NCBI GenBank assembly: GCA_041488375.1
Contig: JBGPPD010000004.1
Location: 1-40,987, forward strand
Length of the DNA: 40,987 nucleotides
Direction: 5' to 3'
Source: Gammaproteobacteria bacterium
GTDB lineage: Bacteria > Pseudomonadota > Gammaproteobacteria > Burkholderiales > SG8-39
Part shown: piece by piece, positions 1-40,987 of the stretch
Layout: the number at the start of each line of letters is the position of its first letter
How positions within the stretch are numbered: position 1 is the stretch's first letter
The notes under the pieces: model-generated
What the model was told of the DNA's origin: nothing
What the model saw: the letters and a program-made list of their open reading frames with translations, nothing else
Database searches by the model: none
Position numbers and translations under genes: made by a program

Positions 1-1558
1 CCAGTTCCCCGTCGGTCACGAGCGCCGCCATGCCAGCGCGGCCATCCGCGCCGGGAACTGGCACACCGTAGACATTGGCCTCGCTGATCCCGGGAAACGC
101 GCAGAGCGCCTCCGCCACTTCGGACGTCGCGACGTTCTCGCCCTTCCAGCGGAACGTATCGCCGACCCGGTCAACGAAATAAAAGCAACCCTCGCCGTCC
201 TTTCGCATCAAGTCGCCGGTGCGGAACCAGGCATCGCCCCGTTCGAACACGTCGCGCAGGATCTTCCTTTCCGTCGCGTCCCGGCTGGTGTAGCCGTCGA
301 AGCGGCTCCCGATGTTCGACGAGCCTGCCCCGATCTTGCCGATCGCCTCGCCGGTCTCGTTGACATCGCAGCGCGTGCAGAATCCCCGCTCGTCGCGCAC
401 CGGCACCTCCTTCTCGACGTCGAAACGCACGAGCTCGACGGCGAAGCGATGGCCGAGATACGGGGGGATGCGGCCGATGGCGCCGGCCTTGCCTTCGATG
501 TTGAACAGCGACACGTTGCCCTCGGTGGCCGCATAGAACTCGAAGATGCGCGGGATGCGGAATCGCTCCCTGAACTCGTTCCATATGTCGGGCCGCAGCC
601 CGTTGCCGCAGCACATGCGAATGCGGTGCCCGGTCTCGCGCGGATGCCGGTCCGTGCGCAGCAGGTAGCGGCACAGCTCGCCGATATACTGGAACAGGGT
701 GCAATCCCACTCCAGGATGTCTTCCCAGAAGCGGCGCGCCGCGAATCCATCGCGGATCACCACCGAGCCGCCGCCCACCAGCACCGCGCCGGTGGCAAGA
801 ACGCCGCCCACGCTGTGATACATCGGCAGGACGTTGTACATGCGGTCGCCCGGGCCGGTGTCCATCATCCCGGCGAACCAATGGCTCCATTGCATCAGCC
901 GGCCGTGGGTGATGTTGGCTGCCTTCGGCAGCCCTGTAGTGCCGGACGTATAGATGTACAGAGCGCGGTCCTCGATGCTCAACTGCGGACGCTCTGCGCT
1001 TTCCAGCGGCGCGCCGTCGTGGCGCTCGCATTCGAGGTCGATGCGCGGAAACCGATCATGGCCGGCGCCGTGAACCCATATCCGGCACGCCTTCCCGGGA
1101 TCCGGCAACGCCGCAGCCAGCGCCCCGGCGTGCTCGACGGCCACGATGATGTGCGCCGGCATAACCAGGTCAACGGCATGCCTCAGCGAGGATCCGGTGA
1201 GCTGGGTGTTGAGCAGCGCGACCACGCCGCCGGCGCGGATGATGCCGAGCCAGATCGCCATGTACTCCGGCCGGTTCGACATCAGCAGGCACACCGCGTC
1301 GCCCTTCGAGATGCCCTGCGCGAGCGCCAAGCGCGTGTAGCGGTTCGCGCGCGCGGCAAGCACCCGGTAGCTCAGTCGTTCGTCCGCGGAAAGCAGCGCG
1401 GGAGCGTCGCCGGATGAGCGGGCGCGCTCCTCGATCACATCGGAGAGCAGGCGGTGCGGCTGCGCGGCAATGGGCGCCGTGAGTTCCAGCGCCCGCAGCC
1501 ACGCTTTGGCGGGCGAGCGATGGACGCCACCCGGACCCGCTGCGGTCGTCTGCGCCAT
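1..1558 (-). CDS. Long-chain acyl-CoA synthetase (FATP/VLACS-like); 3' end runs off the left edge
   Basis: Absent from the ORF track because no stop lies in the window. Manual translation from ATG 1558: MAQTTAAGPGGVHRSPAKAWLRALEL..., YIYTSGTTGLPK (AMP-binding loop), EFYAATEGNV, WFRTGDL, FVDRVGDTFRWKGENV, VYGVPVPGADGRAGMAA (FATP signatures). Confidence 0.9.
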   Translation of the reverse strand, partial: MAQTTAAGPGGVHRSPAKAWLRALELTAPIAAQPHRLLSDVIEERARSSGDAPALLSADERLSYRVLAARANRYTRLALAQGISKGDAVCLLMSNRPEYMAIWLGIIRAGGVVALLNTQLTGSSLRHAVDLVMPAHIIVAVEHAGALAAALPDPGKACRIWVHGAGHDRFPRIDLECERHDGAPLESAERPQLSIEDRALYIYTSGTTGLPKAANITHGRLMQWSHWFAGMMDTGPGDRMYNVLPMYHSVGGVLATGAVLVGGGSVVIRDGFAARRFWEDILEWDCTLFQYIGELCRYLLRTDRHPRETGHRIRMCCGNGLRPDIWNEFRERFRIPRIFEFYAATEGNVSLFNIEGKAGAIGRIPPYLGHRFAVELVRFDVEKEVPVRDERGFCTRCDVNETGEAIGKIGAGSSNIGSRFDGYTSRDATERKILRDVFERGDAWFRTGDLMRKDGEGCFYFVDRVGDTFRWKGENVATSEVAEALCAFPGISEANVYGVPVPGADGRAGMAALVTDGEL

Positions 1559-1562
1559 GTCC

Positions 1563-2297
1563 CTACGCCGTGTTGCCCGCGTCCACCGTGAGCACGGTGC
1601 CGGTGATGTTCCTCGATTTTTCGCCCATCAGGAATTCCACGGCGTCGGCCACGTCGCCGACCTCGGGCAATCGGCGCAGCGCACTGCGGCGCACGATCTG
1701 ATCGCGCTGCTCGCCAGCCAGGCCCCGCGTCATCTCGGTATCCACGAAACCGGGCGCAACCGCATTTACGTTCACCCCCATGTGCCCCACCTCGCGCGCC
1801 AGCGAGCGCGTGAAGCCGATCAGCGAGGCCTTGGTCGCTGCGTAGACCGACAGGCCGTTGTATCCCGTGAAGGCGACGACCGAGGCGACATTGACGATGC
1901 GGCCGCCGCCATCGGCGAGCATGTGCCGGACCACGTGCTTGCTCAACACGATGGGTGAAAGCGTGTTCAAGCGCACCAGCTGCTCGATCCTGTCGTTCGC
2001 CATCAAGGCGAGCAGTCCGTCAAGACCGAGTGCCGCATTGTTCACCAGGCCGTAGATCGGGCCGTAAGCCTTGCGTAATTCCCTGACCATGCCGGAAATG
2101 TGATCGATCTCCGTCAGGTCGAACGGGAAGAAATGGATCGCGCCGGCCTGCCCGACTTGCACCGCATCCATCGCCGCGCCCAATGCGTCCGACTTGCGCC
2201 GCGCAACGGCGATCGCGCGGTAGCCCGATGCGGCGAGCTTGCGGACCATCCCCAGCCCGAGACCGCGGCTTCCACCCGTCACCAGGACGTTACGCAT
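1563..2297 (-). CDS. SDR oxidoreductase, 3-oxoacyl-ACP reductase (FabG)-like
   Basis: MRNVLVTGGSRGLG (TGxxxGxG), LVNNAA, YAATK (YxxxK), VNAVAPGFVDTEM. ATG 2297 overlaps the stop of the upstream ligase. Confidence 0.9.
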   Translation of the reverse strand: MRNVLVTGGSRGLGLGMVRKLAASGYRAIAVARRKSDALGAAMDAVQVGQAGAIHFFPFDLTEIDHISGMVRELRKAYGPIYGLVNNAALGLDGLLALMANDRIEQLVRLNTLSPIVLSKHVVRHMLADGGGRIVNVASVVAFTGYNGLSVYAATKASLIGFTRSLAREVGHMGVNVNAVAPGFVDTEMTRGLAGEQRDQIVRRSALRRLPEVGDVADAVEFLMGEKSRNITGTVLTVDAGNTA

Positions 2298-3690
2298 TGC
2301 GCCGCGCAATCTTGCCCGAGGCCGCCATCGCCAGCGAGACCACGAAGTTGACCACTGCCGGCACCTTGTGCCGGGGCAGCGACGCTCGGCAGTGCTCGAG
2401 GATCTCGCGCTGGAGTGCCTGTGCGCCGCCTTTCGTCTCATCCGGCGGAGAGTTCAGGACCACGTCGGCGACGACCAGCGCGCCCGTGATCGGGTTCTTC
2501 CTCGCCCGCACCAGGGAAACACGCACCCCGGGATGGGTATTGATCACCGCCTCGACTTCTTCCGGGTGGATCTTCAGGCCACCCACGTTGATGATCCCGC
2601 CGCGCCTGCCGACGAAGAAGTAGCGGTCGCCACGCAGCTCGACCATGTCGCCCGTGTCCACATAGCCCCCGGCATCGACGAGGACCTCGCTCTGCTCGCC
2701 AAGGTAGCGCGCGGCGGTGCGTGAGGAACGGATGCGCAGCGACCCGTCGACCACCTTCATGTCCACGTTCGCGCCTGTTTGCCCCACGAGGCTCGCCGGG
2801 AATCCCGCCCGACCGTCCCCGACCTCGAATCCCACGCCCGCCTCGGTCGACGCGAACGCGTGGACGATCTTCGCTTGCGGGTAGAACGACCGGAGATGGT
2901 CCAGGATCGACTGGTCGGCAATCTCGCCCGACAGGCGCACGTACTGCGGCTTGAGCGCATGCGCGGCCGGGCTCATCAAGGCGCTGCGCCAGTGGGTCGG
3001 CGTCCCGAGGATGTGCGTTACGCCGCGCGCACCGGCGCGCTCCAGGAAATCGCTCATCGCCTCGCCGGCGCTCGACAGCACGAGCGAACCGCCGCCGAGA
3101 GTCGCGCGCAGGAGAATCTGCAAGCCGCCGTAACGCCGGATATCGTAGTAGGTGCTCCACAGCGCCGGGCCCACCGGCGTTCCACGCGCCATCATCGCGC
3201 CCGCCAGGCTCGCAAGGGTGTGCACGACCATCTTCGGCGCGCCGGTGGTCCCCGAGGTCATCAGGATCCACTCTGTCCGCAAGCGCGCCTGGCGATCGGG
3301 TGCACCGGGCGCGAGTTTCAGGCTGCAGGCGACGACTGGGCCGGGAGTCGACTCACCCGGATCGGGCGCAGCCCGATCCGAGACCAACGCATCCACGCCC
3401 GCGGTAGCGATGACGTACGGCACGTGCTCCGCCGCAAGGTCCGGAGGGCAAAGCACGATGCGGCGCGCCACGCCATCGAGCTCGATCAGGGCCAGCGCCG
3501 CCGCGAGTTGGCTCCTCGTGGCGAGGAACACGCAACGCCCGCGCAGTTCCTCAAGGCGGCCACCGAGGCTTGAGCCGCCCGCCAGGTCATCCAGCGCGAC
3601 GCTGCCGTCAACTCCCCACAGTGCGCGCCGGGCGAGCCTGTCCGCGGCGCTCAACGAGTTCCAGAGCGAGCTCCAGTCAATTTGCGGCAT
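2290..3690 (-). CDS. ANL-superfamily adenylate-forming enzyme (acyl-CoA/acyl-ACP ligase)
   Basis: MTSGTTGAPK, FASTEAG, VDTGD, GRRGGIINVGGLKIHPEEVE, SGKIAR; 466 aa; start overlaps the ACP stop. Confidence 0.88.
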   Translation of the reverse strand: MPQIDWSSLWNSLSAADRLARRALWGVDGSVALDDLAGGSSLGGRLEELRGRCVFLATRSQLAAALALIELDGVARRIVLCPPDLAAEHVPYVIATAGVDALVSDRAAPDPGESTPGPVVACSLKLAPGAPDRQARLRTEWILMTSGTTGAPKMVVHTLASLAGAMMARGTPVGPALWSTYYDIRRYGGLQILLRATLGGGSLVLSSAGEAMSDFLERAGARGVTHILGTPTHWRSALMSPAAHALKPQYVRLSGEIADQSILDHLRSFYPQAKIVHAFASTEAGVGFEVGDGRAGFPASLVGQTGANVDMKVVDGSLRIRSSRTAARYLGEQSEVLVDAGGYVDTGDMVELRGDRYFFVGRRGGIINVGGLKIHPEEVEAVINTHPGVRVSLVRARKNPITGALVVADVVLNSPPDETKGGAQALQREILEHCRASLPRHKVPAVVNFVVSLAMAASGKIARRNA

Positions 3691-3922
3691 CTTCGTAGAA
3701 TTGGATGAAATCGCCCAGGGTCACCGGAAAATTTGCTTCGGCGGTGGCACTGAACGGATCGACCCCCAGCGCGTCCTCGAGGCGCGCGACGATGATCGCG
3801 AAGCACAAAGAGTCGAGGCCCGACTCCAGCAATACCAGGTCGTCGGTCAGAGGCGCCAGCGTCTTGTCCTGCTCCTTGGCGACCAGTTTGAACTGCTCCA
3901 GCACGGTGGACCTCACGGACAT
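3677..3922 (-). CDS. Acyl carrier protein (81 aa)
   Basis: MSVRSTVLEQF...LLESGLDSLCFAIIVARLEDALG...; GLDSL phosphopantetheinylation site; acidic. Start ATG 3922 lies inside the longer track ORF. Confidence 0.88.
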   Translation of the reverse strand: MSVRSTVLEQFKLVAKEQDKTLAPLTDDLVLLESGLDSLCFAIIVARLEDALGVDPFSATAEANFPVTLGDFIQFYEDAAN

Positions 3923-3960
3923 GATGCCGACTCTCCGGATAGGGTTGGGGTGAGCGCCGC

Positions 3961-4344
3961 TCAGCGCGGCACGAAGAACTCGGTATAGGAAGCGATGCGG
4001 CCGTCCCGCACCTGCGCCAGATCGACCAGATCGGTGAGCACGGTGACCCCGGTGATCCTGGAGCGGATGCTGGCGCGCCAGTGCACCGCGGCCTTCGCGT
4101 CCTCGATGATCATGCTTTGGATCGCCAGGTCGCTGACCTGGAAAGACTTGACCAGCAGCGTGAGCCACTTGCGCGCCTCGGCAAGGCCTTGCGCGGCGAT
4201 TGCCATGCGGCTCGCCGGGCTCGCGCCCGCGATCTCGAAGCGCACGTCGTCCGCAAATGCCCGGCACACCCCCTCGAGGTCGCCGCTGGCGCGGGCGGCA
4301 TACAGTGCCTTGAGCAGGCGCTCGATCTCGGTGCGATGCGTCAC
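3961..4344 (-). CDS. NTF2/SnoaL-like protein
   Basis: GTG 4344 after AAGGA; 127 aa: LYAARASGDLEGVCRAFADDVRF...DLAQVRDGRIASYTEFF, a typical SnoaL pattern. Confidence 0.8.
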   Translation of the reverse strand: MTHRTEIERLLKALYAARASGDLEGVCRAFADDVRFEIAGASPASRMAIAAQGLAEARKWLTLLVKSFQVSDLAIQSMIIEDAKAAVHWRASIRSRITGVTVLTDLVDLAQVRDGRIASYTEFFVPR

Positions 4345-4355
4345 GGTTTCGTCCT

Positions 4356-5291
4356 TCAAGCGAGGGCAGCCCTGAACTGCGCGCCGATGACCTTCATGGC
4401 TGCGCGCGCATACGGTATCACGCCGGTCATGCCGTAAAAGAGGTGGGTCATCCCCGCGTGGCAGGTATATTTCACCGCCACACCCGCCTGCGCCAGCCGG
4501 TCGGCGTAAGCCTTGCCCTCGTCGCGCAGCGGATCGAACTCCGCGGTGTGAATGCAAGCCGGCGGCAATCGGCTGAAGTCGGCCGCGCGCAGCGGCGAGA
4601 TGCGCGGATCCGCCACGTCCATCCCTGCGGGGATGTAGTACTCGAGATCCCGGGCCATCGTCGCCTTGTCGACCAGGGGAGCGTCCGCGTAGGCAGCGCG
4701 CGACTCGGTTTGCCCGGCAAAATCCATGATCGGACAGAGCAGCAATTGCGCCGCAAGATTCAGTCCCGCCTCCCCGCTGGCAAGCTGGCATACAACCGCC
4801 GCGAGCGTTCCGCCCGCCGAGTCTCCGCCCACTGCGAGCCGACCCGGAACGATACCCAATTCCGCGGCATTGCGCGCGATCCAGGCTGCTGCCGCGCATC
4901 CATCCAGCACCGCCGCAGGAAACTTGTGCTCGGGCGCCAGCCGATAGTCGACCGACACGAGCCTGCAGCCGCACTCGTTGGCGAGCGCTCTGCACAGGCC
5001 GTCGTGTGTGTCGAGACTTCCCGCGACGAGTCCGCCACCGTGGAAGAACACCAGTCCGGGTAACGGTTGGCTTCCTGCACCCGCTGGGGTGTAGACGCGA
5101 ACCGGGATCGGGCCGCCGGGCCCTGGCAGGGCGCTGTCGGCCGCGCCGCCGATCGCCAGGTTGCCCTGCGAGAAGCCCATCAGCTTGCGGAACGCCTCCC
5201 GGCGCTCGCCCAGGGTCAGGCTCGCCGGATCCGTGGGCCCGGCCGCCGCGAGCATGTCCAGGATCCGCTTGAGGTGGGCATCAAGTGGCAC
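4356..5291 (-). CDS. Alpha/beta hydrolase, HSL (Aes-like) esterase
   Basis: FFHGGG oxyanion motif, DYRLAPEH, GDSAGG nucleophile elbow, EFDPLRDEG, HAGMTHLF. Confidence 0.92.
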   Translation of the reverse strand: MPLDAHLKRILDMLAAAGPTDPASLTLGERREAFRKLMGFSQGNLAIGGAADSALPGPGGPIPVRVYTPAGAGSQPLPGLVFFHGGGLVAGSLDTHDGLCRALANECGCRLVSVDYRLAPEHKFPAAVLDGCAAAAWIARNAAELGIVPGRLAVGGDSAGGTLAAVVCQLASGEAGLNLAAQLLLCPIMDFAGQTESRAAYADAPLVDKATMARDLEYYIPAGMDVADPRISPLRAADFSRLPPACIHTAEFDPLRDEGKAYADRLAQAGVAVKYTCHAGMTHLFYGMTGVIPYARAAMKVIGAQFRAALA

Positions 5292-5318
5292 ACGTGATCC
5301 GGTATCGCGCCGCAGGGA

Positions 5319-6260
5319 TCAACTGAATGCGAGCGCGCCGCGGACCCGCGCAGGCCATTTCTTCGTGTCCAGGCCGTGCTTCCAGAACAGCCCCACCACC
5401 AGGCGGTCCATGCCGAACGCGACGCAACCGGTGTGGCAGAACGTCCCGCCGGCATCGCGCATTTCCCACGTCGTGCCAAAGTGGTCCTGGTGATAGTTGA
5501 AGCTCATGCACGCGGTCGGCTCTTCCTGCGAGCGCATCGGTACCAGCAGCTCGAACTTGAGCGACTGCTGCAGCTGGGCGATCGCCATGACCTGGCCGGT
5601 ACGGCCGAAGAAGGGATCGCTCGCCGTGGCGACCTTATGGGGCAAATCCAGCTCATCCGCCATGCGCTGGGCGCGCTCCATCCAGCGCTGGCGGAAGGCA
5701 GTCACCTCCTGCTGCGTGCCGATGCAGACGTATTCGCGCATGCGAAAAGACTGCAGGCGATCGAGGTGCCGCGACGGCTCGCGCCGGAAACAGTCCGCGG
5801 CCACGTCGAAGCGCAGGCCGCCGGGTGGAACCGGCCCGCGGCTCGCCGCCAGCGGATAGACCGGATAGCAGGCGGCCGGGGAAAGGACCAGGTCGGCGAC
5901 GGCCAGAGAGGCGGTCCAATCGCCGCCCTTCTCGTGCCGATCCGCAGCCGCGCGGATCTCGGTTTCCGTGCCGTGCAGCGCGCAGACGCACCCGAGCAGG
6001 TTCGGGAAGCTCTTCAGGTAGCCCGATTTCTCCAGTTGGCTCCGGCTCATCACCGGGGGAAACCGCAGGATCTCCGTGCCCGGCTCGCGCTGGCGCGAGA
6101 TGAACGCCGCGAGGCGCTCGATCACGTCCTCGTAGAGCCAGGTGCGCGCATAAACCCCGTCCGCGCCCATCGGCCTGAACAACGCCGTAGCCATCGCGTC
6201 GAGCCCCTCGCCCGCCGCCGGGGACCTGACGCGCGCCTCGCCGGCGCTATCCATGCTCAT
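5319..6260 (-). CDS. Amino acid--[acyl-carrier-protein] ligase (aa:CP ligase, atypical seryl-tRNA synthetase homolog)
   Basis: Class II aaRS catalytic core without a tRNA-binding domain: SGYLKSFP, PAACYP, FRREPS..DRLQSFRMREYV (motif 2), DPFFGR, CMSFNYHQDHFG, HTGCVAFGMDRL (motif 3). Adjacent to an acyl-CoA dehydrogenase and an ACP. Confidence 0.92.
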   Translation of the reverse strand: MSMDSAGEARVRSPAAGEGLDAMATALFRPMGADGVYARTWLYEDVIERLAAFISRQREPGTEILRFPPVMSRSQLEKSGYLKSFPNLLGCVCALHGTETEIRAAADRHEKGGDWTASLAVADLVLSPAACYPVYPLAASRGPVPPGGLRFDVAADCFRREPSRHLDRLQSFRMREYVCIGTQQEVTAFRQRWMERAQRMADELDLPHKVATASDPFFGRTGQVMAIAQLQQSLKFELLVPMRSQEEPTACMSFNYHQDHFGTTWEMRDAGGTFCHTGCVAFGMDRLVVGLFWKHGLDTKKWPARVRGALAFS

Positions 6261-6284
6261 GGGGAACCGGCCTCCTGATCGGCG

Positions 6285-7472
6285 CTAGTCGCTGATGGTC
6301 GTCGCAACGGGACTCATCAGTGTGGTCGCCGCCACATTGGCGAGGATGCGATCGTTGTTGATCATGATCGGCGAGGACAGGATGTCGCGCAGGTACCGGC
6401 CGATGGTGAATTCGCCATCATTGCGGTAACCCGCGAGCCCGCAGGCGCGAAGCGCAGCCAGCACCGTCGACACCGCCAGCTCCGAGGCCTCGACCTTGGT
6501 GAGGTTGACCATGGTCTGGAATTCGAGCGAGGCGAGCTTGCCTTGGTCGTGCGCCGCCAGTTCGAATTTGCGCAACGATGAGGCCACCAGCCCGCGCAAC
6601 GTCAGGAGCGAAGCACTGGCCTTCGTGTAGTGCGCAGCGCCCGGCGGCATCTGGCCGCCCGACTGGCGCGCCGCAGTGCGCAGGAAAGTCTGCGCGCGCT
6701 CGACCGCGCCTGCCGCGACGCCGGTCCACACGCTCGCCCAGGACAGGTGCGCCACCGGCCCCATGCTCTGAACGTGGATCGCCTCGTACGGATCGGGGAG
6801 GATCTGCTCGGCCACGCCGGACGCCTTGAGCGTGTATCCCGAGCTGCAGGTGCCGCGCATGCCCAGCGTGTCCCAGGACGTCAGCGGCTCGAGCGTGTAT
6901 TCCTCTTTCATGAAGGCGACCAGCACCTGGTCGGCGGCGGCGGCATCGGCCGCGCGGCGCGCGGTCGTGACGATGGCGTCCGCGTTGGCTCCATACGAAA
7001 TCACGGTGGCGCGCCGCTCCAGGCTGATGCGATCGCCGTTGCGCTCGACCGGCGCCTCGCTGGCGCGCACGTTGCCGCCGCCTCGTCCTTCCGTCGTCGA
7101 GGAGGCGAACAGCAATTGCTCGGCGGCCAGGCGGCGCAGCAGGCGCTCATGCCAGGCATTGTTCCTGCGATGCCGCATCACGCACGCGACCATGATCTGG
7201 TGCATCGCAAAGATCATCGCCGAAGAGGCGCATGCGCGGCCGAGCCGGTAGCAGATCCCGAGCGCCGCCGAGAGGCCCGCGCCCTCGCCGCCGAGATCCC
7301 GCGGCACCATGATTCCCATCAGGCCCTGGGACTTGGCCGCCTTGAACGTTTCCTCGGGAAAGCGCGCTTCGCGATCGACCGCTGCGGCGTGCTTGTCCGC
7401 GATCGCGGCGACCGCGTCGGCGCGCGCCCTGAGGTCCATGGGTGGTTCGATGCCAGCGTCAATGGTCTTCAT
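6285..7472 (-). CDS. Acyl-CoA/acyl-ACP dehydrogenase-family flavoprotein (atypical)
   Basis: VDREARFP..GLMGIMVPRDLGG, FASSTTE, WDTLGMRGTCS, GLAGYRND, RYLRD; 395 aa. Confidence 0.88.
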   Translation of the reverse strand: MKTIDAGIEPPMDLRARADAVAAIADKHAAAVDREARFPEETFKAAKSQGLMGIMVPRDLGGEGAGLSAALGICYRLGRACASSAMIFAMHQIMVACVMRHRRNNAWHERLLRRLAAEQLLFASSTTEGRGGGNVRASEAPVERNGDRISLERRATVISYGANADAIVTTARRAADAAAADQVLVAFMKEEYTLEPLTSWDTLGMRGTCSSGYTLKASGVAEQILPDPYEAIHVQSMGPVAHLSWASVWTGVAAGAVERAQTFLRTAARQSGGQMPPGAAHYTKASASLLTLRGLVASSLRKFELAAHDQGKLASLEFQTMVNLTKVEASELAVSTVLAALRACGLAGYRNDGEFTIGRYLRDILSSPIMINNDRILANVAATTLMSPVATTISD

Positions 7473-7499
7473 GCGGCTACTGTGCCCAAGTTAGCGATT

Positions 7500-7555
7500 C
7501 AGAAAAGTTGACTTTACAACGTTTGACACTATATTTTGTCGTAGATTAGAGAATA
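7500..7555 (+). promoter_or_regulatory. AT-rich divergent promoter region; candidate sigma70 -35 TTGACT (7508-7513) N16 -10 TATATT (7530-7535); second TTGACA at 7523-7528
   Basis: 7501-7560 is 20/60 GC in a high-GC context and lies between the divergent dehydrogenase and ACP genes. Confidence 0.5.
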
Positions 7556-7625
7556 CCGTCGGATGAACGCCTGCACATCCTTGGCAGAACAACCCAACGC
7601 ACTGGAAGATCCAGAAAACCACGCG

Positions 7626-7898
7626 ATGGCGGATCGGAACACCGGCCCGAGACAGCGCCTGATCGAGATGGTCGAAGAGATGCTCGCCAAGAACGCGGTC
7701 ACGCGCCCGGTCTGCGTCGACGACCAGCTCAGCGAGGCCGGACTCACATCCCTTGACATGGTGAACCTGATGCTCGCGGTGGAGGCCGAGTTCGACATCA
7801 TGATTCCTTCGTCCGACATCACGCCGGCGAACTTCCGCTCCATCGCCAGCATCGAAGCGCTGATCCTGAAGATCCGTCCGCGCACTGCGGCGGCATAG
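7626..7898 (+). CDS. Carrier protein (phosphopantetheine-binding), likely the cognate CP of the aa:CP ligase
   Basis: LSEAGLTSLDMVNLMLAVEAEFDIMIPSSDITPANFRSIASI. Alternative start ATG 7563. Divergent from the dehydrogenase-ligase operon. Confidence 0.88.
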   Translation: MADRNTGPRQRLIEMVEEMLAKNAVTRPVCVDDQLSEAGLTSLDMVNLMLAVEAEFDIMIPSSDITPANFRSIASIEALILKIRPRTAAA

Positions 7899-7907
7899 CG
7901 CTCGGCC

Positions 7908-9326
7908 TCACCGCGCGTCCTGCAGGGCACCGACCAACTCGTCGATATCCGCCGCTGCGGCCTCGCCATGCGTCACGCAGGCGCGTATCACGTCGCGCCC
8001 CTCGAGTTTCGGCGCAGCGACCCAGGCCCGGCCCGAGGCAAGGACCCGGCTCGCGACCGTCCGTGCATCCGCCGATCCCGGCGCAGGCTCCACGCACAGC
8101 ACGGCGAGTGGCGAGTCGTTGGCAATGCGCCAGCCGAAGGCGGCGAGCCTGTCCTTGAGCAAGCCGATCAGTTCCACCGCGCGCTCCACGTGCTGTGCGT
8201 AGCCAGCCCAACCGGCTGCCGCCAGCGCGAGGAACAGGCGCAGCCCGAGAAAGCGTCGCGACCATTGCATGGTCGTCACGTAGGGATCGATGCCGGCATG
8301 GCTGGACGGCATGAAGGTGACCGAAACCTGAAAGGCGTCCGACAGTACGCGCGCGTGGCGCGTGATGTACATGCCGCATCCCATGGTGGTGGCGAACCAC
8401 TTGTGGGCATCGATGGTGGTCGAGTCCGCCTGCTCGAGGCCGGCGAGCGCGCCGCGCAGGCGTTCCGACGCGATCAGCGCGCCGCCCCAGGCCGCGTCCA
8501 CGTGGTACCAAAGCCCGTGCGCCCGGGCAATCGCGGCGCAGCTCACCAGCGGATCCATCATGCCGGCGTTGGACGTCCCGGCAGTGGCCGCGATCATGAA
8601 CGGCACGCAACCGCGCGCCTTGTCGGCGCGCACCGCCTGCTCGAGCGCATTCGCGTCCATGCGCCCGGTCCCGTCCGTCGCGACCAGGCATACCGCGGAA
8701 CGCCCAATCCCCACCTGGTGGGCGATCTTGACCCAGGCCAGGTGGCTCTCGCGTGAAACGTAGAACACGGGGGCGCCCGCGAAGGCGCGCGCGCCTTCGC
8801 TCGCAAAACCCGGATGCGCACGCGTCAGCGCACAGATCACCGCAGTGCAGTTGGCTTCCGAACCGCCGCTGGTGAAATGGCCGGCGCTGTCCGCCGGAAG
8901 GCCGGCGCGCCGGGCGATCGCCCGGATCACGTGCGACTCGATGTCGACCGCGGCCGGCGAGGTCGTCGAGGTGGCGAGCTGCGGGTTGAAAGTCGCCGTG
9001 ATGCGATCCGCGCATTGCGCCTGGAAGGTGGGTGCCGGGTTGTACAGGCCGAAATAGCGCGGGTGCGTCACGTGGACGAGCCCGTGCTCCAACTGCGCGA
9101 TGGTCCACGGCAGAATATCCGCCATGGCGCGCGGCGCCTGGAAGTCGAAGCCGGCCAGTTCGCGTCTGAATCGCGCCAGGTCGAATGTCGGCATGACGGA
9201 TCCCGCATCGACGCGCGCGCTTACGAGGCTCAGCTCCCGCGTGAGGAAGTCCTCCCACGACCTGCGATCCTCGAGGGACGGGAACAGCGCCGAGGCGTGC
9301 GCCGCCCTGTCGCGGGGAGCGTTCAA
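7908..9326 (-). CDS. Group II PLP-dependent amino-acid decarboxylase
   Basis: HPRYFG, FTSGGSEAN, SRESH, ATAGTSNAGMMDP, WYHVDAAWGG, TIDAHKW (PLP lysine), TMQWSRR. Probable TTG start at 9326 overlapping the metY TGA; the track's longer N-terminus shadows metY. Confidence 0.88.
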   Translation of the reverse strand: MNAPRDRAAHASALFPSLEDRRSWEDFLTRELSLVSARVDAGSVMPTFDLARFRRELAGFDFQAPRAMADILPWTIAQLEHGLVHVTHPRYFGLYNPAPTFQAQCADRITATFNPQLATSTTSPAAVDIESHVIRAIARRAGLPADSAGHFTSGGSEANCTAVICALTRAHPGFASEGARAFAGAPVFYVSRESHLAWVKIAHQVGIGRSAVCLVATDGTGRMDANALEQAVRADKARGCVPFMIAATAGTSNAGMMDPLVSCAAIARAHGLWYHVDAAWGGALIASERLRGALAGLEQADSTTIDAHKWFATTMGCGMYITRHARVLSDAFQVSVTFMPSSHAGIDPYVTTMQWSRRFLGLRLFLALAAAGWAGYAQHVERAVELIGLLKDRLAAFGWRIANDSPLAVLCVEPAPGSADARTVASRVLASGRAWVAAPKLEGRDVIRACVTHGEAAAADIDELVGALQDAR

Positions 9327-10606
9327 GCGACGCGGGCCGCGGTCGCCAGCGCCTGGTCGAGGTCGGCGATGATGTCGTCCGCGTGCTCGATGCCGATGCT
9401 CAGGCGGATCATTTCCGGCGATACGCCCGCCTTGCGCTGCTCTTCGCCCGTCATTTGCCGATGGGTGGTCGAGGCTGGGTGGCACGCCAGGCTCTTGGCA
9501 TCGCCGAGGTTCACGAGCCGCTTGATCAACCCGAGCGCGTCGTAGAATCTGGTGCCCCCTTCGAATCCGCCCCGCACGCCGAAAGTGATCAGCGAGCAGG
9601 CGCGGCCGCCGAGGTACTTCTGCGCCAACGCGTAGTACGGATTTTCGGGGAAGCCCGCGTAGTTGACCCATGCCACGCGCGGATCCTCGCGCAGGTACTC
9701 GGCGATGCGGCGCGCGTTCTCCACGTGGCGGTCGATGCGCACCGCGACCGTTTCGATGCCCTGCAGCAGCAGGAACGCGCTGAGCGGGGACAGCACCGAC
9801 CCCATGGTGCGTTGGTAGACGCTGCGGCAGCGCCCGATGTAGGCCGCCGCGCCGTAGTGCTCGGTGTAGACCAGCCCGTGGTAGGAGACGTCGGGTTCGC
9901 TGAACATCGGGAATTTCGCCGCGTGCTTCGCCCAGGGGAACTTGCCGCTGTCGACGATGGCCCCGCCCATGGTGGTGCCGTGCCCGCCCAGGAACTTGGT
10001 CAGGGAGTGCAGCACGATGTCGGCGCCGAATTCGATCGGCCGCAGCAGGATGGGCGTGGCGACCGTGTTGTCCACGATCAACGGAACGTCGCGCCGGTGG
10101 GCGACCGTCGCCAGTGCCTCGACGTCGCAGATGTTGCCCGCCGGGTTGCCGACGCTTTCGCAAAAGATCGCGCGGGTATCGTCATCCATCAGCTTTTCGA
10201 TGTCCGCCGCACTGTCGGAGGCCGCAAACCGCACATCGATGCCGAAGCCCGGGAGAATGTGGGCGAACAGCGAGTAGGTGGTGCCGTAGAGCTGCGGCAC
10301 CGAGACGATGTTCCTGCCCTTCTCGGTCAGATTGAGCACCGAAAAGTGCAACGCAGCCTGCCCGGTGCTCACGCTGAGCGCAGCCACCCCCCCTTCGAGC
10401 GCCGCGACGCGCCGCTCCAGCACGTCGCAGGTCGGATTGCTGATGCGGCTGTAGCGGTAGCCCTCGGCTTCCAGATTGAACAGCGCGGCGCCATGCGCCG
10501 CGCTGTCGAAGGCATAGGCGACGGTCTGGTAGATCGGGACGGCAACCGCCTTGGTAGTCGGCTCAACTTCATAACCGCCGTGAACGGCAATCGTTTCGTT
10601 GCGCAT
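9323..10606 (-). CDS. metY: O-acetylhomoserine aminocarboxypropyltransferase / sulfhydrylase
   Basis: VPIYQTVAY, YSRISNPT, VDNTVATP, HSLTKFLGGHG (PLP lysine), VNLGDAKSLACHPASTTH, IRLSIGIEH. Confidence 0.92.
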   Translation of the reverse strand: MRNETIAVHGGYEVEPTTKAVAVPIYQTVAYAFDSAAHGAALFNLEAEGYRYSRISNPTCDVLERRVAALEGGVAALSVSTGQAALHFSVLNLTEKGRNIVSVPQLYGTTYSLFAHILPGFGIDVRFAASDSAADIEKLMDDDTRAIFCESVGNPAGNICDVEALATVAHRRDVPLIVDNTVATPILLRPIEFGADIVLHSLTKFLGGHGTTMGGAIVDSGKFPWAKHAAKFPMFSEPDVSYHGLVYTEHYGAAAYIGRCRSVYQRTMGSVLSPLSAFLLLQGIETVAVRIDRHVENARRIAEYLREDPRVAWVNYAGFPENPYYALAQKYLGGRACSLITFGVRGGFEGGTRFYDALGLIKRLVNLGDAKSLACHPASTTHRQMTGEEQRKAGVSPEMIRLSIGIEHADDIIADLDQALATAARVA

Positions 10607-10710
10607 CTAACGCTTCCCCCGCAACCTTATTACGCTGCTCGCAGCCCATTTCCCGCCCTCGAGCAGAATACCATCTCTCGTATTGAATCGACACGACTTT
10701 CCGACCCGCA

Positions 10711-12114
10711 TCAATCCGCCTGACTGCCAATCCGATCTTGCGCAGCCTGTCGATCGGAATTCACCTTGGACACGATCCACGGCTGCTTCCCGCTCGACGT
10801 CACCGGCATCTCCTGCACCTCCACGACCTCGACGTTGACACCGGGCCCCATCGCCTGCTCGCCCGTGAACCGGATGAATTCGATGTCGCGCGCAGCAATC
10901 GTCCGATTGCTGCGCAGCTCGATGCGCAAAGCATTGACTTCCTCCTGCACCACGCGGAACTGATGGATCGATGGCAGCGCGTCGAACATGTGCGTGAAAA
11001 ACATGGCGTGCACCTCCTTTCCGCCGGGCGTAAGAATCCTGTCGTGAGTCCTGCCATCCACGCTGGAGATCAGCGGCATGGTGCGACCACAGGCGCACGC
11101 CCGGTCTGTCGGCACCACGAAATCACCTATGGCGTAGCGCACCAGTGGCGCCGCCTTTTCGTTCAAATTGGTGATCACCAGCTCGGCGCGCTCGCCCGGC
11201 CTTGCATCCCGGCCGTTGGTCAGAAATTCGAATATGTGATTCTCATGCGACAGATGGAGACCGCCACTCGGGCATTCATACGCGATGACGCCGAGCTCCG
11301 TGCAACCGTACTCGACAAGAGTCTTGCAACCAAGCACCCGCTCGATCAAGCTGCGCTGGGCCTGCAGCAGGTTCTCCCCCGTGACAGCGGCGGCGCGTAC
11401 GCCGATCGCCTTTCCGTCGAGGCCAAGCTCCTCCAGAGTGGCGCAGAACCGGTACAAGCCCGAAGCCATGCCGCGCATGAATGCGGGCTCGAACGCCACG
11501 AACGCCTCATACGTCCTGCGCACGCTCGCCGGGTCCTGGTGATAGACGTCGACGAGCCTGATATTCTTCATGCGCCACGACGCCCTGCGCTTGATTGCTG
11601 CCAGGCGCCCCGACCAGCGGTTCCCCACATTGCGCGCTCCGGCCCAGATGAGCCCTTCGCGCACGCCGAAATCCGTTCCCCACCAGCGCCGCCCGCGCGA
11701 CCACGGCGCGAAGGTATTCATGGCCACGGATTCCTTGCTGCGACGAAAAGGAAACGGCTCGCCGGTCGACCCGCTCGATGGCCAGACCTCGTGCGCCTCC
11801 TGCCCGCCATCCGCGAAAAAGCGGGAATAGTCAGCGCGAAGCGTCGCTTTGGAGACCGTCGGCAACCTCTTCAGGTCACCGCTATTTCTGATGTCGGCTG
11901 GAACGATGCCCAGCCGCCTGAATGCCTCTCTGTAATACGGGACCCTTGCGTAGCAGTGCTCGATGAGCGCTCGCAAGCGTGTCAGGCGGTCATCCTCCAC
12001 GGTGTGGAACGGCGCCCACTGCAGCTCTTCGAGCCTTTCCAGCCACGGCAAGTAGTTCCACCCGCGAACGCGCTGGATGGAGTCGAATACAAACTTGGCA
12101 ACCCGTTCATTCAT
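10711..12114 (-). CDS. Phenylacetate-CoA ligase family adenylate-forming protein (CapK-like)
   Basis: VPYYREAF, LPTVSK, SSGSTGEP, EYGCTE, IAYECP, ITNL..APLVRYAIGD, CACGR, SSGK; polysaccharide-locus context. Confidence 0.85.
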   Translation of the reverse strand: MNERVAKFVFDSIQRVRGWNYLPWLERLEELQWAPFHTVEDDRLTRLRALIEHCYARVPYYREAFRRLGIVPADIRNSGDLKRLPTVSKATLRADYSRFFADGGQEAHEVWPSSGSTGEPFPFRRSKESVAMNTFAPWSRGRRWWGTDFGVREGLIWAGARNVGNRWSGRLAAIKRRASWRMKNIRLVDVYHQDPASVRRTYEAFVAFEPAFMRGMASGLYRFCATLEELGLDGKAIGVRAAAVTGENLLQAQRSLIERVLGCKTLVEYGCTELGVIAYECPSGGLHLSHENHIFEFLTNGRDARPGERAELVITNLNEKAAPLVRYAIGDFVVPTDRACACGRTMPLISSVDGRTHDRILTPGGKEVHAMFFTHMFDALPSIHQFRVVQEEVNALRIELRSNRTIAARDIEFIRFTGEQAMGPGVNVEVVEVQEMPVTSSGKQPWIVSKVNSDRQAAQDRIGSQAD

Positions 12115-12129
12115 TGAGGGGACCGTATC

Positions 12130-13263
12130 TCAGCAGCGCTGTGCGCGCACGACCGAATCGTAGAGGTCGGCCGTCTGCTCGCCCACCACCCGCTGGTCCC
12201 AGGCGAGGCGCGCCCTCCGTGCCGCGCGCTCGCCCATGCGTTCGCGCAGTTCCGGGTTATCGAGCAACCGGACAATGGCGTCAGCCAACTGCGCCGGCTG
12301 GCGAGGCGCCAGCAATATGCCCGTTTCGCCGTCCTTGATCATTTCCGGGATCGCGCCAACCCTGGTGGCGACGACGGCCATCCCCGCAGCCATTGCCTCC
12401 ATCACCGCCATCGGCATGTTCTCGGTATGCGATGGCAGTATGAAGATACCGGCAGACGCGATGCTTTCCAGCTTGTCCTTGCCGAACACCGGGTTGAGGA
12501 AACTCACGGTGCCGTCCAGGCCCTGCGCATGGACCTTGGCGTCCAACGCGGCAAGCGCACCCGGGTCCCGTTCCGATCCAAAGAAGGAAAACCGAACACG
12601 AGGATGCGACTTGTTCACGATCGCCGCTGCCTCGACGGCATCGAAATGCCCTTTCCTTTCGCAAAAATTGCCGAGCATCAGCACATCGGTCGCCGCGCGG
12701 GAACGCCGTCGTTGCGCTTCGGCGAGAATTTCACAATCCACTGAATTCGGAATCACGGCGACACGCGCTCCCGGCTCGATGGAGCTGACGATATGCTCCC
12801 AGCTCTTTGAGAGCACGACTACCCGATTTGAAACGCGAAGCATCGTCCTGACAATTCTTTGCTCAAGGCGTCCCGCGTTCGCATAGGCGCGGTCGAAATC
12901 TCCGCCGTGAATACGCAGCACGAGCGGGGTACGAGTCACCCTGGCGGCAAGAACTATCGCGCCGTTCTTGAGGAAATCCCGACCGCTCACGGCATGCACA
13001 TCCACGATGGAAGACCGCGACACTGCAAGCCGCCACAGTGTTCGCCCGAACAGCCACGCCCCATAGCCCAAACGCCTGACCATTCCCCGTTCGGCGCGTT
13101 CGCCGCGAAACACGCTTATTACGCCCAACTCATAGCGCTCGCGGAGCGGCGAAGCGAGCAGATTCTGGAGGGCGACGTCGAGTCCGGACGATACGACCGT
13201 CGGCGCAAAGGATCCGAAGATCAGGGCGCGAGGACGATTGCTTGCTCGCCGCAGCAGGTTCAT
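12130..13263 (-). CDS. Glycosyltransferase family 4
   Basis: VIPNSVD, RKGHF, FILPSHTENMPMAVMEAMAAG (Ex7E), TRVGAIPEMI. Confidence 0.92.
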   Translation of the reverse strand: MNLLRRASNRPRALIFGSFAPTVVSSGLDVALQNLLASPLRERYELGVISVFRGERAERGMVRRLGYGAWLFGRTLWRLAVSRSSIVDVHAVSGRDFLKNGAIVLAARVTRTPLVLRIHGGDFDRAYANAGRLEQRIVRTMLRVSNRVVVLSKSWEHIVSSIEPGARVAVIPNSVDCEILAEAQRRRSRAATDVLMLGNFCERKGHFDAVEAAAIVNKSHPRVRFSFFGSERDPGALAALDAKVHAQGLDGTVSFLNPVFGKDKLESIASAGIFILPSHTENMPMAVMEAMAAGMAVVATRVGAIPEMIKDGETGILLAPRQPAQLADAIVRLLDNPELRERMGERAARRARLAWDQRVVGEQTADLYDSVVRAQRC

Positions 13264-13305
13264 TCTGTCTTCGTTCCGACGCCTTGCGCGAACCCGGGCT
13301 GCGGC

Positions 13306-13656
13306 TCAGTACATGACGTAGATGAACTCGGATACGTCGACGCTCTCCTCCTCAACATGGCGCAGGGATCTCGCGAGACCTGCCATCGCGGGCGCGAGGT
13401 TCGCGAGCAAGCGCACGTCGCCGCCCCCCCAAACGTCAGCAAAATCAGCCTCGACCGCTTGTGGCGTCGAGCAGCCGCCCTTCTCAAAATCACCCTTCTT
13501 CATCTCGGTGGACGTCCTGCGCACGAAGTAGCTTGGGGCATCCTTGTCCAAGCGCGTTTCGAGGAAGGTCACCCCCTCACCCTTCAGGCGTCTGGAAAGC
13601 GGCAACAGCTGCTCGTCAAACAGCCGATCAATATCCCTGTCAAGATCCTCAGTCAC
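13306..13656 (-). CDS. Hypothetical soluble 116-aa protein ending in ...DVSEFIYVMY
   Basis: GTG 13656 after GGAG overlaps the carbamoyltransferase stop and fills the gap to the GT4 gene. Acidic, with no hydrophobic segment. Confidence 0.72.
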   Translation of the reverse strand: MTEDLDRDIDRLFDEQLLPLSRRLKGEGVTFLETRLDKDAPSYFVRRTSTEMKKGDFEKGGCSTPQAVEADFADVWGGGDVRLLANLAPAMAGLARSLRHVEEESVDVSEFIYVMY

Positions 13657-15499
13657 GGCCGTACTCCGTCTTCCAGTTGTCGTTGTCGTCAAACTCGGGT
13701 TGTACGTCCTTCCACAGCAGGAACTCCTCCAGGACGAGCAGGTCGATCCCGGTTCGCATGAAGCAGGTGTATGCATCCTTCGGCGACTGCACGATCGGCT
13801 CGCCGCGGACGTTGAACGACGTATTCACGACAACGCCGATGCCTGTGATGTCCTTGAATGCCCTGATCAAACGATGGAATTCCGGATGATCGTCCCGGTG
13901 CACCGTCTGCACTCGCGCACTGTAGTCGACGTGGGTGATTGCGGGGAGGTCCGACCGGACTTGATTTACCACGCGCAGCATGTCGTCATCGGCGTCGCTG
14001 TCGAACAATCCAGACTTAACCGGCATGCGCCGGTCGTCGCGAACAGGGGCGACCAGCAGCATGTACGGGCTCTCGCCGGTCATCTCGAAGTACTCACTTG
14101 CGTCTTCGGCGAGAACGGCGGGCGCAAACGGCCTGAACGATTCGCGGAATTTCACTTTCAGGTTGAGCTTGCTCTGCGTGTCATGCCTGCGTGGATCGGC
14201 CAGGATCGAGCGCGCGCCCAGCGAACGCGGACCGAACTCCATGCGACCCGAGAAGTAGCCCACCACCTTTCCGTCGGACAAGGCCTTGGCGACGACCCTT
14301 GCGCGCTCCTCGCCGTCAACGATGCGTTCGCAGGGGTAGTCTTGGCGGTCAAGAAACGCGGCGATCTCGTTCGCCTTGTACGCCGGACCGAGGTAGCTGC
14401 CGCGCTGGCTGTCGCGGCCGTTAATCGCACGATGGCGCGGTTCGCCGAAGTACGCGTGGTTGACGAGGAGCGCCGCACCCAGCGACCCGCCGGCGTCTCC
14501 CGCGGCGGGCTGTATCCAGAGGTTGTCGAAAACCCTTTCCCGCTGCAGTACGCCGTTCGCGACGCAATTGAGCGCCACACCGCCGGCCAGCACGAGGTTC
14601 CTTGCGCCAGTCTGCCTTCTCGCGCGACGGGCGAGCGCAAGCACGAGTTCGGTCGTCACCGCCTGAATCGACGCGGCAAGGTCCATCTCGCGTCGCGTGA
14701 TGCGCGATTCGGACTTGCGCGCGCTGCCGCCGAACAGCGCTTCGAATTTCGCATTGGTCATCGTCATGCCGTCGACGTAGCCGAAATACTCGAGGTTCAG
14801 GCGATAGGACCCGTCCGGCTTGATGTCGATCAGGTGGTCCTTGATGGCCTGCGCATAGCGCGGCTGGCCGTAGGGGGCGAGCCCCATCAGCTTGTACTCC
14901 CCAGAGTTGACCTTGAAGCCGCAGTAGTACGTGAACGCGCTGTACAGCAGGCCCACCGAGTGCGGATAGTCGATCTCTTCGAACAACTCCACGCGTGCTT
15001 CCCGGCCCGCTCCGATCGAGGTCGTCGACCACTCGCCCACGCCGTCCAGCGTGAGGATCGCGGCTTCGTCGAACGGTGATGGGTAGAACGCGGACGCCGC
15101 ATGCGCCATGTGGTGCTCGGTAAAGAGCACTTCGCCGAGCTTTCCCGTCGTCCCGATCGCTTTTTCGACGTGATCCTTGACCCAGATCTTCACACCAAGT
15201 ATCGACTTCGCCGCGCGTCTGAACTGCTCGCGCGCCGGCTCCCCGGCGTGCATGCAGTTCCGGACCACGCGATCCCAGGTGTGGAGCGCCTTGTCGTAGA
15301 AGACTACGGCGTCAAGCTCGTCGGGCTCTGCACCCGCCTCCTCGAGACAATAGTTGATCGCGTTCCTCGGAAAGCGGGGATCGTGCTTGCGGCGGGTGAA
15401 GCGTTCCTCCTGCGCCGCGGCCACGATGCGTCCATTCTGGACCAGTGCGGCTGCCGCGTCGTGGTAGAAGGCGCTGATTCCCAGGATGGTCCTGCTCAT
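13649..15499 (-). CDS. Carbamoyltransferase, NodU/CmcH/TobZ family (copy 1)
   Basis: ILGISAFYHDAAAA, QEERFTRRKH, EHHMAHAASAFY, GEYKLMGLAPYG, LAGGVALNC, PAAGDAG, EFGPRSLGARS, KFRESFRPFAP, THVDYSARVQTV, NTSFNVRGEP. ATG 15499 in an ATGA overlap. Confidence 0.95.
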   Translation of the reverse strand: MSRTILGISAFYHDAAAALVQNGRIVAAAQEERFTRRKHDPRFPRNAINYCLEEAGAEPDELDAVVFYDKALHTWDRVVRNCMHAGEPAREQFRRAAKSILGVKIWVKDHVEKAIGTTGKLGEVLFTEHHMAHAASAFYPSPFDEAAILTLDGVGEWSTTSIGAGREARVELFEEIDYPHSVGLLYSAFTYYCGFKVNSGEYKLMGLAPYGQPRYAQAIKDHLIDIKPDGSYRLNLEYFGYVDGMTMTNAKFEALFGGSARKSESRITRREMDLAASIQAVTTELVLALARRARRQTGARNLVLAGGVALNCVANGVLQRERVFDNLWIQPAAGDAGGSLGAALLVNHAYFGEPRHRAINGRDSQRGSYLGPAYKANEIAAFLDRQDYPCERIVDGEERARVVAKALSDGKVVGYFSGRMEFGPRSLGARSILADPRRHDTQSKLNLKVKFRESFRPFAPAVLAEDASEYFEMTGESPYMLLVAPVRDDRRMPVKSGLFDSDADDDMLRVVNQVRSDLPAITHVDYSARVQTVHRDDHPEFHRLIRAFKDITGIGVVVNTSFNVRGEPIVQSPKDAYTCFMRTGIDLLVLEEFLLWKDVQPEFDDNDNWKTEYGRD

Positions 15500-16527
15500 G
15501 GTGCCTGCCGCTTCCCCAGGAGCGCCGAGATCGCCGGCGCCACTGCTTTCGCCAGGGCTTCGTGCCCGGTCCTGGTCAAGTGACCGTCGTTCGGGAAGTA
15601 GAACGACCTGCGAACATCCGGAGCATGCTGCAAAAGCAGCGGCAGCGGGTCGTGAAATGTGCCGCCCGCAGCCTCTGTGGCCGAGCGCAGGCGCGCCTGG
15701 TAGGTGCGGGGACTCGAAATCCCGCAAACGTAGTGGTACATCGGAATGGGCACCAGCATCACCGGTTTGGTGTGGCCGCCGATCCATTGGGCGATCAGCG
15801 CCCGCATGACGAGCCATGCCGGATTGCTGGAATTCTCGTAATCCTTGATCGGCTGATAGCGCAGCGTGGCGAGCACCCTGTCCTTCAGCCCGCTCCTGAT
15901 TACAAGATTGTCGAACCGTGGACTGCGTTTCAGGCGATTGAGCAGGCGCTTGAGTCCGGGAAATCGCTCGACCGCCGATATGTACTGCCTGTCCTCCGCG
16001 GAGAGTTCTGCCGGATCGACCGGCCGCTTGCTGGGCGGAACGCCTCGCAACTCGAGCTTTCCCTCGCGCAGTGTGTAGAAAGGCTTTGCGTAGAGCACTC
16101 GCTCGCCCGCTTCGTTGGCGAAATACCGATAGCGCGAACCCACCCGGCGGATGTTCTCGACGAATACGGCGATCACCAGGAGGTCGTGGTCGATGTCCTG
16201 CGCGTACTCCCGGTAAACGAGATAGTGCTGATCGAGTCCGGTTGCGGGCAGGCCGAAGTTGTAGACCTGGAGATCAGGCAGGATTCTCTCGAGGTGATCG
16301 CCATAGCGATAACCGTTGGATACGCCCTCGCCGGCGGTGAACGAATCTCCGAACAGCAGAATCCGGCGCGTGCCCTCCTTGCGCCGGCGCTCGAACGGAT
16401 GGTCGCAGCGAAAACCGGTCTCGTTCGTGCGCACGAGATAGCCGCCACCTTCGTGCGGGACGCGTGCCCTGGTCTCCGGAACGAAGCGAAAGCCGATGAC
16501 CGGGTGATATTCATAGATCTGGCGCAC
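15496..16527 (-). CDS. SGNH/GDSL-family protein with no evident signal peptide
   Basis: LLFGDSFTAG (block I Ser), VYNFGLP, FPNDGHL (DxH). Probable GTG start at 16527 overlapping the upstream TAG. Confidence 0.85.
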   Translation of the reverse strand: MRQIYEYHPVIGFRFVPETRARVPHEGGGYLVRTNETGFRCDHPFERRRKEGTRRILLFGDSFTAGEGVSNGYRYGDHLERILPDLQVYNFGLPATGLDQHYLVYREYAQDIDHDLLVIAVFVENIRRVGSRYRYFANEAGERVLYAKPFYTLREGKLELRGVPPSKRPVDPAELSAEDRQYISAVERFPGLKRLLNRLKRSPRFDNLVIRSGLKDRVLATLRYQPIKDYENSSNPAWLVMRALIAQWIGGHTKPVMLVPIPMYHYVCGISSPRTYQARLRSATEAAGGTFHDPLPLLLQHAPDVRRSFYFPNDGHLTRTGHEALAKAVAPAISALLGKRQAP

Positions 16528-17660
16528 TATGGCAGCAGAGGTTTCATTGGTGAACGCGATGATACGCCCGCGCACAAAAAATCTGCGCAGCAGTACCTGA
16601 TGACCCGCCGCACCGGATTTGCGATGGAAATGAAGCTCAACCTTCCGCCGCGCCGCTGTTGCTCGCCTTGCAACAACACGAGGAGCCCGACGAATGCGCT
16701 GTCCACGTACGAGACGTTTCCCATATCCAGATCGATATCCCTGCCGGCGCGAACCACGTTGGAGAAGCAGGCCCGCAAGGGGTGGATATTCTGCATTGTC
16801 CACCCGCCCCGCAAGCGGATCAGAAAGCCGTCTTTCTCCTGAATGGTTTCGATACCCGGCGTTGCCAACTGATCGGCGGCCGACTTGCGCAGCAGCAGAT
16901 ACCAGGCGTAGGGAAGCACGCGCGTCATCACGAGCGCAAGAAATGCCATCCCATCCCGCAAATAGCGCCGGCTCAGCGCAGGATCTTCCTTGATCCGCCA
17001 AAGCCACTCCAGGCCGCTGTTCTGCACCCACGCCGGTGCCCGCTGCACTGCGCCTGCCACGAAATTCAGGACGGCGCCGAGGTGGCTGATCACTGGCACG
17101 TTCACCTGCTGCAGATTGCGTTGAATCCAGGCCTGGCCCTTGCGCGCCCCGAGCGATACGACGAGAAAATCCGCGTTGCTGGCGTTGATGTCCTGAATGG
17201 TCTCTTCGCTGCTCATCTCCTCGATGGAGCCGAATCCGGGAGACTTGTGTCCAACGCAAGTCAGACCCCCGTTCTCCAGCGAAAGTGCCCGGCATGCCGT
17301 TTCGGCCGCTCCATCAGGGCCGCCGAAGAAGTAGATCGACAGCTGTTCCCCAGGGCCGCGGCGAAGCAGTTCGAACAAGCTGGAGCCAGCGACCCGCCCG
17401 GGGATCGGAATGCCGAGCAAGCGCGCAATCCATACTACCGGCATGCCATCCGCAATGCTCAGGTCGCTGCGTATGACTGAATCGCGAAACTCCCGGTCGG
17501 CGAGGCTGGCCACGATGAAGTTCAGGTTCGGGGTCGAAAGAAAGCACTTCCGCCTTTTCTTGGCAGCGTCGCGAATCCTGCCCGCGGCCCCTGCCAGATC
17601 CACAGCGTCAAACGGCAGTCCGAGCAGGCAGTAGACATTGCGCTCGAACACATCAGCCAA
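16527..17660 (-). CDS. WecB/TagA/CpsF glycosyltransferase with C-terminal STAS domain
   Basis: LSTPNLNF, IADGMPVVW, RVAGSSL, LGARKGQAW, RAPAWVQNSGLEWLWR; C-terminal LRGGW...IDLDMGNVSYVDSAFVGLL. Start (TTG 17660 or GTG 17651) uncertain. Confidence 0.9.
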   Translation of the reverse strand: MADVFERNVYCLLGLPFDAVDLAGAAGRIRDAAKKRRKCFLSTPNLNFIVASLADREFRDSVIRSDLSIADGMPVVWIARLLGIPIPGRVAGSSLFELLRRGPGEQLSIYFFGGPDGAAETACRALSLENGGLTCVGHKSPGFGSIEEMSSEETIQDINASNADFLVVSLGARKGQAWIQRNLQQVNVPVISHLGAVLNFVAGAVQRAPAWVQNSGLEWLWRIKEDPALSRRYLRDGMAFLALVMTRVLPYAWYLLLRKSAADQLATPGIETIQEKDGFLIRLRGGWTMQNIHPLRACFSNVVRAGRDIDLDMGNVSYVDSAFVGLLVLLQGEQQRRGGRLSFISIANPVRRVIRYCCADFLCAGVSSRSPMKPLLP

Positions 17661-18573
17661 TCCTTGTCTCCCGGACAATCTGTTCGATCGCCCGCCTCTT
17701 CCCGACCAGGAGCGCACGCCACTGATACCGGCGAACAAATTTCCGGAACTCCGCATCTTCATAGCGTGGCTTGCCTTGAAGGGCACTCTTGATCCAGCCC
17801 CATAACATTGCCAGGGCGCCGAGCACATAGGGTTTCTCGTTCATCCTGTAAATGGCGCTTGCCGCCATGTAGAGGAAGCCGGTGCCCATGAAATACTGGC
17901 CGTAGCCATGGCGAGCGCGGCCGCTGTAGATGCTCCGCTGGCTGGATCCCATCGGTCGCAGGTGAACAAAGCGCAATTCGGGCTCGTCCCAGCTGCATGC
18001 AATCCAGCCCCGCATGCGGCAACGATGACAATCGATCCCGTCCCACATGACCTCGCGGACGAACCCGCCAATGCCCTTGAAGCATGAAACACGATAGAAC
18101 TTGGTCATGCCGAGGGACATTTCGTCGCCATGTCCTTCGGCGATCAGGCGTCCGCTTCGTTCGACATAGGCCTTGCCGCTGCAAGTCGCAATGCACGGGT
18201 TGTCCGACATCCGATCCATGAGAATTTCGAAATAGCGCGGCGGCAAGCGCAGATCGAGATCCAGCTTGCAGAGATACCCGTAGTCGTCGGGATTGACCGT
18301 CTCGTAGCCGGCGTAGAACGCCTCAATGACCCCGGGACCGACCGCCCGCCGTCCACGATCGGCGCGAGTTACAACCGCGATCCAGTCGTGCCGCTTGGCA
18401 TACTCCGCCAGTATTGCCGGAGTCTCGTCGCTCGAACCATCGTCTACGATGACCCACTTTGCCGGCAGGATGGACTGCCCGATCACGGAATCCAGCGTTT
18501 GCCGCATGTACGCCGCCTCGTTGCGGCACGGCGAAATCAGCAGGTAGTTCCGATTCGAGCCAGCGCTGGCCAT
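17653..18573 (-). CDS. Glycosyltransferase family 2
   Basis: LLISPCRNEA, IVDDGSSDET, KLDLDL (DxD), MWDGID. Confidence 0.9.
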   Translation of the reverse strand: MASAGSNRNYLLISPCRNEAAYMRQTLDSVIGQSILPAKWVIVDDGSSDETPAILAEYAKRHDWIAVVTRADRGRRAVGPGVIEAFYAGYETVNPDDYGYLCKLDLDLRLPPRYFEILMDRMSDNPCIATCSGKAYVERSGRLIAEGHGDEMSLGMTKFYRVSCFKGIGGFVREVMWDGIDCHRCRMRGWIACSWDEPELRFVHLRPMGSSQRSIYSGRARHGYGQYFMGTGFLYMAASAIYRMNEKPYVLGALAMLWGWIKSALQGKPRYEDAEFRKFVRRYQWRALLVGKRRAIEQIVRETRIG

Positions 18574-18666
18574 GTACGATGTTAGCGGGAGATCACGCGT
18601 TTCATGATTGCAATTCGCCACGCAGGAAGTACTCGGGAGCCTGCACAAGCGGCACCTTTCGAGGTG

Positions 18667-19638
18667 CTACTTGTGCTCGATCAGCCGAGATTGCCGGCCC
18701 ATACACCGGTGAAGCAGGAACCTCACCTGTCCGAGCATCTCCGGAAACTTGCCCAGCACCAGGAAATAGGCATGCCACCAGTTTTCTCCAATTGACCGCC
18801 CGCCGCGAAAGGCAAGGCGGGCGACCTGAAGCGGATATATCAGCAATAGCAGCATCGCCCATGCCCCGCAAGCCAGGGCAAGTGCGAGGACTGCAGCTGG
18901 AATGCCCAGCCCCCAGACCCACGCCCTGCGCGATTCGCGCACCCGATGCCGCTCGGGCGATGTGCCATGCAGATGCGCGCCATGTGCATAGGAATAGCCG
19001 CTACGCAGCGTCCGCGTCCACCATTGAGCAAATCGCGCCATCGCCGCGTCATGCACGGCCATGTCCTCCCCGGCCCGCCATACGTGCCAACCGGAAGCCC
19101 GCAATCGTACACAAAGCTCTGGTTCCTCCCCCGCGATCATTTCGGCCCGATACCCCCGAGCACCCTCGAACGCGCTGACGCGCATCATGGCTATGCCGCC
19201 GCAGGCCTTCGCCTCGCCTGCCGGGGCGTCCCATTCGATATCGCATAGCATGTTGTAGATCGTCTTGCGCGGATACTTCTCGCGCACTCGACCGCATACT
19301 GCAGCCACATTTTCGTGGTTGGCCAGGAACGTGGCGGCGTACCCCAGCCAACCCTTGGTCAACTCGGAATCCCCGTCCACGAACTGTACGCAGTCCAGGT
19401 GCCAGGCCGATTCGCGCAAGCGCCTGAACCCCTCATTGCGCGCCCTCGCGGCGGTAAACGGCAAGTGCATGTCCAGATCCACAACCGCCACGCCCATGGC
19501 GCGGGCCATGGCTGCCGATCCGTCCGTCGATCCGGAATCCACGTACACCACGGAGTCGGCCCGGGGAACAACCGATTCCAGGCACCGCCTCAGCCTTTCG
19601 CCTTCGTTGCGCCCGATGACGACGACGCCGACATTCAT
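18667..19638 (-). CDS. Glycosyltransferase family 2 with C-terminal hydrophobic segments
   Basis: MNVGVVVIGRNEG, YVDSGSTDGS, ARARNEG, FVDGD, AGEEPELC. An upstream in-frame start at 19698 is also possible. Confidence 0.9.
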   Translation of the reverse strand: MNVGVVVIGRNEGERLRRCLESVVPRADSVVYVDSGSTDGSAAMARAMGVAVVDLDMHLPFTAARARNEGFRRLRESAWHLDCVQFVDGDSELTKGWLGYAATFLANHENVAAVCGRVREKYPRKTIYNMLCDIEWDAPAGEAKACGGIAMMRVSAFEGARGYRAEMIAGEEPELCVRLRASGWHVWRAGEDMAVHDAAMARFAQWWTRTLRSGYSYAHGAHLHGTSPERHRVRESRRAWVWGLGIPAAVLALALACGAWAMLLLLIYPLQVARLAFRGGRSIGENWWHAYFLVLGKFPEMLGQVRFLLHRCMGRQSRLIEHK

Positions 19639-19792
19639 CGGACTTCGCTCTGTTGGCCGATCTTCAATTTCTGTCCGTGAGGAGCGATCATGATGCACAA
19701 ATTCCCTCGCTTGCTAAACTAACATCAACGGACGCGTCCGCCATGTCAGACCTTGTCCGCAATTTCCACTTCCCACCCGCCCTGGCAGGCCG

Positions 19793-20824
19793 ATGAGCGT
19801 CAAGATCCGGCTCCGGAACAGCGCCGCCCGCCTCCTCTACGCGACGGGGCTGACGTCGCCAGGCCTGCGCGGCCGCGAGCGCCTCTCGATCGTAACTTTT
19901 CACCGGGTCCTTCCTGAAGCGGAGCTCAGGGCATATCCGTACCCGGGCCTCGTCGTGACGCCCGAGGAGCTGGACGCGTTCCTGGCATACTTTAGCGACC
20001 ACTTCGATTGCGGCGCGCTCGCCACACAGCATGAACGCTACCTGAGGTGCGAAGCTTCGACGCGTCCCCTCCTTGCCCTCACTTTCGATGACGGACAATA
20101 CGACAACTACCGAAACGCGCGCCCGGTCCTTGCCAGACGTGGGCTGATGGCTTCATTTTTCGTGCCTGTCTCCGCAGTCGAACGGCGGGAGCTCCTGTGG
20201 CACGATCGCCTCGGATTTTCCATCCTTGCTCTGCTAAGACAAACCCAAGGCGGCGAGGAGCGGCTCAAGCGAGTTCTCGCCCTTGCGGGATTGCCGGATT
20301 GCGGATCGCGCGCCATCCTCGAATCCGCCGTGCGGGAGTCCAAGCGGCTCGCTGCGCCGGCGCGCCTGCGCCTGGTCGAAGAACTCGCGGAGGCATCGGG
20401 CAATCCCGCGGCACCCGACTTCGCGCGCCTGATGACGTTCGACGAGCTCGCGGAGCTCGCCGCGGAGGGTCATGAGATCGGCTCGCACAGCATGACGCAT
20501 TGCATGATGCCCGAGTGCGATGACCGGGCGCTGGCCTACGAGCTGATCGAGTCCCGCCGCATACTGCAGGATCGCGTTGGACAATCCGTCGACAGCTTCT
20601 GCTATCCGAACGGCGATTCAGACTCCCGCACCGCCAACGCCGTCGCCAAGGCAGGCTATCGCCGCGCGGTCACGACAAGCTGGGGTCTCAATGGGCCGGC
20701 GGCGAGCCGTTTCCGCCTTCGTCGCTGCGACATGGTCGCCAAACACGTGGCGGACTCGGTTGGAAACTTCGTCCCGGCAGTGGTCGCGTTCCGCATGAGC
20801 GGCTTTTACCCCGGATTGCGCTAG
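19793..20824 (+). CDS. Polysaccharide deacetylase (CE4/NodB-like)
   Basis: FHRV, LTFDDG, HEIGSHSMTH, FCYPNG. Confidence 0.9.
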   Translation: MSVKIRLRNSAARLLYATGLTSPGLRGRERLSIVTFHRVLPEAELRAYPYPGLVVTPEELDAFLAYFSDHFDCGALATQHERYLRCEASTRPLLALTFDDGQYDNYRNARPVLARRGLMASFFVPVSAVERRELLWHDRLGFSILALLRQTQGGEERLKRVLALAGLPDCGSRAILESAVRESKRLAAPARLRLVEELAEASGNPAAPDFARLMTFDELAELAAEGHEIGSHSMTHCMMPECDDRALAYELIESRRILQDRVGQSVDSFCYPNGDSDSRTANAVAKAGYRRAVTTSWGLNGPAASRFRLRRCDMVAKHVADSVGNFVPAVVAFRMSGFYPGLR

Positions 20825-20961
20825 ACAGTTAGGGCCCTGCCACTCGCCGAGAGAGGGAAAAATTCACAGTTTTTGGCAATTTCATCCCCTAAGTCGCCGA
20901 AGCGCGTGCCGATTGCGCAGGGCCAAAGGGGCAGCCATAATGCACGGCCCTGTCCCAGGGC

Positions 20962-23900
20962 ATGACAATGTCGACCCGCGAAACGGCTGGCTACAAGGTT
21001 TTGTTGGGCGCTTTTCTGCCCGCGCTGCTCGCCGCGCTCGTTCTAGTCGGCTGCTCGGAACCGGCCCAGGATTCCGCTGCGCCGGTTGCAGGCGCAGCTA
21101 CGCCGAGTCCTATCGTCCTCTCGGCGAGTGCAGCCTCCACCTCCACCATCAATCTCAGCTGGTCGACATTCACCGGCAACCTGCCGACGACGGGCTACCG
21201 CATATACCGGGGAGGTACGCAGCTTGTCGTCGTGGGCAATGTCACCACTTATCTGGACACTGGCCTGAACGCCGGCACGGCTTACGTCTACACGGTCGAG
21301 GCTATCGACACGGCCGGGAATCCCGGCGGGTTATCGGCGGCTGCCATCGCGACCACGGGGACACCGGACACCACGGCACCCACCACGCCGGCAGGCCTGA
21401 CTGCGACCTCGTTTTCGTCCTCCCAGATCAACTTGAGCTGGACCGCGGCCACCGACAATGTGGCGGTCACAGGATATGGCATCTACCGTGACGGCGCCTT
21501 GATCACCGTCTCGGCGAATACCACCACCTACCAGGACACAGGCCTCAATCAGTCCACGACCTATACGTATAACGTGGATGCCGTCGACGCTGCGGGAAAC
21601 ACCTCGATTCAGTCATTGCCGGCTAGTGCGACCACAGCGACGCCTGACACGACGCCACCGTCAATCCCGACCGGTCTTACAGCGACCGCGATTTCAGCGT
21701 CTCGCATTGATCTCAGTTGGACGGCATCAACAGACAATGTGGGCGTCACGGGCTACATCATTCGGCGGGACGGTTCGATCCTGAACACGGCGGGCAACGT
21801 CACAACTTTCCAAAATACCGGACTTACTCAATCTACTACCTACTCCTATACTGTCGAAGCCATTGACGCGGATGGCAATGCGTCGGGGCAGTCGGCCTCG
21901 GCAAGCGCTACTACGGCCACCATCGACACGACCGCCCCGTCGACGCCGACGGGCCTCGCTGCCAGCGCTGTTTCGTCTTCCCAGATCAACCTCAGTTGGA
22001 CGGCGTCCACCGACAATGTGGCGGTCACGGGCTACCGTATTCGCCGGGGTGGCGCGCTTTTGGTGACTTTGGGTAACGTAACGACCTACCAGAACACTGG
22101 CCTTGCGCCTTCCACCACCTACGCGTACACAGTCCAGGCCTTCGATGCCGCGGGAAATTCCTCTGCGCAATCGACAGCGGCAAGCGCAACGACGCAGGCC
22201 ACTCTCGATACCACCCCGCCGACGATCCCCGGTGGCCTGACTGCCAGCGCCGTTTCGTCGACCCAGATCAATCTCTCCTGGTCGGCTTCCACGGACGATG
22301 TGGCGGTCACGGGCTATCGCGTGTATCGGGGAGGCACGCTTCTGTCCACGGTACCGGGCAACGTCACGGCCTTTCAGAATACGGGCCTTACACCCTCCAC
22401 GACTTATTCCTACACCGTCGACGCCGTTGACGCTGCCGGGAACGCCTCCGGCCAGACTTCCGCGGCAAGCGCGACGACGCCGGCGCCAGGAGCGATTTCG
22501 GTGTCCCTCGCCGCCGCCCGCACGTCGGGAGTCGCACCGCTGGCGGTGTTCTTTGACGCCTCGGGCACCACCGATTCCGGGACAAGCAGGCCCTTCCACG
22601 AACTCGAGTACCGCTGGGACTTCGGTGACGCAGCCGGGTCGCCGGTCAGCGGTACCACATGGAATACGGGGAGCGGAGCGGGCGCCAACAGCCGCAATGC
22701 GGCGAGAGGGCCAATGGCGGCGCATGTCTTCGAATCCCCCGGCAACTACACGGTGACGCTCTTCGTATCAAACGGGGCAAGCACGTCGTCGGCCAATGTC
22801 CTGATTACAGTCCTTGACCCCAATGTGGTTTTCTCCAGCACCAATACGCGCTGTTTCTCGACCTCGGGAACTTTCACCGACTGCCCTGCCGGCGCAACGA
22901 CGGTTACCACTTCCGATTTCGATTCAGCGATCAGCGGAAACATCGGTACCGGGAGGCGGCTGCTCTTCCGCCGCGGCGAAACGTTCCAGGCGTCAGCCCC
23001 GAGTTCCATCAAGGTGACGGGGCCCGGGATCGTGGGAGCTTATGGCAGCAGCGGCGCGAAACCGGTCATCCAGGCGGTGGCGGGCTCGCTTGCGTCCGAC
23101 AACGGCATCGTCATGTTCTCGAGTTCCACGACCCCGACGATGAAGGACTGGCGCATCATGGACCTCCAGATCGACGGCGCCAGCAGAAGCACGACTGGAA
23201 TATACGAAGATGGTGGCGTCGACCAGGTAACGCTTCTGCGTCTGGATATCCACCATTTGAGATGGGCCATTGGATTCAATGACGGCATCCTCGACTACTA
23301 CAATTCGAACGGGAAACCCGGCCACCATGTCTTCGACCAGATTGCCGTGGCTGATTGCACGACTCGCAACATTCTCGGGGTCTATTCTTACTACGGCGCG
23401 GCAAAGCATTTTGCGCTTCTGGGAAATGATTTCAACAATAACGGGACCGGGTCGCACGTAGTCCGCATCACTTACACGGATACCGCGGCGATCAGCAATA
23501 ACACCGTCACCGGAGCCAGTACCACTGAGCACAACTTGAAGTTGCAGGCGATGGCCTGGACGCAGGCTAGCGTGGACAACCCCGGAGGCGTCGGGACCTA
23601 TTCGCAGAGCATCGTGATCTCGGACAACAAATTCGTCGGCAGTGGGGAACAATGGTCGGAGGCCATTGGTCCGGAGGACAACGCGGTTGATGAGCGGGTG
23701 CGGCAACTTATATTTGAGCGCAACTGGTTCACAGGAAGCGCGAACAACGTGACTATGCTGCAAATATGGTCGAAAGAGACGACCATAAGAAACAACCTGT
23801 TCGATGCGACGGGAATGGGATCTCACGAGCCTCTTTACGTCACGCGCCGCGGTGGCTCGGGACAGATGACCCCGACTGACGTCTGGGTCTACAACAACAC

Positions 23901-24255
23901 GTTCTATAGTTCGGATGCCAGCAATGATTTCACCGCCATCAACCTCGACTCGGTGGTGACAAATGTCACGATCAAGAACAATCTGGCCTATGCGCCAAAC
24001 GATTCAAGCCATGCGTTCAAGGCCGGCAACGGGGCTTCCGGTGTCGTTGCCACGAACAACTCAACGAATGCACAGGTGGGCAGCACATCTCCAGGGTTTG
24101 CAAGCGCGACGCCTTCGGTGCCGGCAGACTTCAAGCTGAATGCCGGAAGCTATGCCATCAACGCCGGTGCAACCGTACCGGTGTTTTCCGATTTCTTTCT
24201 GACAACCAGGCCGCAAAACGGCCTGTTCGAAATGGGATTTATGGAGAGGCCCTAG
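20962..24255 (+). CDS. Lipoprotein: 5 fibronectin type III domains + PKD + right-handed beta-helix domain
   Basis: Lipobox LVLVG-C (Cys31); five FN3 units (INLSW...YRIYR...YxDTGL...YTVEAxDxAGN); APLAVFFDAS..YRWDFGD..HVFESPGNYTVTL (PKD); Asn-rich beta-helix; C-terminal DFKLNAGSYAINAG..DFF..RPQ..MGFME. Confidence 0.88.
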   Translation: MTMSTRETAGYKVLLGAFLPALLAALVLVGCSEPAQDSAAPVAGAATPSPIVLSASAASTSTINLSWSTFTGNLPTTGYRIYRGGTQLVVVGNVTTYLDTGLNAGTAYVYTVEAIDTAGNPGGLSAAAIATTGTPDTTAPTTPAGLTATSFSSSQINLSWTAATDNVAVTGYGIYRDGALITVSANTTTYQDTGLNQSTTYTYNVDAVDAAGNTSIQSLPASATTATPDTTPPSIPTGLTATAISASRIDLSWTASTDNVGVTGYIIRRDGSILNTAGNVTTFQNTGLTQSTTYSYTVEAIDADGNASGQSASASATTATIDTTAPSTPTGLAASAVSSSQINLSWTASTDNVAVTGYRIRRGGALLVTLGNVTTYQNTGLAPSTTYAYTVQAFDAAGNSSAQSTAASATTQATLDTTPPTIPGGLTASAVSSTQINLSWSASTDDVAVTGYRVYRGGTLLSTVPGNVTAFQNTGLTPSTTYSYTVDAVDAAGNASGQTSAASATTPAPGAISVSLAAARTSGVAPLAVFFDASGTTDSGTSRPFHELEYRWDFGDAAGSPVSGTTWNTGSGAGANSRNAARGPMAAHVFESPGNYTVTLFVSNGASTSSANVLITVLDPNVVFSSTNTRCFSTSGTFTDCPAGATTVTTSDFDSAISGNIGTGRRLLFRRGETFQASAPSSIKVTGPGIVGAYGSSGAKPVIQAVAGSLASDNGIVMFSSSTTPTMKDWRIMDLQIDGASRSTTGIYEDGGVDQVTLLRLDIHHLRWAIGFNDGILDYYNSNGKPGHHVFDQIAVADCTTRNILGVYSYYGAAKHFALLGNDFNNNGTGSHVVRITYTDTAAISNNTVTGASTTEHNLKLQAMAWTQASVDNPGGVGTYSQSIVISDNKFVGSGEQWSEAIGPEDNAVDERVRQLIFERNWFTGSANNVTMLQIWSKETTIRNNLFDATGMGSHEPLYVTRRGGSGQMTPTDVWVYNNTFYSSDASNDFTAINLDSVVTNVTIKNNLAYAPNDSSHAFKAGNGASGVVATNNSTNAQVGSTSPGFASATPSVPADFKLNAGSYAINAGATVPVFSDFFLTTRPQNGLFEMGFMERP
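21110..22480 (+). repeat. Five tandem diverged ~280-bp FN3-coding repeats
   Basis: DTT(A/P)P linkers recur near 21368, 21646, 21925 and 22207. Shared DNA includes tcccagatcaac..agytggac and gacaatgtggcggtcac. Confidence 0.85.
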
Positions 24256-24629
24256 ACGCACCTGCAGCCATATCGATCACGACAGGGAAGTTTCGGCATT
24301 GGTTCAATACGGCGGATTGCTCTAAGAGGCAATCGCAGTGGCGCCGCCAACCCACCAAGCGGCGTGACAGTGTCCATCGCGCCCCGCAGAGAAGGTAGCT
24401 CTACGGCGCCTTCCGATTCGGCGGCGCCAGATCGATCTGCTACTCGAATCACGCGCTCATCGATCGCCCCGCTGCCGGGACCAGCTCCCACACCGGGGAC
24501 CGTCGAAAAAGCTGAGCGCAGTGTATCTGCGCGTTTTGCAGCCGCCGTACCCTATGCCGCAATTTGCTGGACAGGAGACGACGAGGTCAAGCATAGGGAC
24601 AACCATATAGTCCGAGGCACATAGCGAAG

Positions 24630-25988
24630 ATGTCCACTGCTGGAGCATCAACACTGAAGCAGCGCGTACTTCGCGCCGGCGGGTGGAGCCTCGCGGGCTA
24701 CGGCCTCAGCCAGGTAATCCGCTTCGGCAGCAGCCTAATCATGACGCGCCTGCTGGTCCCCGAAATGTTCGGGGTCATGGCAATAGCCACCATGGTGACG
24801 GTTATCCTGGGCTTACTGTCCGACGTCGGCGTGCACCAGAACATCGTCCAAAGCCGGCGGGGCGATGATCCGGCGTTTCTCGATACTGCGTGGACGGTCC
24901 AGATCATTCGCGGGCTGATCCTTTGGCTGCTCGCGCTCTTCGTGAGCATCGCGCTCTACTTTGCGAACGCGGCAGGGTCGGTTCCGCAAATTTCCGTGTA
25001 CGCGTCGCCAATACTGCCATGGGTCGTCGTCACGAGCGCTCTGTCGGCGGTTGTAGCCGGCTTCCAGTCCACCAAGCTGCATACGGCGTACCGAATCTTC
25101 GAACAGCGTCGCCGGATCGAAATCGAGCTCGTCGGCCAGACCCTCTCATTGCTCGTGATGATCGCTATCGGTGTGGTGAGCCACTCGATCTGGGCGCTGG
25201 TCGCGGGAGGCCTGGTCGCGACGCTTGTGACGACGATCTTGAGCCATATCTGGATGAGCGGGCATGCGAACCAATTCCGCTGGGAGGCGGGGGCGGTTCA
25301 GGAGCTGGTCCACTTCGGCAGGTGGGTATTCGTCTCGTCGGCAATCGGAGTCTTCGCAAGCAGGGGAGACCGATTGCTCCTGGGCGCCTTCGTCGAACCG
25401 CATGTATTGGGCCTGTTTTCGATCGCAGCGCTGATTGTTGGCTCAGCTCAAGGCGTGCTGAGCAAGCTTCTGACCACAGTCTCGCTTCCCGCATTCAGCG
25501 AAATTGCCAGGAACCAGCCCTCGAGGTTGCGCGACGTCTACTACAAGATCCGTGTACCTGGTGACATTGCGCTGTTGCTGCCGGCGGGATTCCTGTTCGC
25601 GACCGGCCAGCTTGTTATCGATTTTCTCTACGACAAGCGCTATGCGGCCGCTGGCGGAATGCTAGAGATTCTCGCCCTATCCTTGTTTACTTTTCGTTAC
25701 TTGGTTGCACATCAGGTCTATTTGGCCGTGGGAATACCGCGCTACCTCGCGATCATCAACATTGTTCGCTTTGCCGCGCTTTACGCGCTAGTGCCCACAA
25801 TCTTCTACCTCTACGGTACGACGGGCGCAATATGGGGCATAGCGCTTCACGAGCTTGCGACCGTTCCGTTCATCTACTATTTCAATTCGAAACTCGGCTT
25901 AAACGATCTGCGCCGAGAACTTCTGGTGCTGTTTGCTCTGCCAGCGGGTTATCTATGCGGATCCGCTTTCGCGACGCTATTGCGCTAG
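24630..25988 (+). CDS. Oligosaccharide flippase (Wzx/PST family)
   Basis: LKQRVLRAGGWS, TRLLVPEMFG, LSDVGV, FLDTAWT, FGRWVF, GDRLLLG; many TM segments. Confidence 0.9.
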   Translation: MSTAGASTLKQRVLRAGGWSLAGYGLSQVIRFGSSLIMTRLLVPEMFGVMAIATMVTVILGLLSDVGVHQNIVQSRRGDDPAFLDTAWTVQIIRGLILWLLALFVSIALYFANAAGSVPQISVYASPILPWVVVTSALSAVVAGFQSTKLHTAYRIFEQRRRIEIELVGQTLSLLVMIAIGVVSHSIWALVAGGLVATLVTTILSHIWMSGHANQFRWEAGAVQELVHFGRWVFVSSAIGVFASRGDRLLLGAFVEPHVLGLFSIAALIVGSAQGVLSKLLTTVSLPAFSEIARNQPSRLRDVYYKIRVPGDIALLLPAGFLFATGQLVIDFLYDKRYAAAGGMLEILALSLFTFRYLVAHQVYLAVGIPRYLAIINIVRFAALYALVPTIFYLYGTTGAIWGIALHELATVPFIYYFNSKLGLNDLRRELLVLFALPAGYLCGSAFATLLR

Positions 25989-26004
25989 CCCAGGAAGTCA
26001 TTGC

Positions 26005-27237
26005 GTGTACTTGCTGACAATTCACATACCAATTTACGTCGAAGAAGCCCGATACTTCGTAGCGTTCGACTGGCAGCGAGATCTGTTGCTGACTCGAGAC
26101 TGGCTGGGAAGAGCGTTCGGCGGCCTCACGCTGCTCGCACCATCCCTGCCCTTGTCCGCAGTCGACGCGGCGGTGATGCAGGTTGCGCCGATCGGGCTCG
26201 ACGACGGAATCCGTGTTGTTCCGTCGTTCGATCTACGCTGCCGGGCCCGGGAATTCTGGCGTAAACAACGCCACGAATGGTTGAGCGATGTGCGGCGCGA
26301 GCTTCGCCAAGCGAGGGTCATCCAAGCAGCGATGACGAATATCTATCGACCACTGGCGTTCATGGCACACAGAGAAGGTGTTCGAGCAGGCGTCCCCACG
26401 GTGTTTCTGGGGCCAGACATGGATGTGCACGCCAGATTCGGATCCACATTGAGGGGGCGTTTCTACTGCATGATCTACGACCAGATCATGCGCCGCGCCG
26501 GTCGGAGCGCGGACATCACGCTACTAAAAGAGGGGCTCGTGTACGAGCGGTACGCCAGCTACTGCAAGAATGCGCGGGCATTTTGCCACACCATGTACAG
26601 CGCTCGCGACGTCATCGGAGAGACGAAGCTCGAAAAGCGTTTGGAGACCCTTGGAGGAAACCGCACGCTGAGGGTCGTTTACGCGGGTCGGTTCGTCGCG
26701 AGAAAAGGTTTACGCGAGGCGATTGCCGCGATTGCCGAGGCGAGGAGACGAGGGACGACGGTGGAATACCACTTGTACGGCAGCGGACCGGAGGAGGAGT
26801 CCTTGCGGCGTCAGGCGAAGGACTTGGGTATCGAGGACCTAATTTTCTTCCACGGCTACGTTGAATATGGGCCGCAGTTTATCGCGCAGCTTGCCGAATA
26901 CGATCTACTTCTGTTTCTCCCGACAGAGGAGGACACGCCGCGAATGTTGTACGACGCGATGGCGGCGGGGCTGCCGTTGGTGGGTAGTCGAATTCCGTTT
27001 CTAGGTCATCGAGTCCGGACCGACGAAATTGGAGTGTTGTCAGATGTTGGCGACAATGCGGGCGCCGCGGAGCATCTGGTGCGCCTTGGTCGGGATCCAG
27101 AACGGCTGAAGGCGTTTGCGCGATCGGCGCGATTGGCCGCCCAACGTCATTCTATCGAGGAGTGGTATAGACGGCGTGCCGCATGGATTCAGGAGGCGGC
27201 AAATCAAGTTAGGCTGGGCCAGGGGAAGGATAAGTGA
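26005..27237 (+). CDS. Glycosyltransferase family 4
   Basis: YAGRFVARKG, YGSGPEE, EEDTPRMLYDAMAAGLP. GTG start 26005 after AGGA. Confidence 0.85.
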   Translation: MYLLTIHIPIYVEEARYFVAFDWQRDLLLTRDWLGRAFGGLTLLAPSLPLSAVDAAVMQVAPIGLDDGIRVVPSFDLRCRAREFWRKQRHEWLSDVRRELRQARVIQAAMTNIYRPLAFMAHREGVRAGVPTVFLGPDMDVHARFGSTLRGRFYCMIYDQIMRRAGRSADITLLKEGLVYERYASYCKNARAFCHTMYSARDVIGETKLEKRLETLGGNRTLRVVYAGRFVARKGLREAIAAIAEARRRGTTVEYHLYGSGPEEESLRRQAKDLGIEDLIFFHGYVEYGPQFIAQLAEYDLLLFLPTEEDTPRMLYDAMAAGLPLVGSRIPFLGHRVRTDEIGVLSDVGDNAGAAEHLVRLGRDPERLKAFARSARLAAQRHSIEEWYRRRAAWIQEAANQVRLGQGKDK

Positions 27238-27238
27238 C

Positions 27239-27991
27239 ATGAAGGCGATCCTGACCCGCGCAATGTACAAGCTGTTTGGTGAGCGCGTGGTGGCGTGGGG
27301 CGATCTTAGGGTTCGACGTCGATTGGCGCCTCTGCGTCGCGATGGGCTAGCGCTATCCGTCACGGATGCGACCCTGGCAACCCTTCGGCTACACGGGCTG
27401 CTCCCGTCGCCGCTTGTCGCGCTTGAGACATATGGAAAGTTCGGTCTGCGCAAGACTCTTGACTACATTGGACTATGTGGATCGCTCGATTTCTACGAAT
27501 TCGAGCCCGGCTTTGCGCGCGAGGCGCGGCGCTATCTTCCGCCCATCGCCAGGATTCACTGCGAGGACACGATCGTCGCGGTCAGGGAAGGACGCCTGCC
27601 GCGCAAGGATTACAACTTTGTGATGATCGACAACGGATTTGGAATCTACGGCCCGGGGTATTGCGAGCATTTCGAGCTATTCCCCCAGTTGTACGACTAC
27701 TTGGCGCCGTTTGCGGTTATCGTCGCGAATATCTTGCTCGTACACCGCGTTGTGGAAGACGATCCAGCCTACGTGGCAAGGCGCCGCTCCTTCTACTTCG
27801 CGTCATCGGATGCCGAAGCGATGGCCCCTCCGCTCGACCTAGTTGTCGAGGCCTACCGTAGGCGACTCCCTCATTCGAAGGAGATCCAAAAGGCGATGGT
27901 GATTCCTCATCCCATCGGTCCTGCACGACCCAATGAGGAGGTGTATTTCCTCGTCCTGGTCATCCGCTCGCGCCAGGGGAGTTCTGCCTGA
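27239..27991 (+). CDS. Hypothetical protein, possibly class I SAM-methyltransferase-like fold
   Basis: ATG 1 nt after the GT4 stop. ALETYGKFG, LDFYEFEP, IHCEDT and YNFVMID follow the Rossmann MTase motif order, but the match is weak. Confidence 0.6.
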   Translation: MKAILTRAMYKLFGERVVAWGDLRVRRRLAPLRRDGLALSVTDATLATLRLHGLLPSPLVALETYGKFGLRKTLDYIGLCGSLDFYEFEPGFAREARRYLPPIARIHCEDTIVAVREGRLPRKDYNFVMIDNGFGIYGPGYCEHFELFPQLYDYLAPFAVIVANILLVHRVVEDDPAYVARRRSFYFASSDAEAMAPPLDLVVEAYRRRLPHSKEIQKAMVIPHPIGPARPNEEVYFLVLVIRSRQGSSA

Positions 27992-28095
27992 CGCCGGGGC
28001 GGACGATCTGAATTCGCGATTGCATGCTTGCTATGCTATTCAAGACGAGCACATTCGCGTCGCCAACTACGTCGGGAACTGAACCTTCAAGGGAC

Positions 28096-29067
28096 ATGAA
28101 CATCAGCGCGAATGCGATTCTGGAGCGCCACAACCGCTTGCTAGCTGAACTTCAGGGTTCCAGGCGCTTGGATATCCCGATCGACGGCGCGAGGCCCCTG
28201 GTCGTCGTTGACAAGAAGATCACGACCAGCGACATACCGACCCGGACGCTGGTCGTCGACGGCGAAGGGGCCCCGCTCGCCGTCCTGTTCATATCCACGC
28301 CGGACGACGTTGCCTATGTGGCGCGCAGCCTCGACACGGCCGCCCAGGCAAAGCGCGCTCTCGGAGCGCAGCTCGGCAGCGTGATCCTGGACCCGATCGC
28401 GCAAGGCGAGACTGGCGGCTGCTCGTTCGCCATGTGGCCTTGGCACAGGACGCTTACCGCCGTCAGGGGTTTCGCCTTCGTCCAGCGGCTTCGTCTCCTG
28501 CCGCACGTACTCGCCTGGCTGCGCGACGCGACGGAACGCACTGCCGGGGAGGCGCGCGACGACGAGGTCGCCGCCAGGTTCAAAGAGCCGCTGGCCCGGA
28601 TGGCCCGCGATGGGCGCCTGCCGGCGCCTTCGCAGAGCCTGGCGCAATCCGGCCTGCAACGGCTCGAATCCGGGGCCTGGCGCCCGCGCGTCGCGCTTCA
28701 GCACAAGGATATTCTCTGGAACCTCCTGCTGCCGCGCGATCGCGCAAGCCGGGCGCAATTTCCCTGCGGCTTCATCCTGATCGACTGGGCGAGCGGCACC
28801 CTGAGGGGGTCCCCCTTCATCAACCTGCTCGAGCTGGCGAGAAATTCCCGCATGCGTGCCGGGGTCGTGCGGGCGGAACTGATGCGCCACTGCCGCATCC
28901 TGCAATGCGAGCCGCGAGATATCATGTCCTACGCACTGGCGTCGGTCGGGTTTACTCTCGCGCATCTCGGGAATTTTCCGGAGGACCAATACCGCGCCCT
29001 GTACCGGAACCATTTGCTCTATTGGCTGGACGCGGTGGGCAACGTAGCGTCGATCCAAGCTCAATGA
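28096..29067 (+). CDS. Hypothetical protein with APH/choline-kinase-like motifs
   Basis: LQHKDILWNLLL and FILIDW resemble the catalytic and metal-binding loops. Stop overlaps the next ATG. Alternative start 28024. Confidence 0.65.
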   Translation: MNISANAILERHNRLLAELQGSRRLDIPIDGARPLVVVDKKITTSDIPTRTLVVDGEGAPLAVLFISTPDDVAYVARSLDTAAQAKRALGAQLGSVILDPIAQGETGGCSFAMWPWHRTLTAVRGFAFVQRLRLLPHVLAWLRDATERTAGEARDDEVAARFKEPLARMARDGRLPAPSQSLAQSGLQRLESGAWRPRVALQHKDILWNLLLPRDRASRAQFPCGFILIDWASGTLRGSPFINLLELARNSRMRAGVVRAELMRHCRILQCEPRDIMSYALASVGFTLAHLGNFPEDQYRALYRNHLLYWLDAVGNVASIQAQ

Positions 29068-30098
29068 CGATTGCAAGAAGGCTCTGGGAGCTGCGCCGCG
29101 ATGCGGCAGGAGCCGCGGTGCACTGGTCGGGGCTCGGGCGGCTGTTCGAGATCGCCACGCAGCCAGGCGGCGCGATCATCCTCATGTATCACAGCGTCGC
29201 CCAGGGCGACGCTGCAAGGTTCATCGAGCCGGCGATGCACCTGCCGGCGAGGGTGTTCGACCGCCAGATGGCGTTCTTGAGCCGTTGCCGCCGGGTGGTG
29301 CCGCTGTCAAACCTGATCGAGACGATAGACTCCGGCGGAACGCCTCCCGCGGGAACCGTTTGCGTCACGTTCGATGACGGATATCTGGACAATCTCGCCG
29401 TCGTTGCGCCGATCCTGCAGAAGTACCGCCTGCCGGCGACGCTCTATCTCCCGACCCGCTACATCGAGCGCGGGGAGGCGCAATGGGCCGACAGGCTCCA
29501 CTGGCTACTGGAGCATCGAACGTCGGACGCATTGTCGATCCCCATCGCGGGCCTGAGCAAATCCCGTTTGGACGATGCGGCCGAGCGGGCAGCCGCGCGC
29601 AAGCTGCTGCACGTTCGCCTGCTCGAGTCCGGCTACGACGAGCGCGCGCGGATATTGATGGAGATGGAAGAGCAACTTCGACCGTCCGTACGGCTGTCCA
29701 AGCTCACGATGAACTGGGACGACGTGCGCGAGCTTTGCCGCCGCTACCCTTTCTTCGAGATCGGCGGCCACACCCGGGACCACATGGACCTGCGCAAGCA
29801 TCGCGGCGAGACGGCGCAGGCGCAGATCGATGGTTGTGCCGCGGATCTGCAGCGGGAGCTGGGCCAGCAGCCGCGGCATTTCTCGTTTCCGTATGAACGC
29901 TGGTGTGCCGAGACGCGGGACTATGTCGCGGCGCGGGGCTGGCGCTCGGCGGTCGGCGCGGGCGATGCCTATCGCATCGGAGCCGGGAGCGACCGCTTCG
30001 CCATGCCGCGGGTGGAGTCGCCGCGCTCGATGACGGAGCTGCGGTTCAAGACGAGCGGCGCCTACCCCGGCGCGCTCGCGCCGCTGGGATTGGCGTGA
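29064..30098 (+). CDS. Polysaccharide deacetylase (second copy)
   Basis: ILMYHSV, VTFDDGY, EIGGHTRDH, FSFPY. Start ATG 29064 in an ATGA overlap. Confidence 0.9.
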   Translation: MTIARRLWELRRDAAGAAVHWSGLGRLFEIATQPGGAIILMYHSVAQGDAARFIEPAMHLPARVFDRQMAFLSRCRRVVPLSNLIETIDSGGTPPAGTVCVTFDDGYLDNLAVVAPILQKYRLPATLYLPTRYIERGEAQWADRLHWLLEHRTSDALSIPIAGLSKSRLDDAAERAAARKLLHVRLLESGYDERARILMEMEEQLRPSVRLSKLTMNWDDVRELCRRYPFFEIGGHTRDHMDLRKHRGETAQAQIDGCAADLQRELGQQPRHFSFPYERWCAETRDYVAARGWRSAVGAGDAYRIGAGSDRFAMPRVESPRSMTELRFKTSGAYPGALAPLGLA

Positions 30099-31036
30099 CG
30101 GGCCGGCCCGCCGCGAAGGCAGTGACGGCGATCATTGTCACCTATGGATCGGCGCACACCATCGGCGCGGCCCTGGCGGCCGCGCGGCGCTGCCACGACC
30201 AAGGGCTGATGGACGTGGTCGTCGTCGACAACGGCAGCACGGACGGTACGCCAGCCATGCTCGAGCGCGAAGCGGGCTGGGCGCAAATAGTGCTGACCGG
30301 GAAGAACAACGGTTTCGGCAGGGGCTGCAACATCGGGCTGAAGCACGCGACGGGCCCGTACGCCGTTTTCATCAATCCGGACGCGGTGGTCGAGCCGGCG
30401 GCGATCCGCACGATGCTGGAGTTCATGCAGCAGAATCCGAGGGCGGGGATCGTTGGACCGGCGATTGTCGAGGGGACGCCGGGCGGGGAAAGGGTGCTGC
30501 AGGATACTGGCCAGCGTCCGACCGCCTGGACGATCATGCGCAACTCGATGCCTTTCGTGAAGCATCAGTCACTTTCGTGGGATATCTTGCCGGGCTCCGC
30601 ACCAGTCCGAACCGGTTGGGTGTGCGGCGCGGTCCTGATGGTCAGCACCGAACTGGTCACGCGACTGAACGGGTTCGATCCGCGCTTCTTCCTGTATTGG
30701 GAGGAAATGGACCTGTGCAAGCGCGCGGAAGACCTTGGGTTCGAAGTCTGGGCCCTCGGCGCCGCGGTCGCGCATCACGTCGGAGGTGCAAGCTCTACGC
30801 CCGACGATACCCGATTCGCCGGGTGCGTCGCGACGCACTACTTTCGGAGCCGCTACTACTACATGGTCAAGCATCATGGCAGGCTGGCCGCAACGACCGC
30901 GGAGATGGTTGAATTCGTCCTGACGGGGATGCGGGCGCTCGTCGACGTGGTCCGGGGACGAGGCCTCGGGCGCCTGCGGCCGCGGCTGCAGGCGCCCCTG
31001 CTGAGCGAGCCGCTGCGAGTCCCGGATGAGCGCTAG
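30095..31036 (+). CDS. Glycosyltransferase family 2
   Basis: IIVTY, VVDNGSTDGT, NNGFGRGCNIG, FINPD, GFDPRFFLYWEEMDLC. GTG 30095 overlaps the upstream TGA. Confidence 0.92.
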   Translation: MTGRPAAKAVTAIIVTYGSAHTIGAALAAARRCHDQGLMDVVVVDNGSTDGTPAMLEREAGWAQIVLTGKNNGFGRGCNIGLKHATGPYAVFINPDAVVEPAAIRTMLEFMQQNPRAGIVGPAIVEGTPGGERVLQDTGQRPTAWTIMRNSMPFVKHQSLSWDILPGSAPVRTGWVCGAVLMVSTELVTRLNGFDPRFFLYWEEMDLCKRAEDLGFEVWALGAAVAHHVGGASSTPDDTRFAGCVATHYFRSRYYYMVKHHGRLAATTAEMVEFVLTGMRALVDVVRGRGLGRLRPRLQAPLLSEPLRVPDER

Positions 31037-32102
31037 CTACCGACTCGTTTCGGCGAACGAGCTTGATCCGCCGCTCGTCGCGGCATGGCGCGCGATCCAA
31101 TCCGGCGACCAGGTGTTCGAGAGCCCATACTTCTGTCCCGAGTTCACGCAGGCCGTGGGTTGCGTGCGCGACGATGTGCGGGTGGTGGTGATCGAGAACG
31201 CCGGCCGCCCCGCAGGTTTCTTCCCGCATCAGAGGTCGTTTTTCGGCGTCGGCAAGCCGGTCGGCGGACCTCTCTCCGACTACCACGGGATCGTCGCGGC
31301 TTCGGGAAGCGAATGGGCGTTGAGCGAGCTGATGCGCGCCGCGAGGCTGTCGCTATGGACCTTCGACCATCTCGCAGGCGCCGATCCCCGCTTCGATCCC
31401 TACGTGACGGGCCGGGCGTCGTCGCCGCAGGCCGACTTGAGCAGTGGCTACGAGGAGTACCTGAAGGGGCGCCGCGCGGAGTCCGACCAGATCGGACAGG
31501 CGGAGCGAAAAGCCCGCAAGCTGTCGCGGGAAGTCGGCGAGCCGGCCTTCGCGCTGCATGACTCCGACCCGGACTTGCTGGACCGAGTGATCGCCTGGAA
31601 GCGCGGCCAATACCTGCGCTCGGGACTCACCGACGTGTTCGCCGCGCCGTGGAGCAGGAAGTTGCTGCGGCAGATTTCGCGGACTCAAGGCATGGATTTC
31701 GCCGGTGTCTGCTCGACGCTTCGCGTCGCCGGCCGCGTTGTCGCCGCGCATATTGGGATGCGGTCCCGGACTGTCCTGCACTATTGGTTTCCGGCCTACG
31801 ACCCGGAGTTCGCCAAGTACTCGGTAGGCGTCGTTCTTCTGCTGCAGATGGCCAAGGCGCTTGCCGCCGCGGGAGTCCGCACGATCGATTTCGGCAAGGG
31901 GGACGACAGGTACAAGCAGAGTGCAATGACTGGCGCCATCGAGCTGCGCGAAGGCGCGTTCGAATTACCCTCGCTCGCCTCCGCGGCGCGGCGTGCGCGC
32001 CGCGGGCTCGAAGGCTGGGTCCGCCGCTCGCCTCTGGCGGGAATCGCGCGCATCCCGGGGCGGTGGATTACCAGGTTGGAGCGTCGAAACCGTTTCCGCT
32101 GA
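31026..32102 (+). CDS. GNAT-fold acyltransferase, CelD/BcsL-like
   Basis: SPYFCPEF, GGPLSDYHG, RKARKLSRE, YWFPAYDPEFAKYSVG..LL, IDFGKGDDRYK. Confidence 0.88.
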   Translation: MSASYRLVSANELDPPLVAAWRAIQSGDQVFESPYFCPEFTQAVGCVRDDVRVVVIENAGRPAGFFPHQRSFFGVGKPVGGPLSDYHGIVAASGSEWALSELMRAARLSLWTFDHLAGADPRFDPYVTGRASSPQADLSSGYEEYLKGRRAESDQIGQAERKARKLSREVGEPAFALHDSDPDLLDRVIAWKRGQYLRSGLTDVFAAPWSRKLLRQISRTQGMDFAGVCSTLRVAGRVVAAHIGMRSRTVLHYWFPAYDPEFAKYSVGVVLLLQMAKALAAAGVRTIDFGKGDDRYKQSAMTGAIELREGAFELPSLASAARRARRGLEGWVRRSPLAGIARIPGRWITRLERRNRFR

Positions 32103-32119
32103 TCTGACTCGGAGCATGC

Positions 32120-32872
32120 ATGACGTTTGACGGAAAGGTCGTTGTTGTGACGGGAGCTGGCTCGGGTATCGGAAGGGGTTTCGCAATCGGTTTTGCCCGG
32201 GATGGAGCACACGTGGTCGGCATCGGCCGCAATGAGGCCGACCTAGCCCGAACAGCCGAGATGTGCGGGCCAGGCAAGATGCATTGGATCGCCGGTAGTG
32301 TGGCCGTGGAAACCGATGTGGATCGGCTTTTTTCCGAGACATTGCAGCGCTTTGGCAAGATCGACGTGCTGCTCAACAATGCCGCGTTGTACCCGAAGGC
32401 CGGCTTCCTCGAATCCACGTTTCGCGACTGGGCCCGGGTGATTGAAACCAACGTGCTGGGTATGGCTCTATGCTGTCACAAGGCGCTGCCGGGCATGCTC
32501 GAACAACGATACGGCCGTATCCTGAACATCGGCAGCTTCGCCTGGCGCCGCCCGATTCCCGCAGCCTCCGCGTATTCGGTTTCGAAGGCAGCCGTTGCAG
32601 TGCTCACCAAGGCGATCGTGGCTGAAATCGACCGCGAAAATTATCCGGACGTGCTGGTGAATACGCTGGTGCCCGGCATGTTCAAGACGCGAATGAGCCA
32701 GGATGGCGAGGATCCCATGTCAGCCTATCCGCATGCCCGTTTTGTCGCCAGCCTTCCTCCCGGTGGGCCCACGGGCGCCACTTTCAGCGGCAGCGAGTTG
32801 TGGGTCGAGCATGCCGGAGTAGGATTGCGCACCGAACTCCGCCGGTTTCTCCTCAGAATAATCGGCCGCTAG
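32120..32872 (+). CDS. SDR family oxidoreductase
   Basis: VTGAGSGIG, LLNNAA, YSVSK, NTLVPG. Confidence 0.9.
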   Translation: MTFDGKVVVVTGAGSGIGRGFAIGFARDGAHVVGIGRNEADLARTAEMCGPGKMHWIAGSVAVETDVDRLFSETLQRFGKIDVLLNNAALYPKAGFLESTFRDWARVIETNVLGMALCCHKALPGMLEQRYGRILNIGSFAWRRPIPAASAYSVSKAAVAVLTKAIVAEIDRENYPDVLVNTLVPGMFKTRMSQDGEDPMSAYPHARFVASLPPGGPTGATFSGSELWVEHAGVGLRTELRRFLLRIIGR

Positions 32873-34527
32873 GCGAGTTGGCGGTGAATTACTTCCGCGA
32901 CGCGAAGCGCGTTGGCGGCAATGGTCAGGGTCGGATTCGTGCCACCACTCGACGGGAAGAAGGAGGCATCCACAACGTAGAGATTCGAGATCTCATGGGC
33001 GCGATTGTTTCTGTCCAGAACGTTCGTCGCGGGATCGTCTCCGAACCGGCACGTTCCGCATACGTGCCCGAAGTTCAGATTGTTTTCGCCCGATAGATTG
33101 ATAGTCGCGTGCGGCTTGAGCGCTTGTGCCAGACGTCCCCGGAACGATCGGACGCGGGCCTTCAATTCCTCGGGATAGCGATACTCGAAATGCATGCCAT
33201 TCCTGGCGCCCGGGTTCGCAACGACACGGTTCTCGAAATAGGGCAGGTCCTCGACTATGGTCGCCCATACCGCCGCGTTCCTGAAATTGAACAGGTAGTA
33301 CATGACCAAAGCCGCCATCCGGATTGCGGGGCTGCTGAGCTTGCGCCACCAGATCGGCCGGGGACTTGCCACCTTCTTCCACCAGGTCGGATCCCTTTCG
33401 GCGGAATCGCGCATGAACTGCATGATTTGGCCAGGAGATACCGCAGCCCCCGCGGCCTGGAACGTGCCGAGCTTCTCCCCGTTCGACAGGTAGAAGTCGT
33501 TTACGCCGAGCGACTTGTGGGGACCCTCGATGGAAACGCGCTTGGTCGGTCTGATGGCGATGAAATCACTCGCGTGCATCATGAGATTGCGTCCGACCAT
33601 CCCGGACCGATTCGCTAGACCCGCCGGCCATTCCTCGCAACGCGAGTTCAGCAGCAAAACGGGGGTCATTAAGGCGCCTGCGGCGAGCACTATGATCTTT
33701 GCTCGCACGGAAAAATGTGTGTCGCCCCTCCTGCACAGAATCGACCTGACTGCCGAGCTGTCAGCTTCAAGCCCAACGACTTCGCATTGGGGCAGGATAC
33801 CGGCTCCATGTTGTTCCAGGGCCGGAATCAGGCAGATGCGCCTGGCATCGCTCTTGCACTGACGGGTGCATATTTGCGATGGGCATTGGTCGCAACCATC
33901 GACGAACTCGTAACCTGCGTGAACGCGGTATGGATGCAGGCCAAGGCGCTGGAACGATTCGAAAAAGTGCTGGTCCCGCTCGCTCAGCGGCGGGGGCGCC
34001 ATCAGCGATGGCGCCTGGCCCCGTCGGAGCGGGTCCGGCGTTCCCCTGACACGGAACAGTTCCTCGGCCTGCACGTAGTAGGGTTCCAACTCCTCGTAGG
34101 AAATCGGCCACCGATCCGGAAGCGTCGAGTCCGAAACGTGCGGAAAATTCGCCTTCGGCCGAAAATCCGCCGGGGACAGTCGTTCCAAGGCAGCGGCATA
34201 GAGAAGAGTCGTGCCACCGGCCCCACACCCCAACGGCGCGTAAAATTCGATATCTCCGAAACTCGTCCGCCCTTCGATGGGGACCGGCCACCACCCGTCG
34301 GACAGCCTTTCCCTGGCTTCGTCGTCGAGGCCGGCCGCCCGAGCCGAAGAACGGCCTCTTGCATCCTGCCTGCCGACCTCCAGTAGGCCTTTTTCGATGA
34401 ACAGCACGCGCCGGCCGCGCTTCGCGAGGCCGTAACCCAACGTCGCGCCCCCCATTCCGGTGCCAATGACAGCAACATCCCATTCCACGGCACTTGGATC
34501 CGCTGGAACATAGCGGCTCTCATTCAT
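32869..34527 (-). CDS. GMC-family FAD oxidoreductase
   Basis: VIGTGMGG, GAGGTT, WPISYEELEPYY, LAAGAL, VGRNLMMH, HVCGTCRFG, VDASFFPSSGGTNPTLTIAANA. Confidence 0.92.
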   Translation of the reverse strand: MNESRYVPADPSAVEWDVAVIGTGMGGATLGYGLAKRGRRVLFIEKGLLEVGRQDARGRSSARAAGLDDEARERLSDGWWPVPIEGRTSFGDIEFYAPLGCGAGGTTLLYAAALERLSPADFRPKANFPHVSDSTLPDRWPISYEELEPYYVQAEELFRVRGTPDPLRRGQAPSLMAPPPLSERDQHFFESFQRLGLHPYRVHAGYEFVDGCDQCPSQICTRQCKSDARRICLIPALEQHGAGILPQCEVVGLEADSSAVRSILCRRGDTHFSVRAKIIVLAAGALMTPVLLLNSRCEEWPAGLANRSGMVGRNLMMHASDFIAIRPTKRVSIEGPHKSLGVNDFYLSNGEKLGTFQAAGAAVSPGQIMQFMRDSAERDPTWWKKVASPRPIWWRKLSSPAIRMAALVMYYLFNFRNAAVWATIVEDLPYFENRVVANPGARNGMHFEYRYPEELKARVRSFRGRLAQALKPHATINLSGENNLNFGHVCGTCRFGDDPATNVLDRNNRAHEISNLYVVDASFFPSSGGTNPTLTIAANALRVAEVIHRQLA

Positions 34528-34617
34528 GAAGATTGGTCACTCGCAGACGTCCGCTTGCATTGAATATGTCCCAAGGCCGGGCATCGTGCGAACGCCGTGC
34601 CCGCCCACAGTTCGGGC

Positions 34618-36447
34618 TCAATCAAGTTCGAATGCCGACTCGTAGTTCCGCTTGAGCGCCGGATCCTGGTCGCCCTTGCGCAGGTAACAATTGCCGACGG
34701 CCAGGACGTCCAGCTCGGTGCCCATAAAGCACCGAAAAGCGTCCTCCGGCGTGCCCACGATCGGCTCGCCGCGCACGTTGAAGCTGGTGTTCACCACGAC
34801 CGGACAGCCCGTCTTGCGTTCAAACGCGGACAGCAAGGCGTGATAGCGCGGGTTGGTGTCTTCGTGCACCGTCTGGATGCGCGCGGAGTAGTCAATATGC
34901 GTAACTGCAGGTATGTCGGACCGTGGCACGTTGAGCTTGTCGATTCCGAATAGCTGCTCTTCCTCAGCTGTCATGTCGCGACGCCGGGACTTCACCACAT
35001 CAGCCACCAGCAGCATGTACGGACTGTCGCAATCGAGCTCGAACCAGTCGCTCACGCGCTCGCGCAGGACCGATGGCGCAAACGGCCTGAAGGACTCGCG
35101 GTATTTGACCTTGAGGTTGAGCATTTTTTGCATGGTCGGCGAGCGCGGATCGCCCAGGATCGAGCGGTTGCCGAGCGCGCGTGGGCCAAACTCCATTCTT
35201 CCCTGGAACCAGCCGAGCGCTTTGCCCTGCGCCAAGTCTTCCGCGGCAGTCGCGATCAACGCGGCATCATCCAGCACTACGATTCGCGCTCCGCAGCTTT
35301 TCAGGCGTGACTCGATGTCTGGAAGCGCAAACGCGGGCCCGAGGTAAGCGCCCCTCATGGCGTCGCCATTGGCCGTTCGCTTCTGACCCCGCTGCATGTG
35401 GTAGCCGACCAACGCCGCACCCAAGGCACCTCCCGCATCCCCCGCGGCGGGCTGGATGTAGATCTGTTCGAAGGGGCCATCGCGCAAGACCTTTCCGTTA
35501 GCCACGCAGTTGAGCGCGACTCCACCTGCCAGGCAGAGATTCCTGAGCCCCGTTTCCTTGTGCAGCGATTGCGTAAGGCGCAGCACCACCTCCTCCGTCA
35601 CCACCTGGATCGATGCGGCCAGATCCATATGCCGCTGCGTCAGAAGCTGGTCGGGCTTGCGCGCCGGTCCGCCGAACAGGCCGTCGAATTTCGCATTCGT
35701 CATGGTCAGGCCGGTACAGTAGTCGAAATACGAAAGATCCAGCCTGAACGACCCGTCGGCTTTCACATCGATCAGGTTTCCAAGGATCTTGTCCGCGTAC
35801 TTTGGCTCGCCATAGGGCGCCAGACCCATGACCTTGTATTCACCGGAATTTACCTTGAATCCAGTGTAGTAGGTCAAGGCCGAATACAGTAGGCCCAGTG
35901 AATGCGGGAAGTGGATTTCCTTGCGAACTTCAAGGCTATGTCCCTTGCCGATCGCGGCGGAGGTAGTCGCCCATTCACCCACGCCGTCCATCGTCAGAAC
36001 GACTGCCTCGTCGAAGGGTGACGGAAAGAAAGCGCTCGCTGCGTGGCTCAGATGGTGCTCGCTGAACAGCAGCTCCTGGTTCCAGCCACCGCCCCCATCG
36101 AGATTCCCGAACTCCTTTTTCAGCAGGTCCTTCAGGAAGAGCTTTTCCCGCAGCCACAAGGGAATCGCCATCCTGAACGACTTGAACCCAACCGGCGCGA
36201 AGGTCAAATACGTCTCGACCAGCCGCTCGAACTTCAGGAACGGCTTGTCGTAGAACACTATGTGATCCACGCCGCCCAAGGCGACCCCGCCTTCGTACAA
36301 GCAGTAGCGGATCGCATCTGCGGGGAACCGGGAATCGTGCTTCTTGCGCGAGAATCGCTCTTCCTGCGCGGCGGCCACAATGCGGCCGTCCTCGATCAGC
36401 GCGGCGGCGCTGTCGTGATAGTAAGCCGAGATCCCGAGTACTCGCAC
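34618..36447 (-). CDS. Carbamoyltransferase, NodU/CmcH family (copy 2; SxtI-like)
   Basis: GTG 36447: VRVLGISAYYHDSAAA, QEERFSRKKH, YDKPFLKFERL, EHHLSHAASAF, GEYKVMGLAPYG, KYRESFRPFAP, NTSFNVRGEP, FELD*. Confidence 0.95.
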   Translation of the reverse strand: MRVLGISAYYHDSAAALIEDGRIVAAAQEERFSRKKHDSRFPADAIRYCLYEGGVALGGVDHIVFYDKPFLKFERLVETYLTFAPVGFKSFRMAIPLWLREKLFLKDLLKKEFGNLDGGGGWNQELLFSEHHLSHAASAFFPSPFDEAVVLTMDGVGEWATTSAAIGKGHSLEVRKEIHFPHSLGLLYSALTYYTGFKVNSGEYKVMGLAPYGEPKYADKILGNLIDVKADGSFRLDLSYFDYCTGLTMTNAKFDGLFGGPARKPDQLLTQRHMDLAASIQVVTEEVVLRLTQSLHKETGLRNLCLAGGVALNCVANGKVLRDGPFEQIYIQPAAGDAGGALGAALVGYHMQRGQKRTANGDAMRGAYLGPAFALPDIESRLKSCGARIVVLDDAALIATAAEDLAQGKALGWFQGRMEFGPRALGNRSILGDPRSPTMQKMLNLKVKYRESFRPFAPSVLRERVSDWFELDCDSPYMLLVADVVKSRRRDMTAEEEQLFGIDKLNVPRSDIPAVTHIDYSARIQTVHEDTNPRYHALLSAFERKTGCPVVVNTSFNVRGEPIVGTPEDAFRCFMGTELDVLAVGNCYLRKGDQDPALKRNYESAFELD

Positions 36448-36458
36448 GCCCGCCCCTC

Positions 36459-36608
36459 TCAGAACAGTGTGTAGATGAACGGCGCGACAGCTGAACCGTG
36501 AGCCAGAACGATCAGAACCCCCAACAGCGCCATCATGATGAAGATCGGCCAGAGCCAGTACTTCTTTCGGCTGCTCAGAAAAGCCCACAATTCCCTGATC
36601 ATCGACAT
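36459..36608 (-). CDS. Small membrane protein, SxtK-like / DUF5989-type (49 aa), C-terminal FIYTLF
   Basis: Below the ORF-track length cutoff. Manual translation: MSMIRELWAFLSSRKKYWLWPIFIMMALLGVLIVLAHGSAVAPFIYTLF*. RBS AGGAAAG; lies between the SxtJ-like gene and the carbamoyltransferase. Confidence 0.9.
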   Translation of the reverse strand: MSMIRELWAFLSSRKKYWLWPIFIMMALLGVLIVLAHGSAVAPFIYTLF

Positions 36609-36617
36609 GGTGCTTTC

Positions 36618-37037
36618 CTAGAACTGGTTGGTCATGGAATCTGGCGGCGGTCCGGGCGGATCACGCGGTATCCAGTACGAAACCGCGCGCGCATCGCGCT
36701 TGAGACGCAGCGGGTCCTTTCCCGTGAGACGCATCGCAACCCCTAGCGGCGTGAGAACCCCGTAGAACAACACGCCGAGCGCGATCGGGCTGACCACCTT
36801 GCCGAGCAGAACGCCCAACCTGGTCCACCAGCGATTGAGCCCTGCGAGCGAAGACGGCCTGAGTAGCGCGACCACGGCAAACAGCCCGGACGCCAGGAAC
36901 GCCCACCATCGCGGCGCTTCAGCGTGCAAGAGCGGCACTCCACCTATCAGGAGAAACGCCGCCGCAAACACCAGGCCAAAGCTGCGATCGGACGAACTCT
37001 CCAAGCGCTGTTCCCGAGTCAGGTCTTCATGTGCCAT
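36618..37037 (-). CDS. SxtJ-family membrane protein
   Basis: SDRSFGLVF, LNRWWTRLG.LLGKVVSPIALGVLFYGVLTPLG..MRLTGKDPL, SYWIPR, SMTNQF. Confidence 0.88.
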   Translation of the reverse strand: MAHEDLTREQRLESSSDRSFGLVFAAAFLLIGGVPLLHAEAPRWWAFLASGLFAVVALLRPSSLAGLNRWWTRLGVLLGKVVSPIALGVLFYGVLTPLGVAMRLTGKDPLRLKRDARAVSYWIPRDPPGPPPDSMTNQF

Positions 37038-37149
37038 AAGCGCGTCAATTATCGTTCAGTCGGAGTGCTTGCGCTTACCTTAGGGGCCGAGCGGCTCTAA
37101 CAAATTATTACGCAATTCGACATTCCTGTGCCCGCGCCCGCGCAGCGCT

Positions 37150-38523
37150 TTATCTGGCCGAATTCAGCATCCCGTGAGCGAGCAAATAGTCCGTCACCAA
37201 CTGCGCCGCCAACCGCTGGCCTGCGGCGTTCCAGTGGTCGTCGCCGCCGTGGAAATAAAGAGCGTTCGGGTGGTTCGCGCGAAAGACATCGTAGAGGCTG
37301 ACGAACGGCACGCCCAGCGCCCGGGCCGCGTCCTCCAGCGGAGCGATCTGATTGCGCCCGTCATACTCAGGATAGCGCTTGCGGTCGACCCGCCAATCGT
37401 CGTACTGATCCGTCACGTCAAACGGGTGCGGGATAAAGAGGAAAGCCAGCGGCACGCCGCTCCGTGCGGTCACGTCGCGCATTCTCCGCAGCACTGCACG
37501 CATCAGCGCAATTTCGTAGCGCGCAGAGGCGCTCCGCGGAGTCAAGCTGACGTTTGCGCTGTAGTAATCCGTGTAGATATTGGTGACTACGTCGTCTCGT
37601 TCGGCGACGAAGTTCCGGTACTCGCGCTCCGATTCAGCCAGCAGGAAGTCCATGTCGATGAGGTCCGCCGTATTCCCTCTCTTGTAGCGTTGCAAGATAT
37701 TTCGCACTCCCCGCTTGAGTATCGACTCCTGCTGGCCGAGTGCGAAAAGCATGCGCAGCTTGCGGTCGAGTTTCCAGCGGTTGGTCACCAGACCGCCGTC
37801 GGCGCCAAGCAGGAACATCTTGTTGCGCATGAGATCGCCGTAGTCGTTGCCAGCGAAGATCGCCATGATGACAAGAGAAGGACGGAGCCCGGGAAGTTCG
37901 TCTTCCATCTTGAGGCTCTCCTGATCCGGCCCATAGGAGCTCACGCCCGCGTTGACGGTCTCCACTTGCTTGCCGAGGCGGCGCGAGAGCATCGCGCCGA
38001 GTTGGGCCACGAAAGTCTCCTCCTCCGCAGTGTAGAACGCGTGAATGAACGAGTCACCATAGACGGCTATGCGAATCCCCTCGCCGGCAGGCTGCAATTC
38101 ATTGCCGCGAAAGCCGGCGGAATTGATGCGATGCGTCACCGTGACGCCGCCATTCAATGGAGCGCGCGTCATCGCGCTCCGGCGATTCGGAATGAACTTG
38201 AAAATCAGCCGGTCGTCGTACTGGTAAATGGGGCGCAAGCGCGGCCCAAGCAGGCTTTCTCCTGCGATTTCGGCAATGGCGAGCATGAGGAGGCTGGTGA
38301 CCGCCAGAACCAGGATGCGTGCGCGAATCGCGGCTGGGAGAAACGAGCAAATCGCAATGCCTCCACCAGCGAAAGCGATCAGCGCCTGAAAACCGCCAAA
38401 TCCTCGCTCGCCCCCATAGAACGGATGATCGGAAATCGCATACGCGATCATCGTCGCACCTATCAGGAGCAACAGGATCCTCACAATCCGGGTGCGGGAG
38501 TCAGACACAGGATTGGAATTCAT
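37150..38523 (-). CDS. Membrane-anchored SGNH/GDSL-family protein
   Basis: Three N-terminal hydrophobic segments; INSAGFR, VYGDSF, NAGVSSYGP, FAGND, YFHGGDDHWNAAG. Start 38523 or 38541. Confidence 0.87.
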   Translation of the reverse strand: MNSNPVSDSRTRIVRILLLLIGATMIAYAISDHPFYGGERGFGGFQALIAFAGGGIAICSFLPAAIRARILVLAVTSLLMLAIAEIAGESLLGPRLRPIYQYDDRLIFKFIPNRRSAMTRAPLNGGVTVTHRINSAGFRGNELQPAGEGIRIAVYGDSFIHAFYTAEEETFVAQLGAMLSRRLGKQVETVNAGVSSYGPDQESLKMEDELPGLRPSLVIMAIFAGNDYGDLMRNKMFLLGADGGLVTNRWKLDRKLRMLFALGQQESILKRGVRNILQRYKRGNTADLIDMDFLLAESEREYRNFVAERDDVVTNIYTDYYSANVSLTPRSASARYEIALMRAVLRRMRDVTARSGVPLAFLFIPHPFDVTDQYDDWRVDRKRYPEYDGRNQIAPLEDAARALGVPFVSLYDVFRANHPNALYFHGGDDHWNAAGQRLAAQLVTDYLLAHGMLNSAR

Positions 38524-38564
38524 GACAATCAGTCTATACACAAGGCGAAGGGGCGCCTATTTCG

Positions 38565-39221
38565 CTAGACAGGCCAGAAGCAGCACTTCACCCAGATCAA
38601 TCCGAACGTTTGCTCGAAAACGGCCTTGGCGCCGACGCTGGTTTGCCACCACGCATCGCCGTCGTATTCCTGCGATCGAGCTGCGTACACCCCCACCCTG
38701 ACGTGCGACCCGAACGCAAGCTGATACAGAATGCGGGAACGGCGAGCGTGAACGTCCCACGAGAAGACGTCGAGCGAGTCGATCGCAAGTCCGGATCGTT
38801 TCGCCCACTCTCGAATCATGACCGCGCTCAGATAGGTACGGTTGCGCGCCGACTCCGGGCTGGGAACAGCGGTCACGGACGCATCCCGGATTCCATGGTG
38901 CCTTAGGTACTCGGCCGCCAAGTCCGCATACGTGGCGTGGTGCCGCTGCTCGGGCCAGCTTTGGATTGGCCCCCCGCTGGTCACGATTTGCTCGTAGCCC
39001 TTCGCGTGAAACGTGATGATGGCCTGGTCGAGGCCCTCGGGTTCCATCCAGCCCTCGACGGCCAGGATGCGTGCGCCGACGGGACGGGTCAAGGCGAGGA
39101 ATGAGTGGAGGCTGCTGGCAACGATTGCGGAAATCGCGCCACCGACCAAGAGCAGCGCGAGCCATCCCCAGATCGTCGGGAGCCATATCTCACGCCTACG
39201 CGCGAAGGACGGTCGCTTCAT
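38565..39221 (-). CDS. YdcF/DUF218 (ElyC/SanA-like) membrane protein
   Basis: N-terminal TM; LAVEGW, IVTSGG, RNRTYLSA, HARRSR, WWQTSVGAKAVFEQ. Confidence 0.8.
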   Translation of the reverse strand: MKRPSFARRREIWLPTIWGWLALLLVGGAISAIVASSLHSFLALTRPVGARILAVEGWMEPEGLDQAIITFHAKGYEQIVTSGGPIQSWPEQRHHATYADLAAEYLRHHGIRDASVTAVPSPESARNRTYLSAVMIREWAKRSGLAIDSLDVFSWDVHARRSRILYQLAFGSHVRVGVYAARSQEYDGDAWWQTSVGAKAVFEQTFGLIWVKCCFWPV

Positions 39222-39342
39222 CGCCAGCGCGAGTCAACGTGGCCCCGGGTGCCAACCCCTCGTGCGAAACGCAAGCGCCGCAGCTTGTCAGTCACCTTGG
39301 TACGGAAGAACCCGGTCAGTGCAATTGGGGTGGCCGGAGCCG

Positions 39343-40987
39343 CTACCTCAGCAGCAGCCAGTAAGTGCCGAGATTGCGATCGAGATTGATGAGGTACCGT
39401 CCATCCTTGTAGAGCGTCGTCATCTCCTGCCGCTGCAGCCCAGGCCCGCCTTGCGAGTGCTTGTAGGGCGAGCCCTCGTCCGCGGACTCGTTGCTCGAGT
39501 AGAGCTTGAGCCCGCCGGGCGCGCGAATCGCGAGCTGGCCTTCAACTGGTTCCGAGTAGTACGGCAATCGATTCCCGGTTTGGGGAATGGATCGCGCGCC
39601 GACCGAAATGAGTATCGTGCGGGAGTTGCGGATCGGGCTTTCGCTCAGACTCTGAACAGCGACAGTCGCGTTTCGCGTGATCACGCCAATGCTCACGTCC
39701 GCGAGATTGATTTTCATTCCACCGATCCATCCGGTAACGGCCTGGCTGCGGGGGCTATCGATGACAAAGGTGCCCTTCTCCCAGTTGCGCCGAAGCTCGC
39801 CGGTATCGGAGATTGCCTCCGCGGCATCGACGTTGATGACGGAGTGCTTTGGGTCAGCAATGACTCTAGCGCCCTCCGGTATCGGCGATCGCGCCAGCCA
39901 TGGCAATTCCTTCGTATGCGGCAGCACGATGAGCAGCTTGCCCTTCTCTACCGCGGTACGCAGGCCGGCGGCATTTTCCGGAGAAACGGATTGATTGAAG
40001 AGCTGCTCGCTGCTGGGAGCATAGGCGTAGATATCCGTGGCCTCCCGGACATCGCCTCGCCGGTAAAGAAGCGCTGCAGCCGGCAAGGTGGCCAGCATTG
40101 CCGGGTCGTTGAAGGCGGCCCAGTTGGAGGGTGCTCCCGGCGAGTTCAGCGCTACCTGCGAGTAGGCGTAATGCATCAGCGCTTTCCATCCCTGATGGCT
40201 GGCTGAGGCGGCAACGTACAGTGGAACGCTGTGCCGGTCGGGGACCGGGAAACCTTCAACGTTCCATTCAGTTGCGCTCAGAGGCCTGCCCGCAATCTGC
40301 GCCGCGGCGATCCAGTGCACCAGGCCAGGCGCGTACACCGGGTTCTTTTCCAATTCTCCGACACCGCCATAGGAGTGCGCGTCGATGATGTCCCCCGCTG
40401 TCAGGGCGGGCAGGGAGCTCAGCGGACTAGCGCCCCAAGTGCTCGTCGTGACAACAGGAATCTTGACGCCTTGCGCCCGCAGATGCGCGATCATTTCTGC
40501 GCCGAAACGATATTCGAGGTCGTTGAGAAACAACTTCGACGGGCCCGGCTCCCACGATCGCCACACCTTCTCCCTGGGCAGGCCGCGGGATTGAGCAAAC
40601 GCCTCGGCCTTGCTCATGTACAGGGCACTGTGCTGGGGGACGCTCTTCGCGGGCAGCAGGGCGTTCCCGTAGTGGTGGGTGAGGTCGTTTTCGTTGGTGA
40701 TGAGCATCGCGACGATGGCCGGGTCCTCCTTGTAGCGCAGTCCCGTGTGCGCATTGCTGCGATTCACATATGCTTCGTTGAACGCTTTCATCGCCTGCTG
40801 AATACTGGCGTTGACGTAGTTGTACCCCTTCAGTTCCGCGGTGGGTTTGCCCTTGCTTATTTCCGCGAATCCTTCGATTCCGTCGCCGACCTTGAACTGC
40901 CGCCCGACGTGAAGGTCCAGCCAGACATAGATGCCTTCGTCCTTCAGACACTTGATCCACCAATCCAGCTTTTCGAGCATGGCGGGA
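39343..40987 (-). CDS. Glycoside hydrolase, GH-A clan (GH5-like); 5' end runs off the right edge
   Basis: GIYVWLDLH, NAHTGLRYKEDPAI, ITNEND (acid/base), IDAHSY, LSATEWN (nucleophile). The frame is open to the window edge. Confidence 0.78.
   Translation of the reverse strand, partial: PAMLEKLDWWIKCLKDEGIYVWLDLHVGRQFKVGDGIEGFAEISKGKPTAELKGYNYVNASIQQAMKAFNEAYVNRSNAHTGLRYKEDPAIVAMLITNENDLTHHYGNALLPAKSVPQHSALYMSKAEAFAQSRGLPREKVWRSWEPGPSKLFLNDLEYRFGAEMIAHLRAQGVKIPVVTTSTWGASPLSSLPALTAGDIIDAHSYGGVGELEKNPVYAPGLVHWIAAAQIAGRPLSATEWNVEGFPVPDRHSVPLYVAASASHQGWKALMHYAYSQVALNSPGAPSNWAAFNDPAMLATLPAAALLYRRGDVREATDIYAYAPSSEQLFNQSVSPENAAGLRTAVEKGKLLIVLPHTKELPWLARSPIPEGARVIADPKHSVINVDAAEAISDTGELRRNWEKGTFVIDSPRSQAVTGWIGGMKINLADVSIGVITRNATVAVQSLSESPIRNSRTILISVGARSIPQTGNRLPYYSEPVEGQLAIRAPGGLKLYSSNESADEGSPYKHSQGGPGLQRQEMTTLYKDGRYLINLDRNLGTYWLLLR

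What the first reader, a model, noticed from the sequence alone, without database searches (positions are those of the whole stretch)
13306..16527. Apparently all-soluble carbamoyl relay: SGNH + carbamoyltransferase + orphan ending in FIYVMY
Seen: three genes with overlapping start/stop codons. The SGNH has no signal peptide or TM, and the 116-aa acidic orphan has no TM and ends in ...VDVSEFIYVMY-stop. Established: a terminal F-I-Y-x-x-F hexapeptide is the tyrosine acyl-shuttle motif of DltX (FIYNEF) and AlgI/PatA-type MBOAT tails, and it hands the acyl group to an SGNH-like transferase. Inference: the orphan is a soluble Tyr carrier that is O-carbamoylated by the NodU enzyme and unloaded by the SGNH serine onto a sugar. 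I know of no described soluble version.
Basis: partly seen in the sequence, partly recalled or inferred. Interest (0 to 1): 0.85.

Follow-up and report, generated by a model that had tools for sequence, protein, structure and literature searches.

The report
Soluble tyrosine-tailed partner of carbamoyltransferase
In a polysaccharide gene cluster, a carbamoyl-adding enzyme and an esterase-like enzyme always travel with a small soluble protein whose flexible tail ends in an invariant tyrosine, which probably carries the carbamoyl group between them, much like the tyrosine shuttle that bacteria use to acylate their cell walls.

Summary
Three coupled minus-strand genes encode an SGNH-like protein (15496-16527), a NodU/TobZ-type carbamoyltransferase (13649-15499) and a 116-aa acidic protein (13306-13656) ending in FIYVMY. 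None has a TM segment.

The "orphan" is a real, unnamed family. A profile search found 473 cluster representatives. Of the best 150, 147 have Tyr at position -4 from the C-terminus (consensus EVSPFIYVM[F/Y]). That is the same register as the FxYxxF acyl-shuttle motif of DltX and PatA.

- **Linkage:** in 45 loci from about ten phyla, the carbamoyltransferase sits just upstream in 44. The SGNH gene is present in 39 of the 39 loci that reach that far.
- **Fusions:** two full-length natural carbamoyltransferase-orphan fusions exist.
- **Flexible tail:** AlphaFold gives a confident helical body and a disordered tail.
- **Sibling set:** the window also holds a membrane version (TM-SGNH, SxtJ, DUF5989 ending PFIYTLF, a 53%-identical carbamoyltransferase). 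In a carbamoyltransferase-first survey, partner type followed enzyme clade (1 of 1 orphan; 27 of 28 DUF5989).

A soluble carbamoyl-tyrosine relay is the best reading (about 0.55), but the chemistry is untested. The complex prediction gave no verdict.

This scan earlier noted similar tyrosine-tailed micro-proteins beside carbamoyltransferase and SGNH genes in phages. I found no paper describing this.

The parts
15496..16527 (-). SGNH-like protein, 343 aa, soluble; proposed carbamoyl acceptor and transferase
   Evidence: Pfam Lipase_GDSL_2 E 1.5e-6 (29.3 bits, below the 32.9 cut-off) and ALGX E 0.003. In 31 homologues G60-D61-S62, N125, D314, H316 and H322 are invariant. Largest KD19 mean is 0.99. 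It is 30% identical over 134 aa to the TM-anchored SGNH of the second set.
16342..16350 (-). GDS motif (G60-D61-S62); Ser62 is the presumed nucleophile
   Evidence: Translates to GDS. Invariant in 31 of 31 homologues.
15580..15588 (-). D314-G-H316, presumed acid and base of the triad (D-x-H spacing)
   Evidence: Translates to DGH. D314 and H316 are invariant in 31 of 31. The sub-threshold ALGX Pfam match covers this region (residues 279-336).
13649..15499 (-). NodU/TobZ/NovN-type O-carbamoyltransferase, 616 aa
   Evidence: Carbam_trans_N E 1.9e-93 and Carbam_trans_C E 1.4e-71, both matched over essentially the full profile. Closest solved relatives are NovN 9s2t (E 1e-93), GdmN and TobZ. It is 53% identical to the second carbamoyltransferase in the window. 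It falls in a clade of 39 of 39 orphan-linked carbamoyltransferases.
13306..13656 (-). 116-aa acidic soluble protein of an unnamed family; proposed tyrosine carbamoyl carrier
   Evidence: No Pfam or NCBIfam hit even at E<=10. The profile search found 473 cluster representatives at E<=1e-3 and 197 at E<=1e-10. AlphaFold2 gives pLDDT 85.8, with helices 2-26, 54-58, 65-76 and 79-98 and a low-confidence tail. It is a single copy in its own genome.
13309..13326 (-). C-terminal hexapeptide F111-I-Y113-V-M-Y116; the Tyr113 codon is at 13318-13320
   Evidence: Translates to FIYVMY. Among the 150 best family members, Tyr is at -4 in 147, Phe at -6 in 125, Met at -2 in 144, and Phe or Tyr at -1 in 146.
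13664..13667 (-). GGAG Shine-Dalgarno-like site 7 nt upstream of the orphan's GTG start, inside the end of the carbamoyltransferase gene
   Evidence: Read directly from the sequence. In homologous loci the first in-frame start overlaps the carbamoyltransferase stop by 14 nt in 15 loci and by 8 nt in 3.

Best explanation
The three genes encode a soluble, presumably cytoplasmic, carbamoyl relay that decorates a sugar of the exopolysaccharide made by the surrounding cluster.

Proposed steps:
1. The carbamoyltransferase activates carbamoyl phosphate with ATP. This step is recalled from the TobZ mechanism: a YrdC-like domain makes carbamoyl-AMP and a Kae1-like domain transfers it.
2. Instead of loading the final acceptor, the enzyme puts the carbamoyl group on the phenol of Tyr113. 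That tyrosine sits in the flexible C-terminal tail (...VS-x-F-I-Y-V-M-F/Y-COOH) of the 116-aa partner, whose helical body is docked on the enzyme.
3. The O-carbamoyl-tyrosine is an aryl carbamate. From general chemistry, this is the class of compound that carbamoylates serine hydrolases. It swings into the SGNH protein and carbamoylates Ser62.
4. The SGNH protein passes the group to a hydroxyl or amine of a glycan, probably one that contains GlcNAc or GlcN.

Shown here: the triad, its conservation and coupling, the invariant tail, solubility, intact SGNH catalytic residues, natural fusions with the carbamoyltransferase, and the parallel membrane module.

Inferred: every covalent step, and the identity of the acceptor.
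For: **1. Tail conservation.** The family has 473 cluster representatives. In the best 150, Tyr is at -4 in 147, Phe at -6 in 125, Met at -2 in 144, and Phe or Tyr at -1 in 146. The motif is always at the very C-terminus. This is the register of the FXYXXF acyl-shuttle motif of DltX and PatA. In passages of PMC12148441, PatA acetylates this Tyr on itself and PatB uses the acetylated hexapeptide but hardly a scrambled one. The body of the protein averages only 30% column identity.

**2. Linkage.** There are 45 loci from about ten phyla. The carbamoyltransferase is upstream of the orphan in 44 of 45. The SGNH gene is present in 39 of the 39 loci that contain the 5' end of the carbamoyltransferase gene. 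It is co-oriented in 37 of those 39. Start and stop overlaps are conserved.

**3. Fusions.** L046 (729 aa) and P0157 (730 aa, Pfam carbamoyltransferase N and C domains) are full-length carbamoyltransferase-orphan fusions. P0105 is a fragment of one. The AlphaFold2 model of the L046 fusion has pTM 0.89, an orphan domain at pLDDT 75-96, and a tail below 50.

**4. Flexible arm.** The free orphan models with pLDDT 85.8 overall, but the last 16 residues score 55-65.

**5. SGNH is catalytically intact.** GDS, N125, D314 and H316 are invariant in 31 of 31 homologues.

**6. Sibling module in the same window.** It comprises a TM-anchored SGNH that passes Pfam's ALGX cut-off (28.3 against 26.5 bits), SxtJ, and DUF5989 ending VAPFIYTLF. 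Its carbamoyltransferase is 53% identical to this one. The two tails match at -9, -7, -6, -5, -4 and -1.

**7. Carbamoyltransferase-first survey.** This query does not favour any partner type. I examined the best 29 carbamoyltransferase loci from 400 genomes of the phylum.
- The one enzyme closer to this gene has the orphan and the SGNH.
- Of the 28 closer to the other carbamoyltransferase, 27 have DUF5989 and 0 have the orphan.
- The own genome has two carbamoyltransferases, and each has a Tyr-tailed neighbour.

**8. Tree.** The 39 orphan-linked carbamoyltransferases form one clade (support 0.85).

**9. Context is glycan synthesis.** Of 21 loci, 9 have a CE4 polysaccharide deacetylase beside the triad and 9 have glycosyltransferases, 17 in union. 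Two have the carbamoyl-phosphate synthase large subunit.
Against: - No covalent step has been observed.
- The solved homologues NovN, GdmN and TobZ, and NodU, carbamoylate their final acceptors directly without a carrier. This is recalled knowledge, not a call result.
- In the cytoplasm a shuttle is not needed to cross a membrane, so the rationale of the Dlt and Pat systems does not carry over.
- The tail is merely disordered in both AlphaFold models. Nothing places Tyr113 in either active site.
- The SGNH assignment rests on motifs. Its Pfam scores are below the curated cut-offs. The best hit to a solved structure has E 0.008.
- In the sibling DUF5989 modules, an SGNH gene like the window's was detected by tblastn in only 5 of 28 loci within about 1.5 kb and 1 of 5 within about 7 kb. 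A Tyr tail therefore does not always come with a detectable SGNH neighbour.
- Three carbamoyltransferases of that clade had neither SxtJ nor DUF5989 within 3 kb.
- Circularity: the 45 loci were found with the tail itself as the DNA pattern, so tail conservation there is not independent. Alignment A2 kept only sequences with Tyr at -4.
- In L006 no carbamoyltransferase lies in the 320 nt upstream of the orphan before the contig ends.
- Whether carbamoyltransferases of this clade ever lack the orphan was barely tested: there was one informative locus.
Confidence: 0.55

Rival explanations
1. The 116-aa protein is a non-covalent accessory subunit of the carbamoyltransferase. It could act as an adaptor, a lid, or an acceptor-mimicking plug that gates the active site or recruits the glycan. 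The enzyme then carbamoylates the sugar directly. The SGNH protein works separately as an esterase. It might free a hydroxyl by de-O-acetylation, or trim carbamoyl groups, the "decarbamoylation" role assigned to the GDSL protein SxtL in the gene table of PMC2679770.
For: Natural fusions and the high pTM of the fusion model show association with the carbamoyltransferase only. The solved homologues are, to my recollection, direct-acting enzymes. The long extended segment 27-53 of the orphan model looks like a partner-binding strap. SGNH linkage is weak in the sibling DUF5989 modules. PMC2679770 lists SxtL as decarbamoylation and SxtJ and SxtK as unknown.
Against: A mere adaptor does not explain why the best-conserved part is a disordered C-terminal nonapeptide. 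Nor does it explain an invariant Tyr in the exact register of a motif known to carry acyl groups to SGNH enzymes. The SGNH gene is present in 39 of 39 loci and is usually overlapped with the carbamoyltransferase start. That fits a fixed-stoichiometry partner better than an optional trimming enzyme.
Confidence: 0.2
2. The small protein is the substrate, not a carrier. It would be a precursor whose C-terminal peptide is carbamoylated on Tyr and then cut off by the esterase-fold enzyme acting as a peptidase. The product would be a small peptide-derived metabolite or cofactor. The crocagin pathway is the model: CgnA precursor, CgnD esterase-like protease, CgnI carbamoyltransferase.
For: Passages of PMC10070186 show an esterase-like protein (CgnD) releasing a C-terminal Tyr-containing core peptide, in a cluster that also has a carbamoyltransferase. 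The abstract of PMC13174530, seen only in a search listing, describes a RiPP cluster that yields homocitrulline. Two earlier notes of this scan favoured this reading for phage clusters. A methyltransferase-domain gene sits between the carbamoyltransferase and the orphan in 3 loci.
Against: A 100-residue, confidently folded, conserved "leader" is atypical. Natural fusion of the "precursor" to the carbamoyltransferase is hard to reconcile with a released product. Among 94 flanking ORFs of 21 loci there were no oxygenases, radical-SAM enzymes or RiPP recognition proteins. The only peptidase or export hits were an M29 peptidase in 1 locus and HlyD in 2, whereas glycan genes appeared in 17 of 21. 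The tail matches a shuttle motif rather than varying as cores often do.
Confidence: 0.1
3. Carbamoyl-tyrosine on the small protein is itself the end point. It would be a reversible switch, written by the carbamoyltransferase and erased by the SGNH hydrolase, that regulates polysaccharide synthesis.
For: The writer, eraser and substrate architecture fits three obligately linked genes. A STAS-domain glycosyltransferase lies directly upstream in this window.
Against: Nothing links the orphan to a regulatory output. The family's neighbours differ between loci apart from glycan enzymes. ATP-costly futile cycling by co-translated writer and eraser is implausible. The STAS fusion was not seen in the other loci: the only WecG homologue found, in L039, matched only the WecG part of the window's protein (query residues 77-290 of 433) and gave only a WecG Pfam hit.
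Confidence: 0.05

Closest known systems
DltX-DltB-DltD and PatA-PatB acyl-tyrosine shuttles (MBOAT plus SGNH; FXYXXF motif; PMC12148441, passages read)
   Same: A hexapeptide at the extreme C-terminus with an invariant Tyr at -4, aromatic residues at -6 and -1, on a flexible segment. It is obligately paired with an SGNH-fold protein that keeps its catalytic Ser, His and Asp. The system is embedded in cell-envelope polysaccharide synthesis.
   Different: No MBOAT is involved; the donor enzyme would be an ATP-dependent Kae1/YrdC-type carbamoyltransferase. The group carried would be carbamoyl, not acetyl or D-alanyl. The carrier is a 116-aa soluble helical protein, not a membrane micro-protein or an MBOAT tail. 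All parts lack TM segments, so no membrane is crossed.
DUF5989 (PF19451) and SxtJ (PF19588) small membrane proteins beside SxtI-like carbamoyltransferases; function unknown, "in conjunction with SxtI" (PMC2679770; bioRxiv 10.64898/2026.06.11.731795)
   Same: They partner a sister clade of the same carbamoyltransferase (53% identity). The tail is nearly the same (VAPFIYTLF against VSPFIYVMF). A copy lies in this very window with a related SGNH protein. That DUF5989 corresponds to SxtK is my inference from its size and its position after sxtJ. It was not tested.
   Different: DUF5989 is a 49-aa single-TM protein and comes with the multi-TM SxtJ. The orphan has no TM and no Pfam match to either. 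It lies downstream of the carbamoyltransferase. It appears to replace both membrane proteins.
Characterised O-carbamoyltransferases TobZ, NovN, GdmN and NodU
   Same: The same two-domain enzyme family.
   Different: As far as I recall, those enzymes load their small-molecule or oligosaccharide acceptor directly and have no obligatory Tyr-tailed partner or SGNH neighbour. This gene scores 143 bits against a cut-off of 1000 for the NodU equivalog model, so it is not NodU itself.
Crocagin pathway (CgnA precursor, CgnD esterase-like protease, CgnI carbamoyltransferase; PMC10070186, passages read)
   Same: A ribosomal product with a C-terminal Tyr-containing peptide, an esterase-fold enzyme and a carbamoyltransferase in one cluster.
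   Different: Here there is no dioxygenase or peptide-binding protein. The "leader" is a folded 100-residue domain that can be fused to the enzyme. The neighbours are glycan genes.
Carrier proteins of the ACP/PCP type (conceptual comparison, from general knowledge)
   Same: A small acidic helical protein presenting a flexible arm to successive enzymes.
   Different: The arm would be the protein's own C-terminal tyrosine, not a phosphopantetheine. No fold match was found.

Membership tests
Tyrosine acyl-shuttle systems (DltX / MBOAT tail plus SGNH) | FxYxxF hexapeptide at the extreme C-terminus with an invariant Tyr | tested here: met
   The window has FIYVMY. Tyr is at -4 in 147 of 150, Phe at -6 in 125 of 150, and Phe or Tyr at -1 in 146 of 150. 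The motif definition comes from PMC12148441.
Tyrosine acyl-shuttle systems (DltX / MBOAT tail plus SGNH) | Dedicated SGNH-fold partner with a catalytic Ser | tested here: met
   An SGNH-like gene is present in 39 of the 39 loci that reach upstream of the carbamoyltransferase. GDS, N, D-x-H are invariant in 31 of 31. Transferase activity was not tested.
Tyrosine acyl-shuttle systems (DltX / MBOAT tail plus SGNH) | An MBOAT enzyme loads the Tyr | tested here: not met
   There is no MBOAT among the window's scanned ORFs or among 94 flanking ORFs of 21 loci. As a positive control, a true MBOAT ending in FIYFDF was recognised in L076.
Tyrosine acyl-shuttle systems (DltX / MBOAT tail plus SGNH) | Carrier is membrane-embedded and the tail acts outside the cytoplasm | tested here: not met
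   Largest KD19 mean is 0.82 for the orphan and 0.99 for the SGNH, against 2.2-2.5 for the membrane set.
Tyrosine acyl-shuttle systems (DltX / MBOAT tail plus SGNH) | Covalent acyl-Tyr intermediate handed to the SGNH Ser | not testable with these tools
   Needs mass spectrometry of reconstituted proteins.
O-carbamoyltransferase (Pfam Carbam_trans_N plus Carbam_trans_C) | Both domains over the curated cut-off | tested here: met
   314.1 and 239.9 bits against cut-offs of 24 and 27. NovN, GdmN and TobZ are the best solved relatives.
NodU proper (NCBIfam NF041651 equivalog) | Score over the equivalog cut-off | tested here: not met
   143.5 bits against a cut-off of 1000.
SGNH/GDSL hydrolase superfamily | Pfam score over the cut-off | tested here: inconclusive
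   Lipase_GDSL_2 gives 29.3 bits against 32.9, and ALGX gives 17.8 against 26.5. The paralogous TM-SGNH in the window passes ALGX (28.3 against 26.5) and is 30% identical over 134 aa.
SGNH/GDSL hydrolase superfamily | Conserved blocks with Ser (GDS), Gly, Asn and Asp/His | tested here: met
   G60 D61 S62, N125, D314 and H316 are invariant, and G97 nearly so, in 31 sequences. The spacing is D-x-H rather than D-x-x-H.
DUF5989 (PF19451) | Pfam match and a single TM helix | tested here: not met
   The orphan has no Pfam hit at E<=10, whereas the window's true DUF5989 scores 91.4 bits. The orphan has no hydrophobic segment. Only the terminal nonapeptide is alike.
RiPP precursor, crocagin-like | Neighbouring tailoring genes of a peptide pathway (oxygenase, peptide-binding proteins, protease, exporter) | tested here: not met
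   None was recognised among 94 flanking ORFs of 21 loci, apart from an M29 peptidase in 1 locus and HlyD in 2. CgnB/E-like proteins were not searched for specifically.

The most novel reading that the evidence does not exclude
Protein tyrosine is a general carbamoyl carrier. Under this reading, the whole SxtI-like branch of carbamoyltransferases never loads its final acceptor directly. It first carbamoylates the C-terminal FxYxx[F/Y] tail of a dedicated partner. The partner is either a soluble 116-aa protein (this family, at least 473 clusters across many phyla) or the membrane pair SxtJ/DUF5989. An SGNH-type enzyme then delivers the group.

This would be a new kind of carrier-protein chemistry (O-carbamoyl-tyrosine). 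It would extend the tyrosine shuttle beyond MBOATs and beyond membranes. It would also assign a role to small companion genes of such carbamoyltransferases that have been listed as "unknown" since 2008-2009.
Probability: 0.4. Interest if true: 0.88.

Novelty: new variant of a known kind. Interest (0 to 1): 0.8.

Why it matters
If the relay is real, four things follow.

- It shows that the tyrosine "acyl shuttle" is not tied to MBOAT enzymes or to crossing a membrane. It would be a portable device that an unrelated, ATP-dependent enzyme family has adopted to move a carbamoyl group.
- It defines a new, widespread and unnamed protein family: at least 473 clusters at 50% identity, in Planctomycetota, Acidobacteriota, Gemmatimonadota, Myxococcota, Desulfobacterota, Spirochaetota and others. 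The family comes with a precise, testable function and a one-residue test (Y to F).
- It gives a concrete hypothesis for the long-unexplained small proteins (SxtJ, DUF5989) that accompany the sister carbamoyltransferases. It also reinterprets their GDSL neighbours as transferases rather than hydrolases.
- It points to O-carbamoylation as a common, overlooked decoration of environmental exopolysaccharides.

The test is cheap: three soluble proteins, ATP, carbamoyl phosphate and a mass spectrometer.

Tried and rejected
- **Complex prediction** of the SGNH protein with the orphan, each as an alignment: no verdict (ipSAE 0.01 and 0.00). No controls were run, and it says nothing either way. The three-protein complex (1,075 residues) exceeds the 1,000-residue limit, so it was not attempted.
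- **Fold searches of the orphan model.** Foldseek against the PDB gave nothing at E<=0.001. VIA-align wide gave a best Z of 4.9, with generic helical hairpins only. No fold assignment can be made, and novelty of the fold is not shown.
- **Protein atlas**: only unnamed "hypothetical protein" clusters, all scoring below 0.9.
- **First related-loci scan** with the 143-sequence alignment failed because it was too diverse. It was repeated with 27 sequences.
- **First Pfam census call** was over the size limit. It was repeated with 94 ORFs from the same 21 loci.
- **Relatives of the window's genome:** the orphan was not found in the 60 genomes searched. It is therefore sporadic and probably horizontally spread, and no close synteny comparison is possible.
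- **Metagenome scan with the carbamoyltransferase** returned only 10 loci. The one enzyme of this gene's clade (L060, 83% identical, SGNH upstream) is cut before the orphan position, so the reverse-linkage test stayed thin.
- **Expression:** no RNA holder was listed for this stretch.
- **Search for longer fused forms** found one protein, a carbamoyltransferase fusion. No SGNH-orphan fusion was seen, but that search is weak evidence of absence.
- **Literature:** "DUF5989" gave 0 papers. "acyl shuttle" plus "carbamoyltransferase" gave 0. "carbamoyltransferase" plus SGNH, tyrosine and polysaccharide gave 0. "DltX" plus "carbamoyl" gave only incidental co-occurrences, judged from the listing. SxtI/J/K plus heterologous plus carbamoylation gave 0.
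- **Considered and dropped:** that the ORF is a spurious frame inside a GC-rich region. The family's breadth and the fusions reject this.

Full report
**Observation**

The finding lies in a run of minus-strand genes: GT2, GT2, WecG-STAS, SGNH-like, carbamoyltransferase, small ORF, GT4, PaaK-like ligase.

- The SGNH-like gene (15496-16527, 343 aa) starts at a GTG that shares one base with the TAG of the WecG-STAS gene.
- The carbamoyltransferase (13649-15499, 616 aa) starts in an ATGA overlap with the SGNH stop.
- The small ORF (13306-13656, 116 aa) starts at a GTG in an 8-nt overlap with the carbamoyltransferase stop, 7 nt after a GGAG.

Pfam gives full-length Carbam_trans_N and Carbam_trans_C for the enzyme. 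The SGNH protein gets only sub-threshold GDSL, ALGX and SGNH hits. The small protein gets nothing, even at E<=10.

The small protein is acidic (pI 4.6) and ends in FIYVMY. A 19-residue hydropathy scan finds no TM-like segment in any of the three: the maxima are 0.82-1.38. Three membrane proteins elsewhere in the window score 2.2-2.5.

**The orphan is a real family with an invariant tail tyrosine**

A word-indexed search found only three clusters. A profile search of 1.84 billion representatives found 473 at E<=1e-3 and 197 at E<=1e-10. Nearly all are 105-135 aa and align to the query's last residue.

In the 150 best hits the C-terminus reads [D/E]-V-S-P-F-[I/V]-Y-V-M-[F/Y]:
- Tyr at -4 in 147
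- Met at -2 in 144
- Phe or Tyr at -1 in 146
- Ser at -8 in 135
- Phe at -6 in 125

The three exceptions end early. One stops exactly at ...EVSP, just before the hexapeptide. I cannot tell whether they are truncated records. They do show that tail-less sequences can be detected by the profile.

The body is far less conserved. Mean column identity is 30%, and the only other near-invariant positions are Y43, F57, W76, S109 and M115. That alignment kept only sequences with Tyr at -4, so its "invariant Y113" is circular.

Passages of PMC12148441 confirm the background:
- FXYXXF at the C-terminus of DltX and of MBOATs such as PatA is an "acyl shuttle" whose Tyr is acylated.
- The SGNH protein PatB uses the acetylated hexapeptide but hardly a scrambled one.

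**Linkage**

A scan of one genome per species returned 45 loci. They come from Planctomycetota, Acidobacteriota, Gemmatimonadota, Myxococcota, Desulfobacterota, Spirochaetota, Verrucomicrobiota, Ignavibacteria, a Rubrivivax, a Chromatiales and a Syntrophomonadaceae MAG. The DNA pattern used was the tail itself, so these loci say nothing new about the tail.

They do give an independent test of synteny:
- A carbamoyltransferase 58-77% identical to the window's lies upstream of the orphan in 44 of 45 loci.
- In L006 the contig ends 320 nt upstream of the orphan without one.
- The SGNH homologue (36-62% identical) is present in 39 of the 39 loci that include the 5' end of the carbamoyltransferase gene. 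It is co-oriented in 37 and divergent in 2.
- In four loci another gene sits between the carbamoyltransferase and the orphan. In three of them it encodes a methyltransferase-domain protein.
- The first in-frame start of the orphan overlaps the carbamoyltransferase stop by 14 nt in 15 loci and by 8 nt in 3.

**Fusions and models**

In L046 the carbamoyltransferase and the orphan are one 729-aa ORF. A search for longer proteins found one hit, P0157 (730 aa), which also carries both carbamoyltransferase Pfam domains. P0105 is a fragment of a third fusion.

AlphaFold2 models the free orphan with pLDDT 85.8. It has helices at 2-26, 54-58, 65-76 and 79-98, a long extended stretch between the first two, and a tail at pLDDT 55-65. 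The L046 fusion models with pTM 0.89, an orphan domain at pLDDT 75-96, and the last ten residues below 50.

So the body is docked on the enzyme and the tail is free. This is consistent with a swinging arm, but it is not evidence that the tail enters an active site.

**The SGNH partner**

In 31 homologues G60-D61-S62, N125, D314, H316 and H322 are invariant (coordinates checked). The enzyme is therefore under selection as a catalyst. Its acid-base pair has D-x-H spacing. The region around it gives the weak ALGX match.

**A membrane sibling in the same window**

Between 34618 and 38541, also on the minus strand, lie four genes:
- An SGNH protein with about three N-terminal hydrophobic segments, which passes Pfam's ALGX cut-off.
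- An SxtJ-family protein.
- A 49-aa DUF5989 protein ending ...VAPFIYTLF.
- A second carbamoyltransferase.

The two carbamoyltransferases are 53% identical. The two SGNH proteins are 30% identical over 134 aa. The two tails agree at -9, -7, -6, -5, -4 and -1. These are the only two carbamoyltransferases in the genome.

PMC2679770 lists the same gene set, sxtI-sxtJ-sxtK-sxtL, with SxtJ and SxtK "unknown" and acting "in conjunction" with SxtI. A 2026 preprint still calls this a hypothesis. That SxtK is a DUF5989 member is my inference from its size and position.

**Partner type follows enzyme clade**

I used the carbamoyltransferase as the query in 400 genomes of the phylum. This query does not favour any partner type. 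74 other genomes had a strong match. I examined the 29 best loci.

| Carbamoyltransferase closer to | Loci | Orphan | DUF5989 | SxtJ |
|---|---|---|---|---|
| the finding's carbamoyltransferase (62% against 53%) | 1 | 1 | 0 | 0 |
| the second carbamoyltransferase in the window | 28 | 0 | 27 | 25 |

- The single locus in the first row also carries the SGNH gene.
- Every detected DUF5989 tail has Tyr at -4.
- In a tree, the 39 orphan-linked enzymes form one clade (support 0.85). That clade nests among the DUF5989-linked enzymes when the tree is rooted on four more distant carbamoyltransferases. The DUF5989-linked sequences were partly incomplete, and the root is an assumption.

The soluble orphan thus looks like a single evolutionary replacement of the SxtJ/DUF5989 pair.

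Results against a simple picture:
- An SGNH like the window's was found by tblastn in only 5 of the 28 DUF5989 loci within about 1.5 kb.
- It was found in 1 of 5 within about 7 kb.
- Three carbamoyltransferases of that clade from metagenomes had no SxtJ or DUF5989 within 3 kb.

**Context**

I scanned 94 flanking ORFs from 21 loci.
- 9 loci have a CE4 polysaccharide deacetylase next to the triad.
- 9 have glycosyltransferases. The union of the two groups is 17 of 21.
- 2 have the carbamoyl-phosphate synthase large subunit.
- Other hits include sugar epimerases, acyltransferases and a capsule-synthesis protein.
- No peptide-pathway enzymes were recognised.

The window itself has two CE4 genes, five glycosyltransferases and a flippase-type gene. 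A glycan, perhaps a de-N-acetylated GlcNAc unit, is the likely target. This is inference.

**Mechanism and rivals**

Chemically, an O-aryl carbamate is a competent carbamoyl donor to serine hydrolases. This is general knowledge and was not tested.

Against it:
- The solved relatives NovN, GdmN and TobZ need no carrier (recalled).
- A cytoplasmic relay has no obvious topological purpose.
- No tool placed the Tyr in an active site.

Rivals:
- A non-covalent accessory subunit, with an independent esterase (0.2).
- A crocagin-like peptide precursor (0.1; PMC10070186). Fusion to the enzyme and the glycan context argue against this.
- A reversible tyrosine-carbamoyl switch (0.05).

**Comparison and novelty**

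The system works like the DltX and PatA tyrosine shuttle. It fails two defining features of that family: there is no MBOAT and no membrane. I therefore file it as a new variant of the kind, not a member.

My searches found no paper linking carbamoyltransferases, DUF5989 or this family to a tyrosine shuttle. Supplementary files were not consulted.

Earlier unchecked notes of this scan reached a similar idea for roughly 34-residue Tyr-ended micro-proteins next to carbamoyltransferase and SGNH genes in phages. The present family is different in sequence and size, and is soluble and folded.

**Verdict**

Interest is 0.8.

Noticed in passing
window 34618-38541 (minus strand): A second, membrane-type carbamoylation set. 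It comprises an SGNH protein with about three N-terminal hydrophobic segments (37150-38541, passes the Pfam ALGX cut-off), SxtJ (36618-37037), DUF5989 ending APFIYTLF (36459-36608), and a carbamoyltransferase (34618-36447, GTG start after a GAGGGG). By the positive-inside rule, the DUF5989 tail and the SGNH domain would both face the periplasm, as in DltX and DltD. How a cytoplasmic carbamoyltransferase would load such a tail is unexplained.
   Followed up: partly
L071-L099; L047, L049-L057: DUF5989 accompanies nearly every carbamoyltransferase of the sister clade (27 of 28 loci; 5 of 5 in relatives), usually with SxtJ, and always has Tyr at -4. The gene order is either SxtJ-DUF5989-carbamoyltransferase or carbamoyltransferase-SxtJ-DUF5989. 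L075 has two tandem DUF5989 paralogues.
   Followed up: partly
L076:3578-4825 (minus): A true MBOAT (Pfam E 2.4e-27) ending in ...EFIYFDF lies directly upstream of a DUF5989-type carbamoyltransferase module that is followed by an SGNH gene. One locus thus holds both a classical acyl shuttle and the carbamoyl-type set. It also served as a positive control for the tail pattern.
   Followed up: partly
L029:2621-2863 (plus): An 80-residue frame with a hydrophobic segment ending in ...ASFIYGRF lies about 1.2 kb upstream of the triad's SGNH gene. It may be another DltX-like micro-protein.
   Followed up: no
L030:5503-6762, L036:5583-6848, L040:5569-6942; L043:7331-8500: A methyltransferase-domain protein of 390-460 aa is inserted between the carbamoyltransferase and the orphan in three loci. 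In a fourth it follows the orphan.
   Followed up: partly
L004:9331-12588 and L013:8231-11680: The carbamoyl-phosphate synthase large subunit is encoded beside the triad in two Planctomycetota loci. This fits a local supply of the carbamoyl donor.
   Followed up: no
window 16527-17828 (minus): A WecG/TagA/CpsF glycosyltransferase is fused to a C-terminal STAS (anti-sigma antagonist-like) domain, directly upstream of the SGNH gene and overlapping its start.
   Followed up: no
window 20962-24255 (plus): A 1097-aa protein with five fibronectin-III repeats, PKD domains and a sub-threshold rhamnogalacturonan-lyase-like beta-sheet match sits inside the polysaccharide cluster.
   Followed up: no
window 10711-12114 (minus): A 467-aa protein with no Pfam hit at E<=0.01 has PaaK / F390-synthetase-like NCBIfam matches (E 1e-31, far below the cut-offs). 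It is an adenylate-forming enzyme at the end of the same operon.
   Followed up: no

Follow-up and report, generated by a model that had tools for sequence, protein, structure and literature searches.

The window analysed here, the whole stretch of 40,987 nucleotides of DNA, encodes a microprotein of 49 amino acids whose last residues resemble the tyrosine tail of acyl shuttles, and the locus raises the question which partner such a tail serves where a carbamoyltransferase (CT) gene lies beside it. In a sequence-only reading the gene had been taken as unannotated and as DltX-like in size and layout, and a passage of the carbamoyl group over its tyrosine (Tyr) had been proposed.

The gene of the microprotein, here called K, lies at 36459..36608 on the minus strand, and the layout described earlier was borne out: a basic N-terminus (SSRKKYW), a single hydrophobic (TM) helix and the C-terminal end HGSAVAPFIYTLF, with the tail GSAVAPFIYTLF-COOH. 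The last six residues, FIYTLF, fit the FxYxxF-COOH acyl-shuttle motif of DltX and PatA exactly. The likeness to DltX stands, and the gene is not family-less: Pfam PF19451 (DUF5989) covers K over its full length with an E value of 3.6e-26, and K is an SxtK-type member of this curated family, which comprises 2750 cluster representatives at E≤1e-3. The neighbours, all on the minus strand, are an SGNH enzyme, SxtJ and a CT, as had been read before. SGNH1 (37150..38541, 463 aa), a membrane-anchored SGNH/GDSL enzyme and SxtL/CgnD homologue, matched PF13472 (E 5.4e-10) and PF16822 (ALGX; E 1.8e-6, 28.3 bits, the cut-off being 26.5). In its AF2 model (mean pLDDT 75.9) three N-terminal helices (15-36, 49-65 and 70-102) and a beta extension precede the SGNH fold. 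SGNH1 has retained Ser and His, and G162, S164 and H436 are invariant among 28 module-linked homologues. The SxtJ-family membrane protein (36618..37037, 139 aa; PF19588, E 1.6e-10), whose stop is separated from the K start by 9 nt in frame, has RxFG as a conserved motif close to its N-terminus and RLxGKDxL...SYWxxR...QF as another in its basic tail at the C-terminal end; in the membrane part, neither polar nor catalytic residues are conserved. CT1 (34618..36447, 609 aa; PF02543, E 2.2e-108; PF16861, E 1.8e-75) is an O-carbamoyltransferase of the NodU/TobZ type and starts with the GTG at 36447, in Shine-Dalgarno context and 11 nt past the K stop, and not at 36588. In a genome scan all 55 K-linked CTs scored at least 322 bits, a range shared by six K-less CTs (G056, G266, G157, G064, G386 and G090:C262); of the five K-less CTs that were fetched, three had much lower scores with the module CT profile. 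The SGNH - SxtJ - DUF5989 - CT operon is a true homologue of saxitoxin sxtL/J/K/I.

Variability of the tail Tyr, on which the proposal had been said to fall, was not seen. The Tyr at position -4 is kept in all 182 relatives examined, namely in 145/145 domains extending to the end of the profile (drawn from the 150 top representatives, with 6 more rows that stop earlier), in 30/30 profile-found copies and in 7/7 of the lowest-scoring members, and it is constant where the flanking residues vary (e.g. FIYAIF, YIYAMF, AVYTLF). Additionally, 80 K loci were fetched via tail patterns and hence carry no independent information on tail conservation. K is conserved along its full length, with 53-76% identity between phyla, compared with approximately 20% for its SGNH partners; such a pattern would suit a structural subunit no less than a carrier. 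In the genome, the ending F[IVL]Y..[FY] occurs in 2 of 49,450 stop-closed frames of at least 25 aa, with 0.01 expected, and in K it exceeds chance. The two frames are K and a gene here called T (13306..13656), and each adjoins one of the genome's only two CT genes. Among 26,600 frames of the fetched loci, 136 such endings were counted, of which 117 belong to the K family, 16 to MBOATs, 2 to T and a single one to a micro-TM peptide preceding a TM-anchored SGNH.

K might simply be a DltX-type peptide serving an MBOAT whose gene lies at another site. Its match to DltX in size, layout and motif would agree with this, as would the higher frequency of MBOATs in K-positive (28/50) than in K-negative genomes (88/351). 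However, the absence of an MBOAT noted earlier for the window extends to the whole genome, which is 99% complete and without a PF03062 match, and 22 of the 50 K-positive genomes likewise have none. An MBOAT lies within 7 kb in only 4 of the 80 K loci, each time with its own fused tail, and K adjoins a CT in 69 of them. The explanation by a distant MBOAT retains hardly any probability and is close to refuted. The fetched MBOATs themselves end in F[IL]Y[FY]xF in 15 of 16 cases.

A second CT in the window is followed by T, a soluble tyrosine-tailed protein not noticed before, and the genes at this site form a soluble twin of the first module, again on the minus strand. SGNH2 (15496..16575), a TM-less member of the SGNH1 subfamily (module SGNH profile, E 1.6e-48), comprises 343 or 359 aa, its start being uncertain (GTG at 16527 or 16575); ahead of the GDS block, hydropathy averaged over 17 aa reaches at most 0.48 in SGNH2 versus 2.54 in SGNH1. 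The ATG of CT2 (13649..15499, 616 aa; PF02543, E 2.9e-93; PF16861, E 2e-71) overlaps the SGNH2 stop (ATGA). CT2 is 54% identical to CT1 (333/612 identities by BLASTP) and weakly matches the HypF model (E 4e-4), and neither SxtJ nor DUF5989 was found beside it. T, an unannotated acidic protein of 116 aa, has a GTG start overlapping the CT2 stop (GTGACTGA), ends in SEFIYVMY-COOH and yielded no Pfam family at E≤1. Its residues 13-116 are collinear with 91-192 of an SxtJ-DUF5989 fusion alignment (hhalign probability 95%, E 3.1e-8), and a tail-less T profile, which recovered only 2 T genes, cross-matched SxtJ genes in 4 genomes. To judge by these alignments, T is a remote soluble homologue of the C-terminal part of SxtJ plus DUF5989. 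Each of 37 metagenome T relatives, all fetched via tail patterns and thus not informative on tail conservation, directly follows a CT, and the order SGNH-CT-T was found in 13/13 T loci having at least 3 kb upstream.

Natural fusions tie SxtJ physically to both CT (L126, L071) and K (SxtJ-DUF5989 in P0272, P0273 and P0048), and SGNH and CT are joined in a protein of 1084 aa (L132). An SGNH is directly next to K in only 32 of the 80 K loci and in 21 of the 52 fully flanked ones, and in 30 of the 80 no SGNH match was found within 7 kb; these counts speak against a passage of the carbamoyl group from K to the SGNH. K or K-like peptides also adjoin SGNH genes at sites without any CT (L068, with the order SGNH-K-AT3, as well as L032, L055 and L025). 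The best explanation is that SGNH1, SxtJ, K and CT1 form one machine, with its soluble twin in the same window.

SxtJ and K might instead serve only to keep the CT at the membrane, where a lipid-linked repeat unit would be carbamoylated on the cytoplasmic face, and the nearby SGNH genes would have an unrelated task in the polysaccharide locus, in an O-acetylation or esterase step. The K loci are indeed polysaccharide loci with many glycosyltransferase, Wzy and flippase genes, many of them lack an adjoining SGNH, and SxtJ is without catalytic-looking residues. Yet T is soluble and bears the same tail, so that anchoring cannot be the conserved function, and for an anchor the invariant C-terminal hexapeptide would be superfluous. 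Moreover, the tail protein and the compartment of the SGNH go together: T-linked SGNHs are without a TM segment in 14/14 cases (SGNH2, L136 and 12 others), and an N-terminal hydrophobic segment is present in 26 of the 27 K-adjacent SGNHs with a locatable GDS block, 10 further ones not being scorable. Together with the fixed SGNH-CT-T order and the SGNH-CT fusion, these counts leave the mere anchor improbable. The occurrence of T with a soluble SGNH and the second CT fits a tail that acts together with the SGNH in whichever compartment the SGNH resides.

The best reading of the sequence data, to which we give a little less than an even chance, is a carbamoyl-tyrosine relay from the CT via the tail to the SGNH and the polymer. 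Carbamoyl-AMP would be made in the cytoplasm by the NodU/TobZ-type CT, held at the inner membrane face by the basic tail at the SxtJ C-terminus and by an N-terminal amphipathic helix of K, with SxtJ and K acting as a two-piece membrane adaptor. The single helix of K would cross the membrane and place the tail V-A-P-F-I-Y-T-L-F-COOH next to the catalytic domain that the anchored SGNH exposes in the periplasm. In a first step the tail Tyr would take up the carbamoyl group and form an O-aryl carbamate, in a second the Tyr would hand the group over to the SGNH serine, and in a third the SGNH would pass it on to a hydroxyl group on a sugar of the exported polysaccharide. For SGNH2 - CT2 - T all steps of this relay would take place in the cytoplasm, with the soluble T bearing the same tail. 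If the relay is true, K and T are the proteins that carry the carbamoyl group.

Topology tells against this relay, as the positive-inside rule places the K tail outside and away from the CT that would have to load it, and SxtJ has no conserved polar or catalytic residues in its membrane part. In an inverted arrangement SxtJ would make three full spans, the K tail would lie inside and its Tyr would be loaded in the cytoplasm; K would then serve the CT only, e.g. as a primer, an activator or a substrate-gating plug, and the periplasmic SGNH would touch the basic SxtJ tail and the N-terminal helix of K. For P0272, a natural fusion, the AF2 model places three long SxtJ helices at 15-38, 44-59 and 61-104 before the K helix, and from the CT-SxtJ fusions the N-terminus of SxtJ must lie inside; three helices and an inside N-terminus would imply a cytoplasmic K tail, away from the SGNH. 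The tail of T, too, lies in the cytoplasm together with its CT. However, the pTM of the P0272 model is only 0.42, with pLDDT values of 67-70 in the third helix, and a mean of 7.5 Lys/Arg in the SxtJ tail and the RKK of K would become periplasmic, which would strongly violate the positive-inside rule. We regard the inverted arrangement as very unlikely. A clean K-CT fused ORF, which points to a cytoplasmic K tail as well, is known from a single sequence (P0274); the two other K-CT read-throughs resemble frameshifts.

A further explanation keeps the association of the four proteins and dispenses with the relay: SxtJ-K and T would only tether the CT to the SGNH, with the Tyr tail as a docking peptide that fits into the cleft of a partner and at no time bears the carbamoyl group, the CT would itself carbamoylate the acceptor, and the SGNH hydrolase would edit the product as a decarbamoylase or a hydroxyl-freeing deacetylase. 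CTs of the NodU/TobZ type are generally taken to carbamoylate the final acceptor directly. The fusions and the gene order indicate association and not chemistry, the conservation of K extends over its whole length, and the top structural neighbours of SGNH1 are esterases and thioesterases. Furthermore, SxtL was proposed to be a decarbamoylase (PMC2679770, PMC3037375), and the closest solved relative, CgnD, is a slow hydrolase according to its description in PMC10070186. On the other hand, the purpose of a cross-membrane tether without a chemical relay is not obvious, the Tyr of the motif has, according to PMC12148441, been proved to take up acyl groups and to donate them to SGNH partners, and it stays constant though its flanks change. 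On balance a purely non-covalent adaptor appears rather unlikely, and the carbamoyl-tyrosine relay is kept as the best reading.

Among known systems, the saxitoxin cluster contains the same four families with matching sizes (sxtI 1839 bp, sxtJ 405 bp, sxtK 165 bp and sxtL 1281 bp, as given in PMC2679770), and the order CT-J-K-SGNH was found in non-toxin cyanobacterial loci; there the cluster is for an alkaloid, whereas here the locus is one for polysaccharide. In agreement with the sequence-only reading, the literature consulted assigns no mechanism to SxtJ and SxtK, which are 'hypothesised to work in conjunction' (bioRxiv 2026.06.11.731795) or named as an 'SxtI/SxtJ/SxtK complex' (PMC12300590). 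Among solved structures, SGNH1 comes nearest to CgnD (8a2n; Foldseek E 1.8e-9; VIA Z 23.0, rmsd 2.8, 236 aligned, compared with a Z of approximately 17 for generic SGNH chains). CgnD is SGNH-like and soluble, and the crocagin cluster also encodes a carbamoyltransferase, CgnI, but PMC10070186 reports CgnD as a very slow leader-peptide hydrolase.

By analogy, the relay would parallel the acyl-Tyr of DltX/DltD and PatA/PatB, minus the MBOAT. As reported in PMC5541007, PMC12148441 and PMC13653941, DltX shares with K the length of about 50 aa, the basic cytoplasmic N-terminus, the single TM helix and an outside F-I-Y-x-x-F-COOH tail (...FIYNEF in DltX, PMC5541007, PMC13653941; FIYANF in PatA, PMC12148441), and a membrane-anchored SGNH-type partner acts in a cell-envelope polymer pathway, teichoic acid D-alanylation. 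In contrast, the K module has no MBOAT, carrier protein or dlt genes, its donor enzyme is a cytoplasmic ATP-dependent carbamoyltransferase, the small membrane protein SxtJ is additional, and K is conserved throughout, whereas DltX is reported with two invariant residues. Profile comparison gave no DltX homology to K (0/28 at E≤10), which counts against the reading, as does the corresponding result for MBOAT C-termini. With PatA/PatB, AlgI and other MBOAT-SGNH systems, K shares a TM helix at the C-terminal end that leads through a short linker rich in Gly and Ser to F[IL]Y..F-COOH, as in the fused MBOAT of L016 (...QGSSAKFIYFDF) compared with K (...QGSAVAPFIYTLF), as well as an SGNH partner acting outside the membrane; profile homology between MBOAT C-termini and K was not found (hhalign probability 8%, P 0.004, 10 tail columns). 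The shuttle motif is fused to the MBOAT there and free-standing here, and according to PMC12148441 no such microprotein occurs in the non-Dlt MBOAT pathways. Finally, in the YrdC/Kae1 carbamoyltransferase superfamily HypF carbamoylates the C-terminal Cys of HypE (PRIC motif), i.e. a side chain at the extreme C-terminus of its partner, as described in PMC12130793. There the acceptor is a Cys thiol, the product is dehydrated to thiocyanate and not handed to a serine enzyme, and neither an SGNH nor a membrane takes part in this synthesis of the [NiFe]-hydrogenase cyanide ligand. As a precedent from the same enzyme superfamily, HypF/HypE is counted in favour of the carbamoyl-tyrosine relay.

The 49-aa protein K is encoded in a tight minus-strand operon of four genes. 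SGNH1, a membrane-anchored SGNH enzyme of 463 aa (38541 to 37150), is followed after a gap of 112 bp by SxtJ (139 aa, PF19588; 37037 to 36618), by K (36608 to 36459), which is in frame with SxtJ and 9 nt apart from it, and by the carbamoyltransferase CT1 (609 aa, PF02543 and PF16861; 36447, with a GTG start, to 34618), with GAGAGGGG in the 11 nt between K and CT1. In this arrangement carbamoyltransferase, SxtJ, DUF5989 and GDSL/SGNH genes are adjacent, as in a module of the sxtI/J/K/L type, and the neighbours that the sequence-only reading had assigned to K (SGNH, SxtJ and carbamoyltransferase) were confirmed by Pfam families and operon order. The same is true for its description of K with basic N-terminus, single helix, Gly-Ser and the ending FIYTLF. 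K had also been called unannotated; the protein belongs to the curated, uncharacterised family PF19451 (DUF5989), which it matches at E 3.6e-26 with 91.4 bits (cut-off 27) over its full length (positions 1-49 of 49). NCBIfam has no model for SxtJ or K. The module is embedded in a polysaccharide locus; glycosyltransferases, deacetylases, a flippase-type protein and a transferase of the WecG type are encoded around it. Directly upstream of SGNH1, two further minus-strand ORFs of 218 aa (38565-39221, with an N-terminal helix) and 545 aa (39343-40980) were observed, for which no Pfam or NCBIfam match was obtained.

We tentatively propose that SxtJ-DUF5989 in the membrane and the soluble protein T, encoded elsewhere in the window, are carbamoyl-Tyr carriers which are loaded by a HypF/TobZ-type carbamoyltransferase and unloaded by a CgnD/SxtL-type SGNH enzyme, and we regard this as somewhat less than an even chance. 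In such a relay, carbamoyl would be activated by the carbamoyltransferase and loaded by it onto the invariant Tyr of the tail V-[AS]-P-F-I-Y-x-x-[FY]-COOH, with the tail Tyr of K (or T) as acceptor. The SGNH Ser would then take the carbamoyl group and hand it on to an acceptor, presumably an exported polysaccharide. The carbamoyltransferase would be held by the part common to T and SxtJ-K, i.e. the basic tail of SxtJ and the amphipathic N-helix of K. Aryl carbamates carbamoylate serine hydrolases. A precedent for the loading step is the carbamoylation of the C-terminal residue of HypE (PRIC motif) by HypF, as described in excerpts of PMC12130793.

The DUF5989 family is large, with at least 2750 cluster representatives at E<=1e-3, and 50 of the 401 genomes sampled from the phylum of the window contain it above the cut-off; PF19451 was matched by all 28 aligned K relatives. 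Among the 150 best representatives, of which six rows stop short of the profile end, the Tyr is located four residues from the end in 145/145 profile-aligned domains reaching the end. It was likewise kept in 30/30 K copies that the Pfam profile detected among the phylum's genomes and in the seven lowest-scoring members (7/7), which differ in the flanks (TFIYTLF, SAVYTLF, PFIYAIF, PYIYAMF, PFLYAIF), so that a variable Tyr, which the sequence-only reading had named as an argument against itself, was not encountered. In the genome of the window, K and T are the sole two among 49,450 stop-closed frames (all six frames) ending in F[IVL]Y..[FY], with 0.01 expected, and the genome contains exactly two carbamoyltransferase genes. 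Conservation of K extends well beyond the tail, with 53-76% identity across phyla compared to about 20% for the neighbouring SGNH proteins. This speaks for the main rival explanation, in which the tail protein is a non-covalent adaptor and the SGNH enzyme is hydrolytic.

Of the 145 domains reaching the end, 114 terminate exactly at the motif and 31 extend beyond the terminal Phe, some into the carbamoyltransferase gene; two of these are frameshift-like and P0274 is a clean K-CT fusion. These read-throughs may stem from errors in assembly, from recoding of the stop or from genuine fusion. Two tandem K paralogues with the ends APLIYTMF and APFIYTLY are located side by side in one locus (L106, G014:C21:99428-99785). 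A search of K against solved structures by sequence returned TM-helix noise (best E 0.26).

The gene neighbourhood of K was analyzed in 80 fetched loci, which were picked by the pattern APFIYTLF and are uninformative on motif conservation. Named strains of Bradyrhizobium, Ensifer and Azorhizobium are represented among the fetched loci. A carbamoyltransferase gene is adjacent to K in 69/80 loci (45/52 of those with at least 4 kb on both sides) and an SxtJ gene in 65/80 (43/52). An SGNH gene on the same strand within 2.3 kb was found in 32/80 loci (21/52) and any SGNH match within 7 kb in 50/80 (34/52); SGNH is often missing beside K, a point against the relay. Exceptions include two loci with insertion sequences adjoining K (L022, L049) and three in which K is located beside SGNH genes without a carbamoyltransferase, namely L032 (K-SGNH), L055 and L068 (SGNH-K-AT3 acyltransferase). 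In the latter, a 3.6-kb contig (L068:2-2579), K is flanked by the SGNH gene and by a gene for an acyltransferase of the AT3 family (PF01757, E 4.9e-33), and neither a carbamoyltransferase nor SxtJ lies between them. The components are also linked by natural fusions: carbamoyltransferase and SxtJ form a single ORF in L126 (753 aa) and L071 (747 aa), and SxtJ and K are fused in P0272 and P0273 (192 aa), where a Lys or Tyr stands in place of the SxtJ stop, and in a third case, P0048.

Further variants were observed in single loci. In L025 a divergent second K-like peptide ending in LPFLYALF (6118-6348, minus strand) heads a minus-strand run down to 1486, which comprises three SGNH genes and an MBOAT gene with its own FIYFDF tail and is oriented divergently to the locus's SxtJ-K-CT operon. 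Genome G157 carries a 1084-aa SGNH-CT fusion (L132:7345-10596, minus strand) and a CT-SxtJ pair (L132:4962-7252, plus strand) with no detectable K. Divergent from the fusion, an ORF with a basic product of about 57-61 aa ends in KKKDPDIYPFF and a stop, with the Tyr four from the end (L176:208-393); a scan of the fetched loci for KDP..Y tails gave nothing convincing.

The likeness of K to DltX noted in the sequence-only reading held with respect to size, layout (about 50 aa, basic N-terminus, one TM helix) and the FxYxxF-COOH tail with invariant Tyr, but not with respect to the family profile and to the MBOAT and dltA/C context. According to the available parts of PMC12148441, FXYXXF is the acyl-shuttle motif at the C-terminus of DltX and bacterial MBOATs, its Tyr is a proven acyl acceptor and donor to the SGNH partner, the tail of Neisseria PatA is FIYANF, and a DltX-like microprotein is absent from non-Dlt MBOAT pathways. 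DltX of Bacillus thuringiensis, as given in excerpts of PMC5541007, has 48 aa with residues 1-11 inside, a helix at 12-33 and residues 34-48 outside, ending in FIYNEF, and an AlphaFold3 model of DltD-DltX with an ipTM of 0.80 is described in the accessible text of PMC13653941. The DltX/DUF3687 profile was matched by 0/28 K-family members at E<=10, where HMMER filters remove most matches above about 0.1. Homology of K to the MBOAT C-terminus is not claimed, as hhalign against 16 MBOAT C-termini aligned the tail alone with a probability of 8%. This lack of profile-level homology to DltX and to MBOAT C-termini also counts against the relay.

No MBOAT had been seen in the window, and none was found with PF03062 in the whole genome (99% complete, 361 contigs). 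In the 401 sampled genomes of the phylum, MBOAT occurs in 116, and 22 of the 50 genomes with DUF5989 are without MBOAT. Within 7 kb of K, an MBOAT was detected in 4/80 loci by a screen that combined phmmer with a single MBOAT as query, a scan for the C-terminal motif and a Pfam search of 27 multi-helix proteins and that may miss distant members; in all four, a FIYF[DQ]F tail is fused to the MBOAT itself, which is also neighboured by an SGNH gene of its own. An MBOAT elsewhere as the real partner of K, which the sequence-only reading had considered fatal to its proposal, is at odds with the missing PF03062 in the own genome and in 22/50 K-positive genomes, and K is very unlikely to be an MBOAT accessory, with no PF03062 match in its own genome and, in the screened loci, few MBOATs near K, which carry their own tails.

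A second, soluble module is present in the window on the minus strand. SGNH2, which belongs to the subfamily of SGNH1 but has no hydrophobic segment, precedes the carbamoyltransferase CT2 (15499 to 13649; 54% identical to CT1), and the GTG start of the T gene (13656 to 13306) overlaps the CT2 stop. T is an unannotated acidic protein of 116 aa ending in SEFIYVMY, with no helix fit to span a membrane. It has no Pfam family, gave one chance match (E 0.46) against solved structures by sequence and no candidate in a word-index search, and its nearest clusters in a protein atlas are unnamed with scores of at most 0.89, serving as leads only. Most records probably lack a call for the T gene. A metagenome scan yielded 37 T relatives (26-45% identity), all of which were entered via the tail pattern, so that tail conservation among them is by selection. 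T is located directly behind the carbamoyltransferase wherever upstream DNA exists, and the order SGNH-CT-T was found in 13/13 loci with at least 3 kb upstream.

Profile comparisons, i.e. sequence evidence, show T to be a remote homologue of the C-terminal part of SxtJ plus K. T residues 12-60 align with SxtJ 90-138 (probability 91%, E 9.6e-7), 13 tail columns align with the K profile (87%, E 4.2e-6), and against the alignment of natural SxtJ-K fusions T 13-116 is collinear with 91-192 (95%, E 3.1e-8). When 391 genomes were searched with a tail-less T profile, the two T genes already known were the only ones recovered, together with weak cross-matches in four genomes to SxtJ genes situated immediately upstream of K. 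Soluble and membrane systems co-occur in other organisms as they do in the window; in two metagenome contigs (L143:3-4194 and L155) T is directly followed by the membrane module SGNH-SxtJ-K-CT. In L136, a micro-peptide frame of about 34 aa (10344-10514, plus strand) with one hydrophobic helix and the end MFLYGRF was observed directly before a TM-anchored SGNH gene and 4 kb from a soluble SGNH-CT-T operon.

T-linked SGNH enzymes were without a hydrophobic N-terminal segment in 14/14 cases (12 metagenome loci, SGNH2 and L136), and such a segment was present in 26/27 K-adjacent SGNH enzymes where the GDS block was located; the comparison relied on a plain hydropathy window and on gene starts set heuristically, and ten further K-adjacent enzymes without a strict GDS match were unscored. 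Since the type of tail matches the compartment of the SGNH enzyme, the tail appears to work with the SGNH domain. In L132, the 1084-aa ORF joins a TM-less SGNH to the carbamoyltransferase. SGNH1 has three predicted N-terminal helices and the characters of an SGNH enzyme (block I Ser, block III Asn, block V His and the fold, with Z of about 17 to many SGNH chains). Invariant residues are G162, S164 and H436 (Ser164 and His436 in 28 module-linked SGNH enzymes), and N232/D233 are nearly so. As to a likeness to the polysaccharide O-acyltransferase branch rather than to esterases, PF16822 (ALGX) matches residues 340-455 of SGNH1 with 28.3 bits (cut-off 26.5); DltD, PatB, AlgX and AlgJ chains are absent from the best 50 Foldseek/VIA-align rows, which does not speak against them. 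The top structure among the matches listed is CgnD (PDB 8a2n) with Z 23.0 over 236 aligned residues, well ahead of the other SGNH chains at about 17. CgnD is described as a slow hydrolase, with reported protease activity needing up to 96 h, and the crocagin cluster also encodes the carbamoyltransferase CgnI (excerpts of PMC10070186). A slow hydrolase as nearest solved structure again favours the adaptor with hydrolytic SGNH. The CT-linked SGNH enzymes may be a subfamily with a common, so far unrecognised function.

Both CT1 and CT2 contain PF02543 and PF16861, i.e. Kae1-like N-terminal and YrdC-like C-terminal carbamoyltransferase domains, and were hit by the NodU model (E 6.6e-46 and 1.1e-41) with scores that fall far short of its equivalog cut-off. 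PF02543 scores were at least 322 bits for K-adjacent carbamoyltransferases and at most 217 for most K-less ones, with 316 for CT2 and 300 for a T-linked relative; the carbamoyltransferase clade seems to be tracked by the type of partner. The relay is the most economical reading of carbamoyltransferase, K/T and SGNH.

The orientation of K bears on how the relay would work. Mean Lys/Arg counts of SxtJ are 2.8 at the N-terminus, 0.9 in loop 1, 2.3 in loop 2 and 7.5 in the C-tail, and both SxtJ ends are placed in the cytoplasm by the CT-SxtJ fusions. A K with its N-terminus inside and its tail outside beside the SGNH domain is more likely, and in this orientation there is no known path from the carbamoyltransferase to the Tyr; the helices of SxtJ contain no conserved polar residue. 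The outward tail expected in the sequence-only reading agrees with the SxtJ charge counts and the CT-SxtJ fusions, but not with the AF2 model of a natural SxtJ-K fusion, which has three continuous SxtJ helices (pLDDT 76.6, pTM 0.42), and with the clean K-CT fused ORF, a single sequence. An inward tail would fit both the model and the fused ORF.

With respect to prior description, the accessible parts of the saxitoxin literature contain the view that SxtI, SxtJ and SxtK act together and that SxtL is possibly a decarbamoylase (PMC2679770, PMC3037375, PMC12300590, bioRxiv 2026.06.11.731795). No mechanism for SxtJ or SxtK was found in these parts or in that of PMC2684587, in line with the earlier statement that both lack an assigned function. 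In a suomilide cluster paper, sxtJ-, sxtK- and sxtL-like genes cluster together. The literature check called for in the sequence-only reading returned no paper naming DUF5989, none with the tail strings or carbamoyl-tyrosine, and no publication that links a carbamoylated polysaccharide to the module genes. The relay would provide a function for DUF5989 and SxtJ, two families unassigned since the description of the saxitoxin cluster; SxtJ, SxtK, SxtL and perhaps CgnD would then be parts of a carbamoyl relay instead of unknowns and a decarbamoylase. If true, it would explain a possible carbamoylation of envelope polymers outside the cytoplasm and would be the first carbamoyl-protein shuttle over the cytoplasmic membrane as well as the first Tyr group-transfer relay to work independently of both MBOAT and AT3 enzymes. 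SGNH2-CT2-T, as three cytoplasmic, membrane-free proteins, is a directly testable system, and for annotation T (13306..13656) adds a gene that lacks an annotation and whose family has no name.

Among known systems, sxtL, sxtJ, sxtK and sxtI of the saxitoxin cluster match SGNH1, SxtJ, K and CT1 of the window in sizes and families, as far as given in the available text of PMC2679770. K shares its plan and the ending F-I-Y-x-x-F-COOH with DltX; however, DltX is encoded with and dependent on the MBOAT DltB and dltA/C genes, which does not apply to K. In PatA/B-type MBOAT-SGNH shuttles the Tyr is loaded by the MBOAT, whereas the K system is without such an MBOAT. The principle of a Tyr tail with an SGNH partner is already known; new would be the donor enzyme, carbamoyl as the group carried, SxtJ as a component, T as a soluble form and the lack of dependence on an MBOAT. 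If the tail Tyr carries carbamoyl, the acyl-Tyr principle of DltX and PatA would extend to another chemical group and to a donor enzyme of another kind.
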